Positions 1 through 58,965 of a DNA stretch of 58,965 nt are shown here, one piece after another. The stretch comes from Patescibacteria group bacterium. GTDB lineage: Bacteria; Patescibacteriota; Minisyncoccia; UBA6257; UBA9933. The position numbers were made by a program, and so were the translations under genes. The DNA lies in assembly GCA_038078555.1 (NCBI GenBank), contig JBBTYQ010000001.1, forward strand, positions 1-58,965, in the 5' to 3' direction. Positions within the stretch are counted from its first letter, which is position 1, and each line of letters starts with the position of its first letter. A model generated the notes under the pieces. That model saw nothing but the letters and a program-made list of their open reading frames with translations. It made no database searches and was not told where the DNA came from.

Positions 1-2758
1 AGCCTGTTACTCCGACGTTGTCTGTAGAAGCAGTCCAAGAGAGATTAATTTGAGAAGATGAGATGGCGGTGGCGGATAAGCCGGTGGGAATAGATGGAGC
101 CGTAGTATCAGAAGGCGGCGGCAAAACTGGAGCCGGTTTTATCGGTACAGCTATCATAGCAAATTTTCCAGCGCTCGATAAAATCCAAGACATATTATTT
201 GTGCTCGCACCCTGCTCTATTGAACCAGCGCTTCTGATATTGTTATTAGCTAAAACATTAAACTGCTCTGTTTGATTTGGCCCTGCCAAAGCAGTGGCAT
301 TTACGCTTGCGCCAATAACATCAAAAACCATTTCATTGGAAGCGCTTGATAAGGAAAGCGATGGATTGGCATTGTTACCGCCGGAAATTGCCGAACTTCC
401 CAAAGGATTTGTTTGATTAACGCCGGCAAAAGATACTGCTGAAACTGCTTTGCCCAAGGAATATCTATTACTAAACGATACAATGACATTATTAGCGCCT
501 GTTGGAGGATTAATTAAACTGTAAATATAAGCTCTTTGTGTCCAGGTGCCGTCATGAGTACTGTTGACTTGAATCATATTTTGTCCGGCATAAGTAATAC
601 TGCTTACAATTTCTCCGTAATTATGATCCAACGCCACTGAAACAATCAAAAGCCGATCGTTTCCTGAAACCGTATGGCTGAAAGTCAAATCAGTATAAGC
701 TCCAGCAACTTGAGTGGCAGTGGAAACATTATCAACCGCAATTGTCCCTGCTGGCGGAGGAACTGATGCTAAAGCCACGGAGAATGTAATTACAAAGTCA
801 TCGGGATTGGCGTTATTGGATTGGTCTTGGCAGCGGATGTAATAAGAATATGAAGAGCCGCTGGCTAAGCCGGATATTGTTGTGGAGTGGTTAGTAGAGT
901 TGGTGGAAGAGAAAGTATTGGCTATTGAAGCGTAAGCAGTGCCAGAAGTGGTGGAATATTTACAGGTTGATGTTTCATTAGTTGATAAAGATAAAGTGGT
1001 TTGAGTGGTTGAAGAAGGCAGAACGCCTGAAGGCGCTCCGCTTGATCTGATAGGCGGAGTGGTGTCAATTGAAGCTGATTGAGTAGTGGCTGAAGCGGAA
1101 CTTGATTGAGCTGACAAGTTGCCTGCTGCGTCATAAGCAGAAACTATATAAGAGTAGGCCGTAGAGGCTGATAGTCCTGTATTTGAATAATTAGTATTGG
1201 CCGTAGTGGCTATTTGAGTTCCTGCTCTATATATACGATAGCCGGTGACTCCGACGTTATCTGTCGAAGCAGTCCAAGAGAGATTAATTTGAGAAGATGA
1301 GATGGCGGTGGCGGACAAGCCGGTGGGAATTGAAGGAGCTTGAGTGTCAGCTGGCGGAGGTGGAGGAGGAGGCGGAGGCGGAATTCCCGAACAAGTTGAT
1401 AATAAACCTATACATTCATTGCCGGTGATATAAGCGCCCATAACTGATGGCCACGAGCCGCCGCGGCCGTTTGAAGAATATGAGCTTCTTTTGAAGTCAG
1501 CTGAAGAGCTAAATGAACCGGAGCTGTTTATAAAATTGGGATTAGTATTGACAGAATTCAAATCAAGGCCGCTGTAAGATTGCCAGCCGGAAAGCGTGGT
1601 CGCTCGCGTACCATAATTATGCCACCAAGAAGCCGTAATGCCTGAAGGAGTATAAAAATTATTATAATCGGAATAATGTACAAACGAAGAACCGTCAAAA
1701 GAAATATTATAATTTCCATTAACGTTGTTATAAATAATATTATTAAAAAAATTATGAGCATAAAGCGCTGCGGTTGACCAGGAATATAACGGCCTGCCAA
1801 CATTAAAAAAAACATTGTTATAAATTTGAAATGTCAAAGGATCCATGTTTTGATAAAAGAAATACCTGTCAGCTGATGCTCCTCTAAAAACATTTTGGTA
1901 TATTTTTATGATTTTCCCGTAATTCAAAGCGGCGCCTTCAAATCCTCCACTGGCTGAAGCCACAAATTCATTATAACGATACGTTGCTTGAATCGTACCG
2001 TTTTGTGATTGATATTTTGGATGTACCCATCCTCTGATAGGATTATAAAATTTATTGTTTTCAAAAATTGTATTTTCATCTTTTTCATGCATTACTAAGG
2101 CCAAATTTCCGAAAGACCCTCCGGCTGATTGCGCATTGTCGTGAAGTTTACAATTTTGAATCAACGCATTTCGTGAATTGATAAGACGAATAACGTTTGG
2201 CCAAGCCGCATCAGTGGTTCCCCATGGACCTTGATGATCCCAGCCTCCTGATAAATCGCAATTCTTCAAAGTATTATCGGATCCACCAAAGACAAAACCT
2301 CCAAAAGTGCTTATGCCGTCAATAGTGTTATTGGTGCCCGCCAAAAAAATAGCATTATTAGGATGATATTGAGGAATGGTTTTTGATGAACCTCCTTTTA
2401 TTAACACATATTCGTTATTATAATTTTTAATAAGAATATTAGAGGAGTTATCAATATTTAAAGACCCCATCCACCAACTGGCTCCCGTACCTCCGCCATA
2501 AGGCGTTACATCGCTCCAGTATTCGCCTGCTCTGATATATAAAGTATCGCCATTAGCCAGCGCTTGGCTGGCGGCATAAACGTCTGTATAAACTCTGGAC
2601 GTTCCGCTGCCGCAACTTCTGGCAGCTGGGTCATAAGTGGCACAGTTACTTGTAACCGTGGCGGCATTGTCAAGAAATATAGTGGCTGCCTTGGCAATGT
2701 CTGATGATATAACAAAGATACCCAATAAAACCGTTGTAAAAATCAATATTTTTCTCAT
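1..2758 (-). CDS. Secreted surface protein: signal peptide, right-handed beta-helix-like region, poly-Pro linker, FN3-like modules (C-terminal end lies beyond window start; absent from supplied ORF track)
   Basis: Hand translation of the minus strand from ATG (2758-2756) stays open to position 1. It reads MRKILIFTTVLLGIFVISSDIAKA (signal), then Asn/Gly-rich beta-helix-like repeats and PPPPPPPPP. This is followed by PSIPTGLSATAISSSQINLSWTASTDNVGVTGYRIYRAG (FN3-like), a TCKYS...YYIRCQDQSNN module, and a second FN3 start at 1-100. The track appears to need an in-window stop codon, which explains the omission. Confidence 0.75.
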   Translation of the reverse strand, partial: MRKILIFTTVLLGIFVISSDIAKAATIFLDNAATVTSNCATYDPAARSCGSGTSRVYTDVYAASQALANGDTLYIRAGEYWSDVTPYGGGTGASWWMGSLNIDNSSNILIKNYNNEYVLIKGGSSKTIPQYHPNNAIFLAGTNNTIDGISTFGGFVFGGSDNTLKNCDLSGGWDHQGPWGTTDAAWPNVIRLINSRNALIQNCKLHDNAQSAGGSFGNLALVMHEKDENTIFENNKFYNPIRGWVHPKYQSQNGTIQATYRYNEFVASASGGFEGAALNYGKIIKIYQNVFRGASADRYFFYQNMDPLTFQIYNNVFFNVGRPLYSWSTAALYAHNFFNNIIYNNVNGNYNISFDGSSFVHYSDYNNFYTPSGITASWWHNYGTRATTLSGWQSYSGLDLNSVNTNPNFINSSGSFSSSADFKRSSYSSNGRGGSWPSVMGAYITGNECIGLLSTCSGIPPPPPPPPPPADTQAPSIPTGLSATAISSSQINLSWTASTDNVGVTGYRIYRAGTQIATTANTNYSNTGLSASTAYSYIVSAYDAAGNLSAQSSSASATTQSASIDTTPPIRSSGAPSGVLPSSTTQTTLSLSTNETSTCKYSTTSGTAYASIANTFSSTNSTNHSTTISGLASGSSYSYYIRCQDQSNNANPDDFVITFSVALASVPPPAGTIAVDNVSTATQVAGAYTDLTFSHTVSGNDRLLIVSVALDHNYGEIVSSITYAGQNMIQVNSTHDGTWTQRAYIYSLINPPTGANNVIVSFSNRYSLGKAVSAVSFAGVNQTNPLGSSAISGGNNANPSLSLSSASNEMVFDVIGASVNATALAGPNQTEQFNVLANNNIRSAGSIEQGASTNNMSWILSSAGKFAMIAVPIKPAPVLPPPSDTTAPSIPTGLSATAISSSQINLSWTASTDNVGVTG

Positions 2759-2841
2759 GTTTCTATTTTACCATTTTTTTTGAAAAAATTTAAATAGCAT
2801 GAACGTCAATTAAATAAGGCATAAGTTTATCTTATATTTTA

Positions 2842-4086
2842 TTAGTTTGCCGAATTAAAAAGCGCCTGGATTTCCCAGTCAAATAAAACGCGGTTATAAA
2901 TGCGGATTTCATCAAGAAATCCGTTAAAAAACCTGTTCTTATAACCGCTTCGACCGAATTCAACATTGGTTGGAGTGTCTGGCGAAGTTGAAGGCAATAT
3001 CGTCGAGTTTTCCGGTTCTCCGTTTAAATAAATTTTAACTTCCCGCGTTGAATTATTATAAGTAAAAGCTCCATAATGCCAATCCCCGGCAGAAATCACA
3101 TTTGTGCCCATTAAACCGTTAGTCGGAGGATTATCCCAATTGTTTCCCGCAAGCTCATAACCGAAATAAATAAGGTCATTAATCATACCCAGTCCCCAAT
3201 CTTTATTATCAACACCATAAAATTTGAAAACAAAAGGAATCGGGTTTCCGGGATCTCCGCCTCCGGCATTTAATTTAAACCAAGTCAAAACCGTCAAGTC
3301 GCGGCCTCCGCTTAATTCCGGCACATCGGGCACGATAACGTAATTATTAACGCCATTAAAACTTAGACCGTTATTTACTTTCCCAATAGTCCAAGTCGGC
3401 CCATTAGTCAGCGTGCCGTTATTGCCATTCATTGTAAAATCAACGGCTGTGGTTCCTGAAGATTCATCCAATTTCCAATAACCGGCAATAGCCAAAGCGT
3501 TTGTCCAAAGCGTTAGATTTCTTCCTATCTCATATCGCGCATCATCGCTACCGCCGTCAGTTAAGGCGATTTGTTTTAAGTATTTCTTTGATTCCAAAAG
3601 AGAAGCGAAAACGTAATCAGCCGGACTGGCCACGTAGTTATAATAAAGTCCTGACAAAGAATTGTTTATCGGGTCAATCGGCAAAGCGGAAAACGGCGCT
3701 CCGCTTTCAATTAAAGTGAGGTCCACTGGCACCCAGCCAGTGCTGTCTATTTTTCTATAATCAGTGTCTGATTTGCAGCTGTAATTCCAGCCGCTGGGCA
3801 AAGACGGAAGCAGTAGCGGGTTGCCTGAACCATAATCACAATCAGCAGTAGCATAAGGCAGGGAAATATAAACCGTATTGGCGCTGCCGTAAGAGCCATT
3901 GCCTAAGCTGTATAAATTTAAAGCTGAGTTAAGAGCCTTTAGGTCGGCTATTCTTTTGGTGTCTCTTGATTGTTTCAAAAGCTCCGCGGGATTTAATACT
4001 ACTACCGCGCTGGTGGCCAAAACAGCCAAAATGCCGATGACGATAAGAAGTTCTAAAAGCGTAAATGATTTTTCGCTGTTTAACAT
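2842..4086 (-). CDS. Type IV pilin-like protein (prepilin N-terminal methylation/TM segment) fused to a LamG/concanavalin-type lectin domain
   Basis: The N-terminus MLNSEKSFTLLELLIVIGILAVLA is a class III signal/pilin helix. The C-terminal IAGYWKLDESSGTTAVDFTMNGNNGTLTNGPTWTIGKVNNGLSFNGVNNYVIVPD ... FNGFLDEIRIYNR is a typical LamG (Laminin_G_3) signature. Confidence 0.8.
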   Translation of the reverse strand: MLNSEKSFTLLELLIVIGILAVLATSAVVVLNPAELLKQSRDTKRIADLKALNSALNLYSLGNGSYGSANTVYISLPYATADCDYGSGNPLLLPSLPSGWNYSCKSDTDYRKIDSTGWVPVDLTLIESGAPFSALPIDPINNSLSGLYYNYVASPADYVFASLLESKKYLKQIALTDGGSDDARYEIGRNLTLWTNALAIAGYWKLDESSGTTAVDFTMNGNNGTLTNGPTWTIGKVNNGLSFNGVNNYVIVPDVPELSGGRDLTVLTWFKLNAGGGDPGNPIPFVFKFYGVDNKDWGLGMINDLIYFGYELAGNNWDNPPTNGLMGTNVISAGDWHYGAFTYNNSTREVKIYLNGEPENSTILPSTSPDTPTNVEFGRSGYKNRFFNGFLDEIRIYNRVLFDWEIQALFNSAN

Positions 4087-4251
4087 TATTAAATTATCGG
4101 AAATAAAATTTTCCTTTTATTAGCATTCTAAATGGCAATGTCTAAAAAAACGTCCCCTCTCGTAAATTTCACACACAATCTAAATAAGAAAGTCTATTAA
4201 GATACGCAATTGCGATAGATAATAGCATAAAACTTTCTCGCAAATCATAAA

Positions 4252-5295
4252 TCAAGCTTCGGAATCATTAGAATCATTAGAAAAACTTAGCCTTCCGTCA
4301 TTTTTTCTGGCAGCCCAATCTTCGATTATCTCCTGAATAACCACTGCGGTCGGCACCGCCAAAAGCAAACCGGCAAATCCCGCAATTTTAGCTCCAGCCA
4401 AAAGAGAAATAACGACAACCACCGGATGAAGACCGACTGTGCGTCTCATTACAAAAGGAACAAGTAAATGATTTTCTAATTGCTGAAGAACAAGAAATAA
4501 AACTATTACCGAAATAGCCAAAGTCCATGATTCGGAAACCGCAACAAAAAAAGCCAAAACTCCGGTAATTACCGGCCCGACAAAAGGAACCATTTCCAAA
4601 ATTCCTCCGAGAATTCCAAAAATCAAGCCGTACTTCACTCCTAATATCATTAATCCGATAAAAATAGTAAAACCTACAATAAGGCTTAAAATTAATTGTC
4701 CTTGCAGCCAAAGTCCAAGCTTTTGCTTGGCGCGCAAATAAATTCTAATAACATAATCCTCCTGAACCGGAGGCAAAATTGCCCTTAAAAATCTTTCTAC
4801 TCCGTATTTGCTTGCGGAAAGATAAAAAGAAAGCACGAAAACAGCCACTACAAAAGTAATCCCGCCAAAAATTTTCGGAATAATGCCGACAAAAGAAGTT
4901 CCGCCCGCGAGCAATACATCGGTAAATTGATTCAAGCTTTGCTCAAAATTTTGAAGCATTTCCGGAGTTACCAGCGACCCTAAGGCCGGTATTTCTAATT
5001 CTTTTATATTGACAGAAAGATTATTAAATTCCACCGCTGCAACCGGAACAATAATATAAAGCAGTACTGACAAAACCGCCAAAATCATAAAAAATATAAA
5101 AAGCGCGCCCAAAATCCGCGGGATGCCCCGTCTTTCTAAAAAACTGATAGGCGTATCAATAGCCGAAGATATTACTAAGGCCAGAAAAAGAATTACAAAA
5201 ACATCGCGCAATAAAAAAATAGCGAGAGCAAAAAACACTATCAGCAAAATTCGCCAAAGAGAAGCCCAAGAAATGTCAATTACGGTTTTTTCCAT
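4252..5295 (-). CDS. AI-2E family transporter (PerM/UPF0118-like permease)
   Basis: 347-aa polytopic membrane protein with the characteristic layout and C-terminal LLAVPTAVVIQ segment of the AI-2E family. Confidence 0.8.
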   Translation of the reverse strand: MEKTVIDISWASLWRILLIVFFALAIFLLRDVFVILFLALVISSAIDTPISFLERRGIPRILGALFIFFMILAVLSVLLYIIVPVAAVEFNNLSVNIKELEIPALGSLVTPEMLQNFEQSLNQFTDVLLAGGTSFVGIIPKIFGGITFVVAVFVLSFYLSASKYGVERFLRAILPPVQEDYVIRIYLRAKQKLGLWLQGQLILSLIVGFTIFIGLMILGVKYGLIFGILGGILEMVPFVGPVITGVLAFFVAVSESWTLAISVIVLFLVLQQLENHLLVPFVMRRTVGLHPVVVVISLLAGAKIAGFAGLLLAVPTAVVIQEIIEDWAARKNDGRLSFSNDSNDSEA

Positions 5296-5331
5296 TGCAA
5301 TTAGAAAATGTTAAATATATTCAATATTCTA

Positions 5332-6606
5332 CTATATTTTCAATATTTCTTCAAATTTTTCCTCTTCTTTAAAAGGCCCGATTATCGCCAAATTAAGTTT
5401 TTCATTTTTAAAAATATCTTGAGCAACCGCCATAATCTCCTCTGCCGAAACAGCTTGAATTTTTTCCGCCAACTCCTCTGGGCTAATGAGCTCTCTGGTT
5501 AAAATTTCCTGACCGCCGTAAAAACTGGCAATTTCATCCGATGTTTCCAAAGAAAGCATCAAATTGCCCAATAAATGATCTTTTGTTTTTTTAAGTTCCT
5601 TATCTCCAACTAAATCCTCAGTCATTTTCTTAAGCTCTTCAATAGTTGCAGAAATAACTTCTTTTATCCTTTTATTATCGGCGCCGATTAAAGCCACCAA
5701 ATAACCGTGGTCGGTGAATAAATCAGCACTTGCCCAAGCATAATAAGCCGCCCCCATTTCTTCTCTTATCTTTTGGAATAATCGAGAGCTCATACTACCG
5801 CCAATAATATGAGATAAAACTTGAAGCGCATACTTTCTTTTGTCAAAAATATCATAAGCTCTAACGCCTAAAATTAAATGCGTCTGGTCTGACTCTTTAT
5901 GTTTTAATAAAACCTGAGAGTTTTCTTGAGATTCCTTGGTTTTAATTTTCTGAATTTTTTCATTTATTTTTATTTCGGAAAAGGCGCTTTTTATTTTTTC
6001 AACTGCTTCTTCGTTAAATTTTCCGGAAACAACTATAATTGTTGACGAAGCCAAGTAATGCTCGTTTTTGTATTTTAAAAAATCTCCCGAATTGATTTTT
6101 TGCACTGTTTCTTTCGTTCCTAAAATATCCCAGCCAGCCGGCTGGTCTCCATAAAGAAGTTCTGTCCAAATATCCCACACATACCGTTTTGGATCGTCTC
6201 TGGTCATATTTATTTCTTCAATAATAACGCCTTTTTCTTTTTCAATTTCTTTTTGGTCAAAAACTGAATTAAGATACATATCGGAAACAATATCAAGCGT
6301 TTTATCAAAATGAATCGGTAAGGTCTTAACCCAATAACCGGTATATTCATGGCTGGTAAAAGCGTTATATGACGCGCCAAGTCCATCAAGCTCGGAAACA
6401 ATATCTATCGCGCGCGGCCGCTTTGTTGTGCCCTTAAAACACATATGCTCCAAAAAATGGGAGATGCCGTTAATTTCTTTAACTTCGTATTTTGAACCGG
6501 CTTCAACTAAAACAAGCACTGTTGTTGAAAAACTATCGTTTTTTGGCGCTAAAATTATACGCAAGCCGTTATCTAAAGTTATTTTGTTGAATTTCTCCAT
6601 TTTCAA
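5332..6606 (-). CDS. M16 family (pitrilysin/insulinase-like) zinc peptidase
   Basis: Inverted zinc motif HFLEHMCFKGT (HxxEH) near the N-terminus. The 424-aa length is typical of M16B. Confidence 0.85.
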   Translation of the reverse strand: MKMEKFNKITLDNGLRIILAPKNDSFSTTVLVLVEAGSKYEVKEINGISHFLEHMCFKGTTKRPRAIDIVSELDGLGASYNAFTSHEYTGYWVKTLPIHFDKTLDIVSDMYLNSVFDQKEIEKEKGVIIEEINMTRDDPKRYVWDIWTELLYGDQPAGWDILGTKETVQKINSGDFLKYKNEHYLASSTIIVVSGKFNEEAVEKIKSAFSEIKINEKIQKIKTKESQENSQVLLKHKESDQTHLILGVRAYDIFDKRKYALQVLSHIIGGSMSSRLFQKIREEMGAAYYAWASADLFTDHGYLVALIGADNKRIKEVISATIEELKKMTEDLVGDKELKKTKDHLLGNLMLSLETSDEIASFYGGQEILTRELISPEELAEKIQAVSAEEIMAVAQDIFKNEKLNLAIIGPFKEEEKFEEILKI

Positions 6607-7904
6607 TCAGTTAATTTTTGAGTTAAATAATTTTTTAATTCGGATATTTTTATCCTTTCTTGAGCCATAGTATCCCGATTTCTAACTGTAACATCGTTAT
6701 TTTCCAAACTATCAAAATCTACTGTTATGCAAAACGGCGTGCCGATTTCATCTTGAGAATAATAGCGTTTTCCGATATTGCCTCTATCATCCCAGACAAC
6801 TTTAAAATCTTTGCGTAAATCATCATAAACATTTTTTGCCATATTTGATAAATCAGGTTTATTGGCAAGCAAAGGAAAAACCGCTGCTTTGTGCGGGCTT
6901 AAATTATAAGCTAACTTCAAGACTACTCTGCCTTCTTCCTCGCTATATGCCTCAAGAAGAACCGCAAGTAATGTCCGGTCAACTCCAAAAGTCGGCTCAA
7001 TCACATGAGGTAAAAATTTATCGCCTGTAATTTGGTCGGAATAATTCAATTCAACTCCGCTTTGCTCAGAATGATTCTTCAAATCAAAATTAGTCCGGTA
7101 AGCTAAACCATAAAGCTCATCTAAACCAAATGGAAATTTATATTCTATATCTATTGTGCGCTTGGAATAATGAGCGCGCTCACCATCAGGAATTTCGTGA
7201 AAGTTAAGGTTTTTCGCTTTAATGCCTATTAATTTCATCCAATTCTTCATCTGACTGAGCCAATGGTCAAACCATTTTTTCCACTCGTCCTCGCGGATAA
7301 AATATTCTATTTCCATCTGCTCAAATTCTCTGGTTCTGAAAATAAAATTTCCCGGAGTAATTTCGTTTCTAAACGCTTTACCTATCTGTGCTATGCCAAA
7401 AGGAATTCTAGGATGAAAACTATCGATAATATTTTTAAAATTAACGAACATTCCCTGAGCGGTTTCCGGACGCAAATAAGTGAGTCCTGTATCATTTTCA
7501 ACAGGACCAAGATAAGTTTTCATCATGGTATTAAACTGCCGCGGCTCTGTAAGCTCTCCGCCGCAAACAGGACAAATTTTCGGATTTTCTAATTTATCCG
7601 GCCTGAATCGATTTTTGCATTTTTTACAATCGGACAGAGGGTCGGAAAAATTTACTTCGTGTCCAGAAGCCTGCCAAACCTTGCGATTCATAATCAAAGC
7701 GCTGTCTATGCCATACATATCATCGCGCTTATAAGTAAAAATCTTCCACCAAAGATTTTTTATATTATTTTTAAGCTCAACGCCTAAAGGGCCGTAATCC
7801 CAAGAATTCGCCAAGCCGCCATAAATTTCCGAGCCGGGATAAATAAAACCCCTCCTTTTGCACAAACTGACGATTTTATCCATTAAATTATCAGAATTTT
7901 TCAT
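6603..7904 (-). CDS. glyQS: Glycine--tRNA ligase (homodimeric class II type)
   Basis: IYPGSEIYGGLANSWDYGPLGVELKNNIKNLWW and class II motifs. The track start at 7928 is TTG. The first ATG (MKNSDNLMDKIV) is at 7904. Confidence 0.93.
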   Translation of the reverse strand: MKNSDNLMDKIVSLCKRRGFIYPGSEIYGGLANSWDYGPLGVELKNNIKNLWWKIFTYKRDDMYGIDSALIMNRKVWQASGHEVNFSDPLSDCKKCKNRFRPDKLENPKICPVCGGELTEPRQFNTMMKTYLGPVENDTGLTYLRPETAQGMFVNFKNIIDSFHPRIPFGIAQIGKAFRNEITPGNFIFRTREFEQMEIEYFIREDEWKKWFDHWLSQMKNWMKLIGIKAKNLNFHEIPDGERAHYSKRTIDIEYKFPFGLDELYGLAYRTNFDLKNHSEQSGVELNYSDQITGDKFLPHVIEPTFGVDRTLLAVLLEAYSEEEGRVVLKLAYNLSPHKAAVFPLLANKPDLSNMAKNVYDDLRKDFKVVWDDRGNIGKRYYSQDEIGTPFCITVDFDSLENNDVTVRNRDTMAQERIKISELKNYLTQKLTD

Positions 7905-7992
7905 AAATAGTTTTTTTGAGTATAGCAAAGCTGGAGTAAAAATAAAGCCCGTTTTGGGCTTTTCGCTTATAATCGTTTCCTGAAATTTTTCT

Positions 7993-8688
7993 TTAAATGC
8001 TGTTTAATTTTTCAAAAGCTTCTTGGGGATTTAAACTATTCCAAATATACGATGCTGAAGCAGCAATATCAGCCCCTGCTTCTTTTGCCAATTGAGCCAA
8101 TTCAAAATTAATTCCGCCGTCAATTTCTATTACAATATCAGAATATCCTAATTCAACATTTTTTAAAAATTCTATTTTTTTCATTACTTTCGCCTGAAAT
8201 TGCTGGCCTGACAAGCCGGGATTAACCGCCAAAATCTGTACCATATCTATTTTGTCTAAATAGGACAAAATTTCCTCTATAGCTGTATCAGGATTAATTG
8301 CCAAGCCTACTTCAACACCGCCAGCCGCGCATTTATCCAAGATTAAATTAAGAATATCTGCTTCGCTATTATTTTCGCTGGCTGCTGCGGAATTTTTAAT
8401 CGCCTCGAAATGAACGATTATTCTCTGAATGCCCGTTTTAATCCAATCATCAATCGCTTCTTCTGGATGTTCTACCATTAAATGAACTTCTATATTAACG
8501 TCTGGCAATTGATTTTTTGCATCTGACAACTCCCCCGGGTTATTCCATGTTTTCCAATCTGTAAATTTGCCGTCGGCAATATCAATCTGAATCCATCCGC
8601 CGGATTGCGAAAAAAAATCTCCGGCTTTTTTTAATTTTTCGGAAACACACTCAAAATTTTGGCAATTAATTGCTGGAATAATGTTCAT
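7993..8688 (-). CDS. rpe: Ribulose-phosphate 3-epimerase-like TIM-barrel enzyme
   Basis: IQIDIADGKF, HLMVEHPE, GLAINPDT, VNPGLSGQQF and IEIDGGIN match the Rpe barrel motifs. It lies next to rpiB. Confidence 0.75.
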   Translation of the reverse strand: MNIIPAINCQNFECVSEKLKKAGDFFSQSGGWIQIDIADGKFTDWKTWNNPGELSDAKNQLPDVNIEVHLMVEHPEEAIDDWIKTGIQRIIVHFEAIKNSAAASENNSEADILNLILDKCAAGGVEVGLAINPDTAIEEILSYLDKIDMVQILAVNPGLSGQQFQAKVMKKIEFLKNVELGYSDIVIEIDGGINFELAQLAKEAGADIAASASYIWNSLNPQEAFEKLNSI

Positions 8689-8702
8689 TTAAAGATAATC
8701 TG

Positions 8703-9254
8703 CTACTCTATTATAAAAACGGCCGTTGCTACAACTGATGTCCAAAGGCCGCCCTTATTGCCTTCGGCTGATTGAGTGGTGTTAAAAGTTTTAAAAATTT
8801 TTCCTGAGGCTTTATAAATTTGCTCTCTTTCATCCCAAGCGATACTTGAATCAAATTCAATGCCTAAGGTAGTGGCTAACATCGTGGCCGCTAAGTCTTC
8901 GGCATACTCCCCGGCTTTTTCCGAAGTTTCTCCGAAAGGATGATGCTCGGATAAATATCCGTATTGATTTGAATCCTGCGGTAAAGCCGTACCAATAGAA
9001 GCGGCAATCAAACGATTTGGCTCATTAGTCGCGTTTCTTGCCATAACGCAATGAACAATCGCTCCGGGTTTTAAAATTTGCAAGCCTTCTTCGCGGGAAA
9101 TTTTTTTGCAATTAGGAGGAAAAATAGAAGAAACCGTCACTAAATTAAAAGGAGCAATGCCGGCATCCCGCAACGCCATCTCAAAAGAAGTTAATTGCTC
9201 TCGGTGTACTCCAACGCCTTTGGTAAAAAAAATTTTTGAAGCCGTAAAATTCAT
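8703..9254 (-). CDS. pdaD: Pyruvoyl-dependent arginine decarboxylase
   Basis: [26 protein letters not shown] contains the conserved self-cleavage Ser-Ser region of PvlArgDC. The 183-aa size fits. Confidence 0.8.
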
Positions 9255-9267
9255 ATATTTTTTATTG

Positions 9268-9747
9268 TTATGTTTTTTTATTTATTAAATTATTCTCTAT
9301 TTCTTTTATTTTTTCAAGTCTTCTCTTGTGCTTTTCTTCTCCGGAAAAAGGCGTCTTAAGCCAAACCTCTAAAATTTCCCAAGCGCTTTCATCATTTAAA
9401 AATTCAGCAGCTAATGACAAAATATTGGAGTCATCGTCGTTCCGGCTAAAATAAGCTTGTTCTTTATTAGCTGCTAAAGCTGAACGGATGCCCGGAAACT
9501 TATTTGCAACAACATCAACTCCCACTCCCGATCCGCAAATTAAAATTCCTCTCCGATTTAAAAAATCCTGAGCCACGGCCTTGACGACCGAAAATGCAAA
9601 ATCCGGATAATCATCGCTTGCTTCATAATTTCCATTGCCCGCATCAATCACTTCATAACCGGTCTTTTTTAAATTATCTTCCAAAAACTCTTTTAATTTA
9701 AAGCCTCGATGATCAGCGCCAATATAAATTATAATTTTATTATTCAT
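9268..9747 (-). CDS. rpiB: Ribose-5-phosphate isomerase B (RpiB/LacA/LacB family)
   Basis: [14 protein letters not shown] ... [23 protein letters not shown] is the canonical RpiB signature. Confidence 0.9.
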
Positions 9748-9748
9748 T

Positions 9749-11674
9749 TTATTGAATTACTAATGCATTTCTAAAATCAAATCCGCTATCTTTAAGCGAT
9801 CTCGTTGTTAATGATTCCGCCATATAGATTAATTCTGAATTTGTAAATTCGTCAATTGCTCTTATTTCTGTCTGACCCACCAAAGGCATCTCTCTCCCCG
9901 CTTGAGTAATATTAGGCAAAGCCTCAATTTGAAAAATTGCCTCAGCTGGAATCCGAATGGCGCCTTTAGTTGCCGCAATTTTAGGAATCAGCCAATTAAT
10001 TTCTTGAGTTCTTTCATTGTATGTCGGAACTGTTTCAATGTTGCTCTTTATAATGCCGGTTAAGCGCACTCCGGGCTGCAAATAAGCCTTAACAGAAACA
10101 TCTTTTACATCAGTGGAATAATTTTTAATAATCCAATGAATTGTAAAATTTATTGGCTGATTTATCTTGGGCGGCAAAACACCTTTGTTTGAAACGCCCA
10201 AACTCGAATCATTAAAATAAACCTGAGGTTCAATAATAATCCGGCCGCCGATTTTAGTTTCCAAATTAGTTAATCCGATTGTTTTATCAGCCGCCACATA
10301 ATAAGGCACGGTAGGCGAAGAAATTTCCGCATCAACTTTTAAAATAAAATTTTTATCATTAAGCCTTTTAATAGGATAATCCGGTTTCGTCTTGATTTCT
10401 AAATCAACGCTGCCATACTCGTTAGTCGGCAAAAGCCTTAATTGAGAAACATTGGCCGCGCTCCAACTCAAGGTGCTGTCTCGGGAGTCAAACGACCCAG
10501 TTGTTTTAAGGCTGGAAAAATCAAACATTTCGCCGCTAAGTTTTGCTTTTATCACTACATCGCTTAATCCGACATCGGTATTATTTTTATAAGTTAATTT
10601 ATATTTTAAAATTCCATTGGGATAAGCAACGTAATTAGGCGACTCGTTCAAACTGATTGCCAAAGAAAGAGGCGAAGGCGCAATACTTATACTGGCAGTC
10701 TTTTCGCTGATTAAATAGATATTACTCGAAAAACCAACCTCAATCTGAGCTTTAACTTCAAAAAACGACTGTTCTGGCCCGATAATTTTTCCCTTTAAAT
10801 AAATCTCTCCGCTTTGACTTTTTTTCAATCCGTTTATTGCCAAATTATCAAGATTTTTACCGAAAAAATCAGCAGGTTTTATTTCTTTTATAGAAAAATT
10901 GGGGGGCAGAATAATTTTTAAATTCGCCTCCTCTATATTGATATCTGAAACATTCTCATAGCGGATTTTTGTTTCAAATTCTTCGTTATTCAAAACTTTT
11001 TCCGGAGTTGTTAAATCCAGCTTAATGCCCGGCTCTCGAGCCAAAACTTCCACATTTCTCTTTTTTTCAAAACGCGATTTAAGAACCGAAGAATAAGAAA
11101 AAGAGATGTTAAAATTCCTAACCGCCTCATTAGAACCAAGCGCTATTAGATTAATTTTTTCCTGAAAACCCAAGCCCGCCTCTATGTCGCCTATTTTCTT
11201 GGAAAATGTTCTTTTATCTGCGCCCTGACCGATTATTGCCGTCCCTTCGGGTAAAAAAATGGAAAAATCAGCGTCTTTTAAAATATCTTGAGAGCTATTG
11301 TCAAAATTGATCATCAATTCAAAAGGCACGCCAACCATAACACTTGAAGGTGCTGAAGCAGAAAGAATTACTTCCCGATCCGTGGAAAAATAATCATAAA
11401 GATAAAGTCCGCTTAAAGCGGCTAATCCCAAAACTACAATCAAAAGAATCCAAAATAACCATTTTCCTATTTGACCGATTTTCATAAAAATATTTGGCAT
11501 CTTAGATGAGTTTTCCTTTTTTTCATCGTGCCAAGATTTAACATCTTGCAAAGACTCGTTTGATTTATCTTTGTCAGTTTTTAAATCAGCGCTAATTTCC
11601 GCGCGCTTTTTTAAATCGCTTTCTTCGGGACTTTTCTGATTATAAAGTTTTTTCTCTAAATCTTCTAATGCCAT
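9749..11674 (-). CDS. Membrane-anchored hypothetical protein with repeated beta-sandwich-like segments
   Basis: Long ORF with a single TM (WLFWILLIVVLGLAALSGLYLY) followed by about 550 aa of beta-rich repeats. I recognise no catalytic motif. The track start at 11704 is TTG and the first ATG is at 11674. Confidence 0.6.
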   Translation of the reverse strand: MALEDLEKKLYNQKSPEESDLKKRAEISADLKTDKDKSNESLQDVKSWHDEKKENSSKMPNIFMKIGQIGKWLFWILLIVVLGLAALSGLYLYDYFSTDREVILSASAPSSVMVGVPFELMINFDNSSQDILKDADFSIFLPEGTAIIGQGADKRTFSKKIGDIEAGLGFQEKINLIALGSNEAVRNFNISFSYSSVLKSRFEKKRNVEVLAREPGIKLDLTTPEKVLNNEEFETKIRYENVSDINIEEANLKIILPPNFSIKEIKPADFFGKNLDNLAINGLKKSQSGEIYLKGKIIGPEQSFFEVKAQIEVGFSSNIYLISEKTASISIAPSPLSLAISLNESPNYVAYPNGILKYKLTYKNNTDVGLSDVVIKAKLSGEMFDFSSLKTTGSFDSRDSTLSWSAANVSQLRLLPTNEYGSVDLEIKTKPDYPIKRLNDKNFILKVDAEISSPTVPYYVAADKTIGLTNLETKIGGRIIIEPQVYFNDSSLGVSNKGVLPPKINQPINFTIHWIIKNYSTDVKDVSVKAYLQPGVRLTGIIKSNIETVPTYNERTQEINWLIPKIAATKGAIRIPAEAIFQIEALPNITQAGREMPLVGQTEIRAIDEFTNSELIYMAESLTTRSLKDSGFDFRNALVIQ

Positions 11675-11752
11675 TAATGATTGAAAGTAGCGAAAATTCG
11701 TCAAACAATAAAATATTCCGTTATTTGCAGAAATAAACGCTGGTAATTATTA

Positions 11753-12304
11753 TTATATCAATATTAGCTCATCTCCTTTATTTTTCCAAACCGCCCGACC
11801 GCATTGACCGCACAAAAAAACTTGATTTTCAACGGAAAAAAACTCAATTTCTTTTTTGTAACAAGAAACACACATTGCAAATTGCGGATCAAAACCCAAA
11901 ATTTTAAGCAAAGCCCGGTAAATTATTTTTTCATCAAGCTCTGGGTCCATGATCCGCCGGATTATTAACCAAAGCCGGTAATCGGCCTGAAGGTCAAAAG
12001 TCATTTTTTTAATAAATCTTAAAATAGATAAAAATCTTATTAATAATTCCGGAGAACTGCGCAAGTTATTTTGGCGGTCAATTGTTAAAGCGTCAACTAT
12101 CTGAAAACCGTTCTTTTCTATAAGCCTTACACTGGAAAAATTAAGCGGCTCAAGATGAGCGGAAAGTTTAGAAATAGGCTTCCTTAAACTCTTAGCCTTG
12201 GCCGTAATTCTTCCCAGGTCTTTTGTATATAAAACTAATGTTGCATCATAATCAGCCAAATCCGACTTATCTATTACCAGGGCTTCGGTAAAATATTCGG
12301 TCAT
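11753..12304 (-). CDS. recO: DNA repair protein RecO
   Basis: TEALVIDKSDLADYDATLVLYTKDLGRITAKAKSLRKPISKLSAHLEPLN plus a C-terminal CxxC...CxxC zinc motif. The ATG is at 12304; the track extension to 12322 is unlikely. Confidence 0.8.
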   Translation of the reverse strand: MTEYFTEALVIDKSDLADYDATLVLYTKDLGRITAKAKSLRKPISKLSAHLEPLNFSSVRLIEKNGFQIVDALTIDRQNNLRSSPELLIRFLSILRFIKKMTFDLQADYRLWLIIRRIMDPELDEKIIYRALLKILGFDPQFAMCVSCYKKEIEFFSVENQVFLCGQCGRAVWKNKGDELILI

Positions 12305-12386
12305 TTGATAACAATACCACAAAATAAAAATGAACGCTTTAATCTCTTAGTTTCATAATTTTTATTTAAAAAAGTCAATTCTTAAC

Positions 12387-12408
12387 TAATCCGCCAATTG
12401 GCGGATTA
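12387..12408. promoter_or_regulatory. Perfect 22-nt palindrome TAATCCGCCAATTGGCGGATTA in the recO / 3D-domain divergent intergenic region
   Basis: Read directly. The reverse complement of the first 11 nt equals the last 11 nt. It could be an operator or a hairpin. Confidence 0.4.
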
Positions 12409-12514
12409 AGCGTATTTAAAAAAATCACCTACTCCTGCTTTTAAAATAGATTTTATTTCTATTTTTCTAAAATTTCTGCTCTATCTGCCTATATAGCCCA
12501 AACAGCCTCGTCTC

Positions 12515-12542
12515 TTGACAAGAGACTGCCATAACCTATACT
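12515..12542 (+). promoter_or_regulatory. Sigma-70-like promoter (TTGACA - 16 nt - TATACT)
   Basis: TTGACA at 12515-12520 and TATACT at 12537-12542, upstream of the 3D-domain gene. Confidence 0.45.
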
Positions 12543-12553
12543 TAAATAATATA

Positions 12554-12574
12554 GCCCCTAACAGGGGGTTTTTT
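12554..12574 (+). terminator. Leader hairpin CCCCT-AAC-AGGGG followed by T6 (attenuator-like, inside the 5' leader of the 3D-domain gene)
   Basis: GCCCCTAACAGGGGGTTTTTT lies between the predicted promoter and the ATG at 12618. Confidence 0.4.
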
Positions 12575-12617
12575 ATTGGAAAAGCAAGCCTTTTAAAAAT
12601 AGGCACATATAAAATAT

Positions 12618-13115
12618 ATGAGTAAATACAACAAATATTTCGCTTTATTGCTCGTTTTCCTAAATGCCAACACTATTCAGGCATCAATTAACCAGAGCCA
12701 AAAAGAAGTATCTCTTGTTTCTCCTTATAGCTACCAAAACAACTACAACTATCAGTCTTCGGGAGACGCTTTTTTAGCTCAAAATCGCATTATTATCCAA
12801 ACTAATCAAGAAAACAGGCTTATCAAGCCTAAAGTTTTTAAAGCTTGGGTTACTGCTTACTCCAGCGTTCCGGAACAAACCGATGACACGCCTCATATTA
12901 CCGCTTCGGGCAATTATGTCAGAGACGGGGTCGTAGCGACTAATTTTTTGCCTTTTGGAACAAAATTCAGACTACCGGACGAATTCGGCGACCAAGTTTT
13001 TACGGTTGAAGATCGAATGCATCCAAGATTTCAAGACAGAATAGATATTTGGTTTGCCGACAAATATGACGCTAAAAAATTTGGCAAAAAATGGAGTTTA
13101 ATAGAAATGCTTTAA
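12618..13115 (+). CDS. Secreted 3D (Asp-Asp-Asp) domain protein, cell-wall associated
   Basis: Signal peptide, then KAWVTAYSSVPEQTDDTPHITASGNYVRDGVVATNFLPFGTKFRLPD...TVEDRMHPRFQDRIDIWF, a typical 3D-domain signature. Confidence 0.8.
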   Translation: MSKYNKYFALLLVFLNANTIQASINQSQKEVSLVSPYSYQNNYNYQSSGDAFLAQNRIIIQTNQENRLIKPKVFKAWVTAYSSVPEQTDDTPHITASGNYVRDGVVATNFLPFGTKFRLPDEFGDQVFTVEDRMHPRFQDRIDIWFADKYDAKKFGKKWSLIEML

Positions 13116-13153
13116 AAAAATCCCCCCCCCGCAATGCGGGGGGGGGATTTTTT
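13114..13153. terminator. Bidirectional intrinsic terminator A7-C9-GCAATGC-G9-T6
   Basis: It lies between convergent genes (12618-13115 plus strand, 13177-13806 minus strand). The stem is 11 bp, G:C-rich, and flanked by A and T runs. Confidence 0.85.
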
Positions 13154-13176
13154 AGTATCTCTTTTTTAAAAATACC

Positions 13177-13806
13177 TCACTTAATATTCAACTCAACACC
13201 TGAAACACCAGTCAAAATATCTCTGCCCATATAAGCAACATTGGAATCAACGCTTGATCCTGATTTAAAAGAAATGTCTATTTTAACATTACCCTTTTTA
13301 ATAGCCTTAAAAATTAAGGTTGCCACTGACCCTTTGCCGGAAACTTCTTCCGAAGGATTAGCCAGGGCAGAAAAAATTATCGAACCTACCAGATTATTGA
13401 CTCTTAAATAAGGAAAAATATTAAAAAACGAAGCAGTTGTGTCAAGGTAATTTTTTGGCTCAAGAACTTCGTCTTTAATTTGCTTTTTAGTTTTTACCGC
13501 AGAACTAACCGGCTGAATTTCCAAAAATTCCGGATCATAATTTAAAATCACGTCAGTTCCGACGTTTTTTTCCGACAAACTATCAAGTAAAACAGTCACT
13601 TTCACCAATTCATTAAGATTAATGCTGGCTTTATCCGCGCTAAGACTCAAATAAACCGGTTTAATTTCTTTTTTCATTATTACCGGTTCGGCAATTTCAT
13701 ATTTTTTGAAAGAATATACAATAAGCCCGGCCGCTGCAATGCCAAAAAGCGCCACTATTCCCAGATAACGCCAATTAGTCGGCTCATTTGTTATTTTAAA
13801 CATCAT
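13177..13806 (-). CDS. Membrane-anchored cohesin-domain protein
   Basis: N-terminal TM, then VKVTVLLDSLSEKNVGTDVILNYDPEFLEI ... GSIIFSALANPSEEVSGKGSVATLIFKAIKKGNVKIDISF, matching the type I cohesin fold pattern. Confidence 0.6.
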   Translation of the reverse strand: MMFKITNEPTNWRYLGIVALFGIAAAGLIVYSFKKYEIAEPVIMKKEIKPVYLSLSADKASINLNELVKVTVLLDSLSEKNVGTDVILNYDPEFLEIQPVSSAVKTKKQIKDEVLEPKNYLDTTASFFNIFPYLRVNNLVGSIIFSALANPSEEVSGKGSVATLIFKAIKKGNVKIDISFKSGSSVDSNVAYMGRDILTGVSGVELNIK

Positions 13807-13860
13807 TTTTATTTAGAATTATATAACGACCTTTTTGATCTATTCTCATTATAATAAATT

Positions 13861-14688
13861 TTACGCATCAGACAAGGCAAAATCTAAAATAGCCTCCTCA
13901 TAATCAAGCTTGCCCGACTTTACGCTTGCGTCATAATCGGCAAATTTTTTAATTAATGGCAGATTTTTTTTTGCCCGGCTGACCAAAAAATTAAATATCT
14001 TGGCCGAATCTTCTTTTTCCAATAACAATTCCAAGCTAATTATTTTATGCTTCAAAGGCTGATGTTGCCCCAAAAAAACATTAATATAGCTGAAAAAATC
14101 TTCAAAAACGAGCGCTTGATAATAATCAGCGGTTTCTTTGATTTTTTGCAAGTCAAATTTTTTTAAATCAAACAGAGAAAGCCTCTCTAAATCGTTTATC
14201 AAAGCCCAGCTATTTCCGCTAAAAATCTCGGCTAAAAACTCCACTGCTTGAGGCGCCAAAACTAAGCCTCTTACTTCGGACTCTTTTTTTATAAAAAACT
14301 CGAACTGATTATGGCTCATATTTTTAAATTCCTGAAATAAAACCGGCTGTTTCAATAAAAACTCCCAATCTTTTAATGGAACCTTTTCTTCAGAAATAAC
14401 TATTGTTAAATTCTCGTCATTAAGGCGCGGTTTTAAAAATTTCAAAAACTCCTTAAGGCCGTCAGAATCAAAACCGGAAAAGATATTTTCCATAACTGCC
14501 AATTTAGCGTTTTCAAAAATTGAAGAGCTGATGGCAAATTCTTTAAACCGCTCAAACTCTTCCAAGGCGCTTCCTTCTCCAAAATCAAAATACTTCCACG
14601 TTAAGTGGTTTTTTTTATATTTTTCTAAAATTTCTTTGCCTTTTTTTCGACGCCTGTAAGAGTCAGGGCCGTATAAAAAAATTATCAT
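13861..14688 (-). CDS. holA: Probable DNA polymerase III delta subunit (HolA-like)
   Basis: The N-terminal MIIFLYGPDSYRRRKKGKEILEKY resembles the HolA start, and the protein is an alpha-helical 275 aa. This is a weak motif-level call. Confidence 0.45.
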   Translation of the reverse strand: MIIFLYGPDSYRRRKKGKEILEKYKKNHLTWKYFDFGEGSALEEFERFKEFAISSSIFENAKLAVMENIFSGFDSDGLKEFLKFLKPRLNDENLTIVISEEKVPLKDWEFLLKQPVLFQEFKNMSHNQFEFFIKKESEVRGLVLAPQAVEFLAEIFSGNSWALINDLERLSLFDLKKFDLQKIKETADYYQALVFEDFFSYINVFLGQHQPLKHKIISLELLLEKEDSAKIFNFLVSRAKKNLPLIKKFADYDASVKSGKLDYEEAILDFALSDA

Positions 14689-14697
14689 TTTAATAAA

Positions 14698-16353
14698 TTA
14701 TCTATTTTTTATCGCTGCCCGGATAAATTCCTTAAACAATGGGTGGGGATTGAGCGGATTTGATTTAAATTCCGGATGAAATTGGCTCGCTACAAAAAAA
14801 GGATGCTTTGAAATGGGAAGCTCTATAATTTCCATTAAACGATTGTCAGGCGAAAATCCGGAAAAAATCAAACCTTTTTTCTCCAAAATAGAAACATATC
14901 TAGGATTAACCTCATAACGATGGCGATGCCGCTCGGAAATTAAAGGTTGTTTATAAGCTGATATGGCAATTGTCCCTTCTTTTAGCGCCGCCGGATAAGA
15001 TCCCAATCTCATAGAGCCGCCATAATTTTTTTCCAACATATTTTTCTTTTGTTCCGGCAAAATATCAATTACAGGATAAGTTGTTTTGGGATTTACTTCC
15101 GTAGTATTGGCATTTTTTAATCCGGCTTTTGACCTGCTATATTCAACTACCGCCAATTGCATGCCATAGCACAAACCCAAAAAAGGAATCTTATGCTCCC
15201 GGCAATATTTGATAACAGCAATTTTACCCTCTACGCCTCTAGAACCGAATCCGCCCGGCACAATAATACCGTGATAATCTTTAAGTTTTTTTAAATTCTT
15301 GGCGTTTTGGCCAGAATTTATTAATGGGTCAAATTCTTCAGAATTGAGCCAATGGATAACTGGTTTTTTATTAAAAGAGTAAACAGCATGCTTTATTGCC
15401 TCAATTACGGAAATATAAGAATCCGACAATATAAATTCACCTGTGCCGAAATATTTTCCAACTACTCCGATTTTAATTGACCCTCTGGCATTCTTGATTG
15501 ATTCTATAAATTTCCGCCAATCGGTTAAATTTCGCTTTTTCGGTTTTAAAAACAATTTTTTTAAAATTATTTCGCTTAAATTATCCCGTTCAAAATTAAT
15601 CGGCACCTCATAAATATTTTCCACATCCGGCGCGGAAATAACGCTTTCCTCGGAAACATTGCAATTAAAAGCGATTTTATTTTTTCTTTTTTTATCCAGC
15701 GGAAATTTAGCGCGGGCAAGAATAATATCCGGTTGAAGACCGGCGGAATTCAAAGTTCTTACTGCATATTGGGTCGGCTTAGTTTTTAATTCTCCGCCTT
15801 CTCCCTGATAAGGCAAGTAGCTTACCAGTGCCAATAAAACATCTTTCGGATTTTTAAGCCTTAACATTCTAATCGCTTCTAAAAATAAAATATTTTGGTA
15901 CTCGCCCACTGTCCCGCCAATCTCAACCATAACAATTTCAGCTTTATTTTTTATAGCCGCCTTATTTAATCTATCCAAAATTTCCAAAGGAATATGGGGC
16001 ACCACTTCCACGCACGATCCGTTATATTCCAAATTGCGCTCTTTATTGATAACCGATTGATAAATACTGCCTGTGGTCATATAATTTGCACTCGTCAGGT
16101 CATAACCTAAAAATCTTTCGTAATTGCCCATATCCTGGTCACATTCTTTTCCGTCATCCAAAACAAAGGTTTCTCCGTGCTCGGTCGGATTCATAGTTCC
16201 GGCATCCACATTTACATAAGGATCAATTTTTATCGCGGTAACTTTAAAGCCTCTTGATTGGATTATTTTTCCCATTGAAGCGCTGGCTATCCCCTTGCCC
16301 ACTCCGGACATTACCCCGCCCACAACAAAAATATATTTTATATTTTGCTTCAT
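14698..16353 (-). CDS. pyrG: CTP synthase
   Basis: KYIFVVGGVMSGVGKGIASASMG...IDPYVNVDAGTMNPTEHGETFVLDDG and a glutaminase domain with GLCYGMQ. Confidence 0.97.
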   Translation of the reverse strand: MKQNIKYIFVVGGVMSGVGKGIASASMGKIIQSRGFKVTAIKIDPYVNVDAGTMNPTEHGETFVLDDGKECDQDMGNYERFLGYDLTSANYMTTGSIYQSVINKERNLEYNGSCVEVVPHIPLEILDRLNKAAIKNKAEIVMVEIGGTVGEYQNILFLEAIRMLRLKNPKDVLLALVSYLPYQGEGGELKTKPTQYAVRTLNSAGLQPDIILARAKFPLDKKRKNKIAFNCNVSEESVISAPDVENIYEVPINFERDNLSEIILKKLFLKPKKRNLTDWRKFIESIKNARGSIKIGVVGKYFGTGEFILSDSYISVIEAIKHAVYSFNKKPVIHWLNSEEFDPLINSGQNAKNLKKLKDYHGIIVPGGFGSRGVEGKIAVIKYCREHKIPFLGLCYGMQLAVVEYSRSKAGLKNANTTEVNPKTTYPVIDILPEQKKNMLEKNYGGSMRLGSYPAALKEGTIAISAYKQPLISERHRHRYEVNPRYVSILEKKGLIFSGFSPDNRLMEIIELPISKHPFFVASQFHPEFKSNPLNPHPLFKEFIRAAIKNR

Positions 16354-16415
16354 AACTTATAATTGATACGCTTTAAATATTTTATAAAAATTCTAAACAA
16401 AAAACCATTCCCCTC

Positions 16416-17291
16416 TTAATTTGATTGGCAAACAGGACAGAAATGAGCTGACCTTGAGCCGATTTTTACTCTTTTTATCAAATTATGGCAGCGAAAACAC
16501 GGCTTATTTCCCCTTTGATACACTTTTCTAATCTTATCATAGCCGCCTGCATATCCCTCCGGATCGCGATAGTCCGAAATACTTGTACCTCTAAGACTAA
16601 TCGCTTTTTTCAAAGTCGAGCGGCTGTATTTATATATTTTTTTTAATTCTTCTTCGCTTAATTTTTCCGACATTTTAAAAGGATTGATTTTAGAAAACCA
16701 AAGAATTTCATCGGAATAAATATTTCCAATGCCAGCCAATACTGTCTGATCCATTAAAACAGATTTTATTTTCCCTCTTTTTCTTTTTAAAATTTCCTTA
16801 AATTGGAGAAAGGTTATTTCCAAGGGATCGGGGCCGAGATTTTTCAAATCAGCCAGATTTTCTATTATTTTCTTGTCACCGACCATTAACTTGGCAAACT
16901 TGCGTAAATCAGACAAAGCCAATTGCCATCCATTATCCAAATAAAAAATCGAATGAATATAACTATTTACTTTTTCCGCTAATGAACCCTTAATTAAAGA
17001 TACGACTCTTCCTTTTTCATTTTCTACTTTCCACTTTCCAATTAAAAGATGGCCGGTCAACTTTTGATGAATTAACAAAAGCTTGTTGCCGGTTAAGTTA
17101 ATCAGAATATTTTTCCCTTTTCTATAAACTTTTAAAATTTTTCTGTTTTTTATTTCTTTTTTAAATTGCTCGATATTTTTAGGCAATTTTAAGGATTTTC
17201 GCCAATCAGTCCAAAAATCACGGATTTTTAATCCCGTGATTTTTTTATTTAAATCTTTTGAAATTGTTTCTACTTCAGGCAACTCTGGCAT
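16416..17291 (-). CDS. mutM: Formamidopyrimidine-DNA glycosylase
   Basis: MPELPEVETI N-terminus and a C-terminal zinc finger CFRCHNLIKRVKIGSRSAHFCPVCQ. Confidence 0.9.
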   Translation of the reverse strand: MPELPEVETISKDLNKKITGLKIRDFWTDWRKSLKLPKNIEQFKKEIKNRKILKVYRKGKNILINLTGNKLLLIHQKLTGHLLIGKWKVENEKGRVVSLIKGSLAEKVNSYIHSIFYLDNGWQLALSDLRKFAKLMVGDKKIIENLADLKNLGPDPLEITFLQFKEILKRKRGKIKSVLMDQTVLAGIGNIYSDEILWFSKINPFKMSEKLSEEELKKIYKYSRSTLKKAISLRGTSISDYRDPEGYAGGYDKIRKVYQRGNKPCFRCHNLIKRVKIGSRSAHFCPVCQSN

Positions 17292-17305
17292 AATAATGAG
17301 GCGCC

Positions 17306-18466
17306 TTATTCTTCTCTATGAGCAAATTCTTTGGGTGGAATCAAATTTTGGTCAGTGGGAATAGTAAAATAAAAAGTACTGCCGCGATTAAGTTCTGATT
17401 CTACCGAAATTTCTCCGCCGTGTCTTTTCACGACATTTTTTGCAATATAAAGCCCGAGCCCAGAACCATTTGGCACTGATTTTATGGCATTATCACCTCT
17501 GAAAAACTTACTAAACAATTTATCTATATCATCAGCTGAAATTCCAATACCAGTATCTTTAACGCCTATCTGGATATAAGGCTTATTTTTCAACCGTTCA
17601 ACTGATACAATCACTTCGCCGTTTTTAACATTATATCGGATAGCGTTATCAATTAAATTAAACAAAACCATTCCAAGTTTTTGAGAATCAATCTTCAAAA
17701 TCAATTCCGATTCTTTCGGAGGTTCAAGATATATTTTTATTCCAACGGCAGCGGCAATTTCTTTAACTTCGGCAATTATTCCTTTTACAAAATCAATGAT
17801 ATTGGTATCTTCAAAATTATAGCCATAGCGGCCCTCTTCGATTTTGGAAACATCTAGCAAATCATTTACAATTTTAAGCATCACGGTTGCTGCGCCCAGT
17901 CCATTGCTTGCCATCTCTTTTTGATTATCTGTTAAATTTTCCTTATTTAATGTTTCTAGCGCCCAATTAACCGCAGTAAGCGGCGTGCGCAACTGATGAG
18001 CAGCTACGGAAATAAATTCATTTTTGGATCGCAAAATTTCCATCTCCCTGGTACGGTCAATAATAATTTTTACATAGCCGATTAACAAGCCCTTAGAATC
18101 GATAATTCGGCTGGTTAAACATCGTAATTCAATTCTTGGATCTTCAAAAGAAAAATCACTGACTTGAGGATATGCATTTGGCTCTGACTTTTTTATAACT
18201 AATGGCGCCAGTGAAGGAAAAAACACCTGCGTTATAATTTTAAAACGCGGATCTTTAATATGGCTAGGCGTAATATGTTTAGTTATAATTTCTCCGCTGG
18301 AAATATTAAAAATTTTTTCCGCCGCCGGGTTAAAAATCAAAATCTTAAAATTTGAATCATAAGCGATAATTCCATCGTGCAAAGCGCTGATAATAATTTC
18401 AGCTAATCCTTCCAATCCAAAATCAGCCCTTGGACTGGAAGATTTAAAAAAATTTAGGAAACTCAT
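17306..18466 (-). CDS. Cytoplasmic PAS-domain sensor histidine kinase (no partner response regulator in window)
   Basis: H-box AAHQLRTPLTAV, N-box and G-boxes (DNAIRYN, VKDTGIGI, GSGLGLYI). No TM segments. Confidence 0.85.
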   Translation of the reverse strand: MSFLNFFKSSSPRADFGLEGLAEIIISALHDGIIAYDSNFKILIFNPAAEKIFNISSGEIITKHITPSHIKDPRFKIITQVFFPSLAPLVIKKSEPNAYPQVSDFSFEDPRIELRCLTSRIIDSKGLLIGYVKIIIDRTREMEILRSKNEFISVAAHQLRTPLTAVNWALETLNKENLTDNQKEMASNGLGAATVMLKIVNDLLDVSKIEEGRYGYNFEDTNIIDFVKGIIAEVKEIAAAVGIKIYLEPPKESELILKIDSQKLGMVLFNLIDNAIRYNVKNGEVIVSVERLKNKPYIQIGVKDTGIGISADDIDKLFSKFFRGDNAIKSVPNGSGLGLYIAKNVVKRHGGEISVESELNRGSTFYFTIPTDQNLIPPKEFAHREE

Positions 18467-18532
18467 GCAAGTTCAATTAAAATTCTCCGTTTATTTATCA
18501 TTTATATGCATATTTATGCAATCACTTGTTGA

Positions 18533-19627
18533 TTACATATCCAAGCTGTAAAGCTTTTTGTCGTATCTGTTTATAAAAATCAGCTGATTTCCTGAAAGTT
18601 CCAAATTGTAAACGTCTATGGCTATTTTGGAATTCAAAGGAATTTCGAGGAAGGTGTTGTTTGTGATATCAACTTCATAAATCCGGTCGTCGGAATAAAA
18701 CGCTCGTTTTAAATAGTCATCAGGCAAAAGAGGTTTTTTAATAGTGTTATAGCCCAAAGAAACCGCGCAATAAATTTTAGCAAAATTCACTAAACATTTT
18801 TTCGGAAAAGAAGAAAATTGTAAGTCAGCCTTAACTTTTCCGTTTAATTCAATCAGCTTTAAATCGCTCTCTCCTTCCTGATTAATGCTGTGCATTAATC
18901 CCCAGCTTCCGTCTTTGGCAAAATCAATCAATAATCCCTTGCCATTCGCAAAAATACTTAAAGCTTTATTTTTTATATCAATTGACCAAATTTCATTATC
19001 ATAAGAAGCCGATGATTTTGGAATAAGGAGAACTTTATCCGAAGTAATCCATTTTAAATCAAAACCATATTGATTAAAAGATAAAACTTTTGTTGTTTTT
19101 TGTTTGGCATCTTTAAGATCTTTAATTATTAAATTACTTATCGCGGTGGCTCCGGTATTTTCCAGATAAGCGACTTTTGTTCCGTCAACGGAAAAACCGG
19201 CGGCTAAAGCGTTAATCTCCTGCCAGATTTTTTTCTTAATATCAAAGATTTCTATTTTGTTTGCTTTTACGATAATCTTATTCCCGCTATTATCAGCTTC
19301 TACTGCTTTTAGATTGCTGATTATTCGATCGCTTATTATTTCGTCTTCTACATCGGGCTTAACTTTTAAAATTTGGCCTTGATTATTGATATAAAAAATT
19401 TCGGTTGAAGTCGCATTAGCTGCAAGCCAAAAATCAAAAACTTCCTGATCACTAATGATTTTTAATTTTTTTTCTAATGTAATCTGTTGTTGGTTGTTAG
19501 TTGTAGGTTGTTGGTTAGCAGTCGGCGGTGTTAAAATTTCTTTTGATTTTTTCCAGGCAAAATAAACACCGAAAGAAATAGCGGAGATAAAAATAATAGC
19601 TGTTATTATAATAATTATTTTTTTCAT
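18533..19627 (-). CDS. Membrane-anchored hypothetical protein, last gene of the T4SS-like operon
   Basis: N-terminal TM (IIIIITAIIFISAISFGVYFAW), then a beta-rich ectodomain. The start overlaps the upstream stop (ATGA at 19624-19627). Confidence 0.6.
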   Translation of the reverse strand: MKKIIIIITAIIFISAISFGVYFAWKKSKEILTPPTANQQPTTNNQQQITLEKKLKIISDQEVFDFWLAANATSTEIFYINNQGQILKVKPDVEDEIISDRIISNLKAVEADNSGNKIIVKANKIEIFDIKKKIWQEINALAAGFSVDGTKVAYLENTGATAISNLIIKDLKDAKQKTTKVLSFNQYGFDLKWITSDKVLLIPKSSASYDNEIWSIDIKNKALSIFANGKGLLIDFAKDGSWGLMHSINQEGESDLKLIELNGKVKADLQFSSFPKKCLVNFAKIYCAVSLGYNTIKKPLLPDDYLKRAFYSDDRIYEVDITNNTFLEIPLNSKIAIDVYNLELSGNQLIFINRYDKKLYSLDM

Positions 19628-20250
19628 TTTTTTGTATAAACTAATTTACATATCCCCGTACCATCGGTCTGTTGATCAGAAAATGTAATCGTCGGCAATT
19701 CAGTTAAATTATTTTGCCCTTTGATGCTTTCTGCCCAACTTTGACAGGATTTATAGGTCATACTTTTCTGAGTAATAGAACATACCCCTGTGCCTCTAGA
19801 ACAAGTGCTAACTGTTGATTGATTTGATGTTTCTGTTGTGCTATTTGTCGCCGTTTTTATCACCGGCTTTACGAATTCCGGTTCTCTTAATTGCAATATT
19901 TCCGGATTTATAGTTCTTAGTAAAAGCGAAGCGCCAATTAACAATACAATGCCCCAAACAGCTCCGGTAATCCAACTTACGGCTTCTGATTGTTTTGAAG
20001 CGTTTCCCGACGAAACCGTGTATAAAATTCCTCCGTAAATTATTGCGCCTAGTGCTGTTACGCCCACCAAAGCCAGCGAATAGTTGTAAAGCTTTGACAC
20101 TAAGCCGGATGAACCGCCTAATGTTTCTGTGCCGCACCAGGGATAATTGTATTCACTGCAGGTGAAATCAACAGTTGCTCCAAAAACCGAAACACTGCTT
20201 ATAAAAAACAGAAATGCGGATATTATTAAAATTTTTGAAAACATCTTCAT
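19624..20250 (-). CDS. T4SS pilin-like (VirB2/TrbC-type) protein with a short Cys-containing C-terminal domain
   Basis: Signal peptide, then two hydrophobic helices around LALVGVTALGAIIYGGILYTVSSGNASKQSEAVSWITGAVWGIVLLIGASLLL. This is the pattern of the T4SS_pilin family common in Patescibacteria. Confidence 0.55.
   Translation of the reverse strand: MKMFSKILIISAFLFFISSVSVFGATVDFTCSEYNYPWCGTETLGGSSGLVSKLYNYSLALVGVTALGAIIYGGILYTVSSGNASKQSEAVSWITGAVWGIVLLIGASLLLRTINPEILQLREPEFVKPVIKTATNSTTETSNQSTVSTCSRGTGVCSITQKSMTYKSCQSWAESIKGQNNLTELPTITFSDQQTDGTGICKLVYTKK
19844..20177. repeat. Copy 1 of a perfect 334-nt direct duplication (pilin module)
   Basis: Base-for-base identical to 20792-21125 (offset 948) when the printed lines are compared. 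Confidence 0.95.
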
Positions 20251-20265
20251 TTATTATAATTTATT

Positions 20266-21219
20266 CTACCTGAAATAAAAACTTAAATGCGGACCCGTGG
20301 CGTGCGATGGGCAGTAATTCTCACCTGCAACGCACTCTTTAATTATAGCCATACTGCCAGTCCCTCCTTTATATTGTGCCATATTATTGTAAATATAATT
20401 ATATAGTCCGGCTGAATAATTCAAATCCACCGACCCCATGCCAAAGCCTTGGCTTACATGCCCTTGCTCCGAACCGCCGGTTATTACAATTTCTCTGGCA
20501 ATTGCTCTATCTACGGGATTAGCACTGTTTTCCAAATCTTTTCTGATTTTAATAAGAGTGTTTATGGTGTCTTTAGGAATTCCATTTAAACTGGTGCAAT
20601 TATTTGAAGCCTGATTTGGACATAAACCATTTGTCCCAACCACAGGAATGCCCGCCGCCTTAAGAGCCTGATAAGCTTCATCATGAGAATAAAATAAACT
20701 TTTTTCCAAATCAGTCCAATTACTCTTATCCGTTGCTTTGTTAAGATATTCCGGATGTTTTGAGTAATAAGCTCTGGATGCCGCCGCTTGTTTTGTCGCC
20801 GTTTTTATCACCGGCTTTACGAATTCCGGTTCTCTTAATTGCAATATTTCCGGATTTATAGTTCTTAGTAAAAGCGAAGCGCCAATTAACAATACAATGC
20901 CCCAAACAGCTCCGGTAATCCAACTTACGGCTTCTGATTGTTTTGAAGCGTTTCCCGACGAAACCGTGTATAAAATTCCTCCGTAAATTATTGCGCCTAG
21001 TGCTGTTACGCCCACCAAAGCCAGCGAATAGTTGTAAAGCTTTGACACTAAGCCGGATGAACCGCCTAATGTTTCTGTGCCGCACCAGGGATAATTGTAT
21101 TCACTGCAGGTGAAATCAACAGTTGTAACGGCCAAAGAAAAATTGAACGATATGATAAAAAATAAAATTACCAGGATGCTGATATTTTTTGCTTTTTTAA
21201 TTTTACAGCTTTCATTCAT
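20266..21219 (-). CDS. T4SS pilin-like protein fused to a C-terminal globular domain of about 180 aa (possible LAS-type hydrolase-like)
   Basis: The N-terminal 110 aa after the signal peptide are identical to the neighbouring gene. The C-terminal domain contains ITGGSEQGHVSQGFGMGSVDL and SHATGPHLSFYF, the latter recalling the M23 TGPHLHF motif. That link is speculative. Confidence 0.5.
   Translation of the reverse strand: MNESCKIKKAKNISILVILFFIISFNFSLAVTTVDFTCSEYNYPWCGTETLGGSSGLVSKLYNYSLALVGVTALGAIIYGGILYTVSSGNASKQSEAVSWITGAVWGIVLLIGASLLLRTINPEILQLREPEFVKPVIKTATKQAAASRAYYSKHPEYLNKATDKSNWTDLEKSLFYSHDEAYQALKAAGIPVVGTNGLCPNQASNNCTSLNGIPKDTINTLIKIRKDLENSANPVDRAIAREIVITGGSEQGHVSQGFGMGSVDLNYSAGLYNYIYNNMAQYKGGTGSMAIIKECVAGENYCPSHATGPHLSFYFR
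20792..21125. repeat. Copy 2 of the perfect 334-nt direct duplication (pilin module)
   Basis: Identical to 19844-20177. Confidence 0.95.
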
Positions 21220-21226
21220 TAATAAA

Positions 21227-21964
21227 TTACTTCACTTTTAACTGGATGTTTTTTCTGGCAAATTGCATTTCATCAAACAAATTTCTAATAATAATCACCA
21301 GATTAATTGAAAAATCTTTAGGCGCGGCAGAATCAATATTAAGCTCCAAATCACTGCGTGAGGTATTTTCACTTTCATAAATAACAGCTTCGTTTGCCGT
21401 CCACTCAAAACTAAGCTTGCTCAAATCTCCGATATTGAAAAAAAACGGATAAGCAATAAAAAGATTCTTTCCGGCTCCAATTAAGTTTTTCTCGTAAGGA
21501 GCGTCTATCACGACTTCCGGACTGACAACCGGAATTCTTATGATTTTATCTATTTGACTTCCCCCTTTATAATCGAAAAGCGCAATTCTTACTTCAATAT
21601 CTTGGCCTGAATAATTAGTAGTGTTAAAAGAATATTGCTTGATGCCCAATCCGTTATTTTCGTTTAAAACCAAATTGTCATTTAAATACCAGCGAACTTT
21701 TGTTTTTGAAAGGTCGGCGATTTTGCCGTTATCAATCAATTCAAAACTTATATTGACCAAAGATCCTTTTACCGGAAAAATTTTCCCTTGGTACCAAACC
21801 GGCACATAGCTATTAGCCTGCCAAGAAACTAAAAATTGAGGGACAGCTTGCGCTTTTGCATAAGGCAAAAATCCAAATAACAAAATTAATAAGGTAAATA
21901 ATAAAAATGCCCAGCTTATAATGTCTGACATTTGTCGTTTTTTTGAAATTTTAAAATTTTCCAT
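21227..21964 (-). CDS. Membrane-anchored hypothetical protein (T4SS-like operon)
   Basis: Signal/TM segment WAFLLFTLLILLFGFLPYAKA followed by a beta-rich domain. No recognisable family. Confidence 0.55.
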   Translation of the reverse strand: MENFKISKKRQMSDIISWAFLLFTLLILLFGFLPYAKAQAVPQFLVSWQANSYVPVWYQGKIFPVKGSLVNISFELIDNGKIADLSKTKVRWYLNDNLVLNENNGLGIKQYSFNTTNYSGQDIEVRIALFDYKGGSQIDKIIRIPVVSPEVVIDAPYEKNLIGAGKNLFIAYPFFFNIGDLSKLSFEWTANEAVIYESENTSRSDLELNIDSAAPKDFSINLVIIIRNLFDEMQFARKNIQLKVK

Positions 21965-21967
21965 TTT

Positions 21968-22321
21968 TTATTTTATCGCTTTTACCGCCCCGATTTTTCC
22001 CGCTATTTCCGGCTTATTAATCAAATAAATCGCTACTATTAAGGTTGCGGTGCGAATCGGCAAAATATCCAGCATAGGCACAAATTCTATCAAGTTTCCG
22101 CTCAAAGCTGACGCTTGTTTTCCAAACCCGATGCCTCCTTTCATTATAAACCAAAATTGAGTAAGCGCCAAAACAAAAACATCAATCATCAGTCCGAAAA
22201 AAATCAGAATTTGACCGACAACCGGAACACCGGCGCTAAAACCAATAACAACTTCAAATAAATCCGCCCCTCCTACAATCATTACCATTATTATAATTTC
22301 CGGCAAAGATATTTTTGCCAT
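21968..22321 (-). CDS. Small polytopic membrane protein (T4SS-like operon)
   Basis: Three to four hydrophobic helices. The track start at 22345 is GTG and the first ATG (MAKISLPEIII) is at 22321. Confidence 0.55.
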   Translation of the reverse strand: MAKISLPEIIIMVMIVGGADLFEVVIGFSAGVPVVGQILIFFGLMIDVFVLALTQFWFIMKGGIGFGKQASALSGNLIEFVPMLDILPIRTATLIVAIYLINKPEIAGKIGAVKAIK

Positions 22322-22379
22322 AATTGTTGAAATTTTCGAGCTCACATTATAGCGAAGAAAATTTCACTACAATTATGAG

Positions 22380-22646
22380 CATCGAGCACTCAAATTACTT
22401 TAAACTATCCTTTAAACGACTTTTTAACCATCGAACACTTTGCCCTCTTTGCTTTAATTTTCGCTCTCTTTCTTGGGCATCTTTTTTATTTTTATATGCT
22501 TCATAATAAATCAATTCTGGGTTTTTGTTGTGATGTTCTTTAAATCTCCTTCTTAAATCGTCTGTATAACCAATATAAGTCTCCTTTGTTGTAATATTTC
22601 TGATTAAATAAATATAGTACATTGAAAATAATTTGAGTGCTCGATG
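22380..22646 (-). mobile_element. GIY-YIG gene cassette bounded by an 18-bp perfect inverted repeat
   Basis: CATCGAGCACTCAAATTA at 22380-22397 and its exact reverse complement at 22629-22646 bracket the 75-aa ORF. The left arm overlaps the stop codon and the right arm ends 7 nt before the ATG. Confidence 0.35.
22395..22622 (-). CDS. Stand-alone GIY-YIG nuclease family protein (YhbQ/UPF0213-like)
   Basis: MYYIYLIRNITTKETYIGYTDDLRRRFKEHHNK ... ERERKLKQ is the GIY-(x10)-YIG core with conserved R, E and a late E/K helix. Confidence 0.85.
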   Translation of the reverse strand: MYYIYLIRNITTKETYIGYTDDLRRRFKEHHNKNPELIYYEAYKNKKDAQERERKLKQRGQSVRWLKSRLKDSLK

Positions 22647-22689
22647 AAGGTTTGACAGCTAAATTTTGTTCGTCTGATGACTCCAAAAT

Positions 22690-24438
22690 TTAGGTCAACT
22701 CCTTCATCTCCAATATTTCCTCTGGTTTTGTGGTAATAATTTGATTTTCAAAATAAGACGGCACAATTTGAATCGCCACGTGCTTTAGTCCGGCAAAAAA
22801 TAACCCTTCGCCTACATTGGCCTCCAAAAGCAAACTTTTTTCCGCCTCGGAAAGATTGAATGTTTTCGCCAAAACTTCTATTGAAGACGGCGCTTGTTTA
22901 AGCAAAAGCTGAAGGCTGGAATTGCTAATAATCGGCCGGCCATAAGGCGACTCCAAAAAATCTTCCACATTTTGAGTAATAGTGGTAAGGCCTAAATAAT
23001 ATTTCCGGCATCTCTTTGCTAAGCTGAAAAGAAACGAAGCGCTGTCCGGATATTTCATCATCCACCACGCTTCATCAATCACCAAAATTCTCTTTTTTAA
23101 TTCAGCTCTGATTAAATTCCAAACATAATTAAGAACAATATAAATTGCAATCGGCCGCAGTTCTTCCTCAAGGTCGCGCACCGAAAAGACTATCAAACGG
23201 TTTTTTACGTCTACATTAGTAGGCCGGTTGGTAAATCCAGAATAAGTACCGCGAGTATATTTATAAAGACGCTCGGCCAATCCCCGGCCGCCTTCCATAT
23301 TTTCTAAAACCGTCTGCAAATCTTCTAAAAGCGGTGGTTCGATATTGATAAAATCTTTGTGTTCTGGCGTAATGCCTCTTGAAGCATAAGTTTCTGTGAT
23401 AGCTCTATCTAAAAGCGCATCTTCCTCAGGAGTGATTTTGCCAAGCATAAGTTTTAACAAGCCAGCCAGATTTAAAATATGGGATTTAAAAACATCGGCC
23501 GCATCTTCGTCTTTGGGAATAATTGGAATATCAAATGGATTTATTGTACTTTCCGAAGTTAAAGAAATTTTAAAAAAACTTCCTCCGACTGTTTGAGCTA
23601 ATTTTTTATATTCTTCTTCCGGGTCGATTATTAAAATATCCGTGCCCATCATAAGCGAACGCAAAATTTCCAATTTAACAGCAAAAGATTTTCCCGCGCC
23701 CGCCTTGGCAAAAACTACCGAATTGGCGTTTTCTAAAGAAAAACGGTCGAAAATAACCAAAGTATTATTATGCCGATTAATGCCGTAAAGAATACCCTCG
23801 TCAGAAGTCAAATCCATAGAAACAAAAGGAAACATTGAAGAAGCCGGACCGGAATTAAGAGGCGTATGAACTGATAATTTATCTTGGCCTAAGGGCAAGA
23901 CCGAAGAAAATCCTTCAATTTGCTGGAAAATAGCCGGTTTGGCGTAAACCAATTGGCTTTCAAACAAAGAATTGATTTTTTCTTCTAATTTATTAAGCTC
24001 TTCAAGCGAATCGGCCTGCATGGAAATATAAACACCCGTGTTAAACATTCTCTCTTGAGCTTGCTGGAGAACATCGCGAAGATTTTCGATATCAGTATAA
24101 GCGGTCTCAAGCATCGGATCTCTGACTAATCCTTTTTCTTCTCGCTCCAATAACTGGGCTTCAACGTTGGTGGCTTTTCTCCTTAAATCTTTGAGCGCTA
24201 AAGCTGTTTCAACCGGATGAATAAAAACAGAAACGTCCAAAAGTTCGGGCAAATTTATTATAGAATTAAACCAGCCGGTCGAAAGATACCTGGGATAAGT
24301 AAAAATAAAAACCGTTTTAACGAATTTTTCGCCGATTTTCACATAACCGGGATTATTTTCAAGCGCCGCTGGAGCAATGACATTTTTCACATCGCTTTCG
24401 CCGGGCGTATAAGCTTGAGGAATTTTAATTTTTTCCAT
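22690..24438 (-). CDS. virB4: VirB4/TrbE/TraC-type T4SS ATPase (C-terminal two thirds)
   Basis: Walker A VFAKAGAGKSFAV and Walker B RILVIDEAWWMM. The N-terminal IAPAALENNPGYVKIGEKFVKTVFIFTYPRYLSTGW matches the mid-region of Gram-positive-type VirB4 proteins. Confidence 0.8.
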   Translation of the reverse strand: MEKIKIPQAYTPGESDVKNVIAPAALENNPGYVKIGEKFVKTVFIFTYPRYLSTGWFNSIINLPELLDVSVFIHPVETALALKDLRRKATNVEAQLLEREEKGLVRDPMLETAYTDIENLRDVLQQAQERMFNTGVYISMQADSLEELNKLEEKINSLFESQLVYAKPAIFQQIEGFSSVLPLGQDKLSVHTPLNSGPASSMFPFVSMDLTSDEGILYGINRHNNTLVIFDRFSLENANSVVFAKAGAGKSFAVKLEILRSLMMGTDILIIDPEEEYKKLAQTVGGSFFKISLTSESTINPFDIPIIPKDEDAADVFKSHILNLAGLLKLMLGKITPEEDALLDRAITETYASRGITPEHKDFINIEPPLLEDLQTVLENMEGGRGLAERLYKYTRGTYSGFTNRPTNVDVKNRLIVFSVRDLEEELRPIAIYIVLNYVWNLIRAELKKRILVIDEAWWMMKYPDSASFLFSLAKRCRKYYLGLTTITQNVEDFLESPYGRPIISNSSLQLLLKQAPSSIEVLAKTFNLSEAEKSLLLEANVGEGLFFAGLKHVAIQIVPSYFENQIITTKPEEILEMKELT

Positions 24439-24451
24439 ATATTTGCATATT

Positions 24452-24473
24452 AATTCGCATTATTCACGATTAC
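24452..24473 (-). repeat. Intercistronic repeat copy (plus-strand reading AATTCGCATTATTCACGATTAC)
   Basis: 20 of 22 nt identical to 25777-25798. Both begin at the GAG-TAA end of the upstream ORF. Confidence 0.7.
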
Positions 24474-25120
24474 TCTTTGGCAATTTTTAATTCTTTTTTC
24501 TCGGTCGCCTGCGGATTATAAAGATTATAAAATAATTCAATAATCTCTTCGCTGTTTAAAGCAACCGCGCGCAATCCTATCTGAGATAATCCTTCTATTA
24601 TTTGCTCTGTCCGCTGATTAATTTGCATTGCTTTTTGTTCAAAACCTTCGTCCTCTTTTTTCGGAGTTTTTCCTTTTTCCCAGAATTTCAGCGAAGCGAT
24701 TAAATTTTCGCCTGCTTTAGGAATTTGAACCGGGTCATAAGGCACAACAGCAAAAAAAGTTTTCGCCATTACCGAATTCATTTCCACGAAAGACTTAATA
24801 AATTCTATATATTCTGTTATTTGATTTTTCAACAATTCATTTTCTTCTTTTCCTTGGCGTTCTTTAAGTTTTTCCAAATAACTGCTAATGTTCATTTTTC
24901 TGGAATGAATAACAAACTGTATGGAAAAACCCAGGGTATTTAGAAAATTTTGATAAGCATAAGTAATTATATTCTGTTCTTCTTCGGATTTAAGTTCGAA
25001 ATTAATTCCGGATACCATTAAAATTCGGCGCAAGCCGCCGGTTTTTAAAACAACCACTCCGTCCTTGATATCTTCAATTTCCACGAATTGCTGGGTAGAT
25101 TGCGCTTCTTTTGTTGGCAT
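24470..25120 (-). CDS. Probable detached N-terminal domain of VirB4
   Basis: QQFVEIEDIKDGVVVLKTGGLRRILMVSGINFELKSEEEQNIITYAYQNFLNTL resembles the N-terminal region of Gram-positive VirB4/TcpF-like ATPases. It lies immediately upstream of the ATPase ORF. Confidence 0.5.
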   Translation of the reverse strand: MPTKEAQSTQQFVEIEDIKDGVVVLKTGGLRRILMVSGINFELKSEEEQNIITYAYQNFLNTLGFSIQFVIHSRKMNISSYLEKLKERQGKEENELLKNQITEYIEFIKSFVEMNSVMAKTFFAVVPYDPVQIPKAGENLIASLKFWEKGKTPKKEDEGFEQKAMQINQRTEQIIEGLSQIGLRAVALNSEEIIELFYNLYNPQATEKKELKIAKE

Positions 25121-25161
25121 AAAATAATTATATCTTAAATTTTTTTTAACTGCTAATTCGC

Positions 25162-25698
25162 TTATCGATAATCCACGCGTCTCGCAATATCCCTATCGCC
25201 TGTAATTTTCTTGAAAACCGAAAATCTTTCTTTAGGCTGTTTTTCCCACTTAAGTGAACGATGCGGTTTCTCTCTTTTTGGAATTGGTGCTTTTGTCGTC
25301 ATTATATTTTGCCAAAGCTTATTTACACTGGGCATATTGTAAAAAAAATCTTTTAAGTTTTCTCTTTTTGTCAAAGTCGCTTCTTCCATAATTTTAGGAA
25401 TTTCTATCGTCCGTTCTTTTATTTCTCTTTGCCACAAATAAAGCCTGGGTTTCCACAAAAACCCAAAAGCATACAAAATAATTTTTATCAAAGGCTGGCC
25501 GTTATATTTAACAAAAGCCAAAGCCGCGCCGATAACGACTAGAACAGCCGTGATAATAAACCAAAGCCATGTTGCTAAAATAAAGAAAAGCATAAAACTC
25601 GCTCCGCCAGCCGCTGCCAAATACAAAAACTGCCTTAAGGTTAAAGGTCCGACAATTTTACTTTCTACATCGATAAATTGAGGAATTTGAAATTGCAT
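25162..25698 (-). CDS. PrgI family (VirB3-like) T4SS membrane protein
   Basis: MQFQIPQFIDVESKIVGPLTLRQFLYLAAAGGASFMLFF followed by a second TM. The ATG is at 25698; the track TTG extension to 25731 is unlikely. Confidence 0.6.
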   Translation of the reverse strand: MQFQIPQFIDVESKIVGPLTLRQFLYLAAAGGASFMLFFILATWLWFIITAVLVVIGAALAFVKYNGQPLIKIILYAFGFLWKPRLYLWQREIKERTIEIPKIMEEATLTKRENLKDFFYNMPSVNKLWQNIMTTKAPIPKREKPHRSLKWEKQPKERFSVFKKITGDRDIARRVDYR

Positions 25699-25701
25699 AA
25701 A

Positions 25702-25798
25702 GTAATCGCAAATAATGCTAATATAACTCAAAACAATGCGAATGATTATTGGTAATGCAAATTAATAATTTGCTAAAATTCGCATTATTAGCGATTAC
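25702..25798 (-). promoter_or_regulatory. Long-range intercistronic hairpin (17-nt arms, one mismatch) spanning stop-to-start between two T4SS genes
   Basis: GTAATCGCAAATAATGC (25702-25718) pairs with GCATTATTAGCGATTAC (25782-25798). An inner hairpin is GCAAATT-ATT-AATTTGC. Confidence 0.5.
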
Positions 25799-27174
25799 TC
25801 TTTTTTTATTTTCTGCATCGTCCGTAAATCAATCACGTCCCCGGTTAAGTCATCTTCATTTTCTGTCCTTATTTCAATTTTAGGAGCTTTTATTTCAATT
25901 TTAGCCGGTTGGAATTCGAATTTTTCTTCAGTCGTCACTTCAGGCACGAGTCCAGCCAAAGATTCAATTTTCGGTTTTGGCGTAATAATTTCAATTTTAG
26001 GCGCCTCAATTTTTATTGATTTTGAAGTATTCAATGATTCAGTTTTTATTGATTCAGCATATTGAGGCGCTAAAGAAGCGTCAATTTTTTTCTCCGGCAT
26101 AGGTGGCATTGGTGGCTGGTTAAATTTAGGAATTTTAGCCTCAATAATATGAGGCGGCTCAATTTCCTTGGTTTTAAATATAGTAGACTTTAAAACATCC
26201 TTTTGCTCTTGAACTGATTTAGCATCTTTAATTTGACTCTCGGCTGTCTTTTTATCAACTGAAATTGGCGTTCTTAATTCCGTGTAATGAACTATTCTCG
26301 GTTTGATATCTTGTTTTGCCTTAAAAGCAGACGCAACTGGCGGCTCTTGAACTTTAATCATAACCGGAGAATCAATTTTAATATTTTCCGGCATATGAAA
26401 TTTAGGCGCAGCAGGCGGAGTTGGAATTGGCATAACGGACGGCTTTAATGATCCAGCTTTGCCAACCGCAGAAAGCTTAGACAGCATTAAAATATCTTCT
26501 TTTTTTATTTTTTCATCTAAGCCAATTTCAATTGTTGCCGTTATCGGCGCTTCAGTTTGTTTTTCTTTTCTATTTAAAAATCCGAATAACCCGCCCAGCG
26601 ATCGCTTCATCCCAAAAGTCGGCTTAATTTCCGTTTCTTTGTGGATTATCACTGGTTCGACTTGACTCTCCGCAAGCGGACCTTTTGTTTCAATTTTCGG
26701 CGGCAATGGAATTTCTTTTCTAAGCTCTGATTTTGGCGCTTCTATCGGCTTTTCTTCAAAACTAACAACCTTGGGCGCCTCTGGTTTAATTTCTTCCTTT
26801 TTCTCCTGTTCAATTTTTGACCGCAAATCAATTATATCTTCAGCCGTCGAAACTGGCGCATAAATTTTATCAATTTCTCTTCTTATTGAAGTAAAAATTT
26901 TTAGATCAATTTCACGAGCAATAGAATTAGCAACTTCCGGATTAATACCCAGTTCTGAGCGGATTTCTTTTGATAAATCATCAAAATGAATAAACCCGTT
27001 TACAACATAACCAGCAAGGCCGAGAATTGTACCGATTTTATCATCGAGAAGATGGTGTTCTTTTCCGATTTTCCAGATTATCGTTCCATTTAAAGAAGAG
27101 CACAGCGCTTCTCTTAAAATCATCGGCAATAAATCCCATCTCTTATCGATTTGTTTTTGTGAAATTTTAATCAT
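25795..27174 (-). CDS. Hypothetical protein: globular N-terminal domain plus a long Pro/Lys/Glu-rich repetitive region
   Basis: Repeated (A)PKIEI / IEAPK motifs and runs such as PPMPPMPEKK. No TM seen. It lies inside the T4SS-like operon. Confidence 0.55.
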   Translation of the reverse strand: MIKISQKQIDKRWDLLPMILREALCSSLNGTIIWKIGKEHHLLDDKIGTILGLAGYVVNGFIHFDDLSKEIRSELGINPEVANSIAREIDLKIFTSIRREIDKIYAPVSTAEDIIDLRSKIEQEKKEEIKPEAPKVVSFEEKPIEAPKSELRKEIPLPPKIETKGPLAESQVEPVIIHKETEIKPTFGMKRSLGGLFGFLNRKEKQTEAPITATIEIGLDEKIKKEDILMLSKLSAVGKAGSLKPSVMPIPTPPAAPKFHMPENIKIDSPVMIKVQEPPVASAFKAKQDIKPRIVHYTELRTPISVDKKTAESQIKDAKSVQEQKDVLKSTIFKTKEIEPPHIIEAKIPKFNQPPMPPMPEKKIDASLAPQYAESIKTESLNTSKSIKIEAPKIEIITPKPKIESLAGLVPEVTTEEKFEFQPAKIEIKAPKIEIRTENEDDLTGDVIDLRTMQKIKKE

Positions 27175-27200
27175 AAATAAAATTTAACCAATACTTGTTT

Positions 27201-29147
27201 TCAGGCTTTTGGAGCCTCGGCAGCTGACGTTGCTTCTTCCGGCGACCAACCTACTGCATAATTATTCATTGTTTTTTCAAAATGATCTTTAGTATCTTGG
27301 GACATATTACTTATGGCATCTTCATAAACTGTTGTAAAAATTTTTCGCGATTTACTGTCAAATTTAGGAATTATATTTGCTACTAGAGCGGAGTTTGTAG
27401 TTGCAATAGCTCCGGCAATATATTGTGACAATATTTTTAGTGAATCCGCATCAAAACCAAATTTGGCATTACCGCTATACATATCTTTAAAAGACGCCAT
27501 AGCAACTTCTTTTTTAGTAAACTTACTCATAAGATCATTTGTAGCTTTTTCTAATTCTTCAGCCCTTTTTATTGGATCTGCTGTTTTCAAAGCATTATTA
27601 ATTTCTACACTAAAGAGTCCCTGATTTTGCAAATCAGAAAATGCCTTGCCTTGATTAAATCTAATAAATTTACTCTTGTTTTCGTCTGTAAAAATTTCCT
27701 TTACGTTTAAATCACCTAACGCCCCTTCTTTGCCCAATCTCTTAAGCAAAGCTATTTTATGCGGAGCAGAGGCGGTTAACCACGAAGCTGTTTTATAAGC
27801 TGCCTTAGCCTCGGCTGAAGACATAGCCCCGACTTCTTTTTCATAATGTTTTACTAAATCTTCGCCTCCTTTTGTTGATAATTTAGTAATTCCTTGAGCA
27901 AGCCAACCGGTCGTAAGTTTTCTTACCTTTGATTTTGATGACCACTCTGTAAGTTTCTCGGCTCGAGATTTGTCGTCTGGTTTAGGACCTTTTTTACTCA
28001 ACCAACCAGTGCCATACTGAAACCCTCTCTTCTTTGTCCAATTACCAATGCCATAACTTGCTTTTTCCGCCCAACCGTAAAAAATCGCTCCACCACTACC
28101 GCTTAATTTTTTAGCCACTATTAATCCGCCAAAAATCAATCCCAAAACAATCACTAAATTTCCAATCACCGACAAACCGCTTGATACAGTAGTTGGAAAA
28201 CCTTGAGCTGCTTCATTAGCCATGTTAATAAATTCAGAATGATGATTATTCGCCGCAATCACCGCTAAATAAAGAAAAAATAAAGTAATTGGCGCAAAAA
28301 ACACCCATTCTATAAATGTATTCCACCATTTTTTCCAATAACCGGCTGTACTGGGAAAAATCCACAAAAGCCAGACAAGTGGCGAAAGAATCAAAAGAAT
28401 GCCTAAAGCAATATAACGAATAAAAAGCATTACTGCGGTTGCTAAAAGTGCCAGCGCGCCAAGCAGTGTGAAAAAAGCGATAAAAAATATCGAAGCAACC
28501 GTATTTAATAATCCAACGCCCATACTTCCCGCTCCTTCAAAAGAAATCCCCCCTTGCATAATCGCATCTACGCTTAACAATCCTTGAACTTCGAGAATGC
28601 CCGCAAAAGCGCTGGAAAAAGAATCAGGCCCGGTTAAAGTTGATTTTTCCAAAAAATAAACAGTAAAAAAATTGGCTAAATTAATGAACGCTCCGGCAAT
28701 CACCAAACTGAAATTCACCAAAAGCGCGGCTACAATTAATTTCCAAAGCACTGATTTTACGCCGTAGCTTTCCTGTCTTAAAATCGTGGCAAAAGCAATT
28801 ACGATAATCGCCAAGACAAAACCCAAGTTGGCGAAATTAAGAACTATTGACCAGCCGATTTTAACGGTCGGACTGTCAATAATGTGCATATTCATCTTTA
28901 TTGCTAAAGAAACCAAAAATCCGGCAATAGTAAACAGTACAGAAGCAATCCAGGCCATTACATAGCCGATTCCAGTAGCGGCCCACCCTACAACTGATGC
29001 TTTTATGCTCCCCATTCCCATTCCAATCAAACCATCAAGCCAACCTTCTCCTTCAGCCGCCAAAGCGCTGTTAGTAAACAACAATCCTAAAACCACTACT
29101 AAAGAAATTATCCAAATTATTTTTTTATTGAAAAATTTTATTTTCAT
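27201..29147 (-). CDS. Polytopic VirB6/TrbL-like T4SS membrane protein with a C-terminal helical soluble domain
   Basis: Signal peptide plus at least 8 hydrophobic helices over about 370 aa, then about 270 aa hydrophilic. Position and topology fit VirB6/TrbL, but I can cite no sequence motif. Confidence 0.45.
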   Translation of the reverse strand: MKIKFFNKKIIWIISLVVVLGLLFTNSALAAEGEGWLDGLIGMGMGSIKASVVGWAATGIGYVMAWIASVLFTIAGFLVSLAIKMNMHIIDSPTVKIGWSIVLNFANLGFVLAIIVIAFATILRQESYGVKSVLWKLIVAALLVNFSLVIAGAFINLANFFTVYFLEKSTLTGPDSFSSAFAGILEVQGLLSVDAIMQGGISFEGAGSMGVGLLNTVASIFFIAFFTLLGALALLATAVMLFIRYIALGILLILSPLVWLLWIFPSTAGYWKKWWNTFIEWVFFAPITLFFLYLAVIAANNHHSEFINMANEAAQGFPTTVSSGLSVIGNLVIVLGLIFGGLIVAKKLSGSGGAIFYGWAEKASYGIGNWTKKRGFQYGTGWLSKKGPKPDDKSRAEKLTEWSSKSKVRKLTTGWLAQGITKLSTKGGEDLVKHYEKEVGAMSSAEAKAAYKTASWLTASAPHKIALLKRLGKEGALGDLNVKEIFTDENKSKFIRFNQGKAFSDLQNQGLFSVEINNALKTADPIKRAEELEKATNDLMSKFTKKEVAMASFKDMYSGNAKFGFDADSLKILSQYIAGAIATTNSALVANIIPKFDSKSRKIFTTVYEDAISNMSQDTKDHFEKTMNNYAVGWSPEEATSAAEAPKA

Positions 29148-29151
29148 AAAA

Positions 29152-30627
29152 TTAATTTTGCGATTGAAGCTGAATACAGGTATTTAATCTGTTTTGACCG
29201 TTAGTCAGATTGATTTGCCATGCTTGCGCTTCTTGGTCAGCTGCCAAACGATTTGCGCCGCTAAGAATCTGCTCCTGAATAACTTGAGTGTCATATTTAT
29301 CCATGAACTGAGCATACCCTTGCTGAGCAATAGTTAATTGTCTTACAGTACCGGCCAGATTAATCGTAGCTATTACATTATTAGCTTCTTTAATTTTATT
29401 TTCTAAAGCAATTATTACGGGTTTTAAAATATTAATAGCATCCTGAACCGCCTGAATTTCACTGCTCGAAACTAATGGAATACAATTGCGCGCATTGATT
29501 CCCTGGTAAATAACGAGCAATTGTTCGGCTGAAGATAAAGAATTTCTCTTTGCATTCAAAATATACTGCCACTCATTAATAATAGCTTGAACCTGTTTTG
29601 TCATCTGCCTCTTTTGCGAAGCTATTTCTGCATCAACCACGGTTTGATATTCAGGCGGCCGATAAGAAGAACCTCCGCCTCCGGCTGATGACCCCCCTTT
29701 TACCAAACCAACCCCTTCTTTAATCACTCTATTAATAACAGCGTTAACTAAAGCAGAAGTCCACGAGTGAATATTAGCGGCCCATTTTGTATCGCTCGTT
29801 ACAGCATCAGCCACCGCCGCGCCAACCGTATCGCCCGGAGTAATAATTTCTTCTTTTAAACATTTGCTTGGAGGAGCGGATTTTTTAGCTGAGTCGATAC
29901 AATTAGATAACGCCGCGCCTGTTGCGCCGGTATTTGTGCAGGATTGTATTAACGCATCCAATTGCTTATTTGGTTCATATTCTAAGCATCGTTTAACCGA
30001 CAAAAATCCTTTGCCAGCCAAAGCTTCATTTCTAGCCGCTTCGCTAGCCGCCCATTCCTTCGAAAGCATTTCATCGTGAATTATAAGCATTGTTCCGAAA
30101 TAATTATTTTGCGGTTGCCAGGCTTCGTTATAAGCAAGCCAGCCGCCATTTTCAAAATTCTCGTAAAAATCCTCAATATTTTCCACAATATCATCTAATG
30201 TACACTCCACCCGCTGGCCAAATTTTTTAACCGGCAAAAGCGACAATTTTACTTGAAGTTTGAAAGGCGAACACAAAAAAGCCGCGTCTGTCTGAAGAAT
30301 TACATCACCAATTGCCGCTTGTCCGGCATCTTTCATAAAACCGTTCCAATCAGTGACAAATCTCGGCTTGCCGCCGCCTTGAATCCACTCGGTTGTTTGG
30401 TCAACTATATGGTCAATGATACGCTTGGCAATAATATCACGGAGAGATAGGCCCGTCTTTTCTTCAAGCCACATTATTTCTTCTCTCATGGTCTGATAAA
30501 CAGTTTTACCAATATGAACAATATCAATAACCGCAATCGCTTCGGCTCTTTTAGGCAGAATTAATCCGCTGCTAAAAATAACAATCAGCAAAATAGATAC
30601 TAAAATTTTTTCTATTTTTCCGTTCAT
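29152..30627 (-). CDS. Secreted hypothetical protein, possibly VirB5/TrbJ-like
   Basis: Signal peptide. The mature start AIAVIDIVHIGKTVYQTMREEI resembles the PV(I/F)D...Q start of TrbJ/VirB5 family proteins. The C-terminus is coiled-coil-like and Gln-rich. Confidence 0.35.
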   Translation of the reverse strand: MNGKIEKILVSILLIVIFSSGLILPKRAEAIAVIDIVHIGKTVYQTMREEIMWLEEKTGLSLRDIIAKRIIDHIVDQTTEWIQGGGKPRFVTDWNGFMKDAGQAAIGDVILQTDAAFLCSPFKLQVKLSLLPVKKFGQRVECTLDDIVENIEDFYENFENGGWLAYNEAWQPQNNYFGTMLIIHDEMLSKEWAASEAARNEALAGKGFLSVKRCLEYEPNKQLDALIQSCTNTGATGAALSNCIDSAKKSAPPSKCLKEEIITPGDTVGAAVADAVTSDTKWAANIHSWTSALVNAVINRVIKEGVGLVKGGSSAGGGGSSYRPPEYQTVVDAEIASQKRQMTKQVQAIINEWQYILNAKRNSLSSAEQLLVIYQGINARNCIPLVSSSEIQAVQDAINILKPVIIALENKIKEANNVIATINLAGTVRQLTIAQQGYAQFMDKYDTQVIQEQILSGANRLAADQEAQAWQINLTNGQNRLNTCIQLQSQN

Positions 30628-31487
30628 AATCCAATTGCTTTAGATTTTTCGCTCAACAAATCCTGAACTTCCTGCGCTTTTTCTGATAATTGCGGAAGTG
30701 TTTGCGCAGCCAAATAACCTTTGATTGGATCTTTTGAACAATCCGCTAATGCTTGATAAATTAAGCTGGCATTTTTAAAATGAATGATTATTTGTTTATG
30801 AATATCCGACCAATCAGACGGAATAATAAGATTTAAATAATCTTTTGCCAAATTTTGATAAAGAGTATTCAATTCTTGATTTAAGGAAGAATTACCGGTC
30901 AAAAAACAATCGCTTTCAATATCTTTAGTTATTTGTTTAGCTGTTCTCTGATATTTAGGATCGCGAAATCTATTTTGAGAAATCAACTCGATTTCTTTAA
31001 GATAATCCTTTTTCGCCTCGCGTGAATTATCCTGTGAAATTTTTATATCCTTGTCATCAACCAAAACGCTGAAAATCAATTGCGGATCTTGAAGACCTGC
31101 CAATGCCTCCTCAATCAATTTTTGGCTTTCTGGATTATTGGAATCAAAACCTTCAAAAGGATTATCGCTGCCTTGATCCATTTCTTTCATCTGACCAAAC
31201 ATTGATTTGGCAACAAATTCGGTTAAATTAACAGTCTGTTGGCTCGCCAATGCTTGATTATTTATTTTTTTAACGTCAGTTAAATTTTCCAAACCCGAAT
31301 AAATATCAGGATTTAAATCTTTTAGCCATTGAATCGGATTTTGAGCCGAAATTTTATCAATTGTTTTTTTGGCGTCTGTTAAGCTTTGGTCTGCTTCGAC
31401 ATTTGGCGCGGAATTTTTCAAAATAAAATAAGAGCCCGTCAATCCTGCAAATAAAATCAAAATCATTGCCGCAATTTTCAAATTCAT
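30624..31487 (-). CDS. Membrane-anchored hypothetical protein, first gene of the T4SS-like operon
   Basis: N-terminal TM AAMILILFAGLTGSYFIL, then a helical ectodomain. The stop overlaps the next start (ATGA). Confidence 0.55.
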   Translation of the reverse strand: MNLKIAAMILILFAGLTGSYFILKNSAPNVEADQSLTDAKKTIDKISAQNPIQWLKDLNPDIYSGLENLTDVKKINNQALASQQTVNLTEFVAKSMFGQMKEMDQGSDNPFEGFDSNNPESQKLIEEALAGLQDPQLIFSVLVDDKDIKISQDNSREAKKDYLKEIELISQNRFRDPKYQRTAKQITKDIESDCFLTGNSSLNQELNTLYQNLAKDYLNLIIPSDWSDIHKQIIIHFKNASLIYQALADCSKDPIKGYLAAQTLPQLSEKAQEVQDLLSEKSKAIGL

Positions 31488-31515
31488 ATTGATTTAATTA
31501 TATCATTTTATACGC

Positions 31516-32358
31516 TCAAAACAATGTTGATAACTCTATAATTTGTTTAATATTCAAATCTTGAGGTCTTTTATTGGGGTTGATGCCGGTTTCAAGTAAT
31601 TTTTTAATAATTTCTTCTTTCGTTTCGGCTAAACCTTGAGCTTTTATCCCTGATGCCAAATTATTAATAATTGTTTTTCTCGGCTGCTTATAAAGAATCT
31701 TGATGAATTGATAATAAGTTTCAGGTGTTAAATTTTGGGTTTTGGGTTTTAATTTTATTATTGAACTGTCTACCTTTGGCGGCGGCCGAAAATATTTTTT
31801 TGAAACGTTAGCGATTATTTCCGGCTCTGCCCAAACTTGAATACTGGCGGCTAATAAATTCATTTTTGGCTTGCCCTGAGCTTGCCGAAGAGGCTTACCC
31901 TGAGCTTGCCGAAGGGCGCAAATGCGATCCGCCACTTCTTTTTGTATTAAAAAAACTATCAATGATGGCTTATTTTCCAATTCCGACAAAATCCTTAATA
32001 AATAACCAGTTATATAGTAAGGAATGTTGCCGACCAGTTTATAGTTAGCAATTGGTAATTTATAGTTGGCAGTTAATTTTGGCAAAACTTTCAGCGCATC
32101 GCCTTCAATAATTTCTATATTTTCTTCTTTAGAAAATTTTTCTTTTAAAAAATCGACAAAGTTTTTATCTTTTTCAACGGCAAAAATTTTCGCCTCTATT
32201 TTTTTATCAATTAACCGATTAACCAATTCACTGGTTAATTCTCCGTGTCCCGACCCGATTTCAATTAAAACGTCTCCTTGTTCAATTTCAATTGCGTCGG
32301 CAATTTTTCTCAGCTTTTTTTTATTTATTAAAAAATGCTGGCCTAGATATCTTGGCAT
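31516..32358 (-). CDS. rsmA: 16S rRNA (adenine1518/1519-N6)-dimethyltransferase
   Basis: LGQHFLINKKKLRKIADAIEIEQGDVLIEIGSGHGELT and VGNIPYYITG motifs. Confidence 0.9.
   Translation of the reverse strand: MPRYLGQHFLINKKKLRKIADAIEIEQGDVLIEIGSGHGELTSELVNRLIDKKIEAKIFAVEKDKNFVDFLKEKFSKEENIEIIEGDALKVLPKLTANYKLPIANYKLVGNIPYYITGYLLRILSELENKPSLIVFLIQKEVADRICALRQAQGKPLRQAQGKPKMNLLAASIQVWAEPEIIANVSKKYFRPPPKVDSSIIKLKPKTQNLTPETYYQFIKILYKQPRKTIINNLASGIKAQGLAETKEEIIKKLLETGINPNKRPQDLNIKQIIELSTLF
31868..31915. repeat. GC-rich 24-nt tandem repeat (2 copies, 2 mismatches) in frame inside rsmA
   Basis: GGCTTGCCCTGAGCTTGCCGAAGA / GGCTTACCCTGAGCTTGCCGAAGG encodes LRQAQGKP twice. Confidence 0.9.
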
Positions 32359-32370
32359 AAAATAATAATT

Positions 32371-34176
32371 TTAAAATTCAATAATATAACGCTCTTCATC
32401 TCCCAAGGAACGCTCTCCGGAAAACTTCACCAACTCCGGAGGAATTTCATAAAGAAATCTTGAGGGAATATGATAAAAATTAATGCATAATTCTTTCTTA
32501 GCCCGAGTCATCGCCACATACATCAAGCGCCTTTCCTCTTCGATTTCTTCTTCGCTGTAATAAGACATTTGATGGGGCATTAATCCTTCATTGCAGCCGA
32601 TTAAAAAAACATTATCAAATTCCAATCCTTTGGATAAATGAATTGACATTAAATTTACCCGCGTTATTTTTTTCGTATTTTCTTCTTCTCTAATTAAATC
32701 TGATGCTTGCAACAAAGAAATGCGCTCAAGAAACTCGCTTAAATCATTAAATCCCGAAGCAAAATAAACAAGCTCATTGATGTTTTCAATTCGCTCCTCG
32801 AAATTTAAAAAATTCTTTTTTAAATTGGCAAAATAATCGCTTATTTCCAAAGCTTTGCTGATTAAGGCAACCGGCTGAAGTTTTTTTGCCGCCTCGGGCA
32901 ATCCCCGCTCAATTTCTAAAAAAGTTTTTTTGGTAAAATTCTTTTTTAACCGCTCCAGGCTTACTGAATCTCGCGGATTTGCTCCCCAGCGCAACATTGC
33001 TACAACGTCTTTAATCTCTTTTCTTTCATAAAATCTTAATCCGCCGAAAATTTTATAAGCAACACCCTTTTCAATTAAAGCCGATTCAATCGCGCGCGAC
33101 TGGGCATTGGTGCGATAAAGAATACCAATAGAAGAATCCGCGTTTCCGCGCTTCAAGTTTTCAATTTCCGATGAAACATATTCAGCCTCGTCAGCCTCAT
33201 CATTGTGCTCAACGACTTTTATCAAATCCCCTTCGCTATTTTCCGTCCAAAGTTTTTTCGGTTTTTGATATTTATTTTTTTCTATTACTGCGGAAGCCGC
33301 TTTAATGATATTTCCGGCTGAGCGATAATTTTGTTCCAACAAAATAACTTTAGTCTGGGGCCAGTCTTTTTCGAAATTCAAAAAATTCCTAAAGTCCGAC
33401 CCTCTGAATTTATAAATTGACTGCTGGTCATCTCCCACTACGCTCAAATTTTTATGTTTTTGGGCCAAAAATTTTATAAAAGCGTATTGAGAAACATTGG
33501 TATCTTGAAATTCATCAACTAAAATATATTGAAACTGATTTTGATATTTTTCCAAAATTTCCGGGTGATTTTTAAAAAGCCTTACCGGTTTCTCGATTAA
33601 ATCGTCAAAGTCAAAAGCGTTATTTTGTTTAAGCGCCAATTCATATTCTTTATAAAAATTTTCAAAGTCTTCGCCCTCCACATCGGCCAATTCATTTTTA
33701 ATTCTTGAAAAATCGCGCCGGAGCAAAATCGGAGTAATTTTACGGCTATCTTTCTCGGCTAAATTAAAATTCTTAATAACCATTTTTATCAATCTCAAAG
33801 AATCATCCTCGTCAAAAATGGAAAAATTCGAGTTTCGGCCGAAAAACTTTGCTTCTTTTTTTAAAATACGCGCGCCCAGCGAATGAAACGTGCCGATAAA
33901 AGGCAAATTTTGAATTATAAATTTTGAATTATGTCTTTCGGGTTTATCGCTGTTAATTTCCTCTTCATGGCTCATAATTCGTTTGCGCATCTCATCCGCC
34001 GCTTTATTGGTAAAAGTGATGGCAATAATATTTTCAGGGAGAATTCCTGATTTTATCAAACTAAAAAGCCGGCTGGTTAATGTCTTAGTTTTTCCCGAAC
34101 CGGCGCCAGCCGCAATTAAAAGCGGTCCGCCCAAATAATCAACCGCTTCTTTTTGCTTCTTATTAAGATTAGCCAT
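32371..34176 (-). CDS. UvrD/PcrA/Rep-family ATP-dependent DNA helicase (compact, 601 aa)
   Basis: LIAAGAGSGKTKTLTSR (motif I), ILVDEFQDTN (motif II), VGDDQQSIYKFRG, and C-terminal VAMTRAKKEL. Confidence 0.9.
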   Translation of the reverse strand: MANLNKKQKEAVDYLGGPLLIAAGAGSGKTKTLTSRLFSLIKSGILPENIIAITFTNKAADEMRKRIMSHEEEINSDKPERHNSKFIIQNLPFIGTFHSLGARILKKEAKFFGRNSNFSIFDEDDSLRLIKMVIKNFNLAEKDSRKITPILLRRDFSRIKNELADVEGEDFENFYKEYELALKQNNAFDFDDLIEKPVRLFKNHPEILEKYQNQFQYILVDEFQDTNVSQYAFIKFLAQKHKNLSVVGDDQQSIYKFRGSDFRNFLNFEKDWPQTKVILLEQNYRSAGNIIKAASAVIEKNKYQKPKKLWTENSEGDLIKVVEHNDEADEAEYVSSEIENLKRGNADSSIGILYRTNAQSRAIESALIEKGVAYKIFGGLRFYERKEIKDVVAMLRWGANPRDSVSLERLKKNFTKKTFLEIERGLPEAAKKLQPVALISKALEISDYFANLKKNFLNFEERIENINELVYFASGFNDLSEFLERISLLQASDLIREEENTKKITRVNLMSIHLSKGLEFDNVFLIGCNEGLMPHQMSYYSEEEIEEERRLMYVAMTRAKKELCINFYHIPSRFLYEIPPELVKFSGERSLGDEERYIIEF

Positions 34177-34177
34177 A

Positions 34178-35713
34178 TTACTCCTTGTCTTTCAGCCGAT
34201 ATTGAAAGGCCTCGGCTAAATGTTCCGCCTTAACAATATCACAATTTTCCAGGTCAGCAATTGTTTGGGCGATTTTTAAAATCCGATAATAACCTCGGGC
34301 GGAAATAAACGATTTTTCCAGGATATTCTTCAAAAAATCTTCTGCCTCAGCCGATAAATTAATTAATTCATCTGTCTGTTTTGAACTCATTTCCGAATTG
34401 GTAAAAATTTTCAGCTTAGCTCCAGAAAATCGTTTCTCCTGAACTTTGCGGGCTCCGATAACTTTATTTTTTATATTTCTAGCTGAATCGTCATTTTTTT
34501 GTTTTCTTAGATTTTCAATTTTTATTCTCGGCACTTCAATCTGAATATCAATTCTATCCAATAATGGCCCGGATATTTTCTTTTGATAACGAAAAACCTC
34601 GTAAGCGCTGCATCGGCAGACATGCTCCGGGTCATTAAAATAACCGCAAGGGCAGGGGTTCATAGCCGCTACTAAAGAAAATCTTGCGGGAAACACCAAA
34701 ACATTTTTTGCTCTTGATACACAAACTGTTCCGCTCTCCAAAGGCTGGCGCAAAGATTCTAAAAGATCTCTTCGGAATTCCGGAATCTCATCCAAAAATA
34801 AAACTCCGCGGTGCGCCAAACTTATTTCTCCCGGCCTTGGATTGGCGCCTCCGCCAATAACCGAAACAGGCGAAGCGCTATGATGAGGAGAACGAAATGG
34901 CCGGAAATTTACAAAAGTTTTTCCGCTTAAAAACCCCGCCGCAGAATAAATTTTTGTTATCTCGATAATTTCTTCGGCATTGGGCGGCGGCAGAATAGAA
35001 AGCATCGCCTGAGCCAGCATCGTCTTGCCCGACCCCGGCGGTCCGGACATCAGAACATTATGGCCGCCGGCAGCCGCAATCATTAAGGCTCTTTTGGCGC
35101 TTTCTTGTCCTTTGATTTCAGAAATGTGAACAGCATAATTTTCACCTACGGATTCTAAATTTGTAATGTTCTGAATGCCGATTAAATTTCTGTCTTCCAA
35201 GTGATCGATAATTTCCAATATATTATTAACCGGAATAATGTTGATTCCTTCAATAATCGCCGCCTCTACGGCATTTTGTCTTGGCAAAAATAAAAATTTA
35301 AATCCTGATTTTTTTGCCAATTGAGTAATGCTCAAACTGCCGTTTACCGGCCTTAACATTCCGTCAAGCGAAAGTTCGCCGATAAAAATTTTATCGCTTG
35401 CGTCAAACTCTTTAATTTGTTTGGTCGCAAGCAAATAGCCCAAGGCTATGGCCAAATCATATTGAGAACCGTTCTTTTTAACATCAGCCGGCGCCAAATT
35501 TATGGTAATTCTCCTGTTTTCTTTGGTCGGCGGCTTGATACCGGAATTTTTTAAAGCTGAACTGACGCGCTCTTTGGCCTCGTTAAGCGCCTTGTCAGCC
35601 AATCCTACTATATTAAAAGAATGGAGACCGACATTAATATCGGTCTCCACTTCAATAAGCTTCGCATCAATTCCCTCTAGCTCCGCAGAATAAACTTTAG
35701 AAAAATTTTTCAT
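34178..35713 (-). CDS. comM: YifB/ComM family Mg-chelatase-like AAA+ ATPase
   Basis: N-terminal Lon-protease-like domain, Walker A MSGPPGSGKTMLA, VLFLDEIPEF, and a C-terminal zinc cluster CPCGY...CRC. Confidence 0.9.
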   Translation of the reverse strand: MKNFSKVYSAELEGIDAKLIEVETDINVGLHSFNIVGLADKALNEAKERVSSALKNSGIKPPTKENRRITINLAPADVKKNGSQYDLAIALGYLLATKQIKEFDASDKIFIGELSLDGMLRPVNGSLSITQLAKKSGFKFLFLPRQNAVEAAIIEGINIIPVNNILEIIDHLEDRNLIGIQNITNLESVGENYAVHISEIKGQESAKRALMIAAAGGHNVLMSGPPGSGKTMLAQAMLSILPPPNAEEIIEITKIYSAAGFLSGKTFVNFRPFRSPHHSASPVSVIGGGANPRPGEISLAHRGVLFLDEIPEFRRDLLESLRQPLESGTVCVSRAKNVLVFPARFSLVAAMNPCPCGYFNDPEHVCRCSAYEVFRYQKKISGPLLDRIDIQIEVPRIKIENLRKQKNDDSARNIKNKVIGARKVQEKRFSGAKLKIFTNSEMSSKQTDELINLSAEAEDFLKNILEKSFISARGYYRILKIAQTIADLENCDIVKAEHLAEAFQYRLKDKE

Positions 35714-35780
35714 GGAATATTCCGGAATAATGCGAATTATTAATAAGTAATGCTAATAAATTTAGTCGCGTTAGCGTTAG

Positions 35781-36116
35781 TTAGCGATTATTTTTTTTCT
35801 TGCACTCTTTGCACAATCTTGATTCCGGATCAACTTTAAGCAAATCCAAAGAAATTTCTTTTTTGCATTTTTCACAAACGCCGTAATTGCCGTTTTTAGC
35901 TTTTTTCAAAGCGGAATTAATATCTGCTAAGCGATTTTTGTAAGTTTGAGCGACCGAAAGCCTATTGCCGTATTCTTCCGATTCATCGGTTTCTTGGTCC
36001 GGGTCAACATCGCTGCCGAAATCAGGCATACCAACGTATTTTTTCAATTTCTCTTCTATCCCCTTTTTTTCTTTTTCTAGCTGCTTTTTAAATTGTTCTA
36101 TATTTTTCTTTAGCAT
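35781..36116 (-). CDS. TraR/DksA-type C4 zinc-finger protein
   Basis: Coiled-coil N-terminus and CEKCKKEISLDLLKVDPESRLCKECKKK. Confidence 0.75.
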   Translation of the reverse strand: MLKKNIEQFKKQLEKEKKGIEEKLKKYVGMPDFGSDVDPDQETDESEEYGNRLSVAQTYKNRLADINSALKKAKNGNYGVCEKCKKEISLDLLKVDPESRLCKECKKKNNR

Positions 36117-36137
36117 AAAAATTAATAAACTGGTTTT

Positions 36138-36455
36138 TTAAAGTATCTTTAATACCAAATAATAAGTCAAAAATCCCGCTCCAAGCGCAACAAGAAAAAT
36201 TCCGATAACTGTTAAAATTGTTTTTAAAACTGATGTCTTTTCTGTTGCGTTAAAAATCTGCTGATTTGTCGAATTTGTCGCTTGGGCTATCATCGGCTGA
36301 GTTTCGGAAATAGGCGCTTGCGTTAAACTGAAATCGCCTCCGCTTAATTTAACCGCCTCAATATCAGACTCCATTGTTCTAATTTTAATTTCATTTTGAG
36401 GCGGGGGCAAGACAGTATTCTGATTTGATTGTTGAATTGAATTTTGCCCGTCCAT
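36138..36455 (-). CDS. Small C-terminally anchored membrane protein
   Basis: Gln/Asn-rich N-terminus, an IRTMESDIEAVK motif, and a C-terminal TM ILTVIGIFLVALGAGFLTYYLVL. Confidence 0.5.
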   Translation of the reverse strand: MDGQNSIQQSNQNTVLPPPQNEIKIRTMESDIEAVKLSGGDFSLTQAPISETQPMIAQATNSTNQQIFNATEKTSVLKTILTVIGIFLVALGAGFLTYYLVLKIL

Positions 36456-36491
36456 TGCCGTATTATAAATTTTTTATCTCAAAAACGCAAT

Positions 36492-37397
36492 TTATCCGCG
36501 CCTTCTGCCATGAAACGCCTTGTGCACCTCGCGAAGTCCCTGATTGGTCAAATGAGTATAGATTTGAGTAGTGGAAACATTGGCATGGCCCAAAAGCTCC
36601 TGAACCGAACGCAGGTCAGCGCCGCCCATCAATAAATCTGTGGCAAAAAGATGTCTAATCATGTGAGGATGAACGCGCTTGGCAATACCGGCTGCTTTAG
36701 CGTAATAATCTATCAATCTTTGAACCGTTCTGGGTATGATCCGACCGATGACTTTAGGATTTTTTGATTTTGTCAGGCTTATAAACAAAGCTTCTTCAGT
36801 GTCGGTCCGTTTTTTTAAATAATTCTCAATTGATAATTTAGCGCGATCAGCCAAAAATACCAACCTTAATTTATCTCCTTTGCCTCTTACTGTCAGTTCG
36901 CCCCGTTTCAAATCAATATATCGATTTAAGCTGCAAAGCTCGGAAATTCTAAGTCCGGTTGAAAATAAAGTTTCTAAAATCGCTTTATCGCGCAAAGACC
37001 TCAAGTCGTCTCCTTTAGTTGCCGCCAAAAGCCTTTCCAAGTCAGCGTATTCAATGATTTCAATTTGGCGAACTGGAATTTTCGGTAATTCGATTTTATC
37101 CGGAGACATGACGCTATAATCGTTTTTTGCCAGATATTTAAGGAAGTTTCGCAAGGCTATAATGTAATAGCTCTGCGAACTTTTTTTGAAATTCTGGCCT
37201 TCGGAAGTTTTTAATCTTGCCAAATTAAGGCGAAATTCTCTTATTGCATCGGCGGTAATGTCTTTTTCGCTTTTAATTCCTCCAAATTTTAAAAAAGCTC
37301 TTAAATACCGCTCGTAATTTTCTCTGGTTTTCGGCGAACGATTTTTTTCAATTTCCAGATAATCCAGATATCTTTTCAATAAAAGCTCTATATCCAT
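36492..37397 (-). CDS. xerC: Tyrosine recombinase XerC/XerD family
   Basis: Core-binding N-terminus, catalytic RxxxL...HMIRHLFAT...LLGHANVSTTQIYTH. Confidence 0.88.
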   Translation of the reverse strand: MDIELLLKRYLDYLEIEKNRSPKTRENYERYLRAFLKFGGIKSEKDITADAIREFRLNLARLKTSEGQNFKKSSQSYYIIALRNFLKYLAKNDYSVMSPDKIELPKIPVRQIEIIEYADLERLLAATKGDDLRSLRDKAILETLFSTGLRISELCSLNRYIDLKRGELTVRGKGDKLRLVFLADRAKLSIENYLKKRTDTEEALFISLTKSKNPKVIGRIIPRTVQRLIDYYAKAAGIAKRVHPHMIRHLFATDLLMGGADLRSVQELLGHANVSTTQIYTHLTNQGLREVHKAFHGRRRG

Positions 37398-37522
37398 AGG
37401 GTTATTTTAGCATATTGTGTCGCAAAAAGTTAGTTATGTTAAATCATTAAAATCATTAAAACGCTCTCTTGCTTTTTTATTAAATATGGTTTACTATATT
37501 AAAATTACTTTTTATAAAATTT

Positions 37523-37789
37523 ATGCTTACTAACCGACAAAAACAAAATATCGTTAAAGAATACGGGCTTCACGAAACCGACACCGGTTCCGGTGAAATT
37601 CAAGTAGCATTATTAACCAAACAAATCACCGAACTCACCGACCATCTCAAAAAAAATCCCAAAGACAATCACTCTAGAAGAGGCTTGCTAAAAATGGTCA
37701 GTAAAAGAAAAAAACTTCTTGATTATTTATCCGAGGCCAGCAATAAAAGCTATACCTCTTTAGTCAAAAAATTGGGGCTTAAAAAATGA
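37523..37789 (+). CDS. rpsO: 30S ribosomal protein S15
   Basis: [52 protein letters not shown]. Confidence 0.95.
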
Positions 37790-38313
37790 AATTTATCCAT
37801 AAAGACCAGCGAGTCGGCATCTTTATTGATGTCCAAAATCTTTATCACAGCGCCAAAAATTTATATCACGGCCGAGTTAATTATAAAGAATTGGTAAAAA
37901 ATCTTGCGGCTAATCGTAAAATCATCAGGTCTATCGGCTATGTTGTAAAAAGCGAAACTAGCCAAGAGCCGACAAGAGCGCTTTCCGGAGAAGCTTCATT
38001 TTTTGATGCTTTGGAAAAATCCGGCATTGAATTGCGCATGAAGGACATCCAAATTTTTGCCGGAGGAGTCAAGAAAGCAAACTGGGACGTAGGCATGGCA
38101 GTTGACGCGGTAAGAATGGCAAATTTTCTGGATGTTGTTATTTTGGTGACTGGCGACGGAGATTTCGTGCCATTGGTGGAATATTTAAAATGGGGCTTGG
38201 GCCGTCAGGTGGAAGTAGCCGCCTTTGACAGAAGCGCCTCGGCAAAATTGAAAGAAGTTGCGGACTTATTCATTGATTTAGAAAGAATGCCAAGAGTAAT
38301 AATAAAAAAATAA
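37786..38313 (+). CDS. NYN (LabA/DUF88-like) domain protein, putative ribonuclease
   Basis: [18 protein letters not shown] ... [20 protein letters not shown]. The start overlaps the rpsO stop (ATGA at 37786-37789). Confidence 0.8.
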
Positions 38314-38387
38314 TAAATAATGCGCCGCTAATATACTAATTCATACTAATTATACTAATACGATTTTCTTATTTGTATAATTAGCAT

Positions 38388-38570
38388 GTCCCGCAACTTC
38401 CGCGAACAAAGTGAGCGAAAAGTTGGCGAGGATCCCGCTTATATCCCGAAACAATTATTCAATAATTTGAATTGTTTGTTGACGGAAGTGCGGGATCCGC
38501 GCCCTTTAACTTCATTTTACTCGGGATATGGGCGGTGGTATTCGTATATTGGCATCGCACCAATAAAACG
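38388..38570 (+). promoter_or_regulatory. Structured GC-rich 5' leader of pnp with competing or pseudoknotted helices (TATAAT at 38376-38381 just upstream)
   Basis: Complementary pairs read from the sequence are listed here. CCCGCAACTTCCG (38390-38402) pairs with CGGAAGTGCGGG (38483-38494). GGATCCCGC (38430-38438) pairs with GCGGGATCC (38490-38498). ATATCCCGA (38441-38449) pairs with TCGGGATAT (38521-38529). AAACAATT (38450-38457) pairs with AATTGTTT (38471-38478). Confidence 0.45.
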
Positions 38571-40685
38571 ATGTTAAACAAAAAAATATTTTCGATTGAT
38601 TTTGCCGGCCAGCCGTTATCTTTAACTATTTCCAATCTGGCCGATCAAGCCGACGCTTCTGTTTTAGGCCAATACGGCGACACCACGGTATTAGTAACCG
38701 CTGTAATGGGTAAAGAAGACAGAGATATAGATTATTTCCCTTTAGTTGTTGATTACGAAGAAAAATTTTATGCCGCTGGAAAAATAATCGGCTCAAGATT
38801 CGTTCGCCGAGAAGGCCGGCCTTCGGAAAATGCGATTCTTTCCGGCCGCATGATCGACCGCAGCATCAGGCCGCTTTTTAATCACAACTTAAGACGCGAT
38901 GTCCAGCTTGTTATAACCGTACTTTCTTATGACGAAGAAAATGATCCGGATTTTATTGCTTTGCTTTCCGCTTCACTGGCCTTGGCTATTTCCCCTATTC
39001 CTTGGAATGGGCCGATTGCCGGCGCAAGATTATCTCGAACTATTGAGAATAAAACCATAATTAATCCGGTAAATTCTTTTTTCATTGAAAACGGCCAATC
39101 CTTATTTGACGCTTTTGTAAGCGCCACTGAAGAAAAAATCAATATGATTGAACTGGCTGGAAAAGAAATTAAAGAAAGCGCAATAGCGGAAAGTTTTGAA
39201 TTAGCTCATCAGGAAATAAAAAAACTCATAAATTTTCAAAAAGAAATAATCGGACAAGTAGGCAAACCAAAAGCTGAAGTAAGCATTGCCGAGCCCGATT
39301 CCGAACTCCGCCAAAAAATAAAAGAATTTCTCAAAGGAAAATTAGCTGAAGCGCTTTATGCTGAAAATAAAATAGACCGCCAAAATAAAATTCTTAAACT
39401 AAAAGGCGAGCTTAAACAATATCTAATCAATGAATCAGTCAAAGAATTTGAATTTGCCGACTATTTGTTCGACGAAGAAATTAATGAACTGATTCATTTT
39501 GATATTATTAATTCCGAAAGAAGGCCTGATGGCAGAAAAATAGATGAGGTACGGGAACTTTTTACGGAAATTGGCCTGCTTAAAAGGCTTCACGGTTCAG
39601 CTTTGTTTATGAGGGGCAATACTCAGGCGCTTGCGGTAACAACGCTAGCCGCGCCCGGAGCCGAACAATTAATTGAGACAATGGAAATTTCCGCCAAACG
39701 AAGATTTATGCTTCATTATAATTTTCCGCCTTATTCAACCGGAGAAGTTGGAAGAATGGGCGGCGTCGGCCGAAGAGAAGTCGGCCACGGAAATTTAGCG
39801 GAAAAAGCAATTAAAGCCGTTTTGCCCACTCAAGAAGAATTTCCCTATACCATTCGCGTTGTTTCGGAAATCTTATCTTCTAATGGCTCATCTTCAATGG
39901 CCAGCGCCTGCGCCGCTTCCTTGTCTTTAATGGACGCTGGCGTACCGATTAAAAAACCGGTAGCCGGCATTGCCATGGGATTAATGAGCGAAGAAAAAGG
40001 CAATTATAAAATTTTAACCGATATTCAAGGCCCGGAAGACCATCACGGCGATATGGATTGCAAAGTTGCCGGAACTTCTGACGGCATCACCGCCATTCAA
40101 ATGGATGTAAAAATCGACGGCGTCACTTTAAAGCAACTGGCTGAAGTTCTTGAACAAGCCAAAAAAGCCCGTTTGAAAATTCTTGATGTTATGACTAAAA
40201 CAATAGCTGAACCAAGAAAAGAAATTTCTCCTTACGCGCCGGTGGTAATGGTTCTTGACATTTTGCCTGAACAAATCGGCGAAGTAATCGGTCCGGGCGG
40301 AAAAATCATTAATACGATTATTAAAGAAACCGGCGTCCAAACTATTGATATTGAACAAACCGGCCGAGTTTTTGTCGCCGCGGGAAAAGCTGAACAAGCA
40401 ACTTCGGCTATTCATTACATCAAATCAATGACCAGAAAAATTCAAGTCGGCGAAATCATTGAAGGCAAAGTGATAAAAATTTTGGAATTCGGGGCAATTG
40501 TCGATTTAGGCGGCGGCAAAGACGGCATGATTCATGTTTCCGAGCTCAAAGAAGGCTTTGTCAAAAAAGTCGAAGACGTGGTGAAAATTGGCGATACTGT
40601 TAAAGTAAAAGTCATTAAAACTGATGAAAACGGCCGTATCGGACTTTCTTCAAAAGCCTTGCAAGAAGCTCCTGAACAAAAATAA
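38571..40685 (+). CDS. pnp: Polyribonucleotide nucleotidyltransferase (PNPase)
   Basis: Two RNase PH domains, then KH (GPGGKIINTIIKETG) and S1 (GEIIEGKVIKILEFGAIVDL) domains. Homology starts at MLNKKIFSIDFAG (ATG 38571), so the track extension to 38472 lies in the leader. Confidence 0.95.
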   Translation: MLNKKIFSIDFAGQPLSLTISNLADQADASVLGQYGDTTVLVTAVMGKEDRDIDYFPLVVDYEEKFYAAGKIIGSRFVRREGRPSENAILSGRMIDRSIRPLFNHNLRRDVQLVITVLSYDEENDPDFIALLSASLALAISPIPWNGPIAGARLSRTIENKTIINPVNSFFIENGQSLFDAFVSATEEKINMIELAGKEIKESAIAESFELAHQEIKKLINFQKEIIGQVGKPKAEVSIAEPDSELRQKIKEFLKGKLAEALYAENKIDRQNKILKLKGELKQYLINESVKEFEFADYLFDEEINELIHFDIINSERRPDGRKIDEVRELFTEIGLLKRLHGSALFMRGNTQALAVTTLAAPGAEQLIETMEISAKRRFMLHYNFPPYSTGEVGRMGGVGRREVGHGNLAEKAIKAVLPTQEEFPYTIRVVSEILSSNGSSSMASACAASLSLMDAGVPIKKPVAGIAMGLMSEEKGNYKILTDIQGPEDHHGDMDCKVAGTSDGITAIQMDVKIDGVTLKQLAEVLEQAKKARLKILDVMTKTIAEPRKEISPYAPVVMVLDILPEQIGEVIGPGGKIINTIIKETGVQTIDIEQTGRVFVAAGKAEQATSAIHYIKSMTRKIQVGEIIEGKVIKILEFGAIVDLGGGKDGMIHVSELKEGFVKKVEDVVKIGDTVKVKVIKTDENGRIGLSSKALQEAPEQK

Positions 40686-40719
40686 AAATCCTCATCATCC
40701 GCCAACTAGCGGACTAACT

Positions 40720-40750
40720 AAAAACGCCCCGCAATGCAGGGCGTTTTTTA
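40720..40750. terminator. Bidirectional intrinsic terminator between pnp and rpsT
   Basis: AAAAACGCCC-CGCAATGCA-GGGCGTTTTTT between convergent genes. Confidence 0.8.
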
Positions 40751-41008
40751 TTATTTTTTTATTAGTTTGCTAAGCCTTGATTTAATCCGACTGGCTCTAT
40801 TCTTTTTTATTAAGTTAACTTTTACGGATTTATCCAGTTTTTTATAAACTTGGCTAAGGTATTTTTTTGCTTCCTCTTTTTTTCCGCCGGCTACCAATCC
40901 CTTAAATTGTTTGACAACCGTCTTAAGCTCGGATTTTCTTTTTACATTTTTCTCCTTTCGCCTGACATTTTGACGCAAAGCTTTTTTCGCTGATTTAATA
41001 ATTGGCAT
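40751..41008 (-). CDS. rpsT: 30S ribosomal protein S20
   Basis: MPIIKSAKKALRQNVRRKEKNVKRKSELKT. Confidence 0.93.
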   Translation of the reverse strand: MPIIKSAKKALRQNVRRKEKNVKRKSELKTVVKQFKGLVAGGKKEEAKKYLSQVYKKLDKSVKVNLIKKNRASRIKSRLSKLIKK

Positions 41009-41078
41009 AGCTTTATATAATTAAGTTTTTCTATATTAACTTGCTTTATTTATTTTGTCAATCTTATTTTAAACTATT

Positions 41079-41106
41079 AAAATAAAAAAGGCAGGATATT
41101 CCTGCC
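41079..41106 (-). terminator. Intrinsic terminator of the 99-aa orphan gene
   Basis: Minus strand reads GGCAGG-AATAT-CCTGCC followed by a T-run. Confidence 0.7.
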
Positions 41107-41111
41107 TGTGA

Positions 41112-41411
41112 TTAAAACATATCTATAATGGTTTTATCGCCGATTTCTCGTATTATCTCTGGAGCGTAATTCGCGTATTTATGAATTAATACGATATACA
41201 AAGGGTTAAACTTTTTTAATATAAGATTAAATTCTTCTCTTCCCTTTCTTCTGCTGCAATCTTTTATTATTTTTTTATGCTTTCTTGTTTCTCCCTTGTT
41301 TGCTTTTATAAAATATAATATAAAAGCATAATCATGTGCTTCTTTCTTGTCTGACTCCTGCTTGGCTATTCCAGGATGCGCAGCGCATATTTTTCCCAAT
41401 TTTTTATACAT
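41112..41411 (-). CDS. Lys-rich 99-aa hypothetical protein
   Basis: ORF with a strong SD (GAGGAGGT), a near-consensus promoter and its own terminator. No family recognised. Confidence 0.6.
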   Translation of the reverse strand: MYKKLGKICAAHPGIAKQESDKKEAHDYAFILYFIKANKGETRKHKKIIKDCSRRKGREEFNLILKKFNPLYIVLIHKYANYAPEIIREIGDKTIIDMF

Positions 41412-41471
41412 AACTACCTCCTCAATTTTTTAATTTTAAGCCTTTTGGCTATTTTTTAAGTGCTATTTATA

Positions 41472-41499
41472 TTATAGCATAGTGATATTAAAAGTCAAT
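41472..41499 (-). promoter_or_regulatory. Near-consensus sigma-70 promoter TTGACT - 16 nt (ending TGC) - TATAAT
   Basis: Read on the minus strand: -35 at 41494-41499 and -10 at 41472-41477 with an extended TGn. Confidence 0.6.
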
Positions 41500-41554
41500 G
41501 ATATGCGCCAAAGCAGTGGAAATTACCCTATTTTGGGAATATAATTAAATTTCT

Positions 41555-42133
41555 ATGATATCGTTTTTATCAGGGATGATTGCGGCGAAAAAACCGCAAT
41601 TTATCATACTGGAAACCAATGGAATCGGATTCAAAGTCATTGTTTCCTCAAAAACACTGCACAAATTGCCTGGCACTGGCTCAAAATTGAAAGTTTTTTG
41701 TTATACAAATATAAAGCAAGACGGCATCGATATTTACGGTTTTTTAGACGAAGAAGATTTGGAAATTTTCGAGCTTTTTAATTCAATTTCCGGTATTGGT
41801 CCGAAAATCGCCTTAAAAATTTTAAACACAACAAAAACAAAGGAATTGCTTTCCGCAATAAGTTTGGGCCGTCACGATATTTTAACCAAAGTATCGGGCG
41901 TCGGCAAAAAAACCGCTCATCGATTAATCTTGGAACTTCGCGATAAAATCAAAAATAAGGCAGACGAAGGAGTCTTTTCCTCTGTGGAGGAAAATGATAA
42001 TTTGGAAATCGCGCTTAAAAATCTTGGCTATAAAAAAACCGAAATTAAAGAATCTATCAACAGCATCCCGACTAAAATGAAAAGCTTTGAAGAAAAAATA
42101 AAAATAGCTCTTAAATTTTTAGCTAAAAAATAA
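41555..42133 (+). CDS. ruvA: Holliday junction branch migration protein RuvA
   Basis: MISFLSGMIAAKKPQFIILETNGIGFKV ... ISGIGPKIALKIL ... VSGVGKKTAHRLILEL (HhH motifs). Confidence 0.92.
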   Translation: MISFLSGMIAAKKPQFIILETNGIGFKVIVSSKTLHKLPGTGSKLKVFCYTNIKQDGIDIYGFLDEEDLEIFELFNSISGIGPKIALKILNTTKTKELLSAISLGRHDILTKVSGVGKKTAHRLILELRDKIKNKADEGVFSSVEENDNLEIALKNLGYKKTEIKESINSIPTKMKSFEEKIKIALKFLAKK

Positions 42134-42147
42134 AGCAGTTTGAAAAC

Positions 42148-43446
42148 ATGAAAACAAATACTGAAATAAAAAATAAAGCGCTTAAATTTTTGCTTTTATT
42201 TTTCATTTTGATTTTAAGCGCAATTTGGCCCGAGAGCTGGCCAATCAAGCCTTTAACTTATTTTCCTATGGCAAAAGGCGCGGCTCCATTAGAACTTAAA
42301 GGTTCCATCGATAAAAAAACTCAGGAGCTTCTGGAAATCAATCAGCAAATTCAAGCAACCCAAAAAAAAATTGAGGAAACCCAAAGCGAAAGCAAAACTT
42401 TAAAAAAAGAAATTACTAAGACAGATAATGAAATTAGTCAGATAAGCCTTGGCATACGCTCAAGTGAAATTTTAATTGACCGATTTAAATTAGAAATAGA
42501 AGACACTCAATACGACATAGCAGATATTGAAGAAAAAATCGGTGGTCAAAAAGAAGCGGTTTCCGAAACTCTGCGCGAGATTCAAAAAAAGGACAAAGAA
42601 ACTCCTCTGATTATTTTTTTAAAAAATAAAAGCCTGGCTGGCAGCGTATTTGAAACTCAAAACCTGATAAGTCTCAGCGATAATCTCATAACAGCGGTAA
42701 ATGAACTTCAAATCCTGAAAGACGAGTTATCGGAAAAAATCGAGACTCTTTCCAATTCCAAGCAAAAAAAAGAAAAAGAGGGTTTTAACCTTAAAAATAA
42801 AAAAATTATTGTTGAAGACAGCAAAAAGGAAAAACAAACGCTTTTGGAGCGAACGAAAAATCAGGAAAAAATATATCAGCAAAGCCTTACCACATTAGAA
42901 AAAAAACAAGCGGAAATTGCCGCAGAAATTGAAGATATGGATGAAGAACTGCGTCTCAAAATCGACCCCAAACTATTGCCCACGCCAAGACCCGGCGTAT
43001 TGGCCTTCCCGATTCAAAATCATCGCCTGACTCAAGATTACGGTTCCACCAGTTTTGCCAAATACGGATATCGAGGAAAATGGCACAATGGAGTTGATTA
43101 CGGCGCGCCCATAGGCACTCCGGTTCTAGCCGCTGAAAGCGGAAAAATAATTGCCTCGGATAACCAAGATAAATACTGCTATCGCGGAGCTTATGGAAAA
43201 TATATTGCCATTGAACACGAAAACAATTTAACAACGCTTTACGCCCATCTTTCCTTGCAAACCGCAAAAGTCGGCGACGTAATTCAAAAAGGCCAAGTTA
43301 TCGGCTATGTTGGTAAAACCGGATATGCCACTGGCCCTCACCTCCATTTTACGGTTTACAGCAGCATTACTTTTTCCTTAAAACCATCAAAAAGCTGCGG
43401 CCCGATGCCGTCTGGCGGAGACATTAATCCTTTGAATTATTTATAA
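42148..43446 (+). CDS. M23 family metallopeptidase with an N-terminal coiled coil (EnvC-like)
   Basis: HNGVDYGAPIGTPVLAAESGKII ... GYATGPHLHFTVY. Confidence 0.88.
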   Translation: MKTNTEIKNKALKFLLLFFILILSAIWPESWPIKPLTYFPMAKGAAPLELKGSIDKKTQELLEINQQIQATQKKIEETQSESKTLKKEITKTDNEISQISLGIRSSEILIDRFKLEIEDTQYDIADIEEKIGGQKEAVSETLREIQKKDKETPLIIFLKNKSLAGSVFETQNLISLSDNLITAVNELQILKDELSEKIETLSNSKQKKEKEGFNLKNKKIIVEDSKKEKQTLLERTKNQEKIYQQSLTTLEKKQAEIAAEIEDMDEELRLKIDPKLLPTPRPGVLAFPIQNHRLTQDYGSTSFAKYGYRGKWHNGVDYGAPIGTPVLAAESGKIIASDNQDKYCYRGAYGKYIAIEHENNLTTLYAHLSLQTAKVGDVIQKGQVIGYVGKTGYATGPHLHFTVYSSITFSLKPSKSCGPMPSGGDINPLNYL

Positions 43447-43471
43447 ACCAAATAATTGCCAATAACAGAAT

Positions 43472-44851
43472 ATGATTGAAAAAATTCTGAGATTTTTTGA
43501 AAAATACATAATTCCAAAATCCTTATACAAGCTCGGCCAGCCTATATATCATTTTACTCTGTCTTTTTTAGCGTCTTTTTTTTACAGATTTCCTTCAAAA
43601 AAAATGATCGTTATCGGCGTTACCGGCACCAAAGGAAAAACCACCACCTGCAATTTAATCGCCCAAATACTGAATGCTTCTGGTCTTAAAACCGGCATGG
43701 CCACTACGGCCAATTTCCGCATAGGAGACAAAGAATGGCCAAACGAAACCAAACAAACCATGCTGGGAAGATTTTGTCTGCAAAAGCTTCTTAGCCAAAT
43801 GAGTCAAGAAAGTTGCCGATATGCTGTCGTAGAAACATCGTCAGAAGGCATACTTCAGCACCGCCATCAATTTATTAATTATACGGTTGCGGTTTTTACT
43901 AATCTTTCGCCCGAGCATATTGAGCGACACGGCGGTTTTGAAAATTATCGCGCCGCCAAAATAAAACTTTTTGAAAAAGTGGCTAAATCTGAAAATGGAA
44001 TTGGTATTTATAATTTAGACGATGAAAATATCAAATATTTTTTAAAACCAAAAATTAAAAATAAATACGGCTATACAATGAAACCAACAACTGATAACCA
44101 ACAACTTACGACTGGAAAATTAAACAATATTTTAAAAATTAAAAATATAAAACTTTATCCGGACAAAACTGAATTTACGGCCAATAACGAAAAATTAGAA
44201 ATGCCGCTGGTAGGCGAATTCAATGTTTACAACGCCGTCGCCGCTATTTGCGTTGCTTTGTCTCAAAACATCCCGTTTGAAAAAATAAAAGCATCTTTAG
44301 CTCTGGCAAAACCGCCTTCCGGCCGATTTGAAATTATAAACAAAGGGCAAGATTTTATCGTAATCATCGACTACGCTCATGAGCCGGCAAGCCTCGAAGC
44401 GGCTTACAAAGCTGTTATTGAGTCGCACGCAAAAACTAAAACTCCAAAACTAATTTGCTTGTTAGGCGCCCAAGGCGGCGGCCGGGACAAATGGAAAAGG
44501 CCCAAAATGGGCGAGATTGCGGCTCAATATTGCGATAAAATTATTTTAACTAACGAAGACCCTTATAACGAAAATCCTTCTGTTATTTTAGATGATATTG
44601 AAGCTGGGTTTTCACAAACAAAAAACAACAAATGGAAAATTATGAAAAATTATTACAAAATCATTGACCGCAAAGAAGCAATTAAAAAAGCGATTTCACT
44701 GGCAAAAAAAGGCGATGCAGTGATTTTAACCGGCAAAGGCGGGGAATCATTGATGTGCGTAGAAAATGCCCATAAAATACCTTGGGACGAAAAACACACA
44801 GTTGAAGAAGAATTAGAAAAACTTAAAAAATTCCGCCTGCCCCGCAAATAG
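43472..44851 (+). CDS. murE: Mur ligase, probable UDP-N-acetylmuramoyl-L-alanyl-D-glutamate--diamino acid ligase
   Basis: IGVTGTKGKTTT P-loop and an ILTNEDPYNENP variant of the MurE DNPR motif. Confidence 0.75.
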   Translation: MIEKILRFFEKYIIPKSLYKLGQPIYHFTLSFLASFFYRFPSKKMIVIGVTGTKGKTTTCNLIAQILNASGLKTGMATTANFRIGDKEWPNETKQTMLGRFCLQKLLSQMSQESCRYAVVETSSEGILQHRHQFINYTVAVFTNLSPEHIERHGGFENYRAAKIKLFEKVAKSENGIGIYNLDDENIKYFLKPKIKNKYGYTMKPTTDNQQLTTGKLNNILKIKNIKLYPDKTEFTANNEKLEMPLVGEFNVYNAVAAICVALSQNIPFEKIKASLALAKPPSGRFEIINKGQDFIVIIDYAHEPASLEAAYKAVIESHAKTKTPKLICLLGAQGGGRDKWKRPKMGEIAAQYCDKIILTNEDPYNENPSVILDDIEAGFSQTKNNKWKIMKNYYKIIDRKEAIKKAISLAKKGDAVILTGKGGESLMCVENAHKIPWDEKHTVEEELEKLKKFRLPRK

Positions 44852-44952
44852 CGATAGCTTTCCTTCGGAGTGAGGTGAAAAAAAATTATAGAAGAATTAC
44901 TATAAATATCCGCTCTTAAATTAATAATTATTAAATTTCAATAATTTAAATT

Positions 44953-44987
44953 ATAAAAAAAAGAGGCTCTAAATAAAAGAGCCTCTT
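44953..44987 (-). terminator. Intrinsic terminator (9-bp stem AAGAGGCTC / GAGCCTCTT) after the small-protein operon
   Basis: The hairpin at 44961-44987 is followed on the minus strand by T8. Confidence 0.7.
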
Positions 44988-45004
44988 AATAAAGAACTAA
45001 ATAA

Positions 45005-45205
45005 CTAATGGCTTTTGCGCCGCTTCCGCGTTATTACCCTTAAAATTTCGAGTTGCTCCTTATTTAGCAACTCGTCTTTTTCGGGATACACAAACGGGTC
45101 TCTTCCGCAATTCGGACATGAAGAGCCTTGACGTTGGTTTGCCATTCCGCAATTGGGATGGGGACAAATAAATCCCAATCCCTCGCGTATATATTCCATC
45201 GTCAT
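45005..45205 (-). CDS. 66-aa zinc-ribbon protein
   Basis: CPHPNCGMANQRQGSSCPNCG. Strong SD (GGGAGGTAAGG) 7 nt upstream of the ATG. Confidence 0.6.
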   Translation of the reverse strand: MTMEYIREGLGFICPHPNCGMANQRQGSSCPNCGRDPFVYPEKDELLNKEQLEILRVITRKRRKSH

Positions 45206-45210
45206 TTTCC

Positions 45211-45408
45211 TTACCTCCCTGTCTTAGAAAGAATCTTTGCGCCAGCAAGCGCGAGCCCCGAACTCCCTAGCGCCAAAACAGTCACCATCACATCAGACAA
45301 GCCTTTATGTGTTGGTGCAACTATCGTCTGAAAGTCAGACGTGCCGGCGACTATAAAAACACCGCCAACACCAGCCAAAATCAAAACCGTTCCAATCAAT
45401 TCCTTCAT
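45211..45408 (-). CDS. 65-aa two-helix membrane protein
   Basis: Gly/Ala/Val-rich hydrophobic helices. SD AAGGAGGAAG upstream. Confidence 0.55.
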   Translation of the reverse strand: MKELIGTVLILAGVGGVFIVAGTSDFQTIVAPTHKGLSDVMVTVLALGSSGLALAGAKILSKTGR

Positions 45409-45533
45409 TTTTTTTCTTCCTCCTTTGTGTGTTTGTATAAAATGAAAAATCCATAGCCTATCACCCCGATAACCGTTATGATAAATGTCACCAATGCGAC
45501 ATTTACCATATACTCTGGAATAATAATTACCAT
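45405..45533 (-). CDS. 42-aa single-TM protein (below the ORF-track size cut-off)
   Basis: Hand translation gives MVIIIPEYMVNVALVTFIITVIGVIGYGFFILYKHTKEEEKK. SD GGAAGGAGAG is upstream, and the stop TGA overlaps the next ATG (ATGA at 45405-45408). Confidence 0.5.
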   Translation of the reverse strand: MVIIIPEYMVNVALVTFIITVIGVIGYGFFILYKHTKEEEKK

Positions 45534-45577
45534 ATCCGCTCTCCTTCCCTTATTAAAAAATTAAACAGCTGATTTAA

Positions 45578-45606
45578 TATATAGCATATTGCTTAAAAAA
45601 AGTCAA
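45578..45606 (-). promoter_or_regulatory. Sigma-70 promoter TTGACT - 17 nt (ending TGC) - TATATA for the small-protein operon
   Basis: Read on the minus strand: -35 at 45601-45606 and -10 at 45578-45583. Confidence 0.5.
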
Positions 45607-45645
45607 TACATATAAAAAATCCCCTTCCTCTGTAAAAATTACTCA

Positions 45646-46899
45646 TTAAAATCTTTTAAGCAAAACTAAAACCTCTTTTTTGATCAAAGTTGGTTTTTCT
45701 TTTTTTATCAGCAACCGATAAATCCACTCAGCGATTTTTTTCGCTTCTTTTTCCCTGAATCCCCTGCTGGTTATTGCCGGCGTACCTAATCTTAATCCCG
45801 ATGGTTTGAAAGGAGAAACATCGCCGATAATTGAATTGCGATTAGCGATAATTCCCGCTGACTCCAATATTTTTTCCGCCTTTAATCCGTCCATGCCGAT
45901 ATTTTTTAAATCTATTAAAATCAAATGATTGTCGGTTCCGTTTGTTATCAAATTAAAACCGTATTTTTTTAATGATTCAGCCAGAATTTGGGCATTTTTC
46001 ACGATTTGATTCTGATATTTTTTAAAACTTGGCTTAAGAGCTTCGCCAAAAGTTAAAGCAATCGCGGCAATTACATTATTATGCGGTCCGCCTTGAAACC
46101 CCGGAAAAACCGCTTTATCTATTAATCCTGATATTTCTTTTTTTTCACTATTTACTATTCCCTTTCTACAGAAAATCACCGCCGCACGAGGACCTCGTAA
46201 TGTTTTATGGGTAGTAGTCATCACGATATTAGCATATAAAAACGGCGATGGATGAAGGCCTGCGCTGACTAATCCGGCAATATGAGAAATATCAGCCAAG
46301 TGATACGCGCCGATATTTTTGGCAATTTCAGCTATGCGTTTAAAATCGATTTTCCGCGCATAAGCGGAGTATCCGGAAATAATCATTTTCGGCTTATGTT
46401 TTTTCGCTAATTTTTCAATTTCATCATAATCAATCAGCCCTGTTTTTTGATTTATACCGTATTGAATTGTTTTAAATAATTTCCCTGAAAAACTAGCTTT
46501 ATGACCGTGCGAAAGATGACCCCCTGAAGCCAACTCCATGCCCATTAAAACATCTCCCGGGTTCATTAAGGCCAGATAAATTTCTAAATTAGCCACCGCG
46601 CCGGAATACGGCTGAACATTAACGCTCCATTTATTTGAATCTAATTTGAACGCTTTTAATGCCCGTTCTTGGGCCAAGCGCTCAATTTCGTCATAATATT
46701 GATTTCCCGGATAATATCTTTTGCCCGGATAACCCTCGGAATATTTATTGGTAAGTTCCGAACCTAAAACTTCTAAAATTTCAGAGCTAACAAAATTCTC
46801 CGAAGCAATTAGATTTATTGTTTCTTTTTGCCTTTTAATTTCAGAATTAATCAATTTGTATAATTTTGAGTCGCTTTTTTTAAGATAATTAAATTGCAT
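45646..46899 (-). CDS. glyA: Serine hydroxymethyltransferase
   Basis: LIASENFVSSEILEVLGSELTNKYSEGYPGKRYY ... TTTHKTLRGPR (PLP lysine motif). Confidence 0.96.
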   Translation of the reverse strand: MQFNYLKKSDSKLYKLINSEIKRQKETINLIASENFVSSEILEVLGSELTNKYSEGYPGKRYYPGNQYYDEIERLAQERALKAFKLDSNKWSVNVQPYSGAVANLEIYLALMNPGDVLMGMELASGGHLSHGHKASFSGKLFKTIQYGINQKTGLIDYDEIEKLAKKHKPKMIISGYSAYARKIDFKRIAEIAKNIGAYHLADISHIAGLVSAGLHPSPFLYANIVMTTTHKTLRGPRAAVIFCRKGIVNSEKKEISGLIDKAVFPGFQGGPHNNVIAAIALTFGEALKPSFKKYQNQIVKNAQILAESLKKYGFNLITNGTDNHLILIDLKNIGMDGLKAEKILESAGIIANRNSIIGDVSPFKPSGLRLGTPAITSRGFREKEAKKIAEWIYRLLIKKEKPTLIKKEVLVLLKRF

Positions 46900-46990
46900 T
46901 TTAAAAATATATTAAATTTTTTCGTAAATAGCAAATAAAAAAAGACCGGCCGAAAGCGACCGTCTTTTTAATTGAGAATTAGGCTTACCT

Positions 46991-47269
46991 CTAAGAAAGG
47001 TCTTTTTTCATTTTTTCAAACTCTTCTTTACTGATTTCGCCTTTGGCATAGCGTTCTTTTAAAATATCCGTTGCTGATTTACCAGTCATTCCCATTCCCA
47101 TGCCCATTCCCATGCACTTTCCGTGCCAAAGCCATTTTACCAAAAAAACTATTCCGGCAATTACCAGTGCCCAAAACAAAACCACAAAAATCCAGCCCAA
47201 GCCGTAGCCATATCCGCCCATCGCGCCACCACCCCAATTTTGCATCATGTAAGGTCCCATATTGTACAT
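46991..47269 (-). CDS. SHOCT-domain membrane protein
   Basis: TM helix, a (GM)n stretch, and the C-terminal ILKERYAKGEISKEEFEKMKKDL SHOCT motif. The ATG is at 47269; the track start at 47296 is TTG. Confidence 0.75.
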   Translation of the reverse strand: MYNMGPYMMQNWGGGAMGGYGYGLGWIFVVLFWALVIAGIVFLVKWLWHGKCMGMGMGMGMTGKSATDILKERYAKGEISKEEFEKMKKDLS

Positions 47270-47434
47270 ATTTTTATTTTTAAGTTTAAATCGCAATTAT
47301 TAACCGACCTTTATTTTAATTATAACTTTATAAATTAACGCTATCCGCACTTTTATATCCTGAAAATTCAAAGTCAAGCAAAAAACATACAATAAAACAA
47401 AAAGTAAAAATTTAAAAAATGAGTTATCTGATTT

Positions 47435-48151
47435 TTATTGACCAATCGCTTGGTCAATAATAGGTTTTAATTGTTCCATCGGGTAAGCTCCGCCAACAAC
47501 ATATTTTGTCCCGTTTTTTCCAATAACAATGCTGTAAGGCGTGCCTCGGGCGCCGGAACTGGTCGCATCTTTTATTTGCGCTTCTATCTTACTATTATAT
47601 TTTTCGCTATTAAGGCAATTTTCAAATTGGTTTTTATTTAAGCCGATATCTGCCGCAATGTTAGGAAGCTCTGTCAAATTAATTTCATCATTAGACGGCG
47701 TAACTTCAAAATATCTGTCAATAAAAGCCCAAAATTTTTCGTTTCCGCCAAGCTCAGCCGCGCATTCCGAAGCCAAAGCCGAGACCTTAGCTTTTGTGTG
47801 TAATTGCTCTAAAGGATAATGGCGATAAATCCAGGCAACTTTTCCGCCATATTGATTTACAACCTGTTGCATTGTCTCGTGATAAATTTTGCAATATGGA
47901 CATTCTAAATCAGAAAATTCAATAACTTTAACCGGCGCGTTGGCATCGCCTCGTATATGGTCTTGCGCTGAAACAGACTTAACATTTTCTTTATCAGGCG
48001 AAGTTATTTCCTGTTTTTGATTTGCTTCGTTTCTAGCCTCAAAACCATTCAAGCCGCTGGTGTAAATCCATGAACCGCCAATAAGCAAAGCCGCAATAAT
48101 AATGCTTGCAGGCAATAAATAATCTGATTTCTTATTTTCTTGATTTTCCAT
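47435..48151 (-). CDS. DsbA-family thiol:disulfide oxidoreductase, membrane anchored
   Basis: N-terminal TM and CPYC active site within FSDLECPYCKIYH. Confidence 0.85.
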   Translation of the reverse strand: MENQENKKSDYLLPASIIIAALLIGGSWIYTSGLNGFEARNEANQKQEITSPDKENVKSVSAQDHIRGDANAPVKVIEFSDLECPYCKIYHETMQQVVNQYGGKVAWIYRHYPLEQLHTKAKVSALASECAAELGGNEKFWAFIDRYFEVTPSNDEINLTELPNIAADIGLNKNQFENCLNSEKYNSKIEAQIKDATSSGARGTPYSIVIGKNGTKYVVGGAYPMEQLKPIIDQAIGQ

Positions 48152-48175
48152 TAGAATTACATTATAGCATATTTT

Positions 48176-48214
48176 ATAAAAAATAAAAAGCCCCGCATAT
48201 TGTTCCTGCGGGGC
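48176..48214 (-). terminator. Intrinsic terminator of orphan paralogue A
   Basis: Minus strand reads GCCCCGCA-loop-TGCGGGGC followed by TTTTTATTTTTT. Confidence 0.8.
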
Positions 48215-48236
48215 GTATTCTTTAAAACTTAAAACG

Positions 48237-49025
48237 TTATTGCGCGTTATAGCTTATAGGATAAAACACTATATCTTTTCGCGCGCCAGACTTTCTTAAA
48301 ACCGCCGTAGTGCCTGCTTCAATGTTGTTGAAGCAAGCCAGGCAATTTGACTCTAAAAATTTCGTTTTCTTTTTAGTCCTTAAGTTTAGGAAAAACGCTT
48401 CGCCACTTTCTAGCGTCACGGCCAGCGTATTGCCATAAGGTTTGTCAATAAACCTTATGTCTTCCTTTGTTTCCCAAAGCTCTTCCGAGCGCGAAACCCA
48501 GCAAAGAGCGCCAACATCTTTAAGATTGATTTTCCATATCTTGTTTTCTGAAACAAAGATAAGCTCGTTCTCGTTTAAAAATCTGATGCTTTTAGCATAA
48601 ACATCGGGAATTTTGACGAGCTCTTCTTTTTTTTCAGCGCCAAGATAATAACTGGAAAATCCCTCCTCAAATGTGGAGTTTCCCGGAAAATAGACCATCG
48701 ATTTTTCCCAAACCTTCATTGTTTTTACAAGCGTCTTAATTACTTTTGCCATTAAGACGCTTAAAGGATCTGGCGCGGTTAAGGCAACAACATAATTTTT
48801 GCCCTTCCAATGCGCGGCATTTATCCAAGCTGAGCCAGTCCGCACTTCATTGCAAAGATGAACTGGCACGACAAGCTTACGACCAATGGGATAAATATTC
48901 TGCGCAATGGTGGCAAAAATTGCCTTGCCCCGGCTGGATATTCCAAAAGCAATATCCAGTTTTGGATTGACTCCTTTCGAAAGATTTTCCATCGAAACTT
49001 TTCTCGTAACCACTTTCGCATCCAT
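48237..49025 (-). CDS. Uncharacterised 262-aa protein (paralogue A of a two-member family in this window)
   Basis: Intact ORF with SD AAGGGGGAAG. It is collinear with 53004-53828, with KPYGNTLAVTLESGEAFFLNL vs RPEGNLLAISTESDVPYYVDV both at residues 195-215. LDIAF/LDIEV lie near the N-terminus and VFYP/QFFP near the C-terminus. Confidence 0.7.
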   Translation of the reverse strand: MDAKVVTRKVSMENLSKGVNPKLDIAFGISSRGKAIFATIAQNIYPIGRKLVVPVHLCNEVRTGSAWINAAHWKGKNYVVALTAPDPLSVLMAKVIKTLVKTMKVWEKSMVYFPGNSTFEEGFSSYYLGAEKKEELVKIPDVYAKSIRFLNENELIFVSENKIWKINLKDVGALCWVSRSEELWETKEDIRFIDKPYGNTLAVTLESGEAFFLNLRTKKKTKFLESNCLACFNNIEAGTTAVLRKSGARKDIVFYPISYNAQ

Positions 49026-49186
49026 TTCATACTTCCCCCTTTTTTTATTTTCCCAGCTTTCGCCAAGTCGTTTTAAATTTTAAATTTAAATATGTCAAAG
49101 AACTGCAAGATATCTCAGTCTATGGATTTTTTTTATTATGTCAACTCTGACAAAAAAGAATCCGCTTATTAAAAGACGCGCTAATC

Positions 49187-49288
49187 TCAAAAAATTACAA
49201 AAAAAACGGGGAGGGAAAATTTTCCCCTCCCCTTGCTTCGGCAGCCATCGCTGCAATGAACTACTCTGTCAAACCCCCTATCTCTCAT
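49187..49288 (-). CDS. Possible 33-aa leader ORF or small protein reading through a strong hairpin
   Basis: AAAGGAGGTG, then 7 nt, then ATG. Hand translation gives MRDRGFDRVVHCSDGCRSKGRGKFSLPVFFVIF with a stop at 49187-49189. It is not in the track (under 60 aa). Confidence 0.25.
   Translation of the reverse strand: MRDRGFDRVVHCSDGCRSKGRGKFSLPVFFVIF
49208..49232 (-). terminator. Strong GC hairpin GGGGAGGG-AAAATTTT-CCC(C)TCCCC with a T8 tail on the minus strand
   Basis: Read directly. It is flanked by A8 on the plus strand, which is a T-run on the minus strand. Confidence 0.6.
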
Positions 49289-49438
49289 AAGAGCACCTCC
49301 TTTCTGATATTATTCATTTTTTTATCTTCTACTTATATTATATCATGCTTGTCAAGACCATTATTATTATTTACAATAAGCTTTTCAGAATTCGTAATTC
49401 AGTTTGTAATTTTTAACCTTGTTAAGCGTCTTAATATT

Positions 49439-49960
49439 ATGAAAAAACCAATGACAAATGAAAAGCTGTTTATTTCGGCTTACGACGAAATTTCTGCGCC
49501 TCTCTTAAGGCACATTTATTTCAGAGTTAATAACCAGCAGCTGGCCGAAGACCTGCTTCAGGAAACATTTTTTAAAACCTGGCAATATATTGCGAGTGGC
49601 GAAAAAGAAATCAAAAGCCTTAAAAGCTTCTTATATTCTGTGGCTAATAACTTGGTCATTGACCATTGGCGGCAAAAACCTAAAGCTCCGGTTTCCTTGG
49701 AAAACGAAAACATGGAAGCGGAAAATTTTAACGATGAAACAAGCCCGGAAAAAAATTTTGACCGCTTATTTTATAAAGAATTGGTCCAAAACCATTTAAG
49801 CGAACTCGGCGATGATTACAAGCAAATCCTGCTTTACCGATATGTTGATGATTTGACCATAAAGGAAATTTCGGAAGTCATTCGAAAAACGCCCAATAAT
49901 ATCAGCGTTATGATCCATCGAGCCTTAAAAATGCTTAAGGAAAAAATAAATCATGTTTAA
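49439..49960 (+). CDS. ECF-type sigma-70 family RNA polymerase sigma factor
   Basis: Region 2 LLQETFFKTWQYI...DHWRQ and region 4 YRYVDDLTIKEISEVIRKTPNNISVMIHRALKMLKE. The true start is MKKPMTNEKL at 49439. Confidence 0.85.
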   Translation: MKKPMTNEKLFISAYDEISAPLLRHIYFRVNNQQLAEDLLQETFFKTWQYIASGEKEIKSLKSFLYSVANNLVIDHWRQKPKAPVSLENENMEAENFNDETSPEKNFDRLFYKELVQNHLSELGDDYKQILLYRYVDDLTIKEISEVIRKTPNNISVMIHRALKMLKEKINHV

Positions 49961-51143
49961 AACAATTAAAACCGTCAGACAACTGAAAAAATTGAAAAAA
50001 TTTCCGGTCAATGACCAGTTTTTAAAGCTTCTCAAATATAGGCTGGAAGCTTATATGGCTCTTAATCCGTCTCAAAAATCCGTCATAAAATCCAATAGCT
50101 TCCTGTTTGCAAAAAGCTCTTTTTTCCCGCTTACCAGATTAGCATCCTTGCCTCTGGGAATCGCTTCAGCCTTATTGATTATATTGACTAGCGGCGGAGC
50201 GGCTTTTGCTTCTCAAAATAGTTTGCCCGGAGAAGCTCTTTACCCGGTAAAAAAATTGACTGAAAATACCCGCTTAGCTATTACCAGCAACCAAGAATCT
50301 AAAGTTCGATTAGAGGTAAGTTTTGCCGCAAAACGAATTTCTGAAATAGAAAAATTAATTGAAAAAAATGGGCCGGAATCTGAACAAATAGAACCAACTG
50401 TTTTGGCTTTTGAGGCACACTGGCTCCGCGCGGCAGAACTTATAAAAGAAAAGGGCGATAAAGGAGATAGTTCAAGCGCTCTCGTTAAAAATATTAACGA
50501 TTTCCTGTCTGCTAATAAAGAATCTCTTAACCAAACGCTTAAAAATTACGAAAGCTTAGCCGAAGAAAAAGAGAATGACTTAAAAACGCAAATTATTCAA
50601 GCGCAACAATCAAGCGATGATTCCAAAACTAACGCTCTCATTGACGACCTTATAGAAATAAAAAGCAGGAAGGACTTAATTAAATTGAAGAAAAAGGATT
50701 TTGGCGATGTTTTTGACGATAATTCTCCGAAGGAATCAATTGAAACCGAATCAAAAGCAGAAGAATATTCCAGAGAATATTTATTAAAAGAAATCAATAA
50801 TGATTATTACGATGACGACGATGACAAATATAATAACTTAAATAATGATGCAAACGACGACATATATATCAGCAAAGAAAATAGCAACGATGATCGCGAT
50901 AGTGATTATGACTATTCAAGAGAACGCAGCCGAGATATTCCCGACTTTGAAAATGACACCAGTTCTGCAACAAGTTCTACTAAAAAAGATAGCGAAGTAT
51001 TTTCTGATAAAACCGATAAAAATAATGAAAATCAGGCTTGGCTTTATAAAATTTCGGAGAAAGAATTTAATAAATTAAAAGAAGAATATTCTTACGAAAA
51101 GGAATTGGAGCAAGAAAAAGAAACGTACAGAGAAAACTACTAA
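49953..51143 (+). CDS. DUF5667-like putative anti-sigma / sigma-associated membrane protein with an Asp/Asn-rich tail
   Basis: It overlaps the sigma gene by 8 nt. It has a TM (LASLPLGIASALLIILTSGGAAFA), then LPGEALYPVKKLTENTRLAIT and helical repeats. The tail reads DYYDDDDDKYNNLNNDANDD. Confidence 0.6.
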   Translation: MFKTIKTVRQLKKLKKFPVNDQFLKLLKYRLEAYMALNPSQKSVIKSNSFLFAKSSFFPLTRLASLPLGIASALLIILTSGGAAFASQNSLPGEALYPVKKLTENTRLAITSNQESKVRLEVSFAAKRISEIEKLIEKNGPESEQIEPTVLAFEAHWLRAAELIKEKGDKGDSSSALVKNINDFLSANKESLNQTLKNYESLAEEKENDLKTQIIQAQQSSDDSKTNALIDDLIEIKSRKDLIKLKKKDFGDVFDDNSPKESIETESKAEEYSREYLLKEINNDYYDDDDDKYNNLNNDANDDIYISKENSNDDRDSDYDYSRERSRDIPDFENDTSSATSSTKKDSEVFSDKTDKNNENQAWLYKISEKEFNKLKEEYSYEKELEQEKETYRENY

Positions 51144-51160
51144 GAAAAACCGTTAAAAAG

Positions 51161-51610
51161 TTAAAAATCCAATTCTTTTATTTCTTTCTTGAGTTTTATT
51201 TCAAAAATCCATAAGACAGTAAAGATGAAAAGAGTAAGCAAAGTTGCAAACACGGCTATAGTATAAAGCTTAAAACCCACTGCCATGCCGATACCGGCAG
51301 AAACCCAAAGACCGGCAGCAGTAGTAAGTCCCATAACTTTTGATTCTTTAAAAATAATAAGTCCCGCTCCAAGAAAACCAATACCAACGATAATTTGCGA
51401 TGCTACTCTGGAAGGGTCAAAAACAGTAACGCCCAAATAACTCTCATTGGCGATCTTTGAAATAATTATAAATAAAGCTGAACCCAAGCTGACTAAGGCA
51501 AAAGTGCGCAGTCCTGCGGTTTTCCCGGCGATTGCCCGCTCAATGCCCAAAAGCGACCCTAAAAAAGCGGCGATTAAAAGTTGCAAAAGAATCCATAAAT
51601 TTTGTTCCAT
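51161..51610 (-). CDS. mgtC: MgtC/SapB family membrane protein
   Basis: LQLLIAAFLGSLLGIERAIAGKTAGLRTFALVSLGSALF. Confidence 0.85.
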   Translation of the reverse strand: MEQNLWILLQLLIAAFLGSLLGIERAIAGKTAGLRTFALVSLGSALFIIISKIANESYLGVTVFDPSRVASQIIVGIGFLGAGLIIFKESKVMGLTTAAGLWVSAGIGMAVGFKLYTIAVFATLLTLFIFTVLWIFEIKLKKEIKELDF

Positions 51611-51645
51611 ACTTTTATTATAAAATGTTTTTTTTAAAAAACAAA

Positions 51646-52827
51646 TTAATCGCGTCCCTTATTTTTCCCAAAAACTCCTTTTTCTCTGGAAATCCGGCTT
51701 GATTTCAAAGCAAACCGGTGCGCCTCATCCCTTAATTCTATCAGAGTTTCAGTTATTGCTTCTGTTGATTCCTTAATTGATTTTTTGGTTTTTGCCGGAA
51801 AAACCAGCTTATCGCCGGCCAATTTGGAAATTCCCATTAAAGCAATATTAATATTTAAATCTTTCAGGGTTTTCTCAATATAATCAACCTGCGGTTTGCC
51901 GCCGTCAATCAAAATTAAATCAGGAAAAGGCCACTCTAAATGCTTAAATCTTCTGACAATTATTTCTTTTAAAGCCTTTAAATCATCTGACGCTGGCGCG
52001 TTTTTAATTTTAAACAACCGATAGCTTGCCTTATCCGGCTGGCCGGAAATAAAAACCGCAAGTGAACCGTAAGTTTCTCTGCCGGTCAAATGAGATATAT
52101 CATAACCTTCAATGCGGTTAAATTTAGCGTTCGTTGTTGATTCTTCTTTAGTAATCAAAGCCACGTCCTGAATATGTCGCAAAGCTTTGATTTTTTCCGG
52201 ATTTTCATATTTCAATTTTTCTATTAATTTTTTATGCTGGCCGGATAGCATCAAAATAATATTTTTTATATTTTTTTGATAATCGTTTTTTGAAATTGCG
52301 CCGATGCACGCTCCCGGGCATAATCCTATTTGATAATCAAAACAAGGTTTGCCTTGATTTGGCCGGCATGTGCCGTAAGGAAAAATCCTCCGGATTATTT
52401 TTAAAGCATTTTTAATTAAAGCCAGGCTGGTATAAGGACCGAAAACGTTAGCCTGACGAAAATAAAATTTTTTTAATTCTCTGCCTCTTAAAATAATCGG
52501 CCTGGGATAATCATTTTTTGAAATGACAACATATAAAAAAGAACGGTCGTCCTTCTCTTTAATATTATATTTGGGCCAATATTTTTTTATTAAATTTGCC
52601 TCAAGAATTATCGCTTCTAAAATATTTCCGGTTTTTTGATAATTTATTTTTGAAGCCAAATTTACCATCTCTCCTATTCTTTGATCTAAATTTTTTTGAA
52701 AATAATTTAATACCCTCTTTCTCAAAGAAATCGCCCGGCCCACATATAAAACTTTGCCTTTTTTATTGATAAAAAGATAAACTCCGGGGAGTAAAGGTAA
52801 TTTTTTGGCTTGTTCTATAAGCTTCAT
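51646..52827 (-). CDS. uvrC: Excinuclease ABC subunit C, compact form (no C-terminal HhH2 region evident)
   Basis: GIY-YIG domain LPGVYLFINKKGKVLYVGRAISLRKRVLNYF, the CFDYQIGLCPGAC motif, and the RNase H-like endonuclease region IEGYDISHL...LILIDGGKPQ. The ATG is at 52827. Confidence 0.85.
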   Translation of the reverse strand: MKLIEQAKKLPLLPGVYLFINKKGKVLYVGRAISLRKRVLNYFQKNLDQRIGEMVNLASKINYQKTGNILEAIILEANLIKKYWPKYNIKEKDDRSFLYVVISKNDYPRPIILRGRELKKFYFRQANVFGPYTSLALIKNALKIIRRIFPYGTCRPNQGKPCFDYQIGLCPGACIGAISKNDYQKNIKNIILMLSGQHKKLIEKLKYENPEKIKALRHIQDVALITKEESTTNAKFNRIEGYDISHLTGRETYGSLAVFISGQPDKASYRLFKIKNAPASDDLKALKEIIVRRFKHLEWPFPDLILIDGGKPQVDYIEKTLKDLNINIALMGISKLAGDKLVFPAKTKKSIKESTEAITETLIELRDEAHRFALKSSRISREKGVFGKNKGRD

Positions 52828-52910
52828 AAAGATATTTATAAAACAATTGGCTCTTTTATTCAAATTAGCGATCCTTTAAATATCTTAAAGTAAAAAGTTA
52901 TAAAAAATTA

Positions 52911-52948
52911 GAAAATAAAATACCCCACATCATATAGACTGTGGGGTA
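52911..52948 (-). terminator. Intrinsic terminator of orphan paralogue B
   Basis: Minus strand reads TACCCCACA-loop-TGTGGGGTA followed by TTTTATTTT. Confidence 0.8.
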
Positions 52949-52955
52949 GTATGAA

Positions 52956-52971
52956 AACCTTGGCGAAGGTT
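52956..52971. repeat. Hairpin repeat AACCTTGGCGAAGGTT (inverted partner at 53861-53874)
   Basis: The 12-nt core CCTTGGCGAAGG at 52958-52969 has its reverse complement CCTTCGCCAAGG at 53862-53873, so the pair brackets gene B. Confidence 0.7.
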
Positions 52972-53003
52972 GATTCTTAAAGCTTGAAGCTTTGAAACTG
53001 AAG

Positions 53004-53828
53004 CTATTGCTGGAGCTGGAACTGCTCGGCCGGGAAGAACTGTACCGCAGTCTCGTCCTTCTTCATGAGGGCAATGTTATTGCCTCTCACTCTGCCGATT
53101 AAAGCGGCGCCCCTGAACTCCTCGATGCCTTCGATGCCCTTGATCTGCTTCTTATTGCAGATCTGATTCTTCAGGCACTCGTTGACGTCGACATAGTACG
53201 GGACGTCGCTTTCGGTTGATATTGCAAGAAGGTTTCCTTCCGGCCTGCCGAGGTAAACGATCTCGCTGTTAGCCTTGGCCAACAGCTTGGCGTCTTGAAG
53301 CCAGTTTTTTGTCTTGGCTATGGAGGTCAAGGGGATGCTCAGAAGCTCCTTGCCATGGGTGAAGACAAGAATCTTTGCCAAAGCAATGATCCTTGCTGTT
53401 GAAGCCGATATGTAGCTTCCGCCCATCGTGGAAATCTCCTCTGGCTTTCCGGTTGCGCTGAAAAAGACGTTGGTCTTTTTCAAGAGCGTGCCCGCGGGAT
53501 ATAGCGCGTCTGTCTTTCCCTTGATATCCATGGCCTCTAAAATACGAGCCACGACAGACATCTCGGACTTGGTAAACAGCCCGAAAGTCTCGACTATCAA
53601 GAGATTCTCCTGCTTCTGAATACTCTTGATATGCGCTCCCGTGAAGCTTGCTTCTTCGAATGGCGCTCTGGCTCTCTCCTCGACCGACAGCGGCGTGTTC
53701 AGTTGCAGAACGGTCGCTGTGCCGTTATTGTTCACCTCGATGTCCAAACCGGCCTCGGTGTTTGTCGCGGCTATCTCCCGCAAGTTCCCTATGATCCTTT
53801 TTTCCACTATCAGTTTTCTCGGCTCCAT
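53004..53828 (-). CDS. Uncharacterised 274-aa protein (paralogue B), compositionally atypical
   Basis: Intact ORF with SD AAAGGAGAA. Hand counts give 30/60 G+C in lines 53041-53100 and 53281-53340, against 20/60 in the uvrC line 52501-52560. It is collinear with 48237-49025. Confidence 0.7.
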   Translation of the reverse strand: MEPRKLIVEKRIIGNLREIAATNTEAGLDIEVNNNGTATVLQLNTPLSVEERARAPFEEASFTGAHIKSIQKQENLLIVETFGLFTKSEMSVVARILEAMDIKGKTDALYPAGTLLKKTNVFFSATGKPEEISTMGGSYISASTARIIALAKILVFTHGKELLSIPLTSIAKTKNWLQDAKLLAKANSEIVYLGRPEGNLLAISTESDVPYYVDVNECLKNQICNKKQIKGIEGIEEFRGAALIGRVRGNNIALMKKDETAVQFFPAEQFQLQQ

Positions 53829-53949
53829 TCTTCTATTCTCCTTTTTTTGTTGTTTTTTTACCCTTCGCCAAGGGTTTTCTCAAAAATATGTAATATGTAA
53901 AGAGCTGATTGCTTTTCAAAAAAAATACGCCGATGAAAAGCGAAATTTA

Positions 53950-53978
53950 ATAATAGCAAAGTTTAATTTCTCTGTCAA
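53950..53978 (-). promoter_or_regulatory. Sigma-70 promoter TTGACA - 17 nt (ending TGC) - TATTAT driving paralogue B
   Basis: Minus strand: -35 at 53973-53978 and -10 at 53950-53955. Confidence 0.55.
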
Positions 53979-54026
53979 GGCCATAAACCTTATTATCAAA
54001 TAAATAAGCGACCTAGTTTTTATATT

Positions 54027-56552
54027 TTACTGTATTAAATATTCCTTTAAATATCTTCCCGTGTAAGAACCTTTTATTTTTATGATTTCCTCGGGCGTGC
54101 CTTTGCCGATAATCTTTCCGCCAGCTTCCCCGCCTTCCGGTCCAAGGTCAATGACATAATCCGCGGATTTTATAATATGCATGTTATGTTCGATAACCGC
54201 AATAGTATTTCCTTTATCCACCAGTTTATTTAAAACTTTAAGCAGCATTTCTATATCATAATAATGAAGCCCTACGCTCGGCTCATCAAGCAAATACATT
54301 GCTCTTTTGCCTAATGGATGAGTTAATTCTCGCGCCAATTTTATTCTTTGAGCCTCGCCGCCTGATAATGTAGTGGCTGATTGGCCTAATTGCAAATAAC
54401 CCAGGCCCACTTCTATTAAAACTTTCAGCTTGTCGGTAATCGTATAAAGCCCGTCAAAAAAATCTATTGCTTCATCAACCGTCATTTCCAAAATTTCATG
54501 GATGTTCTTGCTTTTATGCTTAACCTGAAGCGTTTCGCGATTAAATCTTTTGCCATTACAAACATCGCACTGGACAAGCACGGCCGGCAAAAAATGCATT
54601 TCCACCAGATTAAAGCCCGCGCCTTGGCAAGCTTCACATCTTCCTCCGCTGACATTAAACGAAAATCTTGAGGCGGTATATCCTTTAGCGCGAGACTCTT
54701 CCAAAGAAGCAAAAAAATCTCTGATAGGCGTAAAAATTCCCGTATAAGTTGCCGGGTTAGACCTGGGAGTCCGGCCAATCGGCGATTGGTCAACCATCAC
54801 CACTTTGTCTATATATTCAGTTCCTAAAATCTGGCTGACTCCTTCCAAAGGCTCGTTAAATCTGGCTTTTATTCTTTCCAAATTTTTATATAAAACATCG
54901 TACAATAAAGAAGATTTTCCGCTGCCTGAAACTCCGGTTAAGCAAATCAGTCTCCGCAGGGGAATTTCTACGTCTATGTTTTTTAAATTATTGGCTCTGG
55001 CTCCGATGATTTTTATTTTTTCCGTTTGCTTTGACCGCCTGATTTTTGGCACTTCAATTTTTTTCTCCCCTGATAAATACTTGAGAGTCAAAGATTTTTT
55101 GTTGATTGCTTGAGATTGTTTTACCCCGCCTAATAATTTTTTTATCTCGCCTATTGCCACCACTTCACCGCCATTTTTTCCGGCTAAAGGCCCCAAATCA
55201 ACCAGATAATCCGATTCATTAATCGTCCGTTCATCATGCTCTACGATAATTAAACTGTTGTTTTGGTCTTTAAGCGCTTTTAAAGTTTTTATCAGTCTTT
55301 CTGTGTCGCGCTCATGAAGCCCGATAGTCGGCTCGTCTAAAACGTACAAAGTTCCTGATAATTTCGAACCAATCTGCGAAGCCAATCTTATTCTCTGAGC
55401 CTCGCCACCAGATAATGTCTCGGCTTCACGATTTAAAGACAAATAATCAAGCCCGACCTCCAACAAAAATTCTAACCGACCGACAATTTCCTTTAAAACA
55501 TTCTGTGCTATTTTTCTTTCCCGCTCGGTTAAATTGTTTTCATATTCGGCAAAAAATTCATAAGCCTTATCAATAGTTAAGGCAGTGACTTCATGAATGT
55601 TTTTTCCGCCGATTTTTACAGACAAGGCTTCTGGCTTCAATCTTTTTCCCTTGCAATCCGGACAAATTGTGCCAAGAAACAAATCGGTTTTGCCCAACCC
55701 AAAACAAGTTTGGCACGCTCCGTAAGGGCTATTAAAAGAAAAAAGTCTTGGTTCAACTTCAGGAAAAGCGAAATTATCATTAGGACAAGTCCACTTAGAA
55801 GAAAGTAAAAGCTCAGTCTGATTTTTTTTATTTTCATTAAAAACCGCGCGTACTAATCCCTTGCCGTGATTAAGCGCGCCTTCAACCGCCTCAAAAATCC
55901 GGCTCTCATCTTTTATTAAAACCCTGTCAATAACAATTTCAATGGTATGCATTTTGTATCGGGAAAGAGGAATTTTTTCATGAAGCGAGTGATATTTTCC
56001 GTCAATTCTCGCTTCGGAAAATCCCAGAGAAAGAAAATCGTAGAGCAATTGGTAGTATTCTCCTTTTCGGCCGCGCACCGCTGGCGCCAAAATCAAAATT
56101 TTTTCCTCTTTTAACTCTTTGGCTTTATTAATAACAATATCAACTATTTCTTCTAACGAAAGTTTTTTAATTTTTACGCCGTCAAGCGGACAATAAACCT
56201 CGCCCAATCTCGCGTAGAGCACTCTTAAATAATCGTAAATTTCTGTAAGCGTGCCTACGATTGACCGCGGGTTATGAGACAAAGCCCGCTGATTAATGGC
56301 AATAGCCGGTGAAAGTCCGATAATTTCATCAACATCCGGACGGTCCATTTGACCTAAAAACTGCCTGGCGTAAGGCGATAAAGATTCAATATATCTTCTC
56401 TGGCCTTCGGCAAAAATCGTATCATAAGCCAAAGAAGACTTGCCGCTGCCGGAAACTCCGGTAAAAACTACCAGCTTGTTTTTCGGCAACTCCAAATCTA
56501 TATTTTTCAAATTATGCACTCGGGCGCCTTTTATAATTATTTTGTCCTCCAT
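54027..56552 (-). CDS. uvrA: Excinuclease ABC subunit A (compact, about 841 aa)
   Basis: IIIKGARVHNLKNIDLELPKNKLVVFTGVSGSGKSSLAYDTIFAEGQRRY, two ABC modules (LSGGEAQRI twice) and zinc-finger cysteines. The first ATG is at 56552; the track start at 56558 is TTG. Confidence 0.96.
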   Translation of the reverse strand: MEDKIIIKGARVHNLKNIDLELPKNKLVVFTGVSGSGKSSLAYDTIFAEGQRRYIESLSPYARQFLGQMDRPDVDEIIGLSPAIAINQRALSHNPRSIVGTLTEIYDYLRVLYARLGEVYCPLDGVKIKKLSLEEIVDIVINKAKELKEEKILILAPAVRGRKGEYYQLLYDFLSLGFSEARIDGKYHSLHEKIPLSRYKMHTIEIVIDRVLIKDESRIFEAVEGALNHGKGLVRAVFNENKKNQTELLLSSKWTCPNDNFAFPEVEPRLFSFNSPYGACQTCFGLGKTDLFLGTICPDCKGKRLKPEALSVKIGGKNIHEVTALTIDKAYEFFAEYENNLTERERKIAQNVLKEIVGRLEFLLEVGLDYLSLNREAETLSGGEAQRIRLASQIGSKLSGTLYVLDEPTIGLHERDTERLIKTLKALKDQNNSLIIVEHDERTINESDYLVDLGPLAGKNGGEVVAIGEIKKLLGGVKQSQAINKKSLTLKYLSGEKKIEVPKIRRSKQTEKIKIIGARANNLKNIDVEIPLRRLICLTGVSGSGKSSLLYDVLYKNLERIKARFNEPLEGVSQILGTEYIDKVVMVDQSPIGRTPRSNPATYTGIFTPIRDFFASLEESRAKGYTASRFSFNVSGGRCEACQGAGFNLVEMHFLPAVLVQCDVCNGKRFNRETLQVKHKSKNIHEILEMTVDEAIDFFDGLYTITDKLKVLIEVGLGYLQLGQSATTLSGGEAQRIKLARELTHPLGKRAMYLLDEPSVGLHYYDIEMLLKVLNKLVDKGNTIAVIEHNMHIIKSADYVIDLGPEGGEAGGKIIGKGTPEEIIKIKGSYTGRYLKEYLIQ

Positions 56553-56648
56553 ACTCAAAAGATAAAACCCCCTGTTTTTTAATCCTTAGGGGTACTTATT
56601 TTAAACTTTATGTCTAATATTTTATGAAGTCAATTAAAACGCCAAAAT

Positions 56649-56729
56649 GCGATGAGCCGATACTTCAAAAACATGCGCTATTGCTGGCTGAAAATCGGCT
56701 CATTCGCAAATCAGTCTTGAGCCGATTTT
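56649..56729 (-). promoter_or_regulatory. Three copies of GAGCCGAT/ATCGGCTC forming two mutually exclusive hairpins upstream of uvrA
   Basis: AAAATCGGCTCA (56691-56702) pairs perfectly with TGAGCCGATTTT (56718-56729). The same ATCGGCTCATTCGC (56694-56707) also pairs with GCGATGAGCCGAT (56649-56661), with one bulge. Confidence 0.45.
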
Positions 56730-57301
56730 TATAAGTTTGATAATAACATCAGAGCTGAAGAAATCACTGAAATAACCGCCGCCTGAAAAGCAATCCACTT
56801 TAATTTATTATTTATTGCTCTTTTAGGCCCGTGAAAAAGCATATGAAATTTTTGCAGCTGGATAAAAGGCGCTTTTTTAAAAATCGCATAAGCCACTTGC
56901 ATTGCGTCTGGCAAAATACTGCCAAAAATCATAACTATTATCATTAAAATTGCCTCAAAATTAATTTCCGGCCGGATAATCAAAAATCCTATTGCCGCGC
57001 CCAACAGAAAATCAAAAAACATTTTTGCCGAATCTTTTAAAATAAAATGGCGGTTGAGCTCCAATTTTTTATTCGGCAATAATATTTTATCAGTATTTTT
57101 TTTTAAAATTGTTTTTTCCGCTTCGTCGTCATCTTCTTTGATTGACCAGATTTTATAATCCCAGTGAGGAATTAAATCAACCAAGTAATGGCTCAAAAGC
57201 GCAATTACAAAAATAGCCAGCGCGTTAAAAACGCTTGCCGGCCGGTTAATCAAAGAAACAGTTGCCGCTGAAGCCACGATAATATGAGATGAAAGAATCA
57301 T
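56729..57301 (-). CDS. Polytopic membrane protein, possibly DUF457/YdjM-like membrane-bound hydrolase
   Basis: Five to six TM helices and a LSHYLVDLIPHWDY motif. It sits between uvrB and uvrA. Family assignment is tentative. Confidence 0.4.
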   Translation of the reverse strand: MILSSHIIVASAATVSLINRPASVFNALAIFVIALLSHYLVDLIPHWDYKIWSIKEDDDEAEKTILKKNTDKILLPNKKLELNRHFILKDSAKMFFDFLLGAAIGFLIIRPEINFEAILMIIVMIFGSILPDAMQVAYAIFKKAPFIQLQKFHMLFHGPKRAINNKLKWIAFQAAVISVISSALMLLSNL

Positions 57302-57312
57302 TAGTGTTAAAT

Positions 57313-58965
57313 TTAATCTATTTTTTCCCCCGTCTCAATCAATTTTTCTATTTCTTTCTTGATGCTCTGGGGCGTAATGCCGTGTTTTTTATTATACTCT
57401 GACTGTATTTTTCTTCTACGCTCGACCACGCTGACTGCCCGCTTAATTGAACCTGTTAAATTATCAGCGTATAAAATTACTTTGCCCAGGACATTTCGGC
57501 TGGCCCGTCCCATAGTTTGAATTAAAGAAGATTCCGAACGCAAAAAACCTTCGCGGTCAGCATCAAGAATCGCCACTAAAGATACTTCCGGCAAATCCAA
57601 CCCTTCTCTTAACAAATTAACGCCAACTAAAACATCAAATCCGCCTTTATCCGACCCTTTTCTAAAATCAGTTAAAATTTTAATCCGCTCTAAAGTTTTT
57701 GTTTCCGAATGCATATAATTAACTTTAAATTTTTCTTTTTTCAAAAAGTCAGCCAAATCTTCCGCCATTTTTTTCGTCAAAGTGTTGATAATTGCCCGAC
57801 CGCCTTCTTTGGTTATTTTTTTAAGCTCTTCAATTATATCGTCAATCTGGCTCCTGTTCCTGCTTTTATCAAACACCGGCCTTATTTCAATCGGCGGGTC
57901 AATCAACCCGGTTGGCCTGATAATCTGCTCCACGATTTGAGAAGAATTTGTTAATTCATATGACCCTGGCGTAGCTGAAGTAAAAATCGCTTGATTGATA
58001 AACTTTTCAAATTCCGTAAATTTTAGCGGCCGGTTATCCAAAGCAGATGGCAATCGCCAGCCGTATTTCGCCAAAATTTTCTTCCGGCTTTGATCGCCCT
58101 CATACATCCCTCTTGCTTGAGGCACAGCTACGTGGCTCTCGTCAATAATCAGCAAAAAATCCGATTTCCCGCCTTTAGACGGAAAATAGGAAAGTAAAGT
58201 GTCCGGCGGTTCGCCGGAGACTTTTCCCGCCAGATGTCTTGAATAATTTTCTACGCCGTGGCAATAACCTATGCTTTTAAGCATTTCCATATCATATCTA
58301 GTTCTTCGTTCCAGTCTTTCTGCTTCAAGATAAAGATTTTTTTTATTAAAATAATCCAACCTTTCTTTTAATTCTTTTTTAATCTCTTTTATGGCAGTAT
58401 CAATTTGCGGTCCGGTAGAAATAAAATGCTTAGGCGGAAATATCACCAATTCTTTTTTATTTTCAATAAATTTTCTTGTTAAAGGATCGGTAATGGCGAT
58501 TGTTTTTATTTTCTGCTCTTCTATTTCAATATAATTTATCAGATTTCCACCGGCCGGCATTATTTCGAAAAAATCACCTCTCACTCTAAATGACCCTCTT
58601 TTTAAAGCGCCAATTGTTCTTGAAAAATGCATTCTGACAAGCTGTCGCATTAAATCTCCTCTCGTAATCGGTTTTCCAATTTCCAAATGAATGGCGGACT
58701 CCAGATAATTCAAAGGCACGCCAAGATTATAAATACAAGAAACTGAAGCCACTACAATCACGTCTCTTCTTGAAAGCAAGGCGCTGGTCGCTTGATGCCT
58801 CAAGCGATCGATTTCCTCGTTTATCATTGCCTCTTTTTCAATATAAGTATCGGTAGAAGGCAAGTAAGCTTCAGGCTGATAATAATCGTAATAAGAAACA
58901 AAATAATTGACCGAGTTTTCCGGAAAAAAAGTTTTATATTCGTGATAAAGCTGGGCAGCCAAAGA
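57313..58965 (-). CDS. uvrB: Excinuclease ABC subunit B (N-terminus lies beyond window end)
   Basis: NYFVSYYDYYQPEAYLPSTDTYIEKE, helicase motifs LIIDESHV, TSATPG and GVNLLREGLDLPEVSLVAILDADREGFLRS. Confidence 0.95.
   Translation of the reverse strand, partial: SLAAQLYHEYKTFFPENSVNYFVSYYDYYQPEAYLPSTDTYIEKEAMINEEIDRLRHQATSALLSRRDVIVVASVSCIYNLGVPLNYLESAIHLEIGKPITRGDLMRQLVRMHFSRTIGALKRGSFRVRGDFFEIMPAGGNLINYIEIEEQKIKTIAITDPLTRKFIENKKELVIFPPKHFISTGPQIDTAIKEIKKELKERLDYFNKKNLYLEAERLERRTRYDMEMLKSIGYCHGVENYSRHLAGKVSGEPPDTLLSYFPSKGGKSDFLLIIDESHVAVPQARGMYEGDQSRKKILAKYGWRLPSALDNRPLKFTEFEKFINQAIFTSATPGSYELTNSSQIVEQIIRPTGLIDPPIEIRPVFDKSRNRSQIDDIIEELKKITKEGGRAIINTLTKKMAEDLADFLKKEKFKVNYMHSETKTLERIKILTDFRKGSDKGGFDVLVGVNLLREGLDLPEVSLVAILDADREGFLRSESSLIQTMGRASRNVLGKVILYADNLTGSIKRAVSVVERRRKIQSEYNKKHGITPQSIKKEIEKLIETGEKID

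Follow-up and report, generated by a model that had tools for sequence, protein, structure and literature searches.

The window analysed here is the whole stretch of 58,965 nucleotides (58 kb) from an ENA contig, Hain_H41_01um_R2_16, of Hainich groundwater. The genome is that of a Wolfebacteria-like, ultra-small groundwater bacterium of the Paceibacteria (CPR). Thirteen ORFs (75 to 648 aa) lie on the minus strand at 18533–31487, and every one is intact. The original prediction described 13 co-directional genes joined by ATGA overlaps or short gaps, and this arrangement is confirmed at every coordinate. Two 4-nt ATGA overlaps are present, at 19624–19627 (g01/g02) and 30624–30627 (g12/g13), and the remaining spacers are 3–67 nt. 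The motifs quoted at that time, GAGKS, LVIDEAWWMM, MQFQIPQFIDVESKIVGPLTLRQFLYL, and AIAVIDIVHIGK, are all found in the ORFs. The features are as follows.

30624..31487, minus strand: g13, 287 aa; N-terminal membrane anchor and charged extracytoplasmic domain
29152..30627, minus strand: g12, 491 aa; conserved Cys-containing member, secreted or anchored, ending in a helical bundle
27201..29147, minus strand: g11, 648 aa; polytopic membrane protein of the VirB6/TrbL type, extended at the C-terminus by a soluble helical domain of ~270 aa
25795..27174, minus strand: g10, 459 aa; cytoplasmic, conserved ~110-aa N-terminal domain and long Pro/Lys/Glu-rich low-complexity tail
25162..25731, minus strand: g09, 189 aa (178 aa if translation starts at the first ATG); membrane protein of the PrgI/VirB3 type
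24470..25120, minus strand: g08, 216 aa; TrsD-like, equivalent of the VirB4 N-terminal domain as its own gene
22690..24438, minus strand: g07, 582 aa; VirB4-type ATPase motor domain, Walker A GAGKS, Walker B LVIDEAWW
22380..22646, minus strand: GIY-YIG cassette; 75-aa ORF (22395–22622) between inverted repeats 22380–22404 and 22622–22646
21968..22345, minus strand: g05, 125 aa (117 aa from ATG); small polytopic membrane protein
21227..21964, minus strand: g04, 245 aa; N-terminal anchor and two beta-rich repeats, between the VirB4 and pilin genes
20266..21219, minus strand: g03, 317 aa; VirB2-type pilin core joined to a Cys/His-rich C-terminal domain that is conserved
19624..20250, minus strand: g02, 208 aa; second VirB2-type pilin, identical core, then a short Cys-containing tail
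19844..20177, repeated at 20792–21125, no strand: exact 334-nt block, mature pilin core of g02 and g03
18533..19627, minus strand: g01, 364 aa; TolB-type (PD40) beta-propeller with a membrane anchor, closing the conserved cluster

Dense packing continues upstream (rsmA, uvrD/pcrA, and comM) and downstream (kinase, mutM, and pyrG). Close gene spacing is no guide to operon limits at 18533–31487, and the limits of the cluster are set by function and synteny instead.

Motor, membrane platform, and pilins

The VirB4-type ATPase, g07, matches the NCBIfam family conju_CD1110 at positions 184–733 of the 752-position model (3.7e-117), with 392.5 bits against the curated cut-off of 325. It also matches Pfam P-loop_TraG (8e-25) and AAA_10. 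Matches to g07 at 59–83% identity number more than 570 among Patescibacteria genomes; the nearest are from Candidatus Wolfebacteria (83%), followed by other Paceibacteria. The closest plasmid VirB4 proteins, which are CD1110-family members from Bacillota and Actinomycetota, show just 30–35% identity.

The N-terminal domain of VirB4 was suspected to be a separate ORF, and g08 fits this role. It matches NCBIfam TrsD over positions 10–200 of 201 (7.8e-11), with 42 bits against a family cut-off of 200; among VirB4 models, it aligns with the N-terminal portions of VirB4_CagE (4–179) and CD1110 (2–105). The TrsD-like gene is a separate ORF in 78 of 80 related loci, and a published analysis includes 1,664 TrsD homologues adjoining virB4 (PMC12102498). 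The PrgI/VirB3-like protein, g09, matches Pfam PrgI (3e-11, 44 bits, cut-off 27) and contains a single long hydrophobic hairpin at residues 34–78. Its orthologue is located just upstream of the TrsD and VirB4 genes in 75 of the 80 loci.

The predicted VirB6/TrbL-like protein, g11, contains about seven hydrophobic segments within residues 1–351. The g11 sequence itself has no Pfam match in the profile search, and its identity comes from its homologues and its fold. Pfam TrbL is matched by 12 of 51 homologues (best 4.4e-6), and TrbL_4 by three. The AF2 model (mean pLDDT 78.5) has as its top Foldseek PDB matches the TrwI/VirB6 chains of the R388 stalk (8rt9_F, 8rtd_L, and 7o3v_F/G/J), with probabilities of 0.99–1.0 and TM(target) of 0.47–0.55, but with weak E values of 0.07–0.3. 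No VirB8-like or VirB1-like component is recognised in the cluster.

The pilins g02 and g03 have the exact core in common, with 100% identity over 334 nt, while the sequence on either side is unrelated and the C-terminal domains are different. A signal segment and two hydrophobic helices are seen in g02. Against Pfam T4SS_pilin, g02 scores 23.5 bits and g03 22.5 bits, both under the gathering cut-off of 26.6; g02 has in addition a weak match to the NCBIfam Mbov_0395 pilin-like family. The orthologue of g03 in a closely related locus (L005) reaches 33.2 bits, above the cut-off. The C-terminal domain of g03 has 108 relatives at 50% clustering; out of 60 of these, 54 match T4SS_pilin (best 4.7e-12) and three match TrbC/VirB2. 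The prediction of two VirB2-type pilins is thus supported by the orthologue and by these relatives, with the copies in the window scoring weakly. The C-terminal domain has no match in Pfam, PDB sequences, PHROG, or phage. From these searches, the pilin-fused Cys/His domain appears as a widespread domain without annotation. The exact 317-aa product of g03 is carried by four contigs in a database look-up, and g02-like tails are also present in two related loci (L004 and L007).

Accessory proteins and the GIY-YIG insertion

A single N-terminal hydrophobic segment is seen in each of g01, g04, and g13. The profile of g01, built on 21 orthologues, matches TolB beta-propeller chains in PDB (E = 8e-9; 4r40, 4pwz, 6pnv, and others), and in 22 of 80 loci the g01 orthologue follows the pilin gene(s). 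The protein g04 has 28 orthologues and no match in Pfam or NCBIfam; its best PDB profile match, to the Ig-like domains of T4 Hoc, is not significant (E = 0.33), and its beta-rich repeats are possibly Ig-like. Three hydrophobic regions are present in g05, whose seven orthologues are each found immediately after VirB4. It has no match in Pfam or NCBIfam, and a relationship to the pilin core was rejected (hhalign probability 0.2). No hydrophobic segment is found in g10, which consists of 8.9% Pro, 16% K+R, and 16% D+E. It has no match in Pfam, NCBIfam, or PDB sequences, and in 24 of 80 loci its orthologue separates VirB6 from PrgI.

The secreted protein g12 was originally compared to VirB5/TrbJ, and neither profile searches nor fold comparison supports this. 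Its N-terminus is signal-like, and four Cys residues are invariant among its homologues. None of the 236 homologues is named or has a Pfam match. The AF2 model (mean pLDDT 64) has confident helices confined to residues ~325–490; Foldseek finds generic helical bundles only, with nothing at E <= 0.001, and the PDB profile search finds coiled-coil noise. The g12 orthologue is present in 37 of 80 related loci, invariably upstream of g11. By tblastn, g13 orthologues are found at the three closest loci only, in every case between rsmA and g12, and g13 has no match in Pfam or NCBIfam.

The 13 ORFs are real, but one of them does not belong to the predicted secretion system. The 75-aa ORF, on which the original prediction gave no description, matches Pfam GIY-YIG (1.7e-12). 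Its inverted repeat extends over 25 nt at 92% with a perfect 18-nt core, and none of 100 shuffles gives 2 matches. Neither of the two nearest relatives inspected, L004 and L005, has the ORF at this position, and their VirB4 and g05 genes are spaced by 6–8 nt; tblastn finds no match in 79 of the 80 related loci. The lone other GIY-YIG ORF, in L021, is at a different position and likewise flanked by inverted repeats, in that case of 14 nt. On this comparison, the ORF is considered an insertion and not a T4SS component.

Inheritance and function of the cluster

Dozens of Paceibacteria genomes keep the gene order uvrD-rsmA-g12-VirB6-PrgI-TrsD-VirB4-g04-pilin-g01, with all genes on one strand. VirB4 identity is correlated with rsmA identity (rho 0.71, p 1e-7). 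Because the order recurs and the divergence parallels that of rsmA, the cluster is regarded as vertically inherited and not as an ICE, in agreement with the housekeeping context originally described.

No relaxase, VirD4/T4CP, VirB11, or VirB9/VirB10 is found in the 58 kb window, as was predicted. The claim that no integrase is adjacent stands for mobile-element integrases, none of which is found among the genes scanned in the window, but a Xer-type tyrosine recombinase, the only recombinase there, sits 5 kb upstream at 36492–37397. The remaining genes scanned are housekeeping genes or have no family match. A T4P-like pilin gene is located at 2842–4086.

The locus is very probably a chromosomal, vertically inherited T4SS of the Patescibacteria clade, which is nested in the monoderm MPF-FATA class and derives from it; it would serve host contact and exchange rather than conjugation. 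The MPF-FATA ancestry agrees with the CD1110-family membership of the closest plasmid VirB4 proteins and with the core gene order of the C. botulinum plasmid. Profiles, fold, and synteny uphold the core of the original reading, a minimal Gram-positive-style T4SS in a reduced, episymbiotic lineage. VirB4, its N-terminal domain encoded apart as the TrsD-like protein, is the cytoplasmic motor, and PrgI/VirB3 and the extended VirB6 form the membrane platform. VirB4/TrsD, docked on PrgI and VirB6, would power the extraction and polymerisation of pilins, which may assemble into a surface filament or a channel across the monoderm wall with their C-terminal domains facing outward. The TolB-like propeller, the beta-rich anchored, the small polytopic, and the secreted 491-aa and 287-aa proteins are lineage-specific envelope partners. 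The machine would mediate contact with a host bacterium and exchange with it, by exporting proteins or by taking up material from the host.

We infer the host-contact role because the homologous cluster of Southlakia epibionticum, SEML1_0006-0019, is essential for epibiotic growth; coupling protein and relaxase are absent there (PMC10633639). The analogy is with a Saccharibacteria model, distantly related to Paceibacteria. A published survey reports the same repertoire, its lack of a relaxase, and the ksgA neighbourhood; in most of the Patescibacteria genomes surveyed, T4CP homologues were located at a distance from virB4 (PMC12102498). The published view likewise assigns the system to host contact or uptake and not to conjugation (PMC10633639, PMC12102498, PMC11665869, PMC12857230). 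Both this T4SS type and the non-conjugative idea were published in 2023 and 2025, and the locus is a further example. Specific to it are the TolB-like propeller partner, the two pilins sharing the 334-nt core, and the widespread pilin-fused Cys/His domain.

It is rather unlikely that the apparatus works inward and takes up DNA or nucleotides in the manner of Helicobacter pylori ComB or archaeal Ced. ComB and Ced are T4SS-derived systems without relaxase or T4CP. Imported material would feed a genome unable to make nucleotides. The lack of relaxase and T4CP in the window, the weak similarity of g07 to CedB (1e-11, 44 bits), and the conserved array of pcrA/uvrD helicase and comM/YifB immediately upstream are consistent with uptake, as is the proximity of comF, recG, and radA to virB4 in class ABY1 (PMC12102498). 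Since competence is dispensable in S. epibionticum, the T4SS has been named a candidate nucleotide route (PMC11665869). However, the CedB score is far under the cut-off of 700, and the best family is the conjugative CD1110 type. The uvrD/comM linkage may just reflect compact, conserved housekeeping arrays, comM being adjacent in just 7 of 80 loci, and no DNA-binding or nuclease component is recognised in the cluster except the inserted GIY-YIG ORF.

An adhesive VirB2-type pilus that bears the pilin C-terminal domains for host attachment and moves no substrate is improbable. Two pilin genes whose exposed C-terminal domains differ, the lack of T4CP, the usual substrate recruiter, and the role of VirB4 alone as the pilus-biogenesis ATPase of known systems (PMC12102498) would fit such a structure. 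Against it, type IV pili already serve adhesion and motility in Patescibacteria, and the window contains the T4P-like pilin gene; effector translocators without T4CP are known (Ptl and Brucella VirB); and the conserved secreted g12 and g13 might themselves be transported or belong to the tip.

An ICE or a decaying ICE remnant, with relaxase, T4CP, and integrase located elsewhere, is hardly credible and largely refuted by synteny: VirB4 is from a conjugal-transfer family, a tyrosine recombinase is nearby, an imperfect 22-nt direct repeat is seen at 18011 and 31853, and Patescibacteria T4CP homologues are often distant from virB4 (PMC12102498), but the recombinase is a full-length Xer-type protein (XerC 238 bits), both AT-rich repeat copies are inside conserved genes (kinase and rsmA) with no convincing direct repeats flanking the cluster, the ORFs are all intact with GC content matching the flanks, the cluster keeps its order together with the adjoining rsmA/uvrD flank over many genera and co-diverges with it, and 3,035 Patescibacteria genomes hold only 109 relaxases, 15 of them near virB4 (PMC12102498).

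Comparison with known systems

The H. pylori ComB and Sulfolobus Ced importers resemble this locus in having a VirB4-family ATPase without relaxase or T4CP, an analogy for Patescibacteria already in the literature. No CedA- or ComB-specific component is recognised at the locus, and the similarities to CedB (44 bits) and CedD (16 bits, cut-off 600) are marginal. With the MPF-T systems R388 Trw and Agrobacterium VirB, it shares the VirB6-like fold of g11, VirB2-type pilins, and VirB3 and VirB4 equivalents. It differs in the monoderm cell, in the lack of VirB5, VirB7–VirB11, and VirD4, and in the extra ~270-aa soluble domain of g11.

The Trs system of pGO1/pSK41 also encodes a small homologue of the VirB4 N-domain (TrsD) beside the ATPase, but it is plasmid-borne, conjugative, and without a VirB6 homologue (PMC12102498). 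The CTn2/CD1110 type of MPF-FATA, represented by C. botulinum pCDC3875, has the CD1110-family VirB4, the core order VirB6-PrgI-x-VirB4, and the monoderm design without VirB7, VirB9, and VirB10. In contrast to this locus, with its split VirB4 (30–35% identical to the closest plasmid proteins), its pilins, and no transfer genes, pCDC3875 encodes VirB4 in full length (797 aa), with a VirD4-like T4CP just upstream; it also has an SLT transglycosylase and a MOBP relaxase but lacks a pilin.

The closest known system is the Patescibacteria-clade T4SS (Southlakia epibionticum SEML1_0006-0019; Quinonero-Coronel et al. 2025, PMC12102498). VirB4, the separate TrsD-like protein, PrgI/VirB3, the extended VirB6/TrbL-like protein, and VirB2-type pilins (PF18895) are encoded in one chromosomal cluster in both, relaxase and T4CP are absent nearby, and the ksgA/rsmA neighbourhood is as reported for Paceibacteria. 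Six divergent pilins occur in the Southlakia cluster, along with an NTF2-like (VirB8-like) protein and lysozyme/peptidase genes (PMC10633639); none of these is found at this locus. Pilins in published arrays are at most 54% identical (PMC12102498), whereas the two pilins here have an identical core. The pilin-fused Cys/His domain, the TolB-like propeller, and the GIY-YIG insertion further distinguish this locus from the Patescibacteria-clade T4SS.

Layout, insertion and host of the cluster

A type IV secretion system (T4SS)-like operon of 13 genes had been proposed on the minus strand at 18533–31487. The 13 co-directional ORFs, numbered here g01 to g13 from low to high coordinate, are all present, and the two ATGA overlaps lie where they had been placed (ORF listing and gap table). 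The motifs cited in the original prediction were all found in the ORF translations of the window.

Features of the cluster and other ORFs of the window
18533–31487, minus strand: thirteen consecutive ORFs (ORF listing); lengths in aa: g01 364, g02 208, g03 317, g04 245, g05 125, g06 75, g07 582, g08 216, g09 189, g10 459, g11 648, g12 491, g13 287
20266–20700: Cys/His-rich domain, the C-terminal ~140 aa of the 317-aa pilin g03; conserved family with a motif
22380–22646, minus strand: GIY-YIG cassette (ORF 22395–22622), between VirB4 (g07) and g05
Other larger ORFs of the window (Pfam/NCBIfam): type IV pilin-like LamG protein, AI-2E transporter, M16 peptidase, class II aminoacyl-tRNA synthetase, ribulose-phosphate epimerase, holA, pyrG, mutM, histidine kinase, rsmA, pcrA/uvrD, comM/YifB, PNPase, M23 peptidase, Mur ligase, SHMT, DsbA-like protein, sigma factor, UvrC, UvrA, UvrB and a few orphans without a family match

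The number 13 is correct for the ORFs but not for the genes of a T4SS. According to Pfam, g06 is a GIY-YIG domain protein, and it is bracketed by an inverted repeat (18 nt perfect, 25 nt at 92%). VirB4 and g05 are 6–8 nt apart in L004 and L005, two close relatives, so that the g06 segment of ~270–340 nt is a lineage-specific insertion. g06 is not a part of the T4SS. A 94-aa GIY-YIG ORF with 14-nt inverted repeats on either side is seen elsewhere in the T4SS cluster of another related locus (L021, 2130–2536). Judged from these sequences, the GIY-YIG ORF with its inverted repeats may be a small mobile cassette. A 40-kb ENA contig (ERZ1292624), which is an independent assembly of the same population, stops 363 nt past VirB4, at about position 22327 of the window and just past the cassette. 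Strain heterogeneity or repeats there could be the cause.

ATGA overlaps aside, the cluster ORFs are separated by 3–67 nt. The upstream genes comM, uvrD/pcrA and rsmA are equally packed (gaps of 1, 12 and 28 nt), and the downstream kinase, mutM and pyrG are as tightly packed as the genes within the cluster. Because this packing runs on into the flanking genes, the operon is not definable by spacing alone. The GC content of the cluster (0.34–0.40) does not differ from that of its surroundings. Scans of the window found no rRNA, tRNA or Rfam family. Promoter and terminator counts in the window were no different from those of shuffled sequences and are uninformative, and no obvious Shine-Dalgarno sequence is present at any of the cluster or flank starts tabulated.

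Several short sequences in the cluster and its upstream flank deserve mention. A TGnTATAAT-like extended -10 box lies ~9 nt 5' of the g13 start, inside the spacer between rsmA and g13 (31488–31515). TATAAT is also seen directly 5' of the annotated GTG start of g05 (22346–22351), ~25 nt ahead of an alternative ATG. They are possible promoters, one at the start of the cluster and one behind the GIY-YIG insertion. A 36-nt near-repeat (83%) covers the stop codons and following spacers of g08 and g10 (24452–24487 and 25777–25812), reading GAGTAATCGnnAATAATGCGAATT on the coding strand. It may be an inter-cistronic signal common to both genes, or chance. In rsmA, an in-frame 24-nt tandem duplication (31868–31914) gives RQAQGKPL twice in the RsmA/KsgA methyltransferase.

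The g07 VirB4 is encoded on the ENA contig ERZ1292619 Hain_H41_01um_R2_16 (243 kb, of which the window is the first 59 kb), from a Hainich groundwater assembly of the 0.1 µm fraction, and look-up of exact products shows that other assemblies contain the T4SS locus as well. Among GTDB contigs with one genome per species, where more than 570 VirB4 loci were confirmed, the nearest VirB4 belongs to Candidatus Wolfebacteria (83%). The next ones (59–79%) are from Jorgensen-, Kaiser-, Taylor-, Zambryski-, Nomura-, Sungii- and Terrybacteria and other Paceibacterota MAGs. Since the nearest VirB4s are all of the Paceibacteria type, the host is a Paceibacteria (Parcubacteria) member of Patescibacteria/CPR. 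By identity, its VirB4 groups with homologues of the same class at 59–83%, versus at most 35% to any plasmid.

Components of the apparatus

The original prediction recognized a VirB4-type ATPase with its N-terminal domain as a separate ORF, a PrgI/VirB3-like protein and a VirB6/TrbL-like protein. All of these were borne out. The score of g07 against the NCBIfam equivalog for the VirB4-like conjugal transfer ATPase of the CD1110 family (conju_CD1110) is 392.5 bits, with a cut-off of 325. P-loop_TraG, AAA_10 and DUF87 of Pfam are also matched, and the Walker motifs GAGKS and LVIDEAWW are intact. The best plasmid matches are VirB4s of the CD1110 family from Bacillota and Actinomycetota (30–35% identity), and by sequence g07 appears closest to monoderm MPF-FATA VirB4s. 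The match spans only positions 184–733 of the 752 of the conju_CD1110 model. g08 matches TrsD of NCBIfam (7.8e-11) at near full length, in addition to the first ~100–180 positions of several VirB4 models, and it provides the N-terminus absent from g07. A TrsD-like protein is encoded as its own ORF ahead of VirB4 in 78 of the 80 related loci, and therefore the split between g07 and g08 is not a frameshift.

g09 is a PrgI/VirB3 protein (Pfam PrgI, 44 bits with a cut-off of 27). g11 itself has no Pfam match, and its direct profile does not match solved VirB6 sequences. Homologues of g11 match TrbL (12/51) or TrbL_4 (3/51) of Pfam. With an AlphaFold2 model of g11 (mean pLDDT 78.5), Foldseek ranks TrwI/VirB6 chains from the R388 stalk complex highest in PDB (probabilities of 0.99–1.0, target TM-scores of 0.47–0.55, modest E-values of 0.07–0.3). 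The TrbL matches of homologues and the fold search converge, and this indirect evidence suggests that g11 is a VirB6/TrbL-like polytopic protein. It can be called an "extended VirB6", because an additional soluble domain of helices makes up its final ~270 residues.

Simple hydropathy reveals N-terminal or multiple hydrophobic segments in nine of the 13 products, indicating that most of the cluster is envelope-associated. The recurrent final gene of the Paceibacteria cluster, g01, encodes an N-terminal anchor. Alone, it shows a weak match to the Peptidase_S9_N propeller and nothing else in Pfam, while a profile of 21 orthologues matches TolB chains in PDB (E 8e-9 to 2e-6, profile positions ~120–278). 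g01 is thus predicted to be a TolB-type (PD40) beta-propeller by fold type only, and Tol-Pal membership is not implied. g04 consists of an anchor followed by two beta-rich repeats. Its PDB profile search gave no significant match, and a VirB8-like identity was rejected as unsupported, with the beta-rich repeated sequence resembling only an Ig-like protein (Hoc) at an insignificant level. g05 is a small polytopic membrane protein. Its identity as a third pilin was rejected by hhalign against the pilin core (probability 0.2). g10 is cytoplasmic and combines a conserved N-terminal domain of ~110 aa, which has no match in the PDB profile search, with a Pro/Lys/Glu-rich tail. g13 is anchored and charged, and tblastn against the 80 loci detects it in the three closest relatives only.

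The 491-aa protein g12 had been considered to recall VirB5/TrbJ. Its N-terminus is signal-like, and four of its cysteines are invariant. Neither Pfam nor NCBIfam matches it, no homologue of it carries a Pfam domain, and the PDB profile search returned nothing specific. In the AlphaFold2 model, the C-terminal helical bundle is confident and the N-terminal half is of low confidence. Foldseek against PDB returned generic helical bundles only (E ≥ 0.02), and no VirB5, TrwJ or TraC chain is among the top 50. The VirB5/TrbJ assignment, which corresponds to a three-helix bundle with a globular appendage, was dropped as unsupported; given the low confidence of the N-terminal half, it is not disproved.

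The pilin pair and its fused domain

Two T4SS_pilin-type proteins had also been predicted. In the window, g02 (23.5 bits) and g03 (22.5 bits) are just under the Pfam T4SS_pilin cut-off of 26.6. The pilin orthologue in the related locus L005 scores 33.2 bits, above the cut-off, and the relatives of the g03 C-terminal domain match T4SS_pilin in 54 of 60 cases, and TrbC/VirB2 in three. The orthologue and these 54 relatives secure the identity of g02 and g03. A VirB2-type pilin (PF18895/PF04956) is thereby present near virB4.

An exact direct repeat of 334 nt (19844–20177 and 20792–21125) encodes the identical mature core of the adjacent g02 and g03. Outside this core, the two genes have signal peptides and C-terminal parts that are not related. 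In published pilin arrays of Patescibacteria, identity is at most 54% (PMC12102498). The exact g03 product was seen on four contigs examined by look-up. The identity of the 334 nt points to gene conversion or a duplication of recent date, unless it is an assembly effect (repeat-induced error).

The C-terminal domain of g03 belongs to a widespread, unannotated family (108 clusters at 50% identity) whose members are, with few exceptions, fused to a T4SS pilin. The motif of the family is CTSLxGIP...VTGGTExGHxxHGxGxPxVDL...HxH. Gln and Ser take the place of two conserved His residues in g03 and the ~8 relatives nearest to it. The motif may resemble those of LAS/M15-type zinc peptidases. Within this domain, nothing was matched by Pfam on 60 relatives or by PDB searches with profiles built from 6 or 30 sequences. 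There is no relative in PHROG and no phage match by tblastn, and a word-indexed homologue search with this domain alone returned only the domain itself.

It can be speculated that, if a VirB2-like topology holds, these C-terminal domains are shown along the outside of the T4SS pilus as a modular "pilin-displayed payload" system, although this is quite unlikely. The payload might, for instance, act on the host envelope as an adhesin or as a wall hydrolase that depends on zinc. Gene conversion would then keep the core identical so that both pilin variants co-polymerize. The pilin-fused domains are candidate host-facing elements of the machine, and their family is the single lead worth follow-up.

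Outside the T4SS cluster, the minus strand at 1–2767 encodes a secreted FN3-like repeat protein (922 aa or more), which runs off the contig start and is truncated by the contig end. The adjoining ORF (2842–4086) is type IV pilin-like, with an N_methyl motif and a Laminin_G_3 domain. These two proteins are additional candidates for surface or host-contact functions.

Chromosomal fixation, function and comparison with known systems

The absence of a DNA-transfer module, as noticed originally, holds for the scanned ORFs. Pfam and NCBIfam, applied to the cluster (13 genes), to its flanks and to the larger of the other ORFs in the 58,965-nt window, detect no relaxase, VirD4/TcpA or VirB11. The sole recombinase (36492–37397), 5 kb from the cluster, matches XerC (238 bits) and XerD (234 bits) at full length. 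Att-like flanking direct repeats are represented only by short AT-rich matches at chance level, one of which is 22 nt long, 91% AT-rich and within coding genes. Thus, the attributes of a conjugative T4SS or ICE are not seen: the scanned ORFs of the window include neither relaxase nor coupling protein, and no integrase is accompanied by att repeats, a patchy distribution or an unusual composition.

All 13 proteins and the flanks were compared by tblastn with 80 related loci. The order uvrD-rsmA-[g13]-g12-g11-[g10]-g09-g08-g07-[g05]-g04-pilin(s)-g01 recurs, all on one strand, in dozens of genomes that belong to many candidate genera. With order and strand preserved, rsmA is adjacent to the cluster in 43 of the 80 loci, and uvrD is so in 29. 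VirB4 and rsmA diverge together, as their identities correlate across loci (rho 0.71, p 1e-7). The location in the ksgA/rsmA neighborhood is stable, and the cluster is part of the chromosome and inherited vertically. With housekeeping flanks, a Xer-type recombinase, conserved synteny, flank-like GC and co-divergence with rsmA, the earlier view that this is not an ordinary ICE is upheld.

comM/YifB is next to the cluster in 7 of the 80 loci. In the window, it and pcrA/uvrD, both DNA-processing genes (32371–35713), belong to one co-directional array with the T4SS. This linkage may be mere housekeeping synteny, or may hint at a DNA-related role.

The component inventory with its predicted topology, the chromosomal fixation and the lack of transfer genes in 58 kb are observed. 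How the machine would work is suggested by established T4SS biology and by Southlakia genetics. VirB4 and its detached N-domain would dock on PrgI/VirB3 and VirB6 in the membrane. VirB4 would drive extraction and polymerization of the VirB2-type pilins, leading to a filament or conduit across the monoderm wall. g01, g04 and g12 are probably wall-spanning or tip parts that take over the functions of VirB8 and VirB1, which are missing. The machine would be used for interaction with a host bacterium, not for conjugation.

Transposon sequencing by Wang et al. 2023 showed that SEML1_0006–0019 of Southlakia epibionticum, a cluster without coupling protein or relaxase, is essential for epibiotic growth, including the pilin array within it; such a requirement is known for S. 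epibionticum alone (PMC10633639). In Patescibacteria, a very large and mostly uncultured group, few machines have been shown to be indispensable for the epibiotic lifestyle, and the T4SS is among them. Reviews call the T4SS role "completely unknown" and offer effector delivery or an uptake like that of ComB as speculation (PMC11665869). An import variant of the apparatus, similar to ComB or Ced, is unlikely here, and a pilus serving adhesion only is very unlikely. An ICE or its remnant is extremely improbable: relaxase and T4CP are absent from the window scan, the only recombinase is of Xer type, and synteny, GC and repeats are all contrary.

The preferred reading, a machine for interaction with the host bacterium, can be placed beside known systems. 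A representative plasmid of C. botulinum and the window have the core order VirB6-PrgI-x-VirB4 in common. Unlike the window, the plasmid encodes a full-length VirB4, a VirD4-like T4CP directly upstream of VirB6, an SLT hydrolase and a MOBP relaxase, and it has no pilins. Quinonero-Coronel et al. 2025 found VirB4 in 2,417 of 3,035 Patescibacteria genomes, mostly as a monophyletic clade nested in MPF-FATA (PMC12102498). In that survey, the neighbors of VirB4 are TrsD, which is the commonest T4SS partner, PrgI/VirB3, VirB6 and VirB2-like pilins, often as arrays, and KsgA (RsmA) is among the most frequent neighbors. Relaxases are almost absent, and T4CP homologues are mostly far from virB4 (PMC12102498).

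The window cluster matches the T4SS of this clade in its VirB4, separate TrsD, PrgI, VirB6, pilins, lack of relaxase and T4CP, and rsmA neighborhood. The original interpretation, a T4SS-like apparatus without DNA transfer for host contact or uptake, was right in its essentials. It coincides with the published view, since the survey, the Southlakia genetics and the reviews describe the same system. The locus is an instance of that system and adds no new principle. As a Paceibacteria example it is compact and has a gene order that is cleanly conserved, and it extends the core set of conserved partners by the TolB-like propeller, the beta-rich anchored protein and the secreted 491-aa protein.

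What the first reader, a model, noticed from the sequence alone, without database searches (positions are those of the whole stretch)
19844..21125. Perfect 334-nt duplication: one pilin module, two different C-terminal domains
19844-20177 and 20792-21125 are identical base for base (offset 948). They encode the same 110-aa pilin core (VDFTCSEYNYPWCGTETLGG ... REPEFVKPVIKTAT) in two adjacent genes.

Identity stops abruptly at both ends. The signal peptides differ. The C-termini are unrelated: a 60-aa Cys-containing tail in one, and a 180-aa globular domain in the other. That larger domain has ITGGSEQGHVS...GSVDL and SHATGPHLSF, the latter reminiscent of the M23 TGPHLHF motif.

Zero divergence over 334 nt, when the flanks are unrelated, implies very recent duplication or ongoing gene conversion. 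This suggests a modular design in which a constant pilin stalk displays alternative tips or cargo.
Basis: seen in the sequence. Interest (0 to 1): 0.68.

Follow-up and report, generated by a model that had tools for sequence, protein, structure and literature searches.

The report
Gene-converted twin secretion-pilin fusion genes
Two neighbouring genes of an ultra-small groundwater bacterium share a base-for-base identical membrane "pilin" module but carry different outer domains, and comparison with relatives shows that recombination keeps copying this module between the two genes.

Summary
Window 19844-20177 and 20792-21125 are an exact 334-nt direct repeat, while the flanks match only at chance level (30-37%).

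The repeat lies on the minus strand. It encodes 110 identical codons of a VirB2-like type IV secretion (T4SS) pilin module in two adjacent genes, A (317 aa) and B (208 aa). Both sit in a conserved chromosomal Patescibacteria T4SS operon (PrgI, split VirB4).

Four other genomes have the same tandem pair, with cores 90.6-98.2% identical within a genome but only 66-80% identical between genomes. Their C-terminal tails instead group by type across genomes. This is the signature of gene conversion, not of a fresh duplication or an assembly error.

The modular reading also holds. 94 of 112 relatives of A's C-terminal domain are fused to this pilin core. Other relatives carry lytic transglycosylase domains or Cys-rich tails.

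A's C-terminal domain folds confidently (pLDDT 92) but has no Pfam family and no significant PDB neighbour. It also occurs as small proteins in fungi and Streptomyces, most with a hydrophobic N-terminus, and once fused to peptidoglycan-binding domains. A zinc-peptidase (LAS/M15-like) motif is only a lead, and in this protein that motif is altered.

Function is inferred, not shown.

The parts
20792..21125 (-). Repeat copy 1. It lies inside gene A, from codon 32 (2nd base) to codon 143 (2nd base), and encodes the mature VirB2-like pilin core plus a short linker.
   Evidence: Exact 334-nt match to 19844-20177.
19844..20177 (-). Repeat copy 2. It lies inside gene B, from codon 25 (2nd base) to codon 136 (2nd base), in the same reading phase as copy 1.
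   Evidence: Phase computed from the ORF coordinates.
20266..21219 (-). Gene A, 317 aa. It comprises a signal peptide (about residues 1-31), a Cys-x7-Cys N-terminal segment, two transmembrane helices (54-86 and 91-121), a flexible linker (about 126-149) and a globular C-terminal domain (150-317).
   Evidence: ORF. T4SS_pilin E 1.2e-4, below Pfam's cut-off. AF2 model with pLDDT 82 and these helices. Homologues that pass the PF18895 cut-off.
20266..20772 (-). C-terminal domain of gene A (residues 150-317 plus stop). It is a conserved, unannotated secreted domain. The family motif is TGGTE-GH-x2-H-G-x-G-x3-VD ... HxH/HWD. This protein has GH-x2-Q and HxS instead.
   Evidence: AF2 domain model pLDDT 91.9, pTM 0.87. 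112 relatives. Alignment A4. No Pfam family. No significant PDB neighbour.
19624..20250 (-). Gene B, 208 aa. It has its own signal peptide, the identical pilin core, then a 73-aa tail: a Ser/Thr-rich linker followed by a segment with 4 Cys. Its stop region overlaps the start of the next gene by 4 nt.
   Evidence: ORF. T4SS_pilin E 5.8e-5. The tail has no detectable homologue.
21227..21964 (-). Conserved operon gene of unknown function (245-aa ORF, called as 234 aa), immediately upstream of the pilin genes in all relatives.
   Evidence: Synteny in L005, L036, L039 and L056. No Pfam hit.
21968..22345 (-). Conserved small membrane-protein gene (125-aa ORF, called as 117 aa) of the operon.
22690..24438 (-). 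VirB4-like ATPase, P-loop part (582 aa).
   Evidence: P-loop_TraG E 8.2e-25, AAA_10, DUF87.
24470..25120 (-). TraC-like N-terminal part of the split VirB4 (216 aa).
   Evidence: TraC_F_IV weak hit. PF26593 TraC-like on the same gene.
25162..25731 (-). PrgI (VirB3-like) T4SS component.
   Evidence: PF12666 E 3e-11.
18533..19627 (-). Conserved downstream operon gene (364 aa, N-terminal transmembrane segment), function unknown.
   Evidence: Present after the pilin gene(s) in L005, L036 and L039 as proteins of 391-411 aa.

Best explanation
Genes A and B are tandem paralogues of the VirB2-like pilin of a chromosomal, Gram-positive-type T4SS in a Patescibacteria (Wolfebacteria-like) genome.

Each protein is built from four parts: its own signal peptide, a shared pilin module (a disulfide-type N-terminal segment plus a two-helix membrane hairpin), a flexible linker, and an extracellular C-terminal module specific to that gene.

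The shared module is kept identical by non-reciprocal homologous recombination (gene conversion) between the two adjacent genes. The tract ends where homology ends, at the signal-peptide boundary on one side and the start of the tails on the other.

The probable selective logic (inferred) is that both proteins must fit the same T4SS machinery, and perhaps co-assemble, while presenting different outer functions. A carries a conserved enzyme-like domain, probably active on or binding the cell wall. B carries a small, fast-evolving Cys-containing domain, possibly for adhesion or host recognition.

Because the repeats are direct and in the same frame, unequal crossing-over could also delete or duplicate units and swap tails between signal peptides.

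Shown: the repeat, the gene structures, T4SS pilin homology, the conserved operon, the concerted-evolution pattern, and a folded C-terminal domain in A.

Inferred: topology (C-terminus outside), cell-wall activity, co-assembly, and the selective reason.
For: - Exact 334-nt repeat with chance-level flanks.
- Both genes hit T4SS_pilin. Their close homologues (50-66% identical) pass its Pfam cut-off.
- The AF2 hairpin matches a solved conjugative pilin: 8dfu, rmsd 1.7 A over 65 columns, TM 0.68 normalised to the target, prob 0.75.
- The operon PrgI - TraC-like - VirB4 - two unknown genes - pilin(s) - ~400-aa gene is conserved in relatives. In Wolfebacteria (L005/L006) it also sits next to the same histidine kinase, fpg and pyrG genes as in the window.
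- Tandem pairs occur in four more genomes. Core nt identity within a genome is 98.2% over 272 nt (L056), 92.7% (L024), 92.7% (L041) and 90.6% (L003). Between genomes it is 66-80%.
- L024 contains a 173-nt exact tract inside diverged but homologous flanks. None of 200,000 permutations gave a run that long. For L041 P is about 0.001.
- Tails are orthologous across genomes while cores are not: winA-L024A 40% over 173 aa, E 4e-37; L003B-L041B 54% over 122 aa, E 9e-47.
- Synonymous sites are homogenised. Of codons encoding the same amino acid, 0% differ in the window pair and 10-20% in L024 and L003, against 33-61% between genomes.
- Modularity: 94 of 112 relatives of A's domain carry the pilin core. 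SLT-fused and Cys-tail versions also exist.
- A's domain has pLDDT 91.9. It is homologous (hhalign E 1e-40) to stand-alone ~150-aa proteins of fungi and actinomycetes, most with a hydrophobic N-terminus, and to a Streptomyces protein that carries PG_binding_1/3 domains.
Against: - The window proteins score just below the PF18895 gathering cut-off (23.5 and 22.5 bits against 26.6).
- No reads were available, so strict perfection of the repeat, and the presence of recombinant junctions, are untested.
- B's tail has no homologue. For this particular genome I therefore cannot prove that gene B predates the identity tract.
- A cell-wall hydrolase role is not established. There is no Pfam family and no significant Foldseek match in the PDB. 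Matches to Hedgehog/LAS proteins are weak: E 0.2-0.6, HH_signal E 0.066, hhalign probability 3-10%.
- In A's subclade the predicted first metal-binding His is Gln and the terminal HxH is HxS.
- Nothing shows that a fusion pilin polymerises.
Confidence: 0.75

Rival explanations
1. Very recent partial duplication. The core of one gene was copied once into a neighbouring position, and there is no ongoing conversion.
For: Zero divergence over 334 nt. B's tail is an orphan with no homologue. Wolfebacteria GW2011 has only one pilin gene at this position.
Against: A tandem duplication with a 948-nt period would also have copied tail A and signal peptide B, yet these regions match only at chance level. 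A copy inserted elsewhere would need to land in frame between a working signal peptide and a tail.

The same A+B layout exists in L056, L024, L003 and L041, with orthologous tails and graded core identity of 90.6-98.2%. That implies old pairs that are repeatedly homogenised.
Confidence: 0.1
2. Assembly artefact. Either the two copies are mis-joined, or near-identical copies were collapsed to look identical.
For: This is a short-read metagenome assembly, and the repeat (334 nt) is longer than a typical read. Assemblers can merge bubbles caused by a few SNPs.
Against: The unique junction 'tail A - 15 nt - signal peptide B' only exists in a tandem layout. The same sequence was assembled in independent replicates. 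Other groups' MAGs show the same tandem layout with nearly identical but not identical cores, for example L056 with 5 mismatches in 272 nt. So the layout is real, and only the word 'perfect' is at risk.
Confidence: 0.07
3. Tail shuffling rather than core conversion. The cores are young duplicates in each genome, and the tails were brought in repeatedly by recombination or horizontal transfer.
For: Tail combinations differ between genomes: the HWD variant of A's domain plus the L003B/L041B-type tail in L003, SLT plus that same tail type in L041, and the HxS variant plus a Cys-rich tail in the window, L024 and L056.
Against: This needs many independent in-frame acquisitions at the same operon position. 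The exact tract in L024 is embedded in still-homologous, diverged core sequence, which is typical of a conversion tract and not of a whole-module duplication.
Confidence: 0.08

Closest known systems
VirB2/TrbC-type T4SS pilins, and the VirB2-like pilin arrays of Patescibacteria (Pfam PF18895; Wang et al. 2023, PMC10633639; Quinonero-Coronel et al. 2025, PMC12102498)
   Same: A signal peptide plus a two-helix hydrophobic hairpin. The genes lie next to virB4 and prgI in a chromosomal, relaxase-less T4SS cluster. Several pilin genes sit in tandem.
   Different: Published arrays are described as highly divergent, with mean 25% and maximum 54% amino-acid identity (PMC12102498). Here the pilin module is identical at the DNA level. 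The pilins here are also fusion proteins with 73-175-aa extracellular domains. That paper mentions neither such fusions nor gene conversion.
T4SS cell-wall hydrolases: VirB1, PrgK (pCF10), TraG (pIP501)
   Same: A wall-active domain encoded within the T4SS cluster and anchored in the membrane. Relatives of gene A carry a genuine SLT domain after the same pilin core (P0008, P0014, L041A).
   Different: Here the membrane anchor is the pilin module itself. The window's gene A has no SLT, CHAP or M23 domain. It has an unannotated domain whose catalytic-type motif is altered.
LAS zinc peptidases: M15 VanX/VanY, M23 lysostaphin/LytM, and the Hedgehog N-terminal domain
   Same: The family consensus S-H-x2-G-x-K/G-x-D followed about 40 residues later by E-x2-H or HxH resembles the M15 motifs SxHxxGxAxD and ExxH (motifs recalled from memory). 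There are weak profile matches to Sonic/Indian hedgehog that align exactly on these motifs.
   Different: No match is significant, whether by sequence profile against the PDB or Pfam or by Foldseek structure search. In gene A's subclade the first His is Gln and HxH is HxS.
Concerted evolution and gene conversion of bacterial surface-protein paralogues (Neisseria pilE/pilS, Helicobacter bab/hop genes, tufA/tufB); from general knowledge
   Same: Non-reciprocal recombination between paralogues leaves tracts of zero divergence that end where homology ends.
   Different: In the antigenic-variation systems, conversion diversifies the exposed part. Here it homogenises the constant, membrane-embedded part and leaves the exposed tails distinct.
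Polymorphic-toxin style modular proteins (CdiA-CT, Rhs, PAAR/VgrG fusions); from general knowledge
   Same: A constant delivery module joined to interchangeable C-terminal modules. Shared constant sequence allows recombinational swapping.
   Different: There is no evidence here for toxin or immunity pairs. The constant module is a T4SS pilin.

Membership tests
T4SS_pilin (PF18895; VirB2-like) | Match to the Pfam model at or above the gathering score (26.6 bits) | tested here: not met
   Gene B scores 23.5 bits and gene A 22.5 bits. Homologues that are 50-66% identical score 27-37 bits and pass.
T4SS_pilin (PF18895; VirB2-like) | Clear homology to proteins that are members | tested here: met
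   E 1e-40 to 1e-18 against 19 proteins (P0003-P0021). 17 of them carry a precomputed PF18895 domain.
T4SS_pilin (PF18895; VirB2-like) | Signal peptide followed by a two-helix hydrophobic hairpin resembling solved conjugative pilins | tested here: met
   AF2 helices 10-25, 54-86 and 91-121. Foldseek match to 8dfu (A. pernix conjugation pilus): prob 0.75, TM 0.68 normalised to the target, rmsd 1.7 A over 65 columns. The E-value itself is weak, at 4.7.
T4SS_pilin (PF18895; VirB2-like) | Encoded in a T4SS cluster with virB4 | tested here: met
   VirB4 P-loop, TraC-like and PrgI genes lie 1.5-4.5 kb upstream on the same strand. The same operon is found in relatives.
T4SS_pilin (PF18895; VirB2-like) | Polymerises into a pilus or forms part of the channel | not testable with these tools
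   Needs microscopy or biochemistry.
LAS / M15-type zinc peptidase (C-terminal domain of gene A) | Metal-binding motifs H-x(3-6)-D plus a distal His (ExxH or HxH) | tested here: not met
   The family consensus has these motifs. Gene A and its subclade instead have GH-x2-Q...D and H-x-S, with an extra His five residues upstream of the retained His in most members of the subclade.
LAS / M15-type zinc peptidase (C-terminal domain of gene A) | Significant profile or fold similarity to a LAS structure | tested here: inconclusive
   Sonic/Indian hedgehog E 0.2-0.6 with profile A3. Nothing with A4 or A5. HH_signal E 0.066 for P0018. hhalign probability 3-10%. Foldseek against the PDB: best E 0.83, with no LAS entry.
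   No Pfam hit at E<=0.1 for gene A, and none among 37 family members. The terminal motif is HLS.
VirB1-like lytic transglycosylase (SLT, PF01464) | SLT domain | tested here: not met
   Absent from genes A and B. Present after the same pilin core in P0008, P0014 and L041A.
Gene conversion / concerted evolution | An identity tract, including synonymous sites, bounded by diverged or unrelated sequence | tested here: met
   334 nt in the window. 173 nt in L024 within diverged homologous flanks. Synonymous differences 0-20% within genomes against 33-61% between genomes.
Gene conversion / concerted evolution | Converted segments group by genome while linked unconverted segments group by orthology | tested here: met
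   Core identity matrix and tail BLASTP. L056.
Gene conversion / concerted evolution | Direct observation of recombinant molecules or a conversion event | not testable with these tools
   Needs reads or long-read data from the sample.

The most novel reading that the evidence does not exclude
In this Patescibacteria lineage the T4SS filament or channel is built from pilin-fusion subunits. These would display enzyme-like and adhesin-like domains on its outside, forming an 'armed' conjugative-type pilus used to attach to and breach the wall of a host cell. Gene conversion keeps the polymerisation module of all subunits interchangeable, while the displayed domains diversify or are swapped by unequal crossing-over.

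The displayed domain of gene A would belong to a new, widespread family of secreted wall-active proteins shared with fungi and actinomycetes, with no solved structural relative.
Probability: 0.25. Interest if true: 0.8.

Novelty: new variant of a known kind. Interest (0 to 1): 0.55.

Why it matters
The T4SS and its predicted pilin array are essential for the epibiotic growth of the one genetically tractable Patescibacterium (PMC10633639). [quoted passage not shown]

This locus shows three things.
- In the Wolfebacteria-like lineage sampled here the pilin is a carrier for extracellular domains. Genuine lytic transglycosylases are among them, which would explain part of the 'missing VirB1'.
- The carrier module evolves in concert between tandem copies. 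That implies a strong requirement that all copies fit the same machine.
- One of the carried domains belongs to a widespread family that is unannotated and structurally unmatched, and is also found in fungi and Streptomyces.

Each point gives a concrete experiment for a system that is hard to study.

Tried and rejected
- Sequence search of A's C-terminal domain against the PDB: one chance hit, E 0.81.
- Foldseek with the full-length model was dominated by spurious histidine-kinase helical hits. Only the pilin hairpin match to 8dfu was meaningful.
- Foldseek with the domain-only model found nothing significant in the PDB. In BFVD there was one borderline unnamed 992-aa viral protein, E 1.5e-3.
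- Pfam scans of 37 + 51 family members found no family.
- Profiles A4 and A5 against the PDB found nothing relevant.
- hhalign against a Sonic hedgehog fragment gave probability 3-10%.
- tblastn of a stand-alone homologue against phages found nothing. Against plasmids it found only Streptomyces 'hypothetical protein' entries or unannotated stretches.
- B's tail has no homologue in 5.8 billion proteins at word-index sensitivity, nor among the local loci.
- Promoter and terminator scans gave counts equal to shuffled sequence.
- No tRNA and no Rfam family in the window.
- Purifying selection alone cannot explain the identity, because synonymous sites are identical too.
- The 'two alleles stitched in tandem' idea was rejected because the tail A - spacer - signal peptide B junction is unique sequence, and the layout recurs in other MAGs.
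Full report
**1. The observation**

A self-comparison finds one long direct repeat in the region. Extending base by base gives an exact match of 334 nt, 19844-20177 = 20792-21125, at an offset of 948. Identity in the adjacent 30-200 nt on both sides is only 30-37%, which is chance level.

The coding strand is the minus strand. Gene A is 20266-21219 (317 aa) and gene B is 19624-20250 (208 aa). In both genes the repeat begins at the second base of a codon just after the signal peptide, and it ends at the second base of the codon that starts the tail. So 110 whole codons are identical and in the same phase. The signal peptides and the tails (175 aa in A, 73 aa in B) are unrelated.

The window is the first 59 kb of ENA contig Hain_H41_01um_R2_16 (243 kb, groundwater, 0.1 um fraction). 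A contig from another replicate assembly is 100% identical over 8.1 kb, including both copies. Gene B is found on four contigs, always with the same neighbours.

**2. What the genes are**

Both proteins hit Pfam T4SS_pilin (PF18895) just under its cut-off. Their homologues are 50-66% identical in the core, and 17 of 19 carry a precomputed PF18895 domain; the eight with tails related to A's C-terminal domain that I rescanned all passed the cut-off.

An AlphaFold model of A (pLDDT 82) shows these elements:
- a signal-peptide helix;
- two long hydrophobic helices (54-86 and 91-121);
- a disordered linker (lowest confidence at residues 133-148);
- a confident globular domain (residues 150-317).

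The hairpin superposes on the Aeropyrum pernix conjugation pilin 8dfu (rmsd 1.7 A over 65 columns, prob 0.75).

Upstream on the same strand lie PrgI (VirB3-like), a TraC-like protein and a VirB4 P-loop protein, which together make a split VirB4. The order PrgI - TraC-like - VirB4 - ~110-aa gene - ~235-aa gene - pilin(s) - ~400-aa gene recurs in several other Patescibacteria contigs. In Candidatus Wolfebacteria (L005/L006) it is also followed by the same histidine kinase, fpg and pyrG genes as in the window. This is therefore the chromosomal Patescibacteria T4SS described in PMC12102498 and PMC10633639, not a mobile element.

**3. Duplication or conversion?**

A simple tandem duplication with a 948-nt period would also have duplicated tail A and signal peptide B. 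It did not.

Four further genomes carry the same adjacent pair:

| Genome | Core nt identity within the pair | Longest exact tract |
|---|---|---|
| Window | 100% | 334 nt |
| L056 (Ca. Wolfebacteria GCA_016214005.1) | 98.2% over 272 nt (all 5 differences synonymous) | 100 nt |
| L024 | 92.7% | 173 nt |
| L041 | 92.7% | 87 nt |
| L003 | 90.6% | 44 nt |

Between genomes the cores are only 66-80% identical.

The tails tell the opposite story. A's tail is orthologous to the A tail of L024 (40% over 173 aa, E 4e-37), and in alignment A4 it is 51% identical to the C-terminal domain of P0023, the A protein of L056. The B tails of L003 and L041 are orthologous to each other (54% over 122 aa, E 9e-47). 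Cores group by genome and tails group by type, which is concerted evolution.

The fraction of same-amino-acid codons that differ is 0% in the window pair, 10-20% in L024 and L003, and 33-61% between genomes. Selection on the protein alone cannot produce this.

In L024 the 173-nt exact tract lies inside core sequence that is still homologous but diverged. Under a uniform spread of the differences, none of 200,000 permutations gave such a run. For L041 P is about 0.001.

I conclude that repeated gene conversion homogenises the pilin module, and that the window shows the most recent event. The one gap is that the window's own B tail has no detectable homologue. The age of this particular B gene is therefore inferred from the sister genomes.

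**4. Modularity**

The full-library search with A's C-terminal domain found 112 cluster representatives, and 94 of them also carry the pilin core.

Proteins with the same core end in one of the following:
- a lytic transglycosylase domain (P0008, P0014, L041A);
- one of several variants of A's domain;
- a short Cys-rich tail.

In genomes with a single pilin gene at this operon position, that gene is itself a fusion.

A distant genome (L053) has one pilin with a lysozyme-like tail and one with an H..D / HLH-type tail. The two genes are not adjacent and their cores are not homogenised.

**5. The C-terminal domain of A**

The domain-only model is very confident (pLDDT 91.9, pTM 0.87). No Pfam family matches any of 88 members tested. 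Foldseek finds no significant neighbour in the PDB and only one borderline unnamed viral protein in BFVD.

A profile search shows that the same domain occurs as stand-alone proteins of about 150 aa in many fungi, in Streptomyces and Amycolatopsis, and in one insect. Most of the sequences I inspected begin with a hydrophobic, signal-peptide-like segment. It also occurs in a Streptomyces protein behind PG_binding_1/3 domains. The relationship is certain (hhalign E 1e-40). Homologues on Streptomyces plasmids are annotated only as hypothetical proteins or lie in unannotated stretches.

The family's invariant residues (TGGTE, H, G, D, and a distal E-x2-H-W-D or HxH) resemble the M15/LAS motifs SxHxxGxAxD and ExxH as I recall them. 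Profile A3 gives repeated weak hits to Sonic and Indian hedgehog that align on exactly these motifs (E 0.2-0.6). P0018 gives HH_signal at E 0.066. None of this is significant, so the LAS assignment is a lead and nothing more.

In gene A and its subclade the first His is Gln and the terminal HxH is HxS. A further His sits five residues upstream of the retained His in every aligned member of the subclade except L024A, which has Tyr there; one member (P0026) ends before this motif. It is not an M23 site.

**6. Mechanism, with its status**

Shown:
- two co-oriented, tightly packed genes (a 15-nt gap between A and B, then a 4-nt overlap with the next gene);
- an identical pilin module;
- different tails;
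- the conversion signature.

Inferred from VirB2 topology (established knowledge): after signal-peptide cleavage the N-terminus is outside, the loop between the helices faces the cytoplasm, and the C-terminus is outside. The tails would then sit in or beyond the cell wall. This fits the Cys content of the tails and the wall-active domains found in relatives.

Inferred: both proteins must dock to the same machinery, or co-assemble, which would explain why homogenisation is tolerated or favoured.

Because the repeats are direct and in frame, unequal crossing-over would give an in-frame hybrid (signal peptide A - core - tail B) or a three-gene array. This is a route to tail shuffling, and it is testable with reads.

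**7. Comparison with the literature, and novelty**

VirB2-like pilin arrays in Patescibacteria are known and are essential in Southlakia (PMC10633639, PMC12857230). They are described as highly divergent, with a maximum of 54% identity. PMC12102498 does not mention pilin fusions or gene conversion. [quoted passage not shown]

Pilin-hydrolase fusions and concerted evolution of the pilin module are therefore a new variant within a known system. The gene-conversion phenomenon itself is ordinary.

**8. Verdict**

The function of the tails is unproven. Interest is moderate.

Noticed in passing
window 22380-22646 (ORF 22395-22622, minus strand): A 75-aa GIY-YIG gene (Pfam E 1.7e-12) sits between virB4 and the next operon gene. 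It is bracketed exactly by a 25-nt inverted repeat, 22380-22404 / 22622-22646, 92% complementary. It is absent at this position in L005/L006, L036 and L039. L056 has a GIY-YIG gene just upstream of prgI instead. It looks like a small mobile cassette inserted in the T4SS operon.
   Followed up: partly
window 22690-25120: VirB4 is encoded as two genes, a TraC-like N-terminal part (216 aa) and a P-loop part (582 aa). This is so in the window and in the relatives examined where both genes lie on the contig (L005, L006, L036, L037, L039, L056).
   Followed up: partly
proteins P0135-P0223; Streptomyces plasmid hits H1-H15: The C-terminal domain of gene A belongs to a widespread family with no Pfam model and no significant PDB neighbour. 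Members are ~150-aa proteins, most with a hydrophobic N-terminus, in Xylariales and other fungi, Mortierella, Streptomyces, Amycolatopsis and the fly Bradysia. One Streptomyces protein carries it behind PG_binding_1/3 domains and one fungal protein behind an ML domain.
   Followed up: partly
window 1-58965: No tRNA gene (ARAGORN) and no Rfam family at gathering score in 59 kb. Nearly all genes between about 2.8 and 37.4 kb are on the minus strand, with steadily negative GC skew.
   Followed up: no
window 13177-13806 and 9749-11704: A 209-aa protein with a cohesin domain (E 3.8e-7) and a 651-aa protein with a weak DUF11 repeat hit. These may be surface or adhesion proteins a few kb from the T4SS operon.
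   Followed up: no
L053 1120-3950: A more distant genome has two non-adjacent pilin fusions, one with a lysozyme/SLT-like tail and one with an H..D / HLH-type tail. Each has an additional Cys-rich segment, and the cores are not homogenised (76% over 62 nt).
   Followed up: partly

Follow-up and report, generated by a model that had tools for sequence, protein, structure and literature searches.

A protein family of Patescibacteria with a conserved, covarying pair of complementary elements in the 5′ and 3′ UTRs

To our knowledge, end-to-end pairing of bacterial mRNA is rare; the documented cases are a few genes that were studied one by one, such as hbs and icaR. In kissing complexes such as ColE1 RNA I/RNA II and the HIV-1 DIS, hairpins with fully complementary 7-nt loops nucleate pairing that extends to a duplex, and in the processing stalks of rRNA operons, which are cut by RNase III, the flanks of one long transcript pair with each other. 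A single gene between inverted hairpin-forming copies, with conserved unpaired bases and covarying stems, is characteristic of the REP/RAYT “REPtron” and of insertion sequences bounded by terminal inverted repeats (TIRs). In the hbs mRNA of B. subtilis, a 14-bp interaction of the 5′ UTR with the 3′ UTR modulates how RNase Y cleaves the leader (Braun, Durand and Condon 2017, PMC5737220). In the icaR mRNA of S. aureus, a segment of the 3′ UTR forms base pairs with the Shine-Dalgarno (SD) region of its own 5′ UTR and controls expression with the involvement of RNase III (Ruiz de los Mozos et al. 2013, PMC3868564). How general such 5′/3′ pairing is and whether selection maintains it are open questions in the field. 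Here we describe an unnamed family of Patescibacteria genes carrying a conserved and covarying 5′/3′ UTR pair. Judged from sequence, the architecture would be a variant of the known but rare hbs-like mRNA type, here conserved across a family.

The window analyzed is a 58,965-nt stretch of Patescibacteria DNA, the start of a 243-kb contig from the 0.1 µm fraction of Hainich groundwater well H41, which is also found in the MAG GCA_964355705.1. An initial annotation had proposed two collinear paralogues of an unnamed family (~270 aa) in it, here named A and B, and both open reading frames are present as claimed. The features of the two loci are as follows.

Locus A:
48237..49025, minus strand: coding sequence of paralogue A, 262 aa (ORF; profile HMM E=1.1e-34; AF2 model)
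49052..49067, minus strand: degenerate copy of the 5′ motif, CTTGGCGAAAG (covariance model, 26.1 bits)
49093-49098, minus strand: second TTGACA for A, 25 nt upstream of the motif (sequence reading)
49117..49144, minus strand: promoter-like site TTGACA-16-TAGACT (consensus match)
about 48185..48213, minus strand: intrinsic terminator CCCCGCA...TGCGGGG with T-run and 9-nt loop (sequence reading)

Locus B:
53004..53828, minus strand: coding sequence of paralogue B, 274 aa, between uvrA and uvrC (ORF; profile HMM E=4e-29; AF2 model)
53860..53879, minus strand: 5′-UTR element, with the segment GAAAACCCUUGGCGAAGG predicted to pair with the 3′ element (covariance model, 28.1 bits)
53860-53875, minus strand: 5′ hairpin ACCCUU-GGCG-AAGGGU (sequence)
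52953..52971, minus strand: 3′-UTR element, hairpin AACCUU-CGCC-AAGGUU, reverse complement of the 5′ element (sequence, folding)
52912..52946, minus strand: intrinsic terminator CCCCACA...TGTGGGG with T-rich tail (sequence reading; folds as a hairpin)
53905..53940, minus strand: leader hairpin and U-run, GCUUUUCA...UGAAAAGC around U8, between the promoter-like site and the 5′ element
53950..53978, minus strand: promoter-like site TTGACA-17-TG-TATTAT, 11/12 matches (consensus match)

A and B are true, very diverged copies of one protein family of about 260 aa. BLASTP aligns residues 95-215 of A with residues 92-215 of B at 31.6 bits (E=1e-5, 19% identity), a score reached by none of 2000 shuffled versions of B (maximum 26.2 bits). 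The initial annotation had let the family stand or fall with profile similarity, and an HMM built from 11 other members, without A and B, matches both nearly over their full length with the E values listed above and finds no further match among the 96 window ORFs. Four of the residue matches cited earlier (VIKTLVKTM/VVARILEAM, YFPGNS/LYPAGT, KPYGNTLAVTLESG/RPEGNLLAISTESD and VFYP/QFFP) are aligned by MAFFT, and the fifth, LDIAF/LDIEV, is offset by two residues in the family alignment.

The family is tiny, with about 13 members from groundwater Patescibacteria among 1.84 billion representatives. A, B and a 10-sequence profile, used as queries in word-indexed homology searches, recovered nothing but themselves. 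When the A+B profile was run exhaustively with HMMER against all 1.84 billion representatives, eight more proteins of 233-289 aa emerged (E 2e-11 to 4e-4), named P3 to P10 and found through the protein profile alone. A tandem second copy lies beside P9 in the locus L015 (HMM E=1e-29), and two further members were reached via the DNA motif described below, in Parcubacteria GW2011_GWD2_38_12 (L070) and in Patescibacteria H51-bin136_1 (L075). The statement that no family could be named for the proteins agrees with our searches of Pfam, NCBIfam, PADLOC, PHROGs and PDB sequences, in which A, B and nine relatives gave no match (best E ~0.03-0.1, single members only), and the NCBI records of known members read “hypothetical protein”. 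The motifs DPRLIVG, I+SIQ, AFFPA, NIR, DW, FLGRP and PVTLxSG are common to the family, and I, P, R and W residues are invariant in its alignment. The AF2 models of A (pLDDT 81, pTM 0.80) and B (pLDDT 82, pTM 0.83) are almost entirely beta, with about 19 strands. Foldseek matched these models with beta-propellers only, namely C. jejuni CJ1041C (22gw; its 263 aa are close to the size of the family proteins), E. coli YncE (3vgz), TolB and WD40 proteins, at E 1e-5 to 1e-3. Identity to these propellers is just 7-14% and TM scores are 0.27-0.45, with no Pfam or PDB sequence match, so the models hint at a generically beta-propeller-like fold and nothing more specific. The predicted product would be a fast-evolving cytoplasmic protein of this fold. 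A phage or viral origin was considered and set aside, as no relative was found by tblastn in 50,697 phage records, and IMG/VR yielded no viral relative and one chance 17-mer match.

The motif CTTGGCGAA, reported earlier upstream of both genes, occurs four times in the window, where chance would give 0.93 copies, and at least four copies were seen in 0 of 100 shuffles. Two copies on the minus strand (49059-49067 and 53864-53872) lie upstream of the start codons, with 31 nt (A) and 33 nt (B) between the end of the motif and the ATG, as described; the others are at 52959-52967 on the plus strand and 7807-7815 on the minus strand, the latter inside the ORF 6603-7928 and attributable to chance. Each gene is followed by the terminator noted in the initial annotation, a hairpin and T-run visible in the sequence, and the two genes are indeed stand-alone units. 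Our consensus terminator scan skipped both terminators, as it accepts loops of 8 nt at most and theirs are longer. What had escaped the first reading is the 3′ element of B, located 33 nt past the stop codon and ahead of the terminator. The earlier view of the motif as a conserved upstream 5′-UTR element is right as far as it goes; in B and 10 of 11 relatives, the motif is one half of a 5′/3′ complementary pair flanking the coding sequence.

Within the 220 nt read upstream of each member, the upstream element is YGGCGAA(A)G inside a palindrome, folding as a hairpin with the loop YGGCGAA. In the 200 nt read downstream of each member, the reverse complement UUCGCCR is found in the relatives 8-31 nt past the stop codon, immediately ahead of a strong intrinsic terminator. 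The pair takes this standard form in B, P3, P4, P7, P8, P9, the L015 tandem copy, L070 and L075. It is relocated in P5 (CATGACTCGGC/GCCGAGTCATG, 11 nt, perfect) and in P6 (GCGAAAAAGATT/AATCATTTTCGC); both have lost the local hairpins and show 11-12 nt of 5′/3′ complementarity on new flanking sequence. P10 has neither element. The initial annotation had named absence of the motif from relatives as the observation that would speak against shared control, and we found it conserved in the relatives from other genomes. Nine units came from protein searches only (P3-P10 and the L015 tandem copy), and eight of them carry the pair, P10 being the exception, which shows that the association is no ascertainment artefact.

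The pair is exclusive to the family. Scans with a 17-mer, which served as a negative control, returned 109 genome loci and 120 metagenome loci, of which 2 and 4, respectively, are family loci and the rest mostly chance; L070, L075 and L181 were the new loci from these scans. A family gene is found at such a locus only where a convergent partner copy lies 500-1400 nt away, and the converse holds wherever both gene ends are on the contig. In the window, the covariance model (20 sites) finds just three sites, all adjoining A and B, with the next best at 17 bits, and B alone among 48 window genes has a 5′/3′ complementary match containing G or C. One other match of the model, L006:1452-1479, was rejected as a coding look-alike within a GSDH gene. 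Rfam gave no match in the window, nothing relevant at E <=5 in 47900-54300, and only tRNAs in 11 related loci.

Consensus scans place promoter-like sites ahead of the 5′ element and strong intrinsic terminators beyond the 3′ element. In B, a transcript from the promoter-like site would reach the 5′ element after about 65-70 nt, and the leader hairpin with its U-run has an analogue in the leader of relatives from the uvrA clade. We also considered the motif as a -10 box and rejected it: in the uvrA clade TTGACA does stand exactly 17-18 nt ahead of the motif, but the spacing in A and B is 23-24 nt, the GSDH clade lacks such a box, and the 3′ copy would be left unexplained. Neither a LexA (Cheo) box nor an ECF-type -35/-10 was found by eye.

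To examine the pairing at the nucleotide level, the 5′ element, linker and 3′ element of 11 units were aligned. Because these units are few, come from few clades and include two (L070 and L075) ascertained via the motif itself, the covariation statistics are modest: the long-range 5′-3′ helix has 80% of cells paired versus 37-57% with partner columns slid, and a covariation score of 0.163 versus 0.112, reached by 3 of 500 shuffles. The two local hairpins have 77% of cells paired versus 31-56% slid and a score of 0.302 versus 0.175 (0/500 shuffles); the stem of the proposed hairpin ACCCTT-GGCG-AAGGGT, which had been singled out for such a check, does covary. Loop position 19/74 shows CG in seven units, UA in two and UG in one, the U-A state occurring in two clades (B and P4). 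The outer stem positions 15/78 and 29/64 are mostly unpaired in the long helix and fit the hairpins better. The local hairpins and the long-range helix compete with each other. Whole-transcript folding (871-1036 nt) by a nearest-neighbour model, which takes no account of co-transcriptional folding or translating ribosomes, places the core 5′-3′ helix in the MFE structure of 11/11 units (P=0.84-1.0), and for B both the MFE and the centroid pair 52953-52971 with 53862-53879 (P = 1.0).

These data bear first on a reading in which the two hairpins never pair: a hairpin at the 5′ end that stabilizes the RNA or binds a protein, and one at the 3′ end that precedes the terminator, would act independently, and their complementarity would be a by-product of common origin. 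The excess of local-hairpin covariation over long-range covariation is what this reading expects, as are the position of the GSDH-clade 5′ hairpin near the predicted 5′ end, as in classic 5′ stabilizers, and the short U-run after the 3′ hairpin. It leaves the covariation at 19/74 unexplained, however, and P5 and P6 keep their complementarity without any local hairpin. Moreover, the loops differ at the RNA level (GGCGAA and UUCGCC) and could not both be recognized by a single RNA-binding protein, and the folding of whole transcripts favours pairing. We consider independent hairpins unlikely. The complementarity that P5 and P6 keep on new sequence indicates that end-to-end pairing is the ancestral constraint.

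The stems further help to distinguish RNA from DNA as the level of action. The 5′ hairpin and the 3′ hairpin have stems of unlike sequence, and each stem is nonetheless self-complementary, for example AUCUU/AAGAU and ACCUU/AAGGU in P4, and AUCCU/AGGAU and UUCCU/AGGAA in L075. Differing but self-complementary stems around a near-invariant asymmetric centre point to folded single strands rather than to an operator or the arms of a shared recombinase site. The initial annotation had left open whether control is transcriptional or post-transcriptional, and the covariation pattern favours RNA; the core mismatches (6 G.U versus 2 A.C) are too few to separate RNA from DNA. We also weighed whether the palindromes could be operators of a dimeric DNA-binding regulator, possibly the family protein itself, bound at both gene ends with possible DNA looping. 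Each site is a 15-27 bp palindrome, the two sites read alike as double-stranded DNA, which would explain their joint change, and the core is conserved far beyond pairing needs. Typical operators, though, have conserved arms and a free spacer, whereas here the arms are free as long as they are self-complementary and the asymmetric centre is invariant. A site downstream of a stop codon would also be unusual, P5 and P6 keep the 5′/3′ complementarity without palindromes, and family-database searches recognized no DNA-binding domain in the family protein. Operators thus appear very unlikely to us.

Our favoured reading, held at slightly better than even, is a conserved end-to-end pairing of the mRNA like that of hbs, probably acting on mRNA stability. 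Each family gene would be a monocistronic unit of a promoter, a 5′ leader, the 5′ hairpin, an A-rich tract with the SD, the coding sequence, the 3′ hairpin and an intrinsic terminator. The loop YGGCGAA of the 5′-UTR hairpin would meet the complementary loop UUCGCCR of the 3′ hairpin in a loop-loop kiss and, as the stems are mutually complementary too, the kiss could extend to a helix of 13-19 bp, so that the mRNA, about 0.9 kb long, would form a closed panhandle. If hbs is a guide, the most likely consequence would be control of mRNA decay, with both ends and a leader cleavage site shielded from RNases or presented to them. The analysis shows the complementarity, its conservation and covariation, its restriction to this family and the thermodynamic prediction of the helix, while the location of both elements on one transcript, taken from consensus promoter and terminator positions, the pairing in vivo and its effect are inferred.

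The likeness to hbs consists in a long-range duplex of about 14 bp that connects leader and 3′ UTR in a short monocistronic mRNA, upstream of both the SD and the terminator, and the conserved 5′/3′ complementarity here attains the length expected of this type, ~12-14 nt. While the hbs interaction was defined by experiment in one gene, the present one is predicted, and conserved with covariation across a family from another phylum; in addition, the partners here are hairpins as well and the core sequence is nearly invariant. Unlike the icaR interaction, which involves the SD region, the predicted helix stops 20-30 nt upstream of the SD (GGAGG) in all units, which makes direct occlusion of translation unlikely. 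Compared with kissing complexes and rRNA stalks, the predicted pairing is intramolecular and on an mRNA. The absence of the pair from A and P10 implies that it is dispensable for some members.

GGCGAA is near-invariant at a protein identity of ~20-30%, more than the helix needs, which implies an additional sequence-specific reader, either protein or RNA. One conceivable reader, to which we give little credence, is the family protein itself, which would read the loop YGGCGAA and attach to its own mRNA at the hairpins or the panhandle, yielding, together with the recoding of the coding sequence to GC-ending codons in AT-rich hosts, a closed, RNase-resistant and self-regulated mRNP. If true, this would be a dedicated device for long-lived or stored mRNA in ultra-small Patescibacteria, for which no counterpart is known to have been described. 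Apart from the identity of the reader, retention of the predicted pair with compensatory change at such protein divergence would be phylogenetic evidence that the pairing is a selected feature, and it comes from uncultivated Patescibacteria, in which almost nothing is known about post-transcriptional control. The module is compact, about 30 + 30 nt, and could be tested in a reporter.

B is a complete unit, whereas A has a degenerate 5′ element only. The 5′ copy of A is predicted to fold locally as CUUGGC-GAAA-GCUGGG (P ~0.75), and no 3′ partner for it was found in the A transcript with up to two mismatches allowed. With a degenerate copy that folds differently and no partner, the shared control of A and B put forward in the initial annotation is doubtful for A. 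The motif common to both reflects common descent, though an identical mechanism today is improbable.

Each family member is a stand-alone gene amid housekeeping genes, and its position is conserved within each clade. A is divergent from an ECF sigma/DUF5667 pair, as had been noted, with DsbA-like, SHOCT and SHMT genes on its other side. B does lie inside the uvr cluster, in the order uvrB, 190-aa ORF, uvrA, B, uvrC, MgtC; the placement is not peculiar to B, since the arrangement with a family gene (X) between uvrA and uvrC is kept in at least five related genomes. The contexts of the other members are listed with that of B below.

uvrA-X-uvrC clade: B, P3, P7, P9 (with its tandem copy) and L075
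tRNA_bind-GSDH-X clade: P4, P8 and L070
PspC-X-YbaB clade: P5 and P10
TsaE / X / ArgRS context: P6

This distribution is relevant to a reading at the DNA level, in which the repeats would be recombination sites or TIRs and the gene an invertible (phase-variable) or a mobile, exchangeable cassette. Like REP/RAYT and TIR-bounded elements, the family gene stands between two inverted hairpin-forming copies, here 12-20 nt long and flanking a single coding sequence, and the asymmetric conserved centre resembles that of recombinase core sites. The occurrence in at least five contexts (uvrA/uvrC, GSDH, PspC/YbaB, TsaE/ArgRS and ECF sigma/DsbA) and in several copies per genome (A with B; the L015 tandem pair) would fit a cassette as well. 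The family protein, however, lacks an HUH/Y1 or DDE signature, has no conserved H or Y columns and matches no transposase family, and Pfam revealed no recombinase or transposase in the neighbourhoods. No dispersed copies of the element exist in the 59 kb window, which holds three sites; no direct repeat or target-site duplication was found outside the inverted repeats, and synteny is conserved. All of the roughly 13 units, and every replicate contig, share one orientation relative to promoter, terminator and neighbours, and the promoter and terminator, although outside the repeats, are conserved. The differing but self-complementary arms of the two sites are not something a shared DNA-binding recombinase would require.

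The pattern of divergence provides further evidence on a cassette. Positional orthologues are 23-36% identical beside adjacent proteins that are 60-93% identical, a contrast that exchange of the gene could produce. Between L005 and L013, however, blastn similarity passes through the intergenic region and the repeats to the ATG, is lost over the coding sequence and returns right after the stop codon, so that homology breaks at the start and stop codons and not at the repeats. For P7/L075, the family gene has dN 0.22 and omega 0.17 versus dN 0.029 and omega 0.04 for UvrA, and omega is 0.21 for P8/L070. The family dN is steadily ~8-12x that of UvrA with omega ~0.2, and synteny is retained across saturated dS. 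The low omega of the closest pairs (0.17-0.21) and the steady rate excess led us to reject a hypervariable cassette swapped by recombination; rapid divergence in place is enough to explain the low identity. Taken with its composition, where the GC3 of B favours a cassette and its host-like GC1 and GC2 oppose it, a DNA cassette seems quite unlikely, and we retain end-to-end mRNA pairing as the preferred reading.

The analysis thus also defines a new protein family that is often found between uvrA and uvrC, evolves fast and maintains a GC bias at synonymous sites. The GC3 of B is 0.69 versus a host mean of 0.34, a 10-SD outlier. Recent horizontal transfer was rejected as the source of this bias, given that GC1 and GC2 are host-like and that the orthologues P8 and L070 share the same GC3 excess despite saturated dS.

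The GC excess of the family gene B (53004-53828) is confined to its synonymous sites. The GC3 of this gene reaches 0.69, a z-score of about 10 relative to the other 48 genes of the window, which average 0.34 (sd 0.06), and its first and second codon positions are host-like in GC1 and GC2. The second-highest GC3 among the window genes, 0.42, belongs to its diverged paralogue A. Elevated values were also identified in relatives of B, namely the family genes of L070 (1017-1856; 0.64), P8 (L014:2878-3696; 0.59), and P4 (L006:1730-2599; 0.49), and the genes neighboring these three have a GC3 of 0.31-0.36. Recent horizontal transfer was considered as a source of the bias, but the P8 and L070 family genes are orthologues that share it at saturated dS; the bias has therefore been maintained and was not recently acquired. 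Its origin could lie in rare codons, in biased gene conversion, or in mRNA structure or RNase resistance.

The units of the uvrA clade possess an additional conserved leader ahead of the 5' element (the 5'-UTR hairpin with the loop YGGCGAA), located at the following positions:

L005:1010-1150, leader
L013:300-440, leader
L015:60-250 and 1090-1270, leaders of two units
L075:6718-6890, leader
Window 53905-53945, analogous leader of B

It is composed, in order, of a TTGACA-17-TAAGAT promoter, a hairpin H1 (GUUUUUGC...GCAAAAAC), a second hairpin, H2, that resembles a terminator and carries a U6 run, and a CTTTGACA box lying exactly 17-18 nt 5' of CGGCGAA. The leader has no match in Rfam, and it could represent an attenuator or a small RNA.

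Tandem paralogous units are present in other genomes (L015 and L006). Two complete units are arranged head to tail in L015 (256-1023 and 1274-2032), with uvrA on one side and uvrC on the other, while in L006 a second unit begins about 130 nt past the terminator of P4, with its promoter and 5' element (CCCGGCGAAGG) visible at the contig end (2640-2766). A population variant of L015:995-1023, L181 (reverse complement, approximately 1015-1020), carries a 28-nt deletion in the upstream member of the tandem pair; this copy loses its final codons together with its stop codon, and its ORF runs on into its own 3' element; this deletion may reflect the decay of one tandem copy. A 314-aa ORF (L075:5702-6646) separates uvrA from the family gene in H51-bin136_1, a related MAG from Hainich, whereas B directly follows uvrA in the window. 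An AbiEii-family toxin gene (L247:4514-5290) lies 3.3 kb from a P6-clade family gene, and no link between the two was seen.

The coding sequence of GSDH, the gene immediately 5' of the family gene, contains a stretch resembling the element (ATCTTGGCGAAGAGGAT), and it does so at homologous positions in L006 (1452-1479) and L014 (2615-2642). The covariance model of the UTR element scores this stretch at 21.7 bits, and the resemblance is probably a coding coincidence (YLGEED).

Two features were identified upstream of A:

49208-49232, minus strand, strong terminator-like hairpin, orphan (GGGGAGGGGAAAATTTTCCCTCCCC with T8 after it), some 60 nt ahead of the promoter of A
49256-49960, plus strand, ECF sigma gene, whose longest predicted ORF (234 aa) has a hydrophobic extension at its N-terminus

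No minus-strand gene precedes the hairpin, which may mark the end of a small antisense or leader RNA. The hairpin also shares sequence with the 5' region of the ECF sigma gene, which is divergent from A. For this gene the NCBI record gives only 169 aa, with a putative start at about 49451, rather than the 234 aa of the longest ORF.

Follow-up and report, generated by a model that had tools for sequence, protein, structure and literature searches.

A GC3-rich orphan gene inserted between uvrA and uvrC of a Patescibacteria genome, with mRNA ends predicted to pair

Base pairing between the two ends of a bacterial message has been described for the hbs mRNA of Bacillus subtilis, in which a 14-bp interaction of the 5′ and 3′ UTRs modulates cleavage by RNase Y (Braun, Durand and Condon 2017, PMC5737220). 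The gene analyzed here lies in a window of 58,965 nucleotides (contig JBBTYQ010000001.1, the whole stretch of DNA that was analyzed) and resembles hbs in being monocistronic, with a structured leader, a strong Shine-Dalgarno sequence, and a predicted helix of roughly 14–15 bp linking the 5′ UTR to the 3′ UTR and placed just 5′ of the terminator; its host, like B. subtilis, also encodes a toolkit of RNase Y, RNase J and RNase III. It differs from hbs in that the pairing is predicted from covariation and folding, in its conservation over an entire orphan family whose arms come in six or more co-varying variants, in the length of sequence enclosed by the helix (about 0.9 kb here and about 0.3 kb in hbs), and in the composition of the enclosed coding sequence, which is anomalously rich in GC at third codon positions (GC3). 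To our knowledge, long-range 5′/3′-UTR pairing has been documented in only a few bacterial mRNAs, and for Patescibacteria we know of no genetic system and of almost no RNA biology. The locus adds a predicted pairing of this kind that is kept, with compensatory changes, over an entire patescibacterial gene family. The host is an ultra-small groundwater bacterium. We consider it probable on balance that the gene is autonomous and has mRNA ends that pair, and that its third-position GC excess recurs in its family.

A preliminary description of this DNA had reported uvrB, a membrane protein, uvrA and uvrC as co-directional, with a unit of about 1 kb separating uvrA from uvrC. This arrangement is present: uvrB, a 190-aa ORF for which a Pfam search gave no match, uvrA (54027–56558, 843 aa), a 274-aa ORF (ORF274 or P0001, 53004–53828) and uvrC (51646–52827, 393 aa counted from the ATG; its upper coordinate is either 52827 or 52863) follow one another in transcription order, all on the minus strand, as do all features given below. 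Every sequence feature that had been named could be found again, in place or a few bases off, and we describe them here in comparison with the genome of a Ca. Wolfebacteria organism of a different genus (G002; the genome of the window is G000). The promoter that had been called near-consensus is a sigma-70-type sequence (TTGACA - 17 nt - TG-n-TATTAT, 53950–53978) matching 11 of 12 positions together with an extended −10, and was the top match of the region in a promoter scan; TTGACA promoters of a similar kind precede other family members. Read from the sequence, the leader then carries the element CATCGGCGTA followed by T8 (53918–53935), a weak hairpin with a U-run that is common to this unit and the family member of genome G058, and the motif GCTCTTTACATAT (53893–53906), which is the local form of a GTTCTTT(G/A)ACA sequence found in the leaders of most family members. 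The 5′ arm follows (AAACCCTTGGCGAAGGGT in the mRNA, 53860–53877), and then a Shine-Dalgarno sequence GGAG, 9 nt 5′ of the ATG (53838–53841), that is kept in G002. Beyond the stop codon lie the palindrome that had been noted there (AAAGCTT-G-AAGCTTT, 52979–52993), whose sequence is not kept in G002, where another small palindrome takes its place, and the 3′ arm (CCTTCGCCAAGGTTTT in the mRNA, 52954–52969), which is reverse-complementary to the 5′ arm. The unit's own terminator is also where it had been placed (52909–52946): a stem at 52923–52929 / 52940–52946 (CCCCACA - 10-nt loop - TGTGGGG) is followed by TATTTTATTTT. Since its 10-nt loop exceeds the 8-nt loop limit of our hairpin scan, it was read directly from the sequence, and a terminator hairpin occupies the same position, 3′ of the 3′ arm, in every family member. 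A putative promoter for uvrC (TTGAAT - 17 nt - TATAAA, 52835–52863), judged from its sequence and not among the matches of the promoter scan, ends 7 nt before the uvrC ATG and has a counterpart in G002 (TTGAAT - 17 nt - TATAAC).

The 1.06-kb unit is a complete autonomous gene, with a promoter, a structured leader, a Shine-Dalgarno sequence, a 274-aa ORF, a 3′ arm and a terminator. Four independent assemblies from replicate groundwater samples are 100% identical over the unit junctions, so that the gene arrangement is not an assembly chimera. A structured RNA in place of a gene was also considered and rejected, given that an Rfam scan of positions 52000–55000 returned no match at E ≤ 1 and no tRNA or tmRNA genes were found in the window.

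Together, the arms form a 16-nt inverted repeat (52954–52969 / 53862–53877) that is 94% complementary and exact over 12 nt; the 12-nt core has only two sites in the window, and at least two matches were reached in 2 of 100 shuffles. The preliminary description had recognized these inverted copies around the coding sequence, together with the capacity of each to form a 6-bp hairpin with a 4-nt GGCG/CGCC loop (ACCCUU-GGCG-AAGGGU for the 5′ arm), and both points hold, but it had also taken the copies to bound the unit. The arms instead lie inside the predicted transcript, 3′ of the promoter and 5′ of the terminator, and co-vary throughout the family at whichever locus a member resides, and thus are not insertion boundaries. 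In 12 of the 14 family genes, a 5′-UTR arm of 10–15 nt has an exact reverse complement after the stop codon, a complementarity reached in 0–2 of 300 shuffles per member, and at least six arm sequence variants occur across the family. Treating the arms as a 15-bp helix gives 90% paired cells, with double (compensatory) changes at 9 of the 15 pairs; none of 500 shuffles reached this covariation score, and slid controls were 32–54% paired. The positions of promoters and terminators put both arms within one predicted transcript, and whole-transcript folds gave the arm helix a mean probability of 0.92–1.00 in 11 of 11 members, although equilibrium folding leaves out ribosomes and the kinetics of co-transcriptional folding, in which the local 5′ hairpin is the first to form. 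Family members need not have the pairing, because the paralogs in the MgtC-DsbA slot of both genomes (G000_262 and G002_286) have no 3′ arm. The first of these is a distant paralog of 262 aa that occupies the window's conserved MgtC-(x)-DsbA slot (48237–49025) and retains a remnant 5′ arm, CTTGGCGAA.

We infer from these patterns that the arms may pair in vivo and may have some role in stability. The 5′-UTR arm, of 12–16 nt, would pair with its reverse complement after the stop codon and close a message of about 0.9 kb into a loop. By analogy with hbs, such a helix would keep RNase Y, RNase J and 3′ exonucleases away from the leader and the 3′ end or, alternatively, might create a processing site, and either effect would presumably tune the lifetime and translation of the mRNA. 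Genes for RNase III, RNase Y and RNase J are all present in the genome.

The compositional jump suggested by an earlier estimate of about 50% G+C in the coding sequence is real and extreme, rather than fading into an ordinary profile once properly computed. ORF274 has a GC content of 0.519, against approximately 0.34–0.40 in neighboring genes and 37% in the genome, and its GC3 of 0.695 ranks first among 478 ORFs with a genome mean of 0.340 (sd 0.052); GC1 and GC2 (0.49 and 0.37) are slightly raised as well. In 50-nt windows, GC content goes up at the ATG (0.36 to 0.56) and back down at the stop codon (0.58 to 0.38), such that the excess is limited to the coding sequence and falls mainly on third codon positions, while the UTRs are AT-rich and of native composition. 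High GC3 recurs in other members, including those of G063 (0.739 vs about 0.47 in neighbors) and G001 (0.59 vs about 0.40) and the protein P0004 (0.787 vs 0.45–0.56); in half of the family it is near-native, however, so that as a family trait it is patchy. Neither ribosomal genes nor others of obviously high expression are among the ORFs with the highest GC3 in the genome, which argues, short of a formal test, against translational selection for GC-ending codons. Because the excess is kept in both G000 and G002 despite saturated synonymous sites, a gene-specific force appears to maintain it. Candidates for this force would be selection on the body of the mRNA (to avoid AU-rich cleavage sites, for instance), GC-biased conversion, or repeated replacement of the coding sequence. 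On the best reading, the GC excess is not a transient scar of one recent transfer.

An empty site, as the preliminary description had proposed to look for, exists in three relatives (G008, G014 and G029), in which uvrA abuts or overlaps uvrC without the unit; in G002 the junction holds a homolog, and in G013 a homolog sits upstream of uvrC. Within the conserved uvrB-x-uvrA-uvrC cluster, the unit represents a derived insertion. We also found that it is bracketed by a perfect 15-nt direct repeat, TCCTTTAAATATCTT, that the preliminary description had not reported: one copy (54043–54057) lies within the last uvrA codons (..RYLKE..), and the other (52872–52886) duplicates part of the uvrA 3′ end and is located upstream of uvrC. 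A direct repeat of this length was reached in none of 3000 shuffles, which had a maximum of 13 nt, and it is missing in G002. The cluster of G002 has the same order as that of the window, namely uvrB, the membrane protein, uvrA, a 264-aa ORF with a GC3 of 0.717, uvrC, MgtC and a second family member. The flanking repair proteins of the two genomes are 67–84% identical (67% for uvrC and 84% for uvrA), as compared with 29% over only 52 aa for the cassette proteins, and the cassette coding sequences are too diverged for DNA alignment. Yet approximately 50 nt from the 5′ arm to the Shine-Dalgarno sequence, together with the 3′ arm, are nearly identical, and from this identity and the synteny we consider common ancestry of the two insertions most likely. 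The unit would then have entered an ancestrally contiguous uvrA-uvrC junction, most likely before the G000 and G002 organisms split. A phylogeny of the protein family was tried as a means of deciding between duplication and transfer, but the tree was a star without resolution, with branches of about two substitutions per site.

Judged by its sequence, the ORF274 product belongs to a small, very fast-evolving and uncharacterized orphan family. Searches against Pfam, PHROG, NCBIfam, PADLOC, and the PDB by sequence and by profile gave no match, which led us to reject any known protein family, and only four remote homologs were identified among 1.8 billion representative proteins. The family profile matches 7 of 51 genomes of the host's own Wolfebacteria-like taxonomic family, including two of four within one genus, and of the 301 genomes searched in the order, none beyond that family gave a match; in the genomes searched, the family is confined to this single lineage of Patescibacteria. 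A word-indexed profile search for further members returned only the two proteins of the window, and a search of metagenome and genome collections for further cassettes by way of the conserved 5′ arm recovered only the G002 organism again. The members of G063 and G001 and those on the P0004 and P0003 contigs share a flanking YbaB gene, which is followed on the latter two contigs by PyrD and a histidine kinase.

Two other explanations of the arms must be weighed against pairing of the mRNA ends. Each arm may be a separate local stem-loop, serving as a protein-binding hairpin, an operator or a stabilizer, with the 5′–3′ complementarity arising as a side effect of both being copies of a single palindromic motif. 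The arms of G000 and G002 can indeed each fold as a 6-bp hairpin with a 4-nt loop, and matches to the motif are over-represented in the taxonomic family (33 vs 8 for a reversed control); there is also some covariation within the hairpins (77% of cells paired, with 2 of 500 shuffles reaching the score), although this score lies below that of the 15-bp helix and slid controls were nearly as good. What makes the explanation improbable in our view is that in every variant the loop nucleotides of one arm are the exact complement of those of the other (GGCG/CGCC, CGGCGAA/TTCGCCG, CGGCAA/TTGCCG), a match that a hairpin does not need, that the P0003 arms (CATGACTCGGC/GCCGAGTCATG) are unable to form a hairpin at all, and that the two hairpins would present different loops on the sense RNA. 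The arms might otherwise act as DNA, either as recombination sites of an invertible segment, which would make the unit a switch that flips the ORF relative to a promoter outside the inverted repeats, or as homology or recognition arms for the swapping of coding bodies between genomes. Like invertons, the unit has short, perfect inverted repeats (10–15 bp) around the ORF, with the promoter and also the terminator outside; moreover, arm covariation would be equally expected from homogenization of a DNA-level inverted repeat, for example one that serves in recombination or is bound on both strands. Exchange of the body would account for flanks that are conserved while the coding sequence between them is hypervariable and compositionally odd, as in the nearly identical flanks and unalignable coding sequences of G000 and G002, and identical arms occur on cassettes in two slots, uvrA-uvrC (G000 and G002) and MgtC-DsbA (G058). 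We nevertheless give DNA-level action little credence. Unlike an inverton, the ORF is co-oriented with its promoter and terminator in 12 of 12 arm-bearing members and in all four assemblies, no invertase or recombinase was detected among the eight neighboring ORFs scanned, and a flipped segment has no evident coding potential and would express no ORF led by a Shine-Dalgarno sequence; the cassette is single-copy in the genome, and arms of 10–16 bp are short for homologous exchange. Transposon or MITE ends were rejected because the inverted repeats sit 70–115 nt inward of the direct repeats, and are also enclosed by the promoter and terminator, in a single-copy unit that has no transposase domain. 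The variable region of a diversity-generating retroelement (DGR) was rejected likewise, as a blastn search of the cassette against the whole genome at word size 7 returned only the self match and no template-like repeat.

The preliminary description had interpreted the compositional jump and self-sufficiency of the unit as horizontal acquisition into a conserved repair cluster. In its strongest form this would mean that a foreign gene from a donor of about 50–55% GC recently landed between uvrA and uvrC, the GC3 excess being a donor signature that has yet to ameliorate and the 15-nt direct repeat a target duplication. Several elements of this account stand, namely a derived insertion, an autonomous gene, a real GC jump and the bracketing direct repeat, while recent foreign DNA with element ends does not, and we regard recent acquisition as unlikely. 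The unit does resemble a classical genomic islet, as it is the largest GC3 outlier of the genome with GC1 and GC2 slightly raised, is absent at the junction in several relatives, has a significant direct repeat and its own promoter and terminator, and belongs to a patchily distributed family (7 of 51 genomes, and two of four in one genus). Unlike such an islet, however, it comes with no donor: the protein-level search that had been suggested for the 274-aa protein gave a best non-self match, among 15 billion clustered sequences, of only 32% identity, encoded on an AT-rich contig, and its protein family does not extend beyond the taxonomic family of the recipient. Our searches turned up no link to an integrase, a transposase, a tRNA, a phage or a plasmid, and phage or plasmid cargo was rejected after tblastn searches of phage and plasmid collections gave no matches and IMG/VR yielded no relatives of the ORF274 product. 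The UTRs are as AT-rich as native sequence, the GC step falls exactly at codon boundaries and the anomaly is limited to third positions of the coding sequence. Members that are apparently vertically inherited in conserved synteny are also GC3-elevated, and the positional orthologue in another genus has conserved UTRs, an equally high GC3 and a saturated coding sequence; given this saturation between G000 and G002, amelioration should long have erased a donor signature.

The locus is consequently a clean counter-example to the routine inference of recent horizontal transfer from a GC jump and a separate promoter: a third-position anomaly that is bounded by start and stop codons and kept in a saturated orthologue would have to be maintained by a cause different from donor composition. 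With this family one could examine whether selection or biased conversion is able to keep the GC3 of a single gene 35 points above that of its genome. One may postulate a tighter connection between the arms and the coding body, which we put forward as speculation that is more likely to be wrong than right by a wide measure. The gene might specify an armored mRNA, in which the helix tying the UTRs together and a GC3-rich body kept by selection against AU-rich endonuclease sites would give an unusually long-lived message; or the conserved arms might be handles for cassette exchange, by which the hypervariable coding body would be repeatedly swapped from a GC-rich pool. Either scenario, if true, would represent a new, lineage-specific coupling of UTR architecture to codon composition.

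Structure prediction offers some indication of what the gene encodes. The AlphaFold model of the ORF274 product (pLDDT 79, pTM 0.78) contains about 20 short strands in repeated sheets, as in beta-propellers such as WD40/Tup1 and the clathrin terminal domain, and propellers were the top Foldseek matches (E of about 3e-4, probability of about 1.0). The protein departs from beta-propellers in its TM-scores of only 0.30–0.45, short of the 0.5 that superposition on known propellers calls for, in matching no propeller family by sequence profile, in its shorter length of 274 aa and in a long helix inserted at residues 87–102, and the product is best described as predicted to be beta-rich and propeller-like. 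The locus thereby draws attention to an uncharacterized and extremely fast-evolving protein, predicted to be propeller-like, that is encoded beside the genes of nucleotide excision repair.

The uvr cluster lies on the minus strand, and ORF and Pfam calls place uvrB (57313-58962+), a 190-aa ORF without a Pfam match (56729-57301), uvrA (54027-56558), ORF274, the 274-aa frame of the cassette (53004-53828), uvrC (51646-52827, counted from its ATG) and a gene of the MgtC family in that order. All the signals that the preliminary description had ascribed to the cassette were found. On the minus strand these comprise a promoter matching at 11 of 12 positions (TTGACA, 17 nt, TG-n-TATTAT; 53978..53950) and a terminator whose stems, at 52923-52929 and 52940-52946, precede a U-run; an inverted repeat pairs a 12-nt core at 52958-52969 with a reverse-complementary copy at 53862-53873, extending to 16 nt at 94%, and the palindrome AAAGCTT-G-AAGCTTT occupies 52979-52993, the terminator and palindrome being read from the sequence. 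As four assemblies made independently from replicate Hainich H41 0.1-um groundwater samples agree at 100% identity over the locus, an assembly chimera was ruled out.

Judged by synteny, the cassette is an insertion relative to the ancestral state. The junction is empty in two genomes of the same family (G008, G014) and one of another family of the order (G029), where the end of uvrA lies 0-31 nt from the start of uvrC or overlaps it. Other genomes of the order carry unrelated fillers of 0.4-1.2 kb here (loci L015, L018, L019, L021, L022 and L025), which makes the junction a recurrent insertion site; one filler, in G038, is a 292-aa ORF with an N-terminus that is patatin-like in appearance. A perfect 15-nt direct repeat, TCCTTTAAATATCTT, is present in the last codons of uvrA (54043-54057) and just upstream of uvrC (52872-52886), a length reached in 0 of 3000 shuffles (maximum 13). 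Because the UvrA C-terminus in the window (..GRYLKEYLIQ) resembles native ends in relatives (..YLKKYL and ..YLKEYLS), the copy beside uvrC probably duplicates part of the uvrA 3' end, which fits a duplication made at insertion.

The same slot is occupied in Candidatus Wolfebacteria bacterium RIFCSPLOWO2_01_FULL_38_11 (G002), whose cluster is identical: uvrB, membrane protein, uvrA, a 264-aa ORF, uvrC, MgtC and a second family member. The 264-aa ORF belongs to the ORF274 family. The same arms enclose it, with AAAACCCTTGGCGAAGG on its upstream side and CCTTCGCCAAGGTTTTT on its downstream side, and a terminator comes next. Identity between the two genomes is 80% for UvrB, 84% for UvrA, 84% for MgtC and 67% for UvrC; for the cassette proteins the only alignment is a local one, at 29% over 52 residues. 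At the DNA level, two stretches are nearly identical, namely the 3' arm and the approximately 50 nt that run from 5' arm to Shine-Dalgarno (SD) sequence, and the coding sequences are unalignable. The most economical reading of these comparisons is a single insertion predating the split of both genera, followed by very fast protein divergence under strongly constrained UTRs. Targeting by a diversity-generating retroelement (DGR) was excluded because the genome holds no template repeat. UvrA is 843 aa long in the window and 830 aa in G002. UvrC has just 393 aa, with GIY-YIG and RNase H-like endonuclease domains; Pfam detected no HhH tail. A short UvrC is kept in relatives (open frames of ~390-450 aa). 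A putative uvrC promoter (TTGAAT-17-TATAAA; 52835-52863, minus strand) ends 7 nt ahead of the ATG and has a counterpart in G002 (TTGAAT-17-TATAAC); uvrC thus appears to be driven by its own promoter, and this spacing implies an mRNA that is leaderless or nearly so.

Pfam, PHROGs, NCBIfam, PADLOC and PDB sequences gave no match to the ORF274 protein, P0001, and when 5.8 billion clusters were searched by word index it matched only itself; exhaustive phmmer against 1.8 billion representatives recovered four remote relatives at 22-32% identity. The window also contains, at a distance of 4 kb, a remote paralogue of 262 aa (48237-49025). Within the same taxonomic family the profile matched 7 of 51 genomes, G002 among them, and it matched nothing outside that family among the 301 genomes searched in the order. 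An AlphaFold model built on a 14-sequence alignment was fairly confident (pLDDT 79, pTM 0.78) and contained ~20 short strands and a few helices; its best PDB matches in Foldseek were beta-propellers (clathrin terminal domain, Tup1 WD40, DDB1; E ~3e-4, TM-scores 0.30-0.45), so the predicted fold is propeller-like, with no closer assignment. The paralogues in the MgtC-DsbA slot of the window's genome (G000; 48237-49025) and of G002 (L067:1465-2325) are syntenic, yet share ~28% identity over 83 aa, and extreme divergence is therefore a property of the whole family and not of the GC-rich copy alone.

We extracted the flanks of all 14 locatable family genes, of which the genome collection supplied 10 and metagenome contigs the other four. 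They have a common architecture: a TTGACA-type promoter, leader, 5' arm, A-rich spacer, SD, ORF, 3' arm and intrinsic terminator. Two members lack the 3' arm, namely the paralogues in the MgtC-DsbA slot of G000 and of G002, which are the genomes that also hold an arm-bearing copy at the uvrA-uvrC junction. In 12 of the 14 genes, the longest exact complement linking 5' UTR to 3' UTR spans 10-15 nt (110 nt on each side; 0-2 of 300 shuffles each). Arm sequences vary among members, and both arms of each gene stay reverse complements: CCTTGGCGAAGG and CCTTCGCCAAGG (5' and 3', respectively) in G000, G002 and G058; CCTCGGCGAAAGG and CCTTTCGCCGAGG in G013 and P0002; CCTCGGCAAAGG and CCTTTGCCGAGG in G054 and G055; CCTTGGCAAGGGGC and GCCCCTTGCCAAGG in G001; CTTGGCAAGG and CCTTGCCAAG in G063; and, in three further members on metagenome contigs, TGCCTTGGCAAGGGC and GCCCTTGCCAAGGCA (P0004), CCCGGCGAAGGATAT and ATATCCTTCGCCGGG (P0005), and CATGACTCGGC and GCCGAGTCATG (P0003). 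The inverted repeats described earlier as bracketing the cassette are present, but they are a family hallmark lying between promoter and terminator, and hence within the predicted mRNA.

In an anchored alignment, the 15-bp inter-arm helix was 90% paired, with changes on both sides in 9 of 15 pairs; none of 500 shuffles scored as high for covariation, and a shift of the partner by 1-3 columns reduced pairing to 32-54%. For each of the 11 members tested, the window gene among them, whole-transcript equilibrium folds gave this helix a mean pair probability of 0.92-1.00. A model in which each arm folds alone as a local hairpin fares worse: it is 77% paired, with slid controls almost equal, it leaves unexplained why, in every variant, the "loop" bases of one arm complement those of the other, and the P0003 arms are unable to form any hairpin. 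The same covariation would be expected if the repeats acted on DNA, as an inverton or as exchange handles; against this, a single orientation was found in 12/12 arm-bearing loci and 4/4 assemblies, no recombinase was found among the eight neighbouring ORFs scanned, the cassette is single-copy in the genome, and the flipped state has no evident coding potential. Rfam did not support a hidden structured RNA.

Pairing of the arms would join both ends of the cassette message. There is a documented precedent in Bacillus subtilis, where a 14-bp interaction that links the 5' UTR to the 3' UTR of the hbs mRNA modulates how RNase Y cleaves the leader (PMC5737220), while the pairing described here is predicted from sequence. 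Given this precedent, and as genes for RNase Y, RNase J and RNase III are present in G000 (each with a score over the curated cut-off), we infer that pairing of the arms would have a role in controlling mRNA decay, processing or translation. Most members also carry a GTTCTTT(G/A)ACA motif 8-25 nt upstream of the 5' arm (window 53893-53906; L059, L062, L067, L068, L070, L071), which may be an anti-SD or protein-binding site. A leader element at 53918-53935, CATCGGCGT(A) followed by T8, is common to the window cassette and the G058 member (L059), which occupies the other slot, MgtC-DsbA; this suggests that the promoter-proximal leader moved along with the gene, and the element could serve as an attenuator. 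Lone CCTTCGCCAAGG copies elsewhere (G000 C1:205157-205168; L037, L040, L049) sit in GC-rich stretches translating as ..LRQGFGGQ.. or ..LRQGYGGQ.. and look like a separate short repeat recurring in these genomes.

The reported compositional jump was borne out. GC content is 0.519 in ORF274, 0.34-0.40 in neighbouring genes and 0.372 across the window, and the excess falls mostly at third codon positions (GC1/GC2/GC3 of 0.49/0.37/0.695 vs ~0.44/0.33/0.35 in neighbours); ORF274 is the top GC3 outlier among the 478 ORFs of the 558-kb assembly (mean 0.340, sd 0.052). The step seen in 50-nt windows falls at the start and stop codons, with UTRs as AT-rich as the remainder of the genome.

The jump had been taken as a sign of horizontal acquisition, a reading that several points disfavour in its simple, recent form. 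The anomaly is confined to the coding sequence, mostly at third or synonymous positions, and GC3 is equally high in the G002 positional orthologue (0.717 vs ~0.39 in its neighbours) despite saturated synonymous sites, by which point a donor signature should be gone; the amelioration expectation, reportedly set out by Lawrence and Ochman in 1997, is that such a signature fades over time. Members with YbaB downstream (G001, G063, P0003 and P0004; on the contigs of the last two, PyrD and a histidine kinase come after YbaB) are GC3-elevated as well: 0.59 vs ~0.40 in neighbours for G001, 0.739 vs ~0.47 for G063, 0.787 vs 0.45-0.56 for P0004 and 0.62 vs 0.51-0.58 for P0003. No donor, phage, plasmid or mobility gene was detectable for the cassette in protein-cluster, phage, plasmid and viral collections. 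Transfer is nevertheless allowed by the patchy distribution of the family (7/51 genomes), near-native GC3 in about half of its members, a star-like tree without branching order, and the direct repeat, which marks a discrete insertion event. From these compositions we conclude that a lasting, gene-specific force keeps GC3 high; this could be selection on the message, recombination-linked GC-biased conversion, or repeated replacement of the coding body via the conserved flanks. The second-strongest GC3 outlier of the genome, outside the window (C3:34059-34694, minus strand; GC 0.542, GC3 0.642), is without CCTTGGCGAAGG arms, has its own terminator and encodes a Cys- and His-rich protein of 211 aa.
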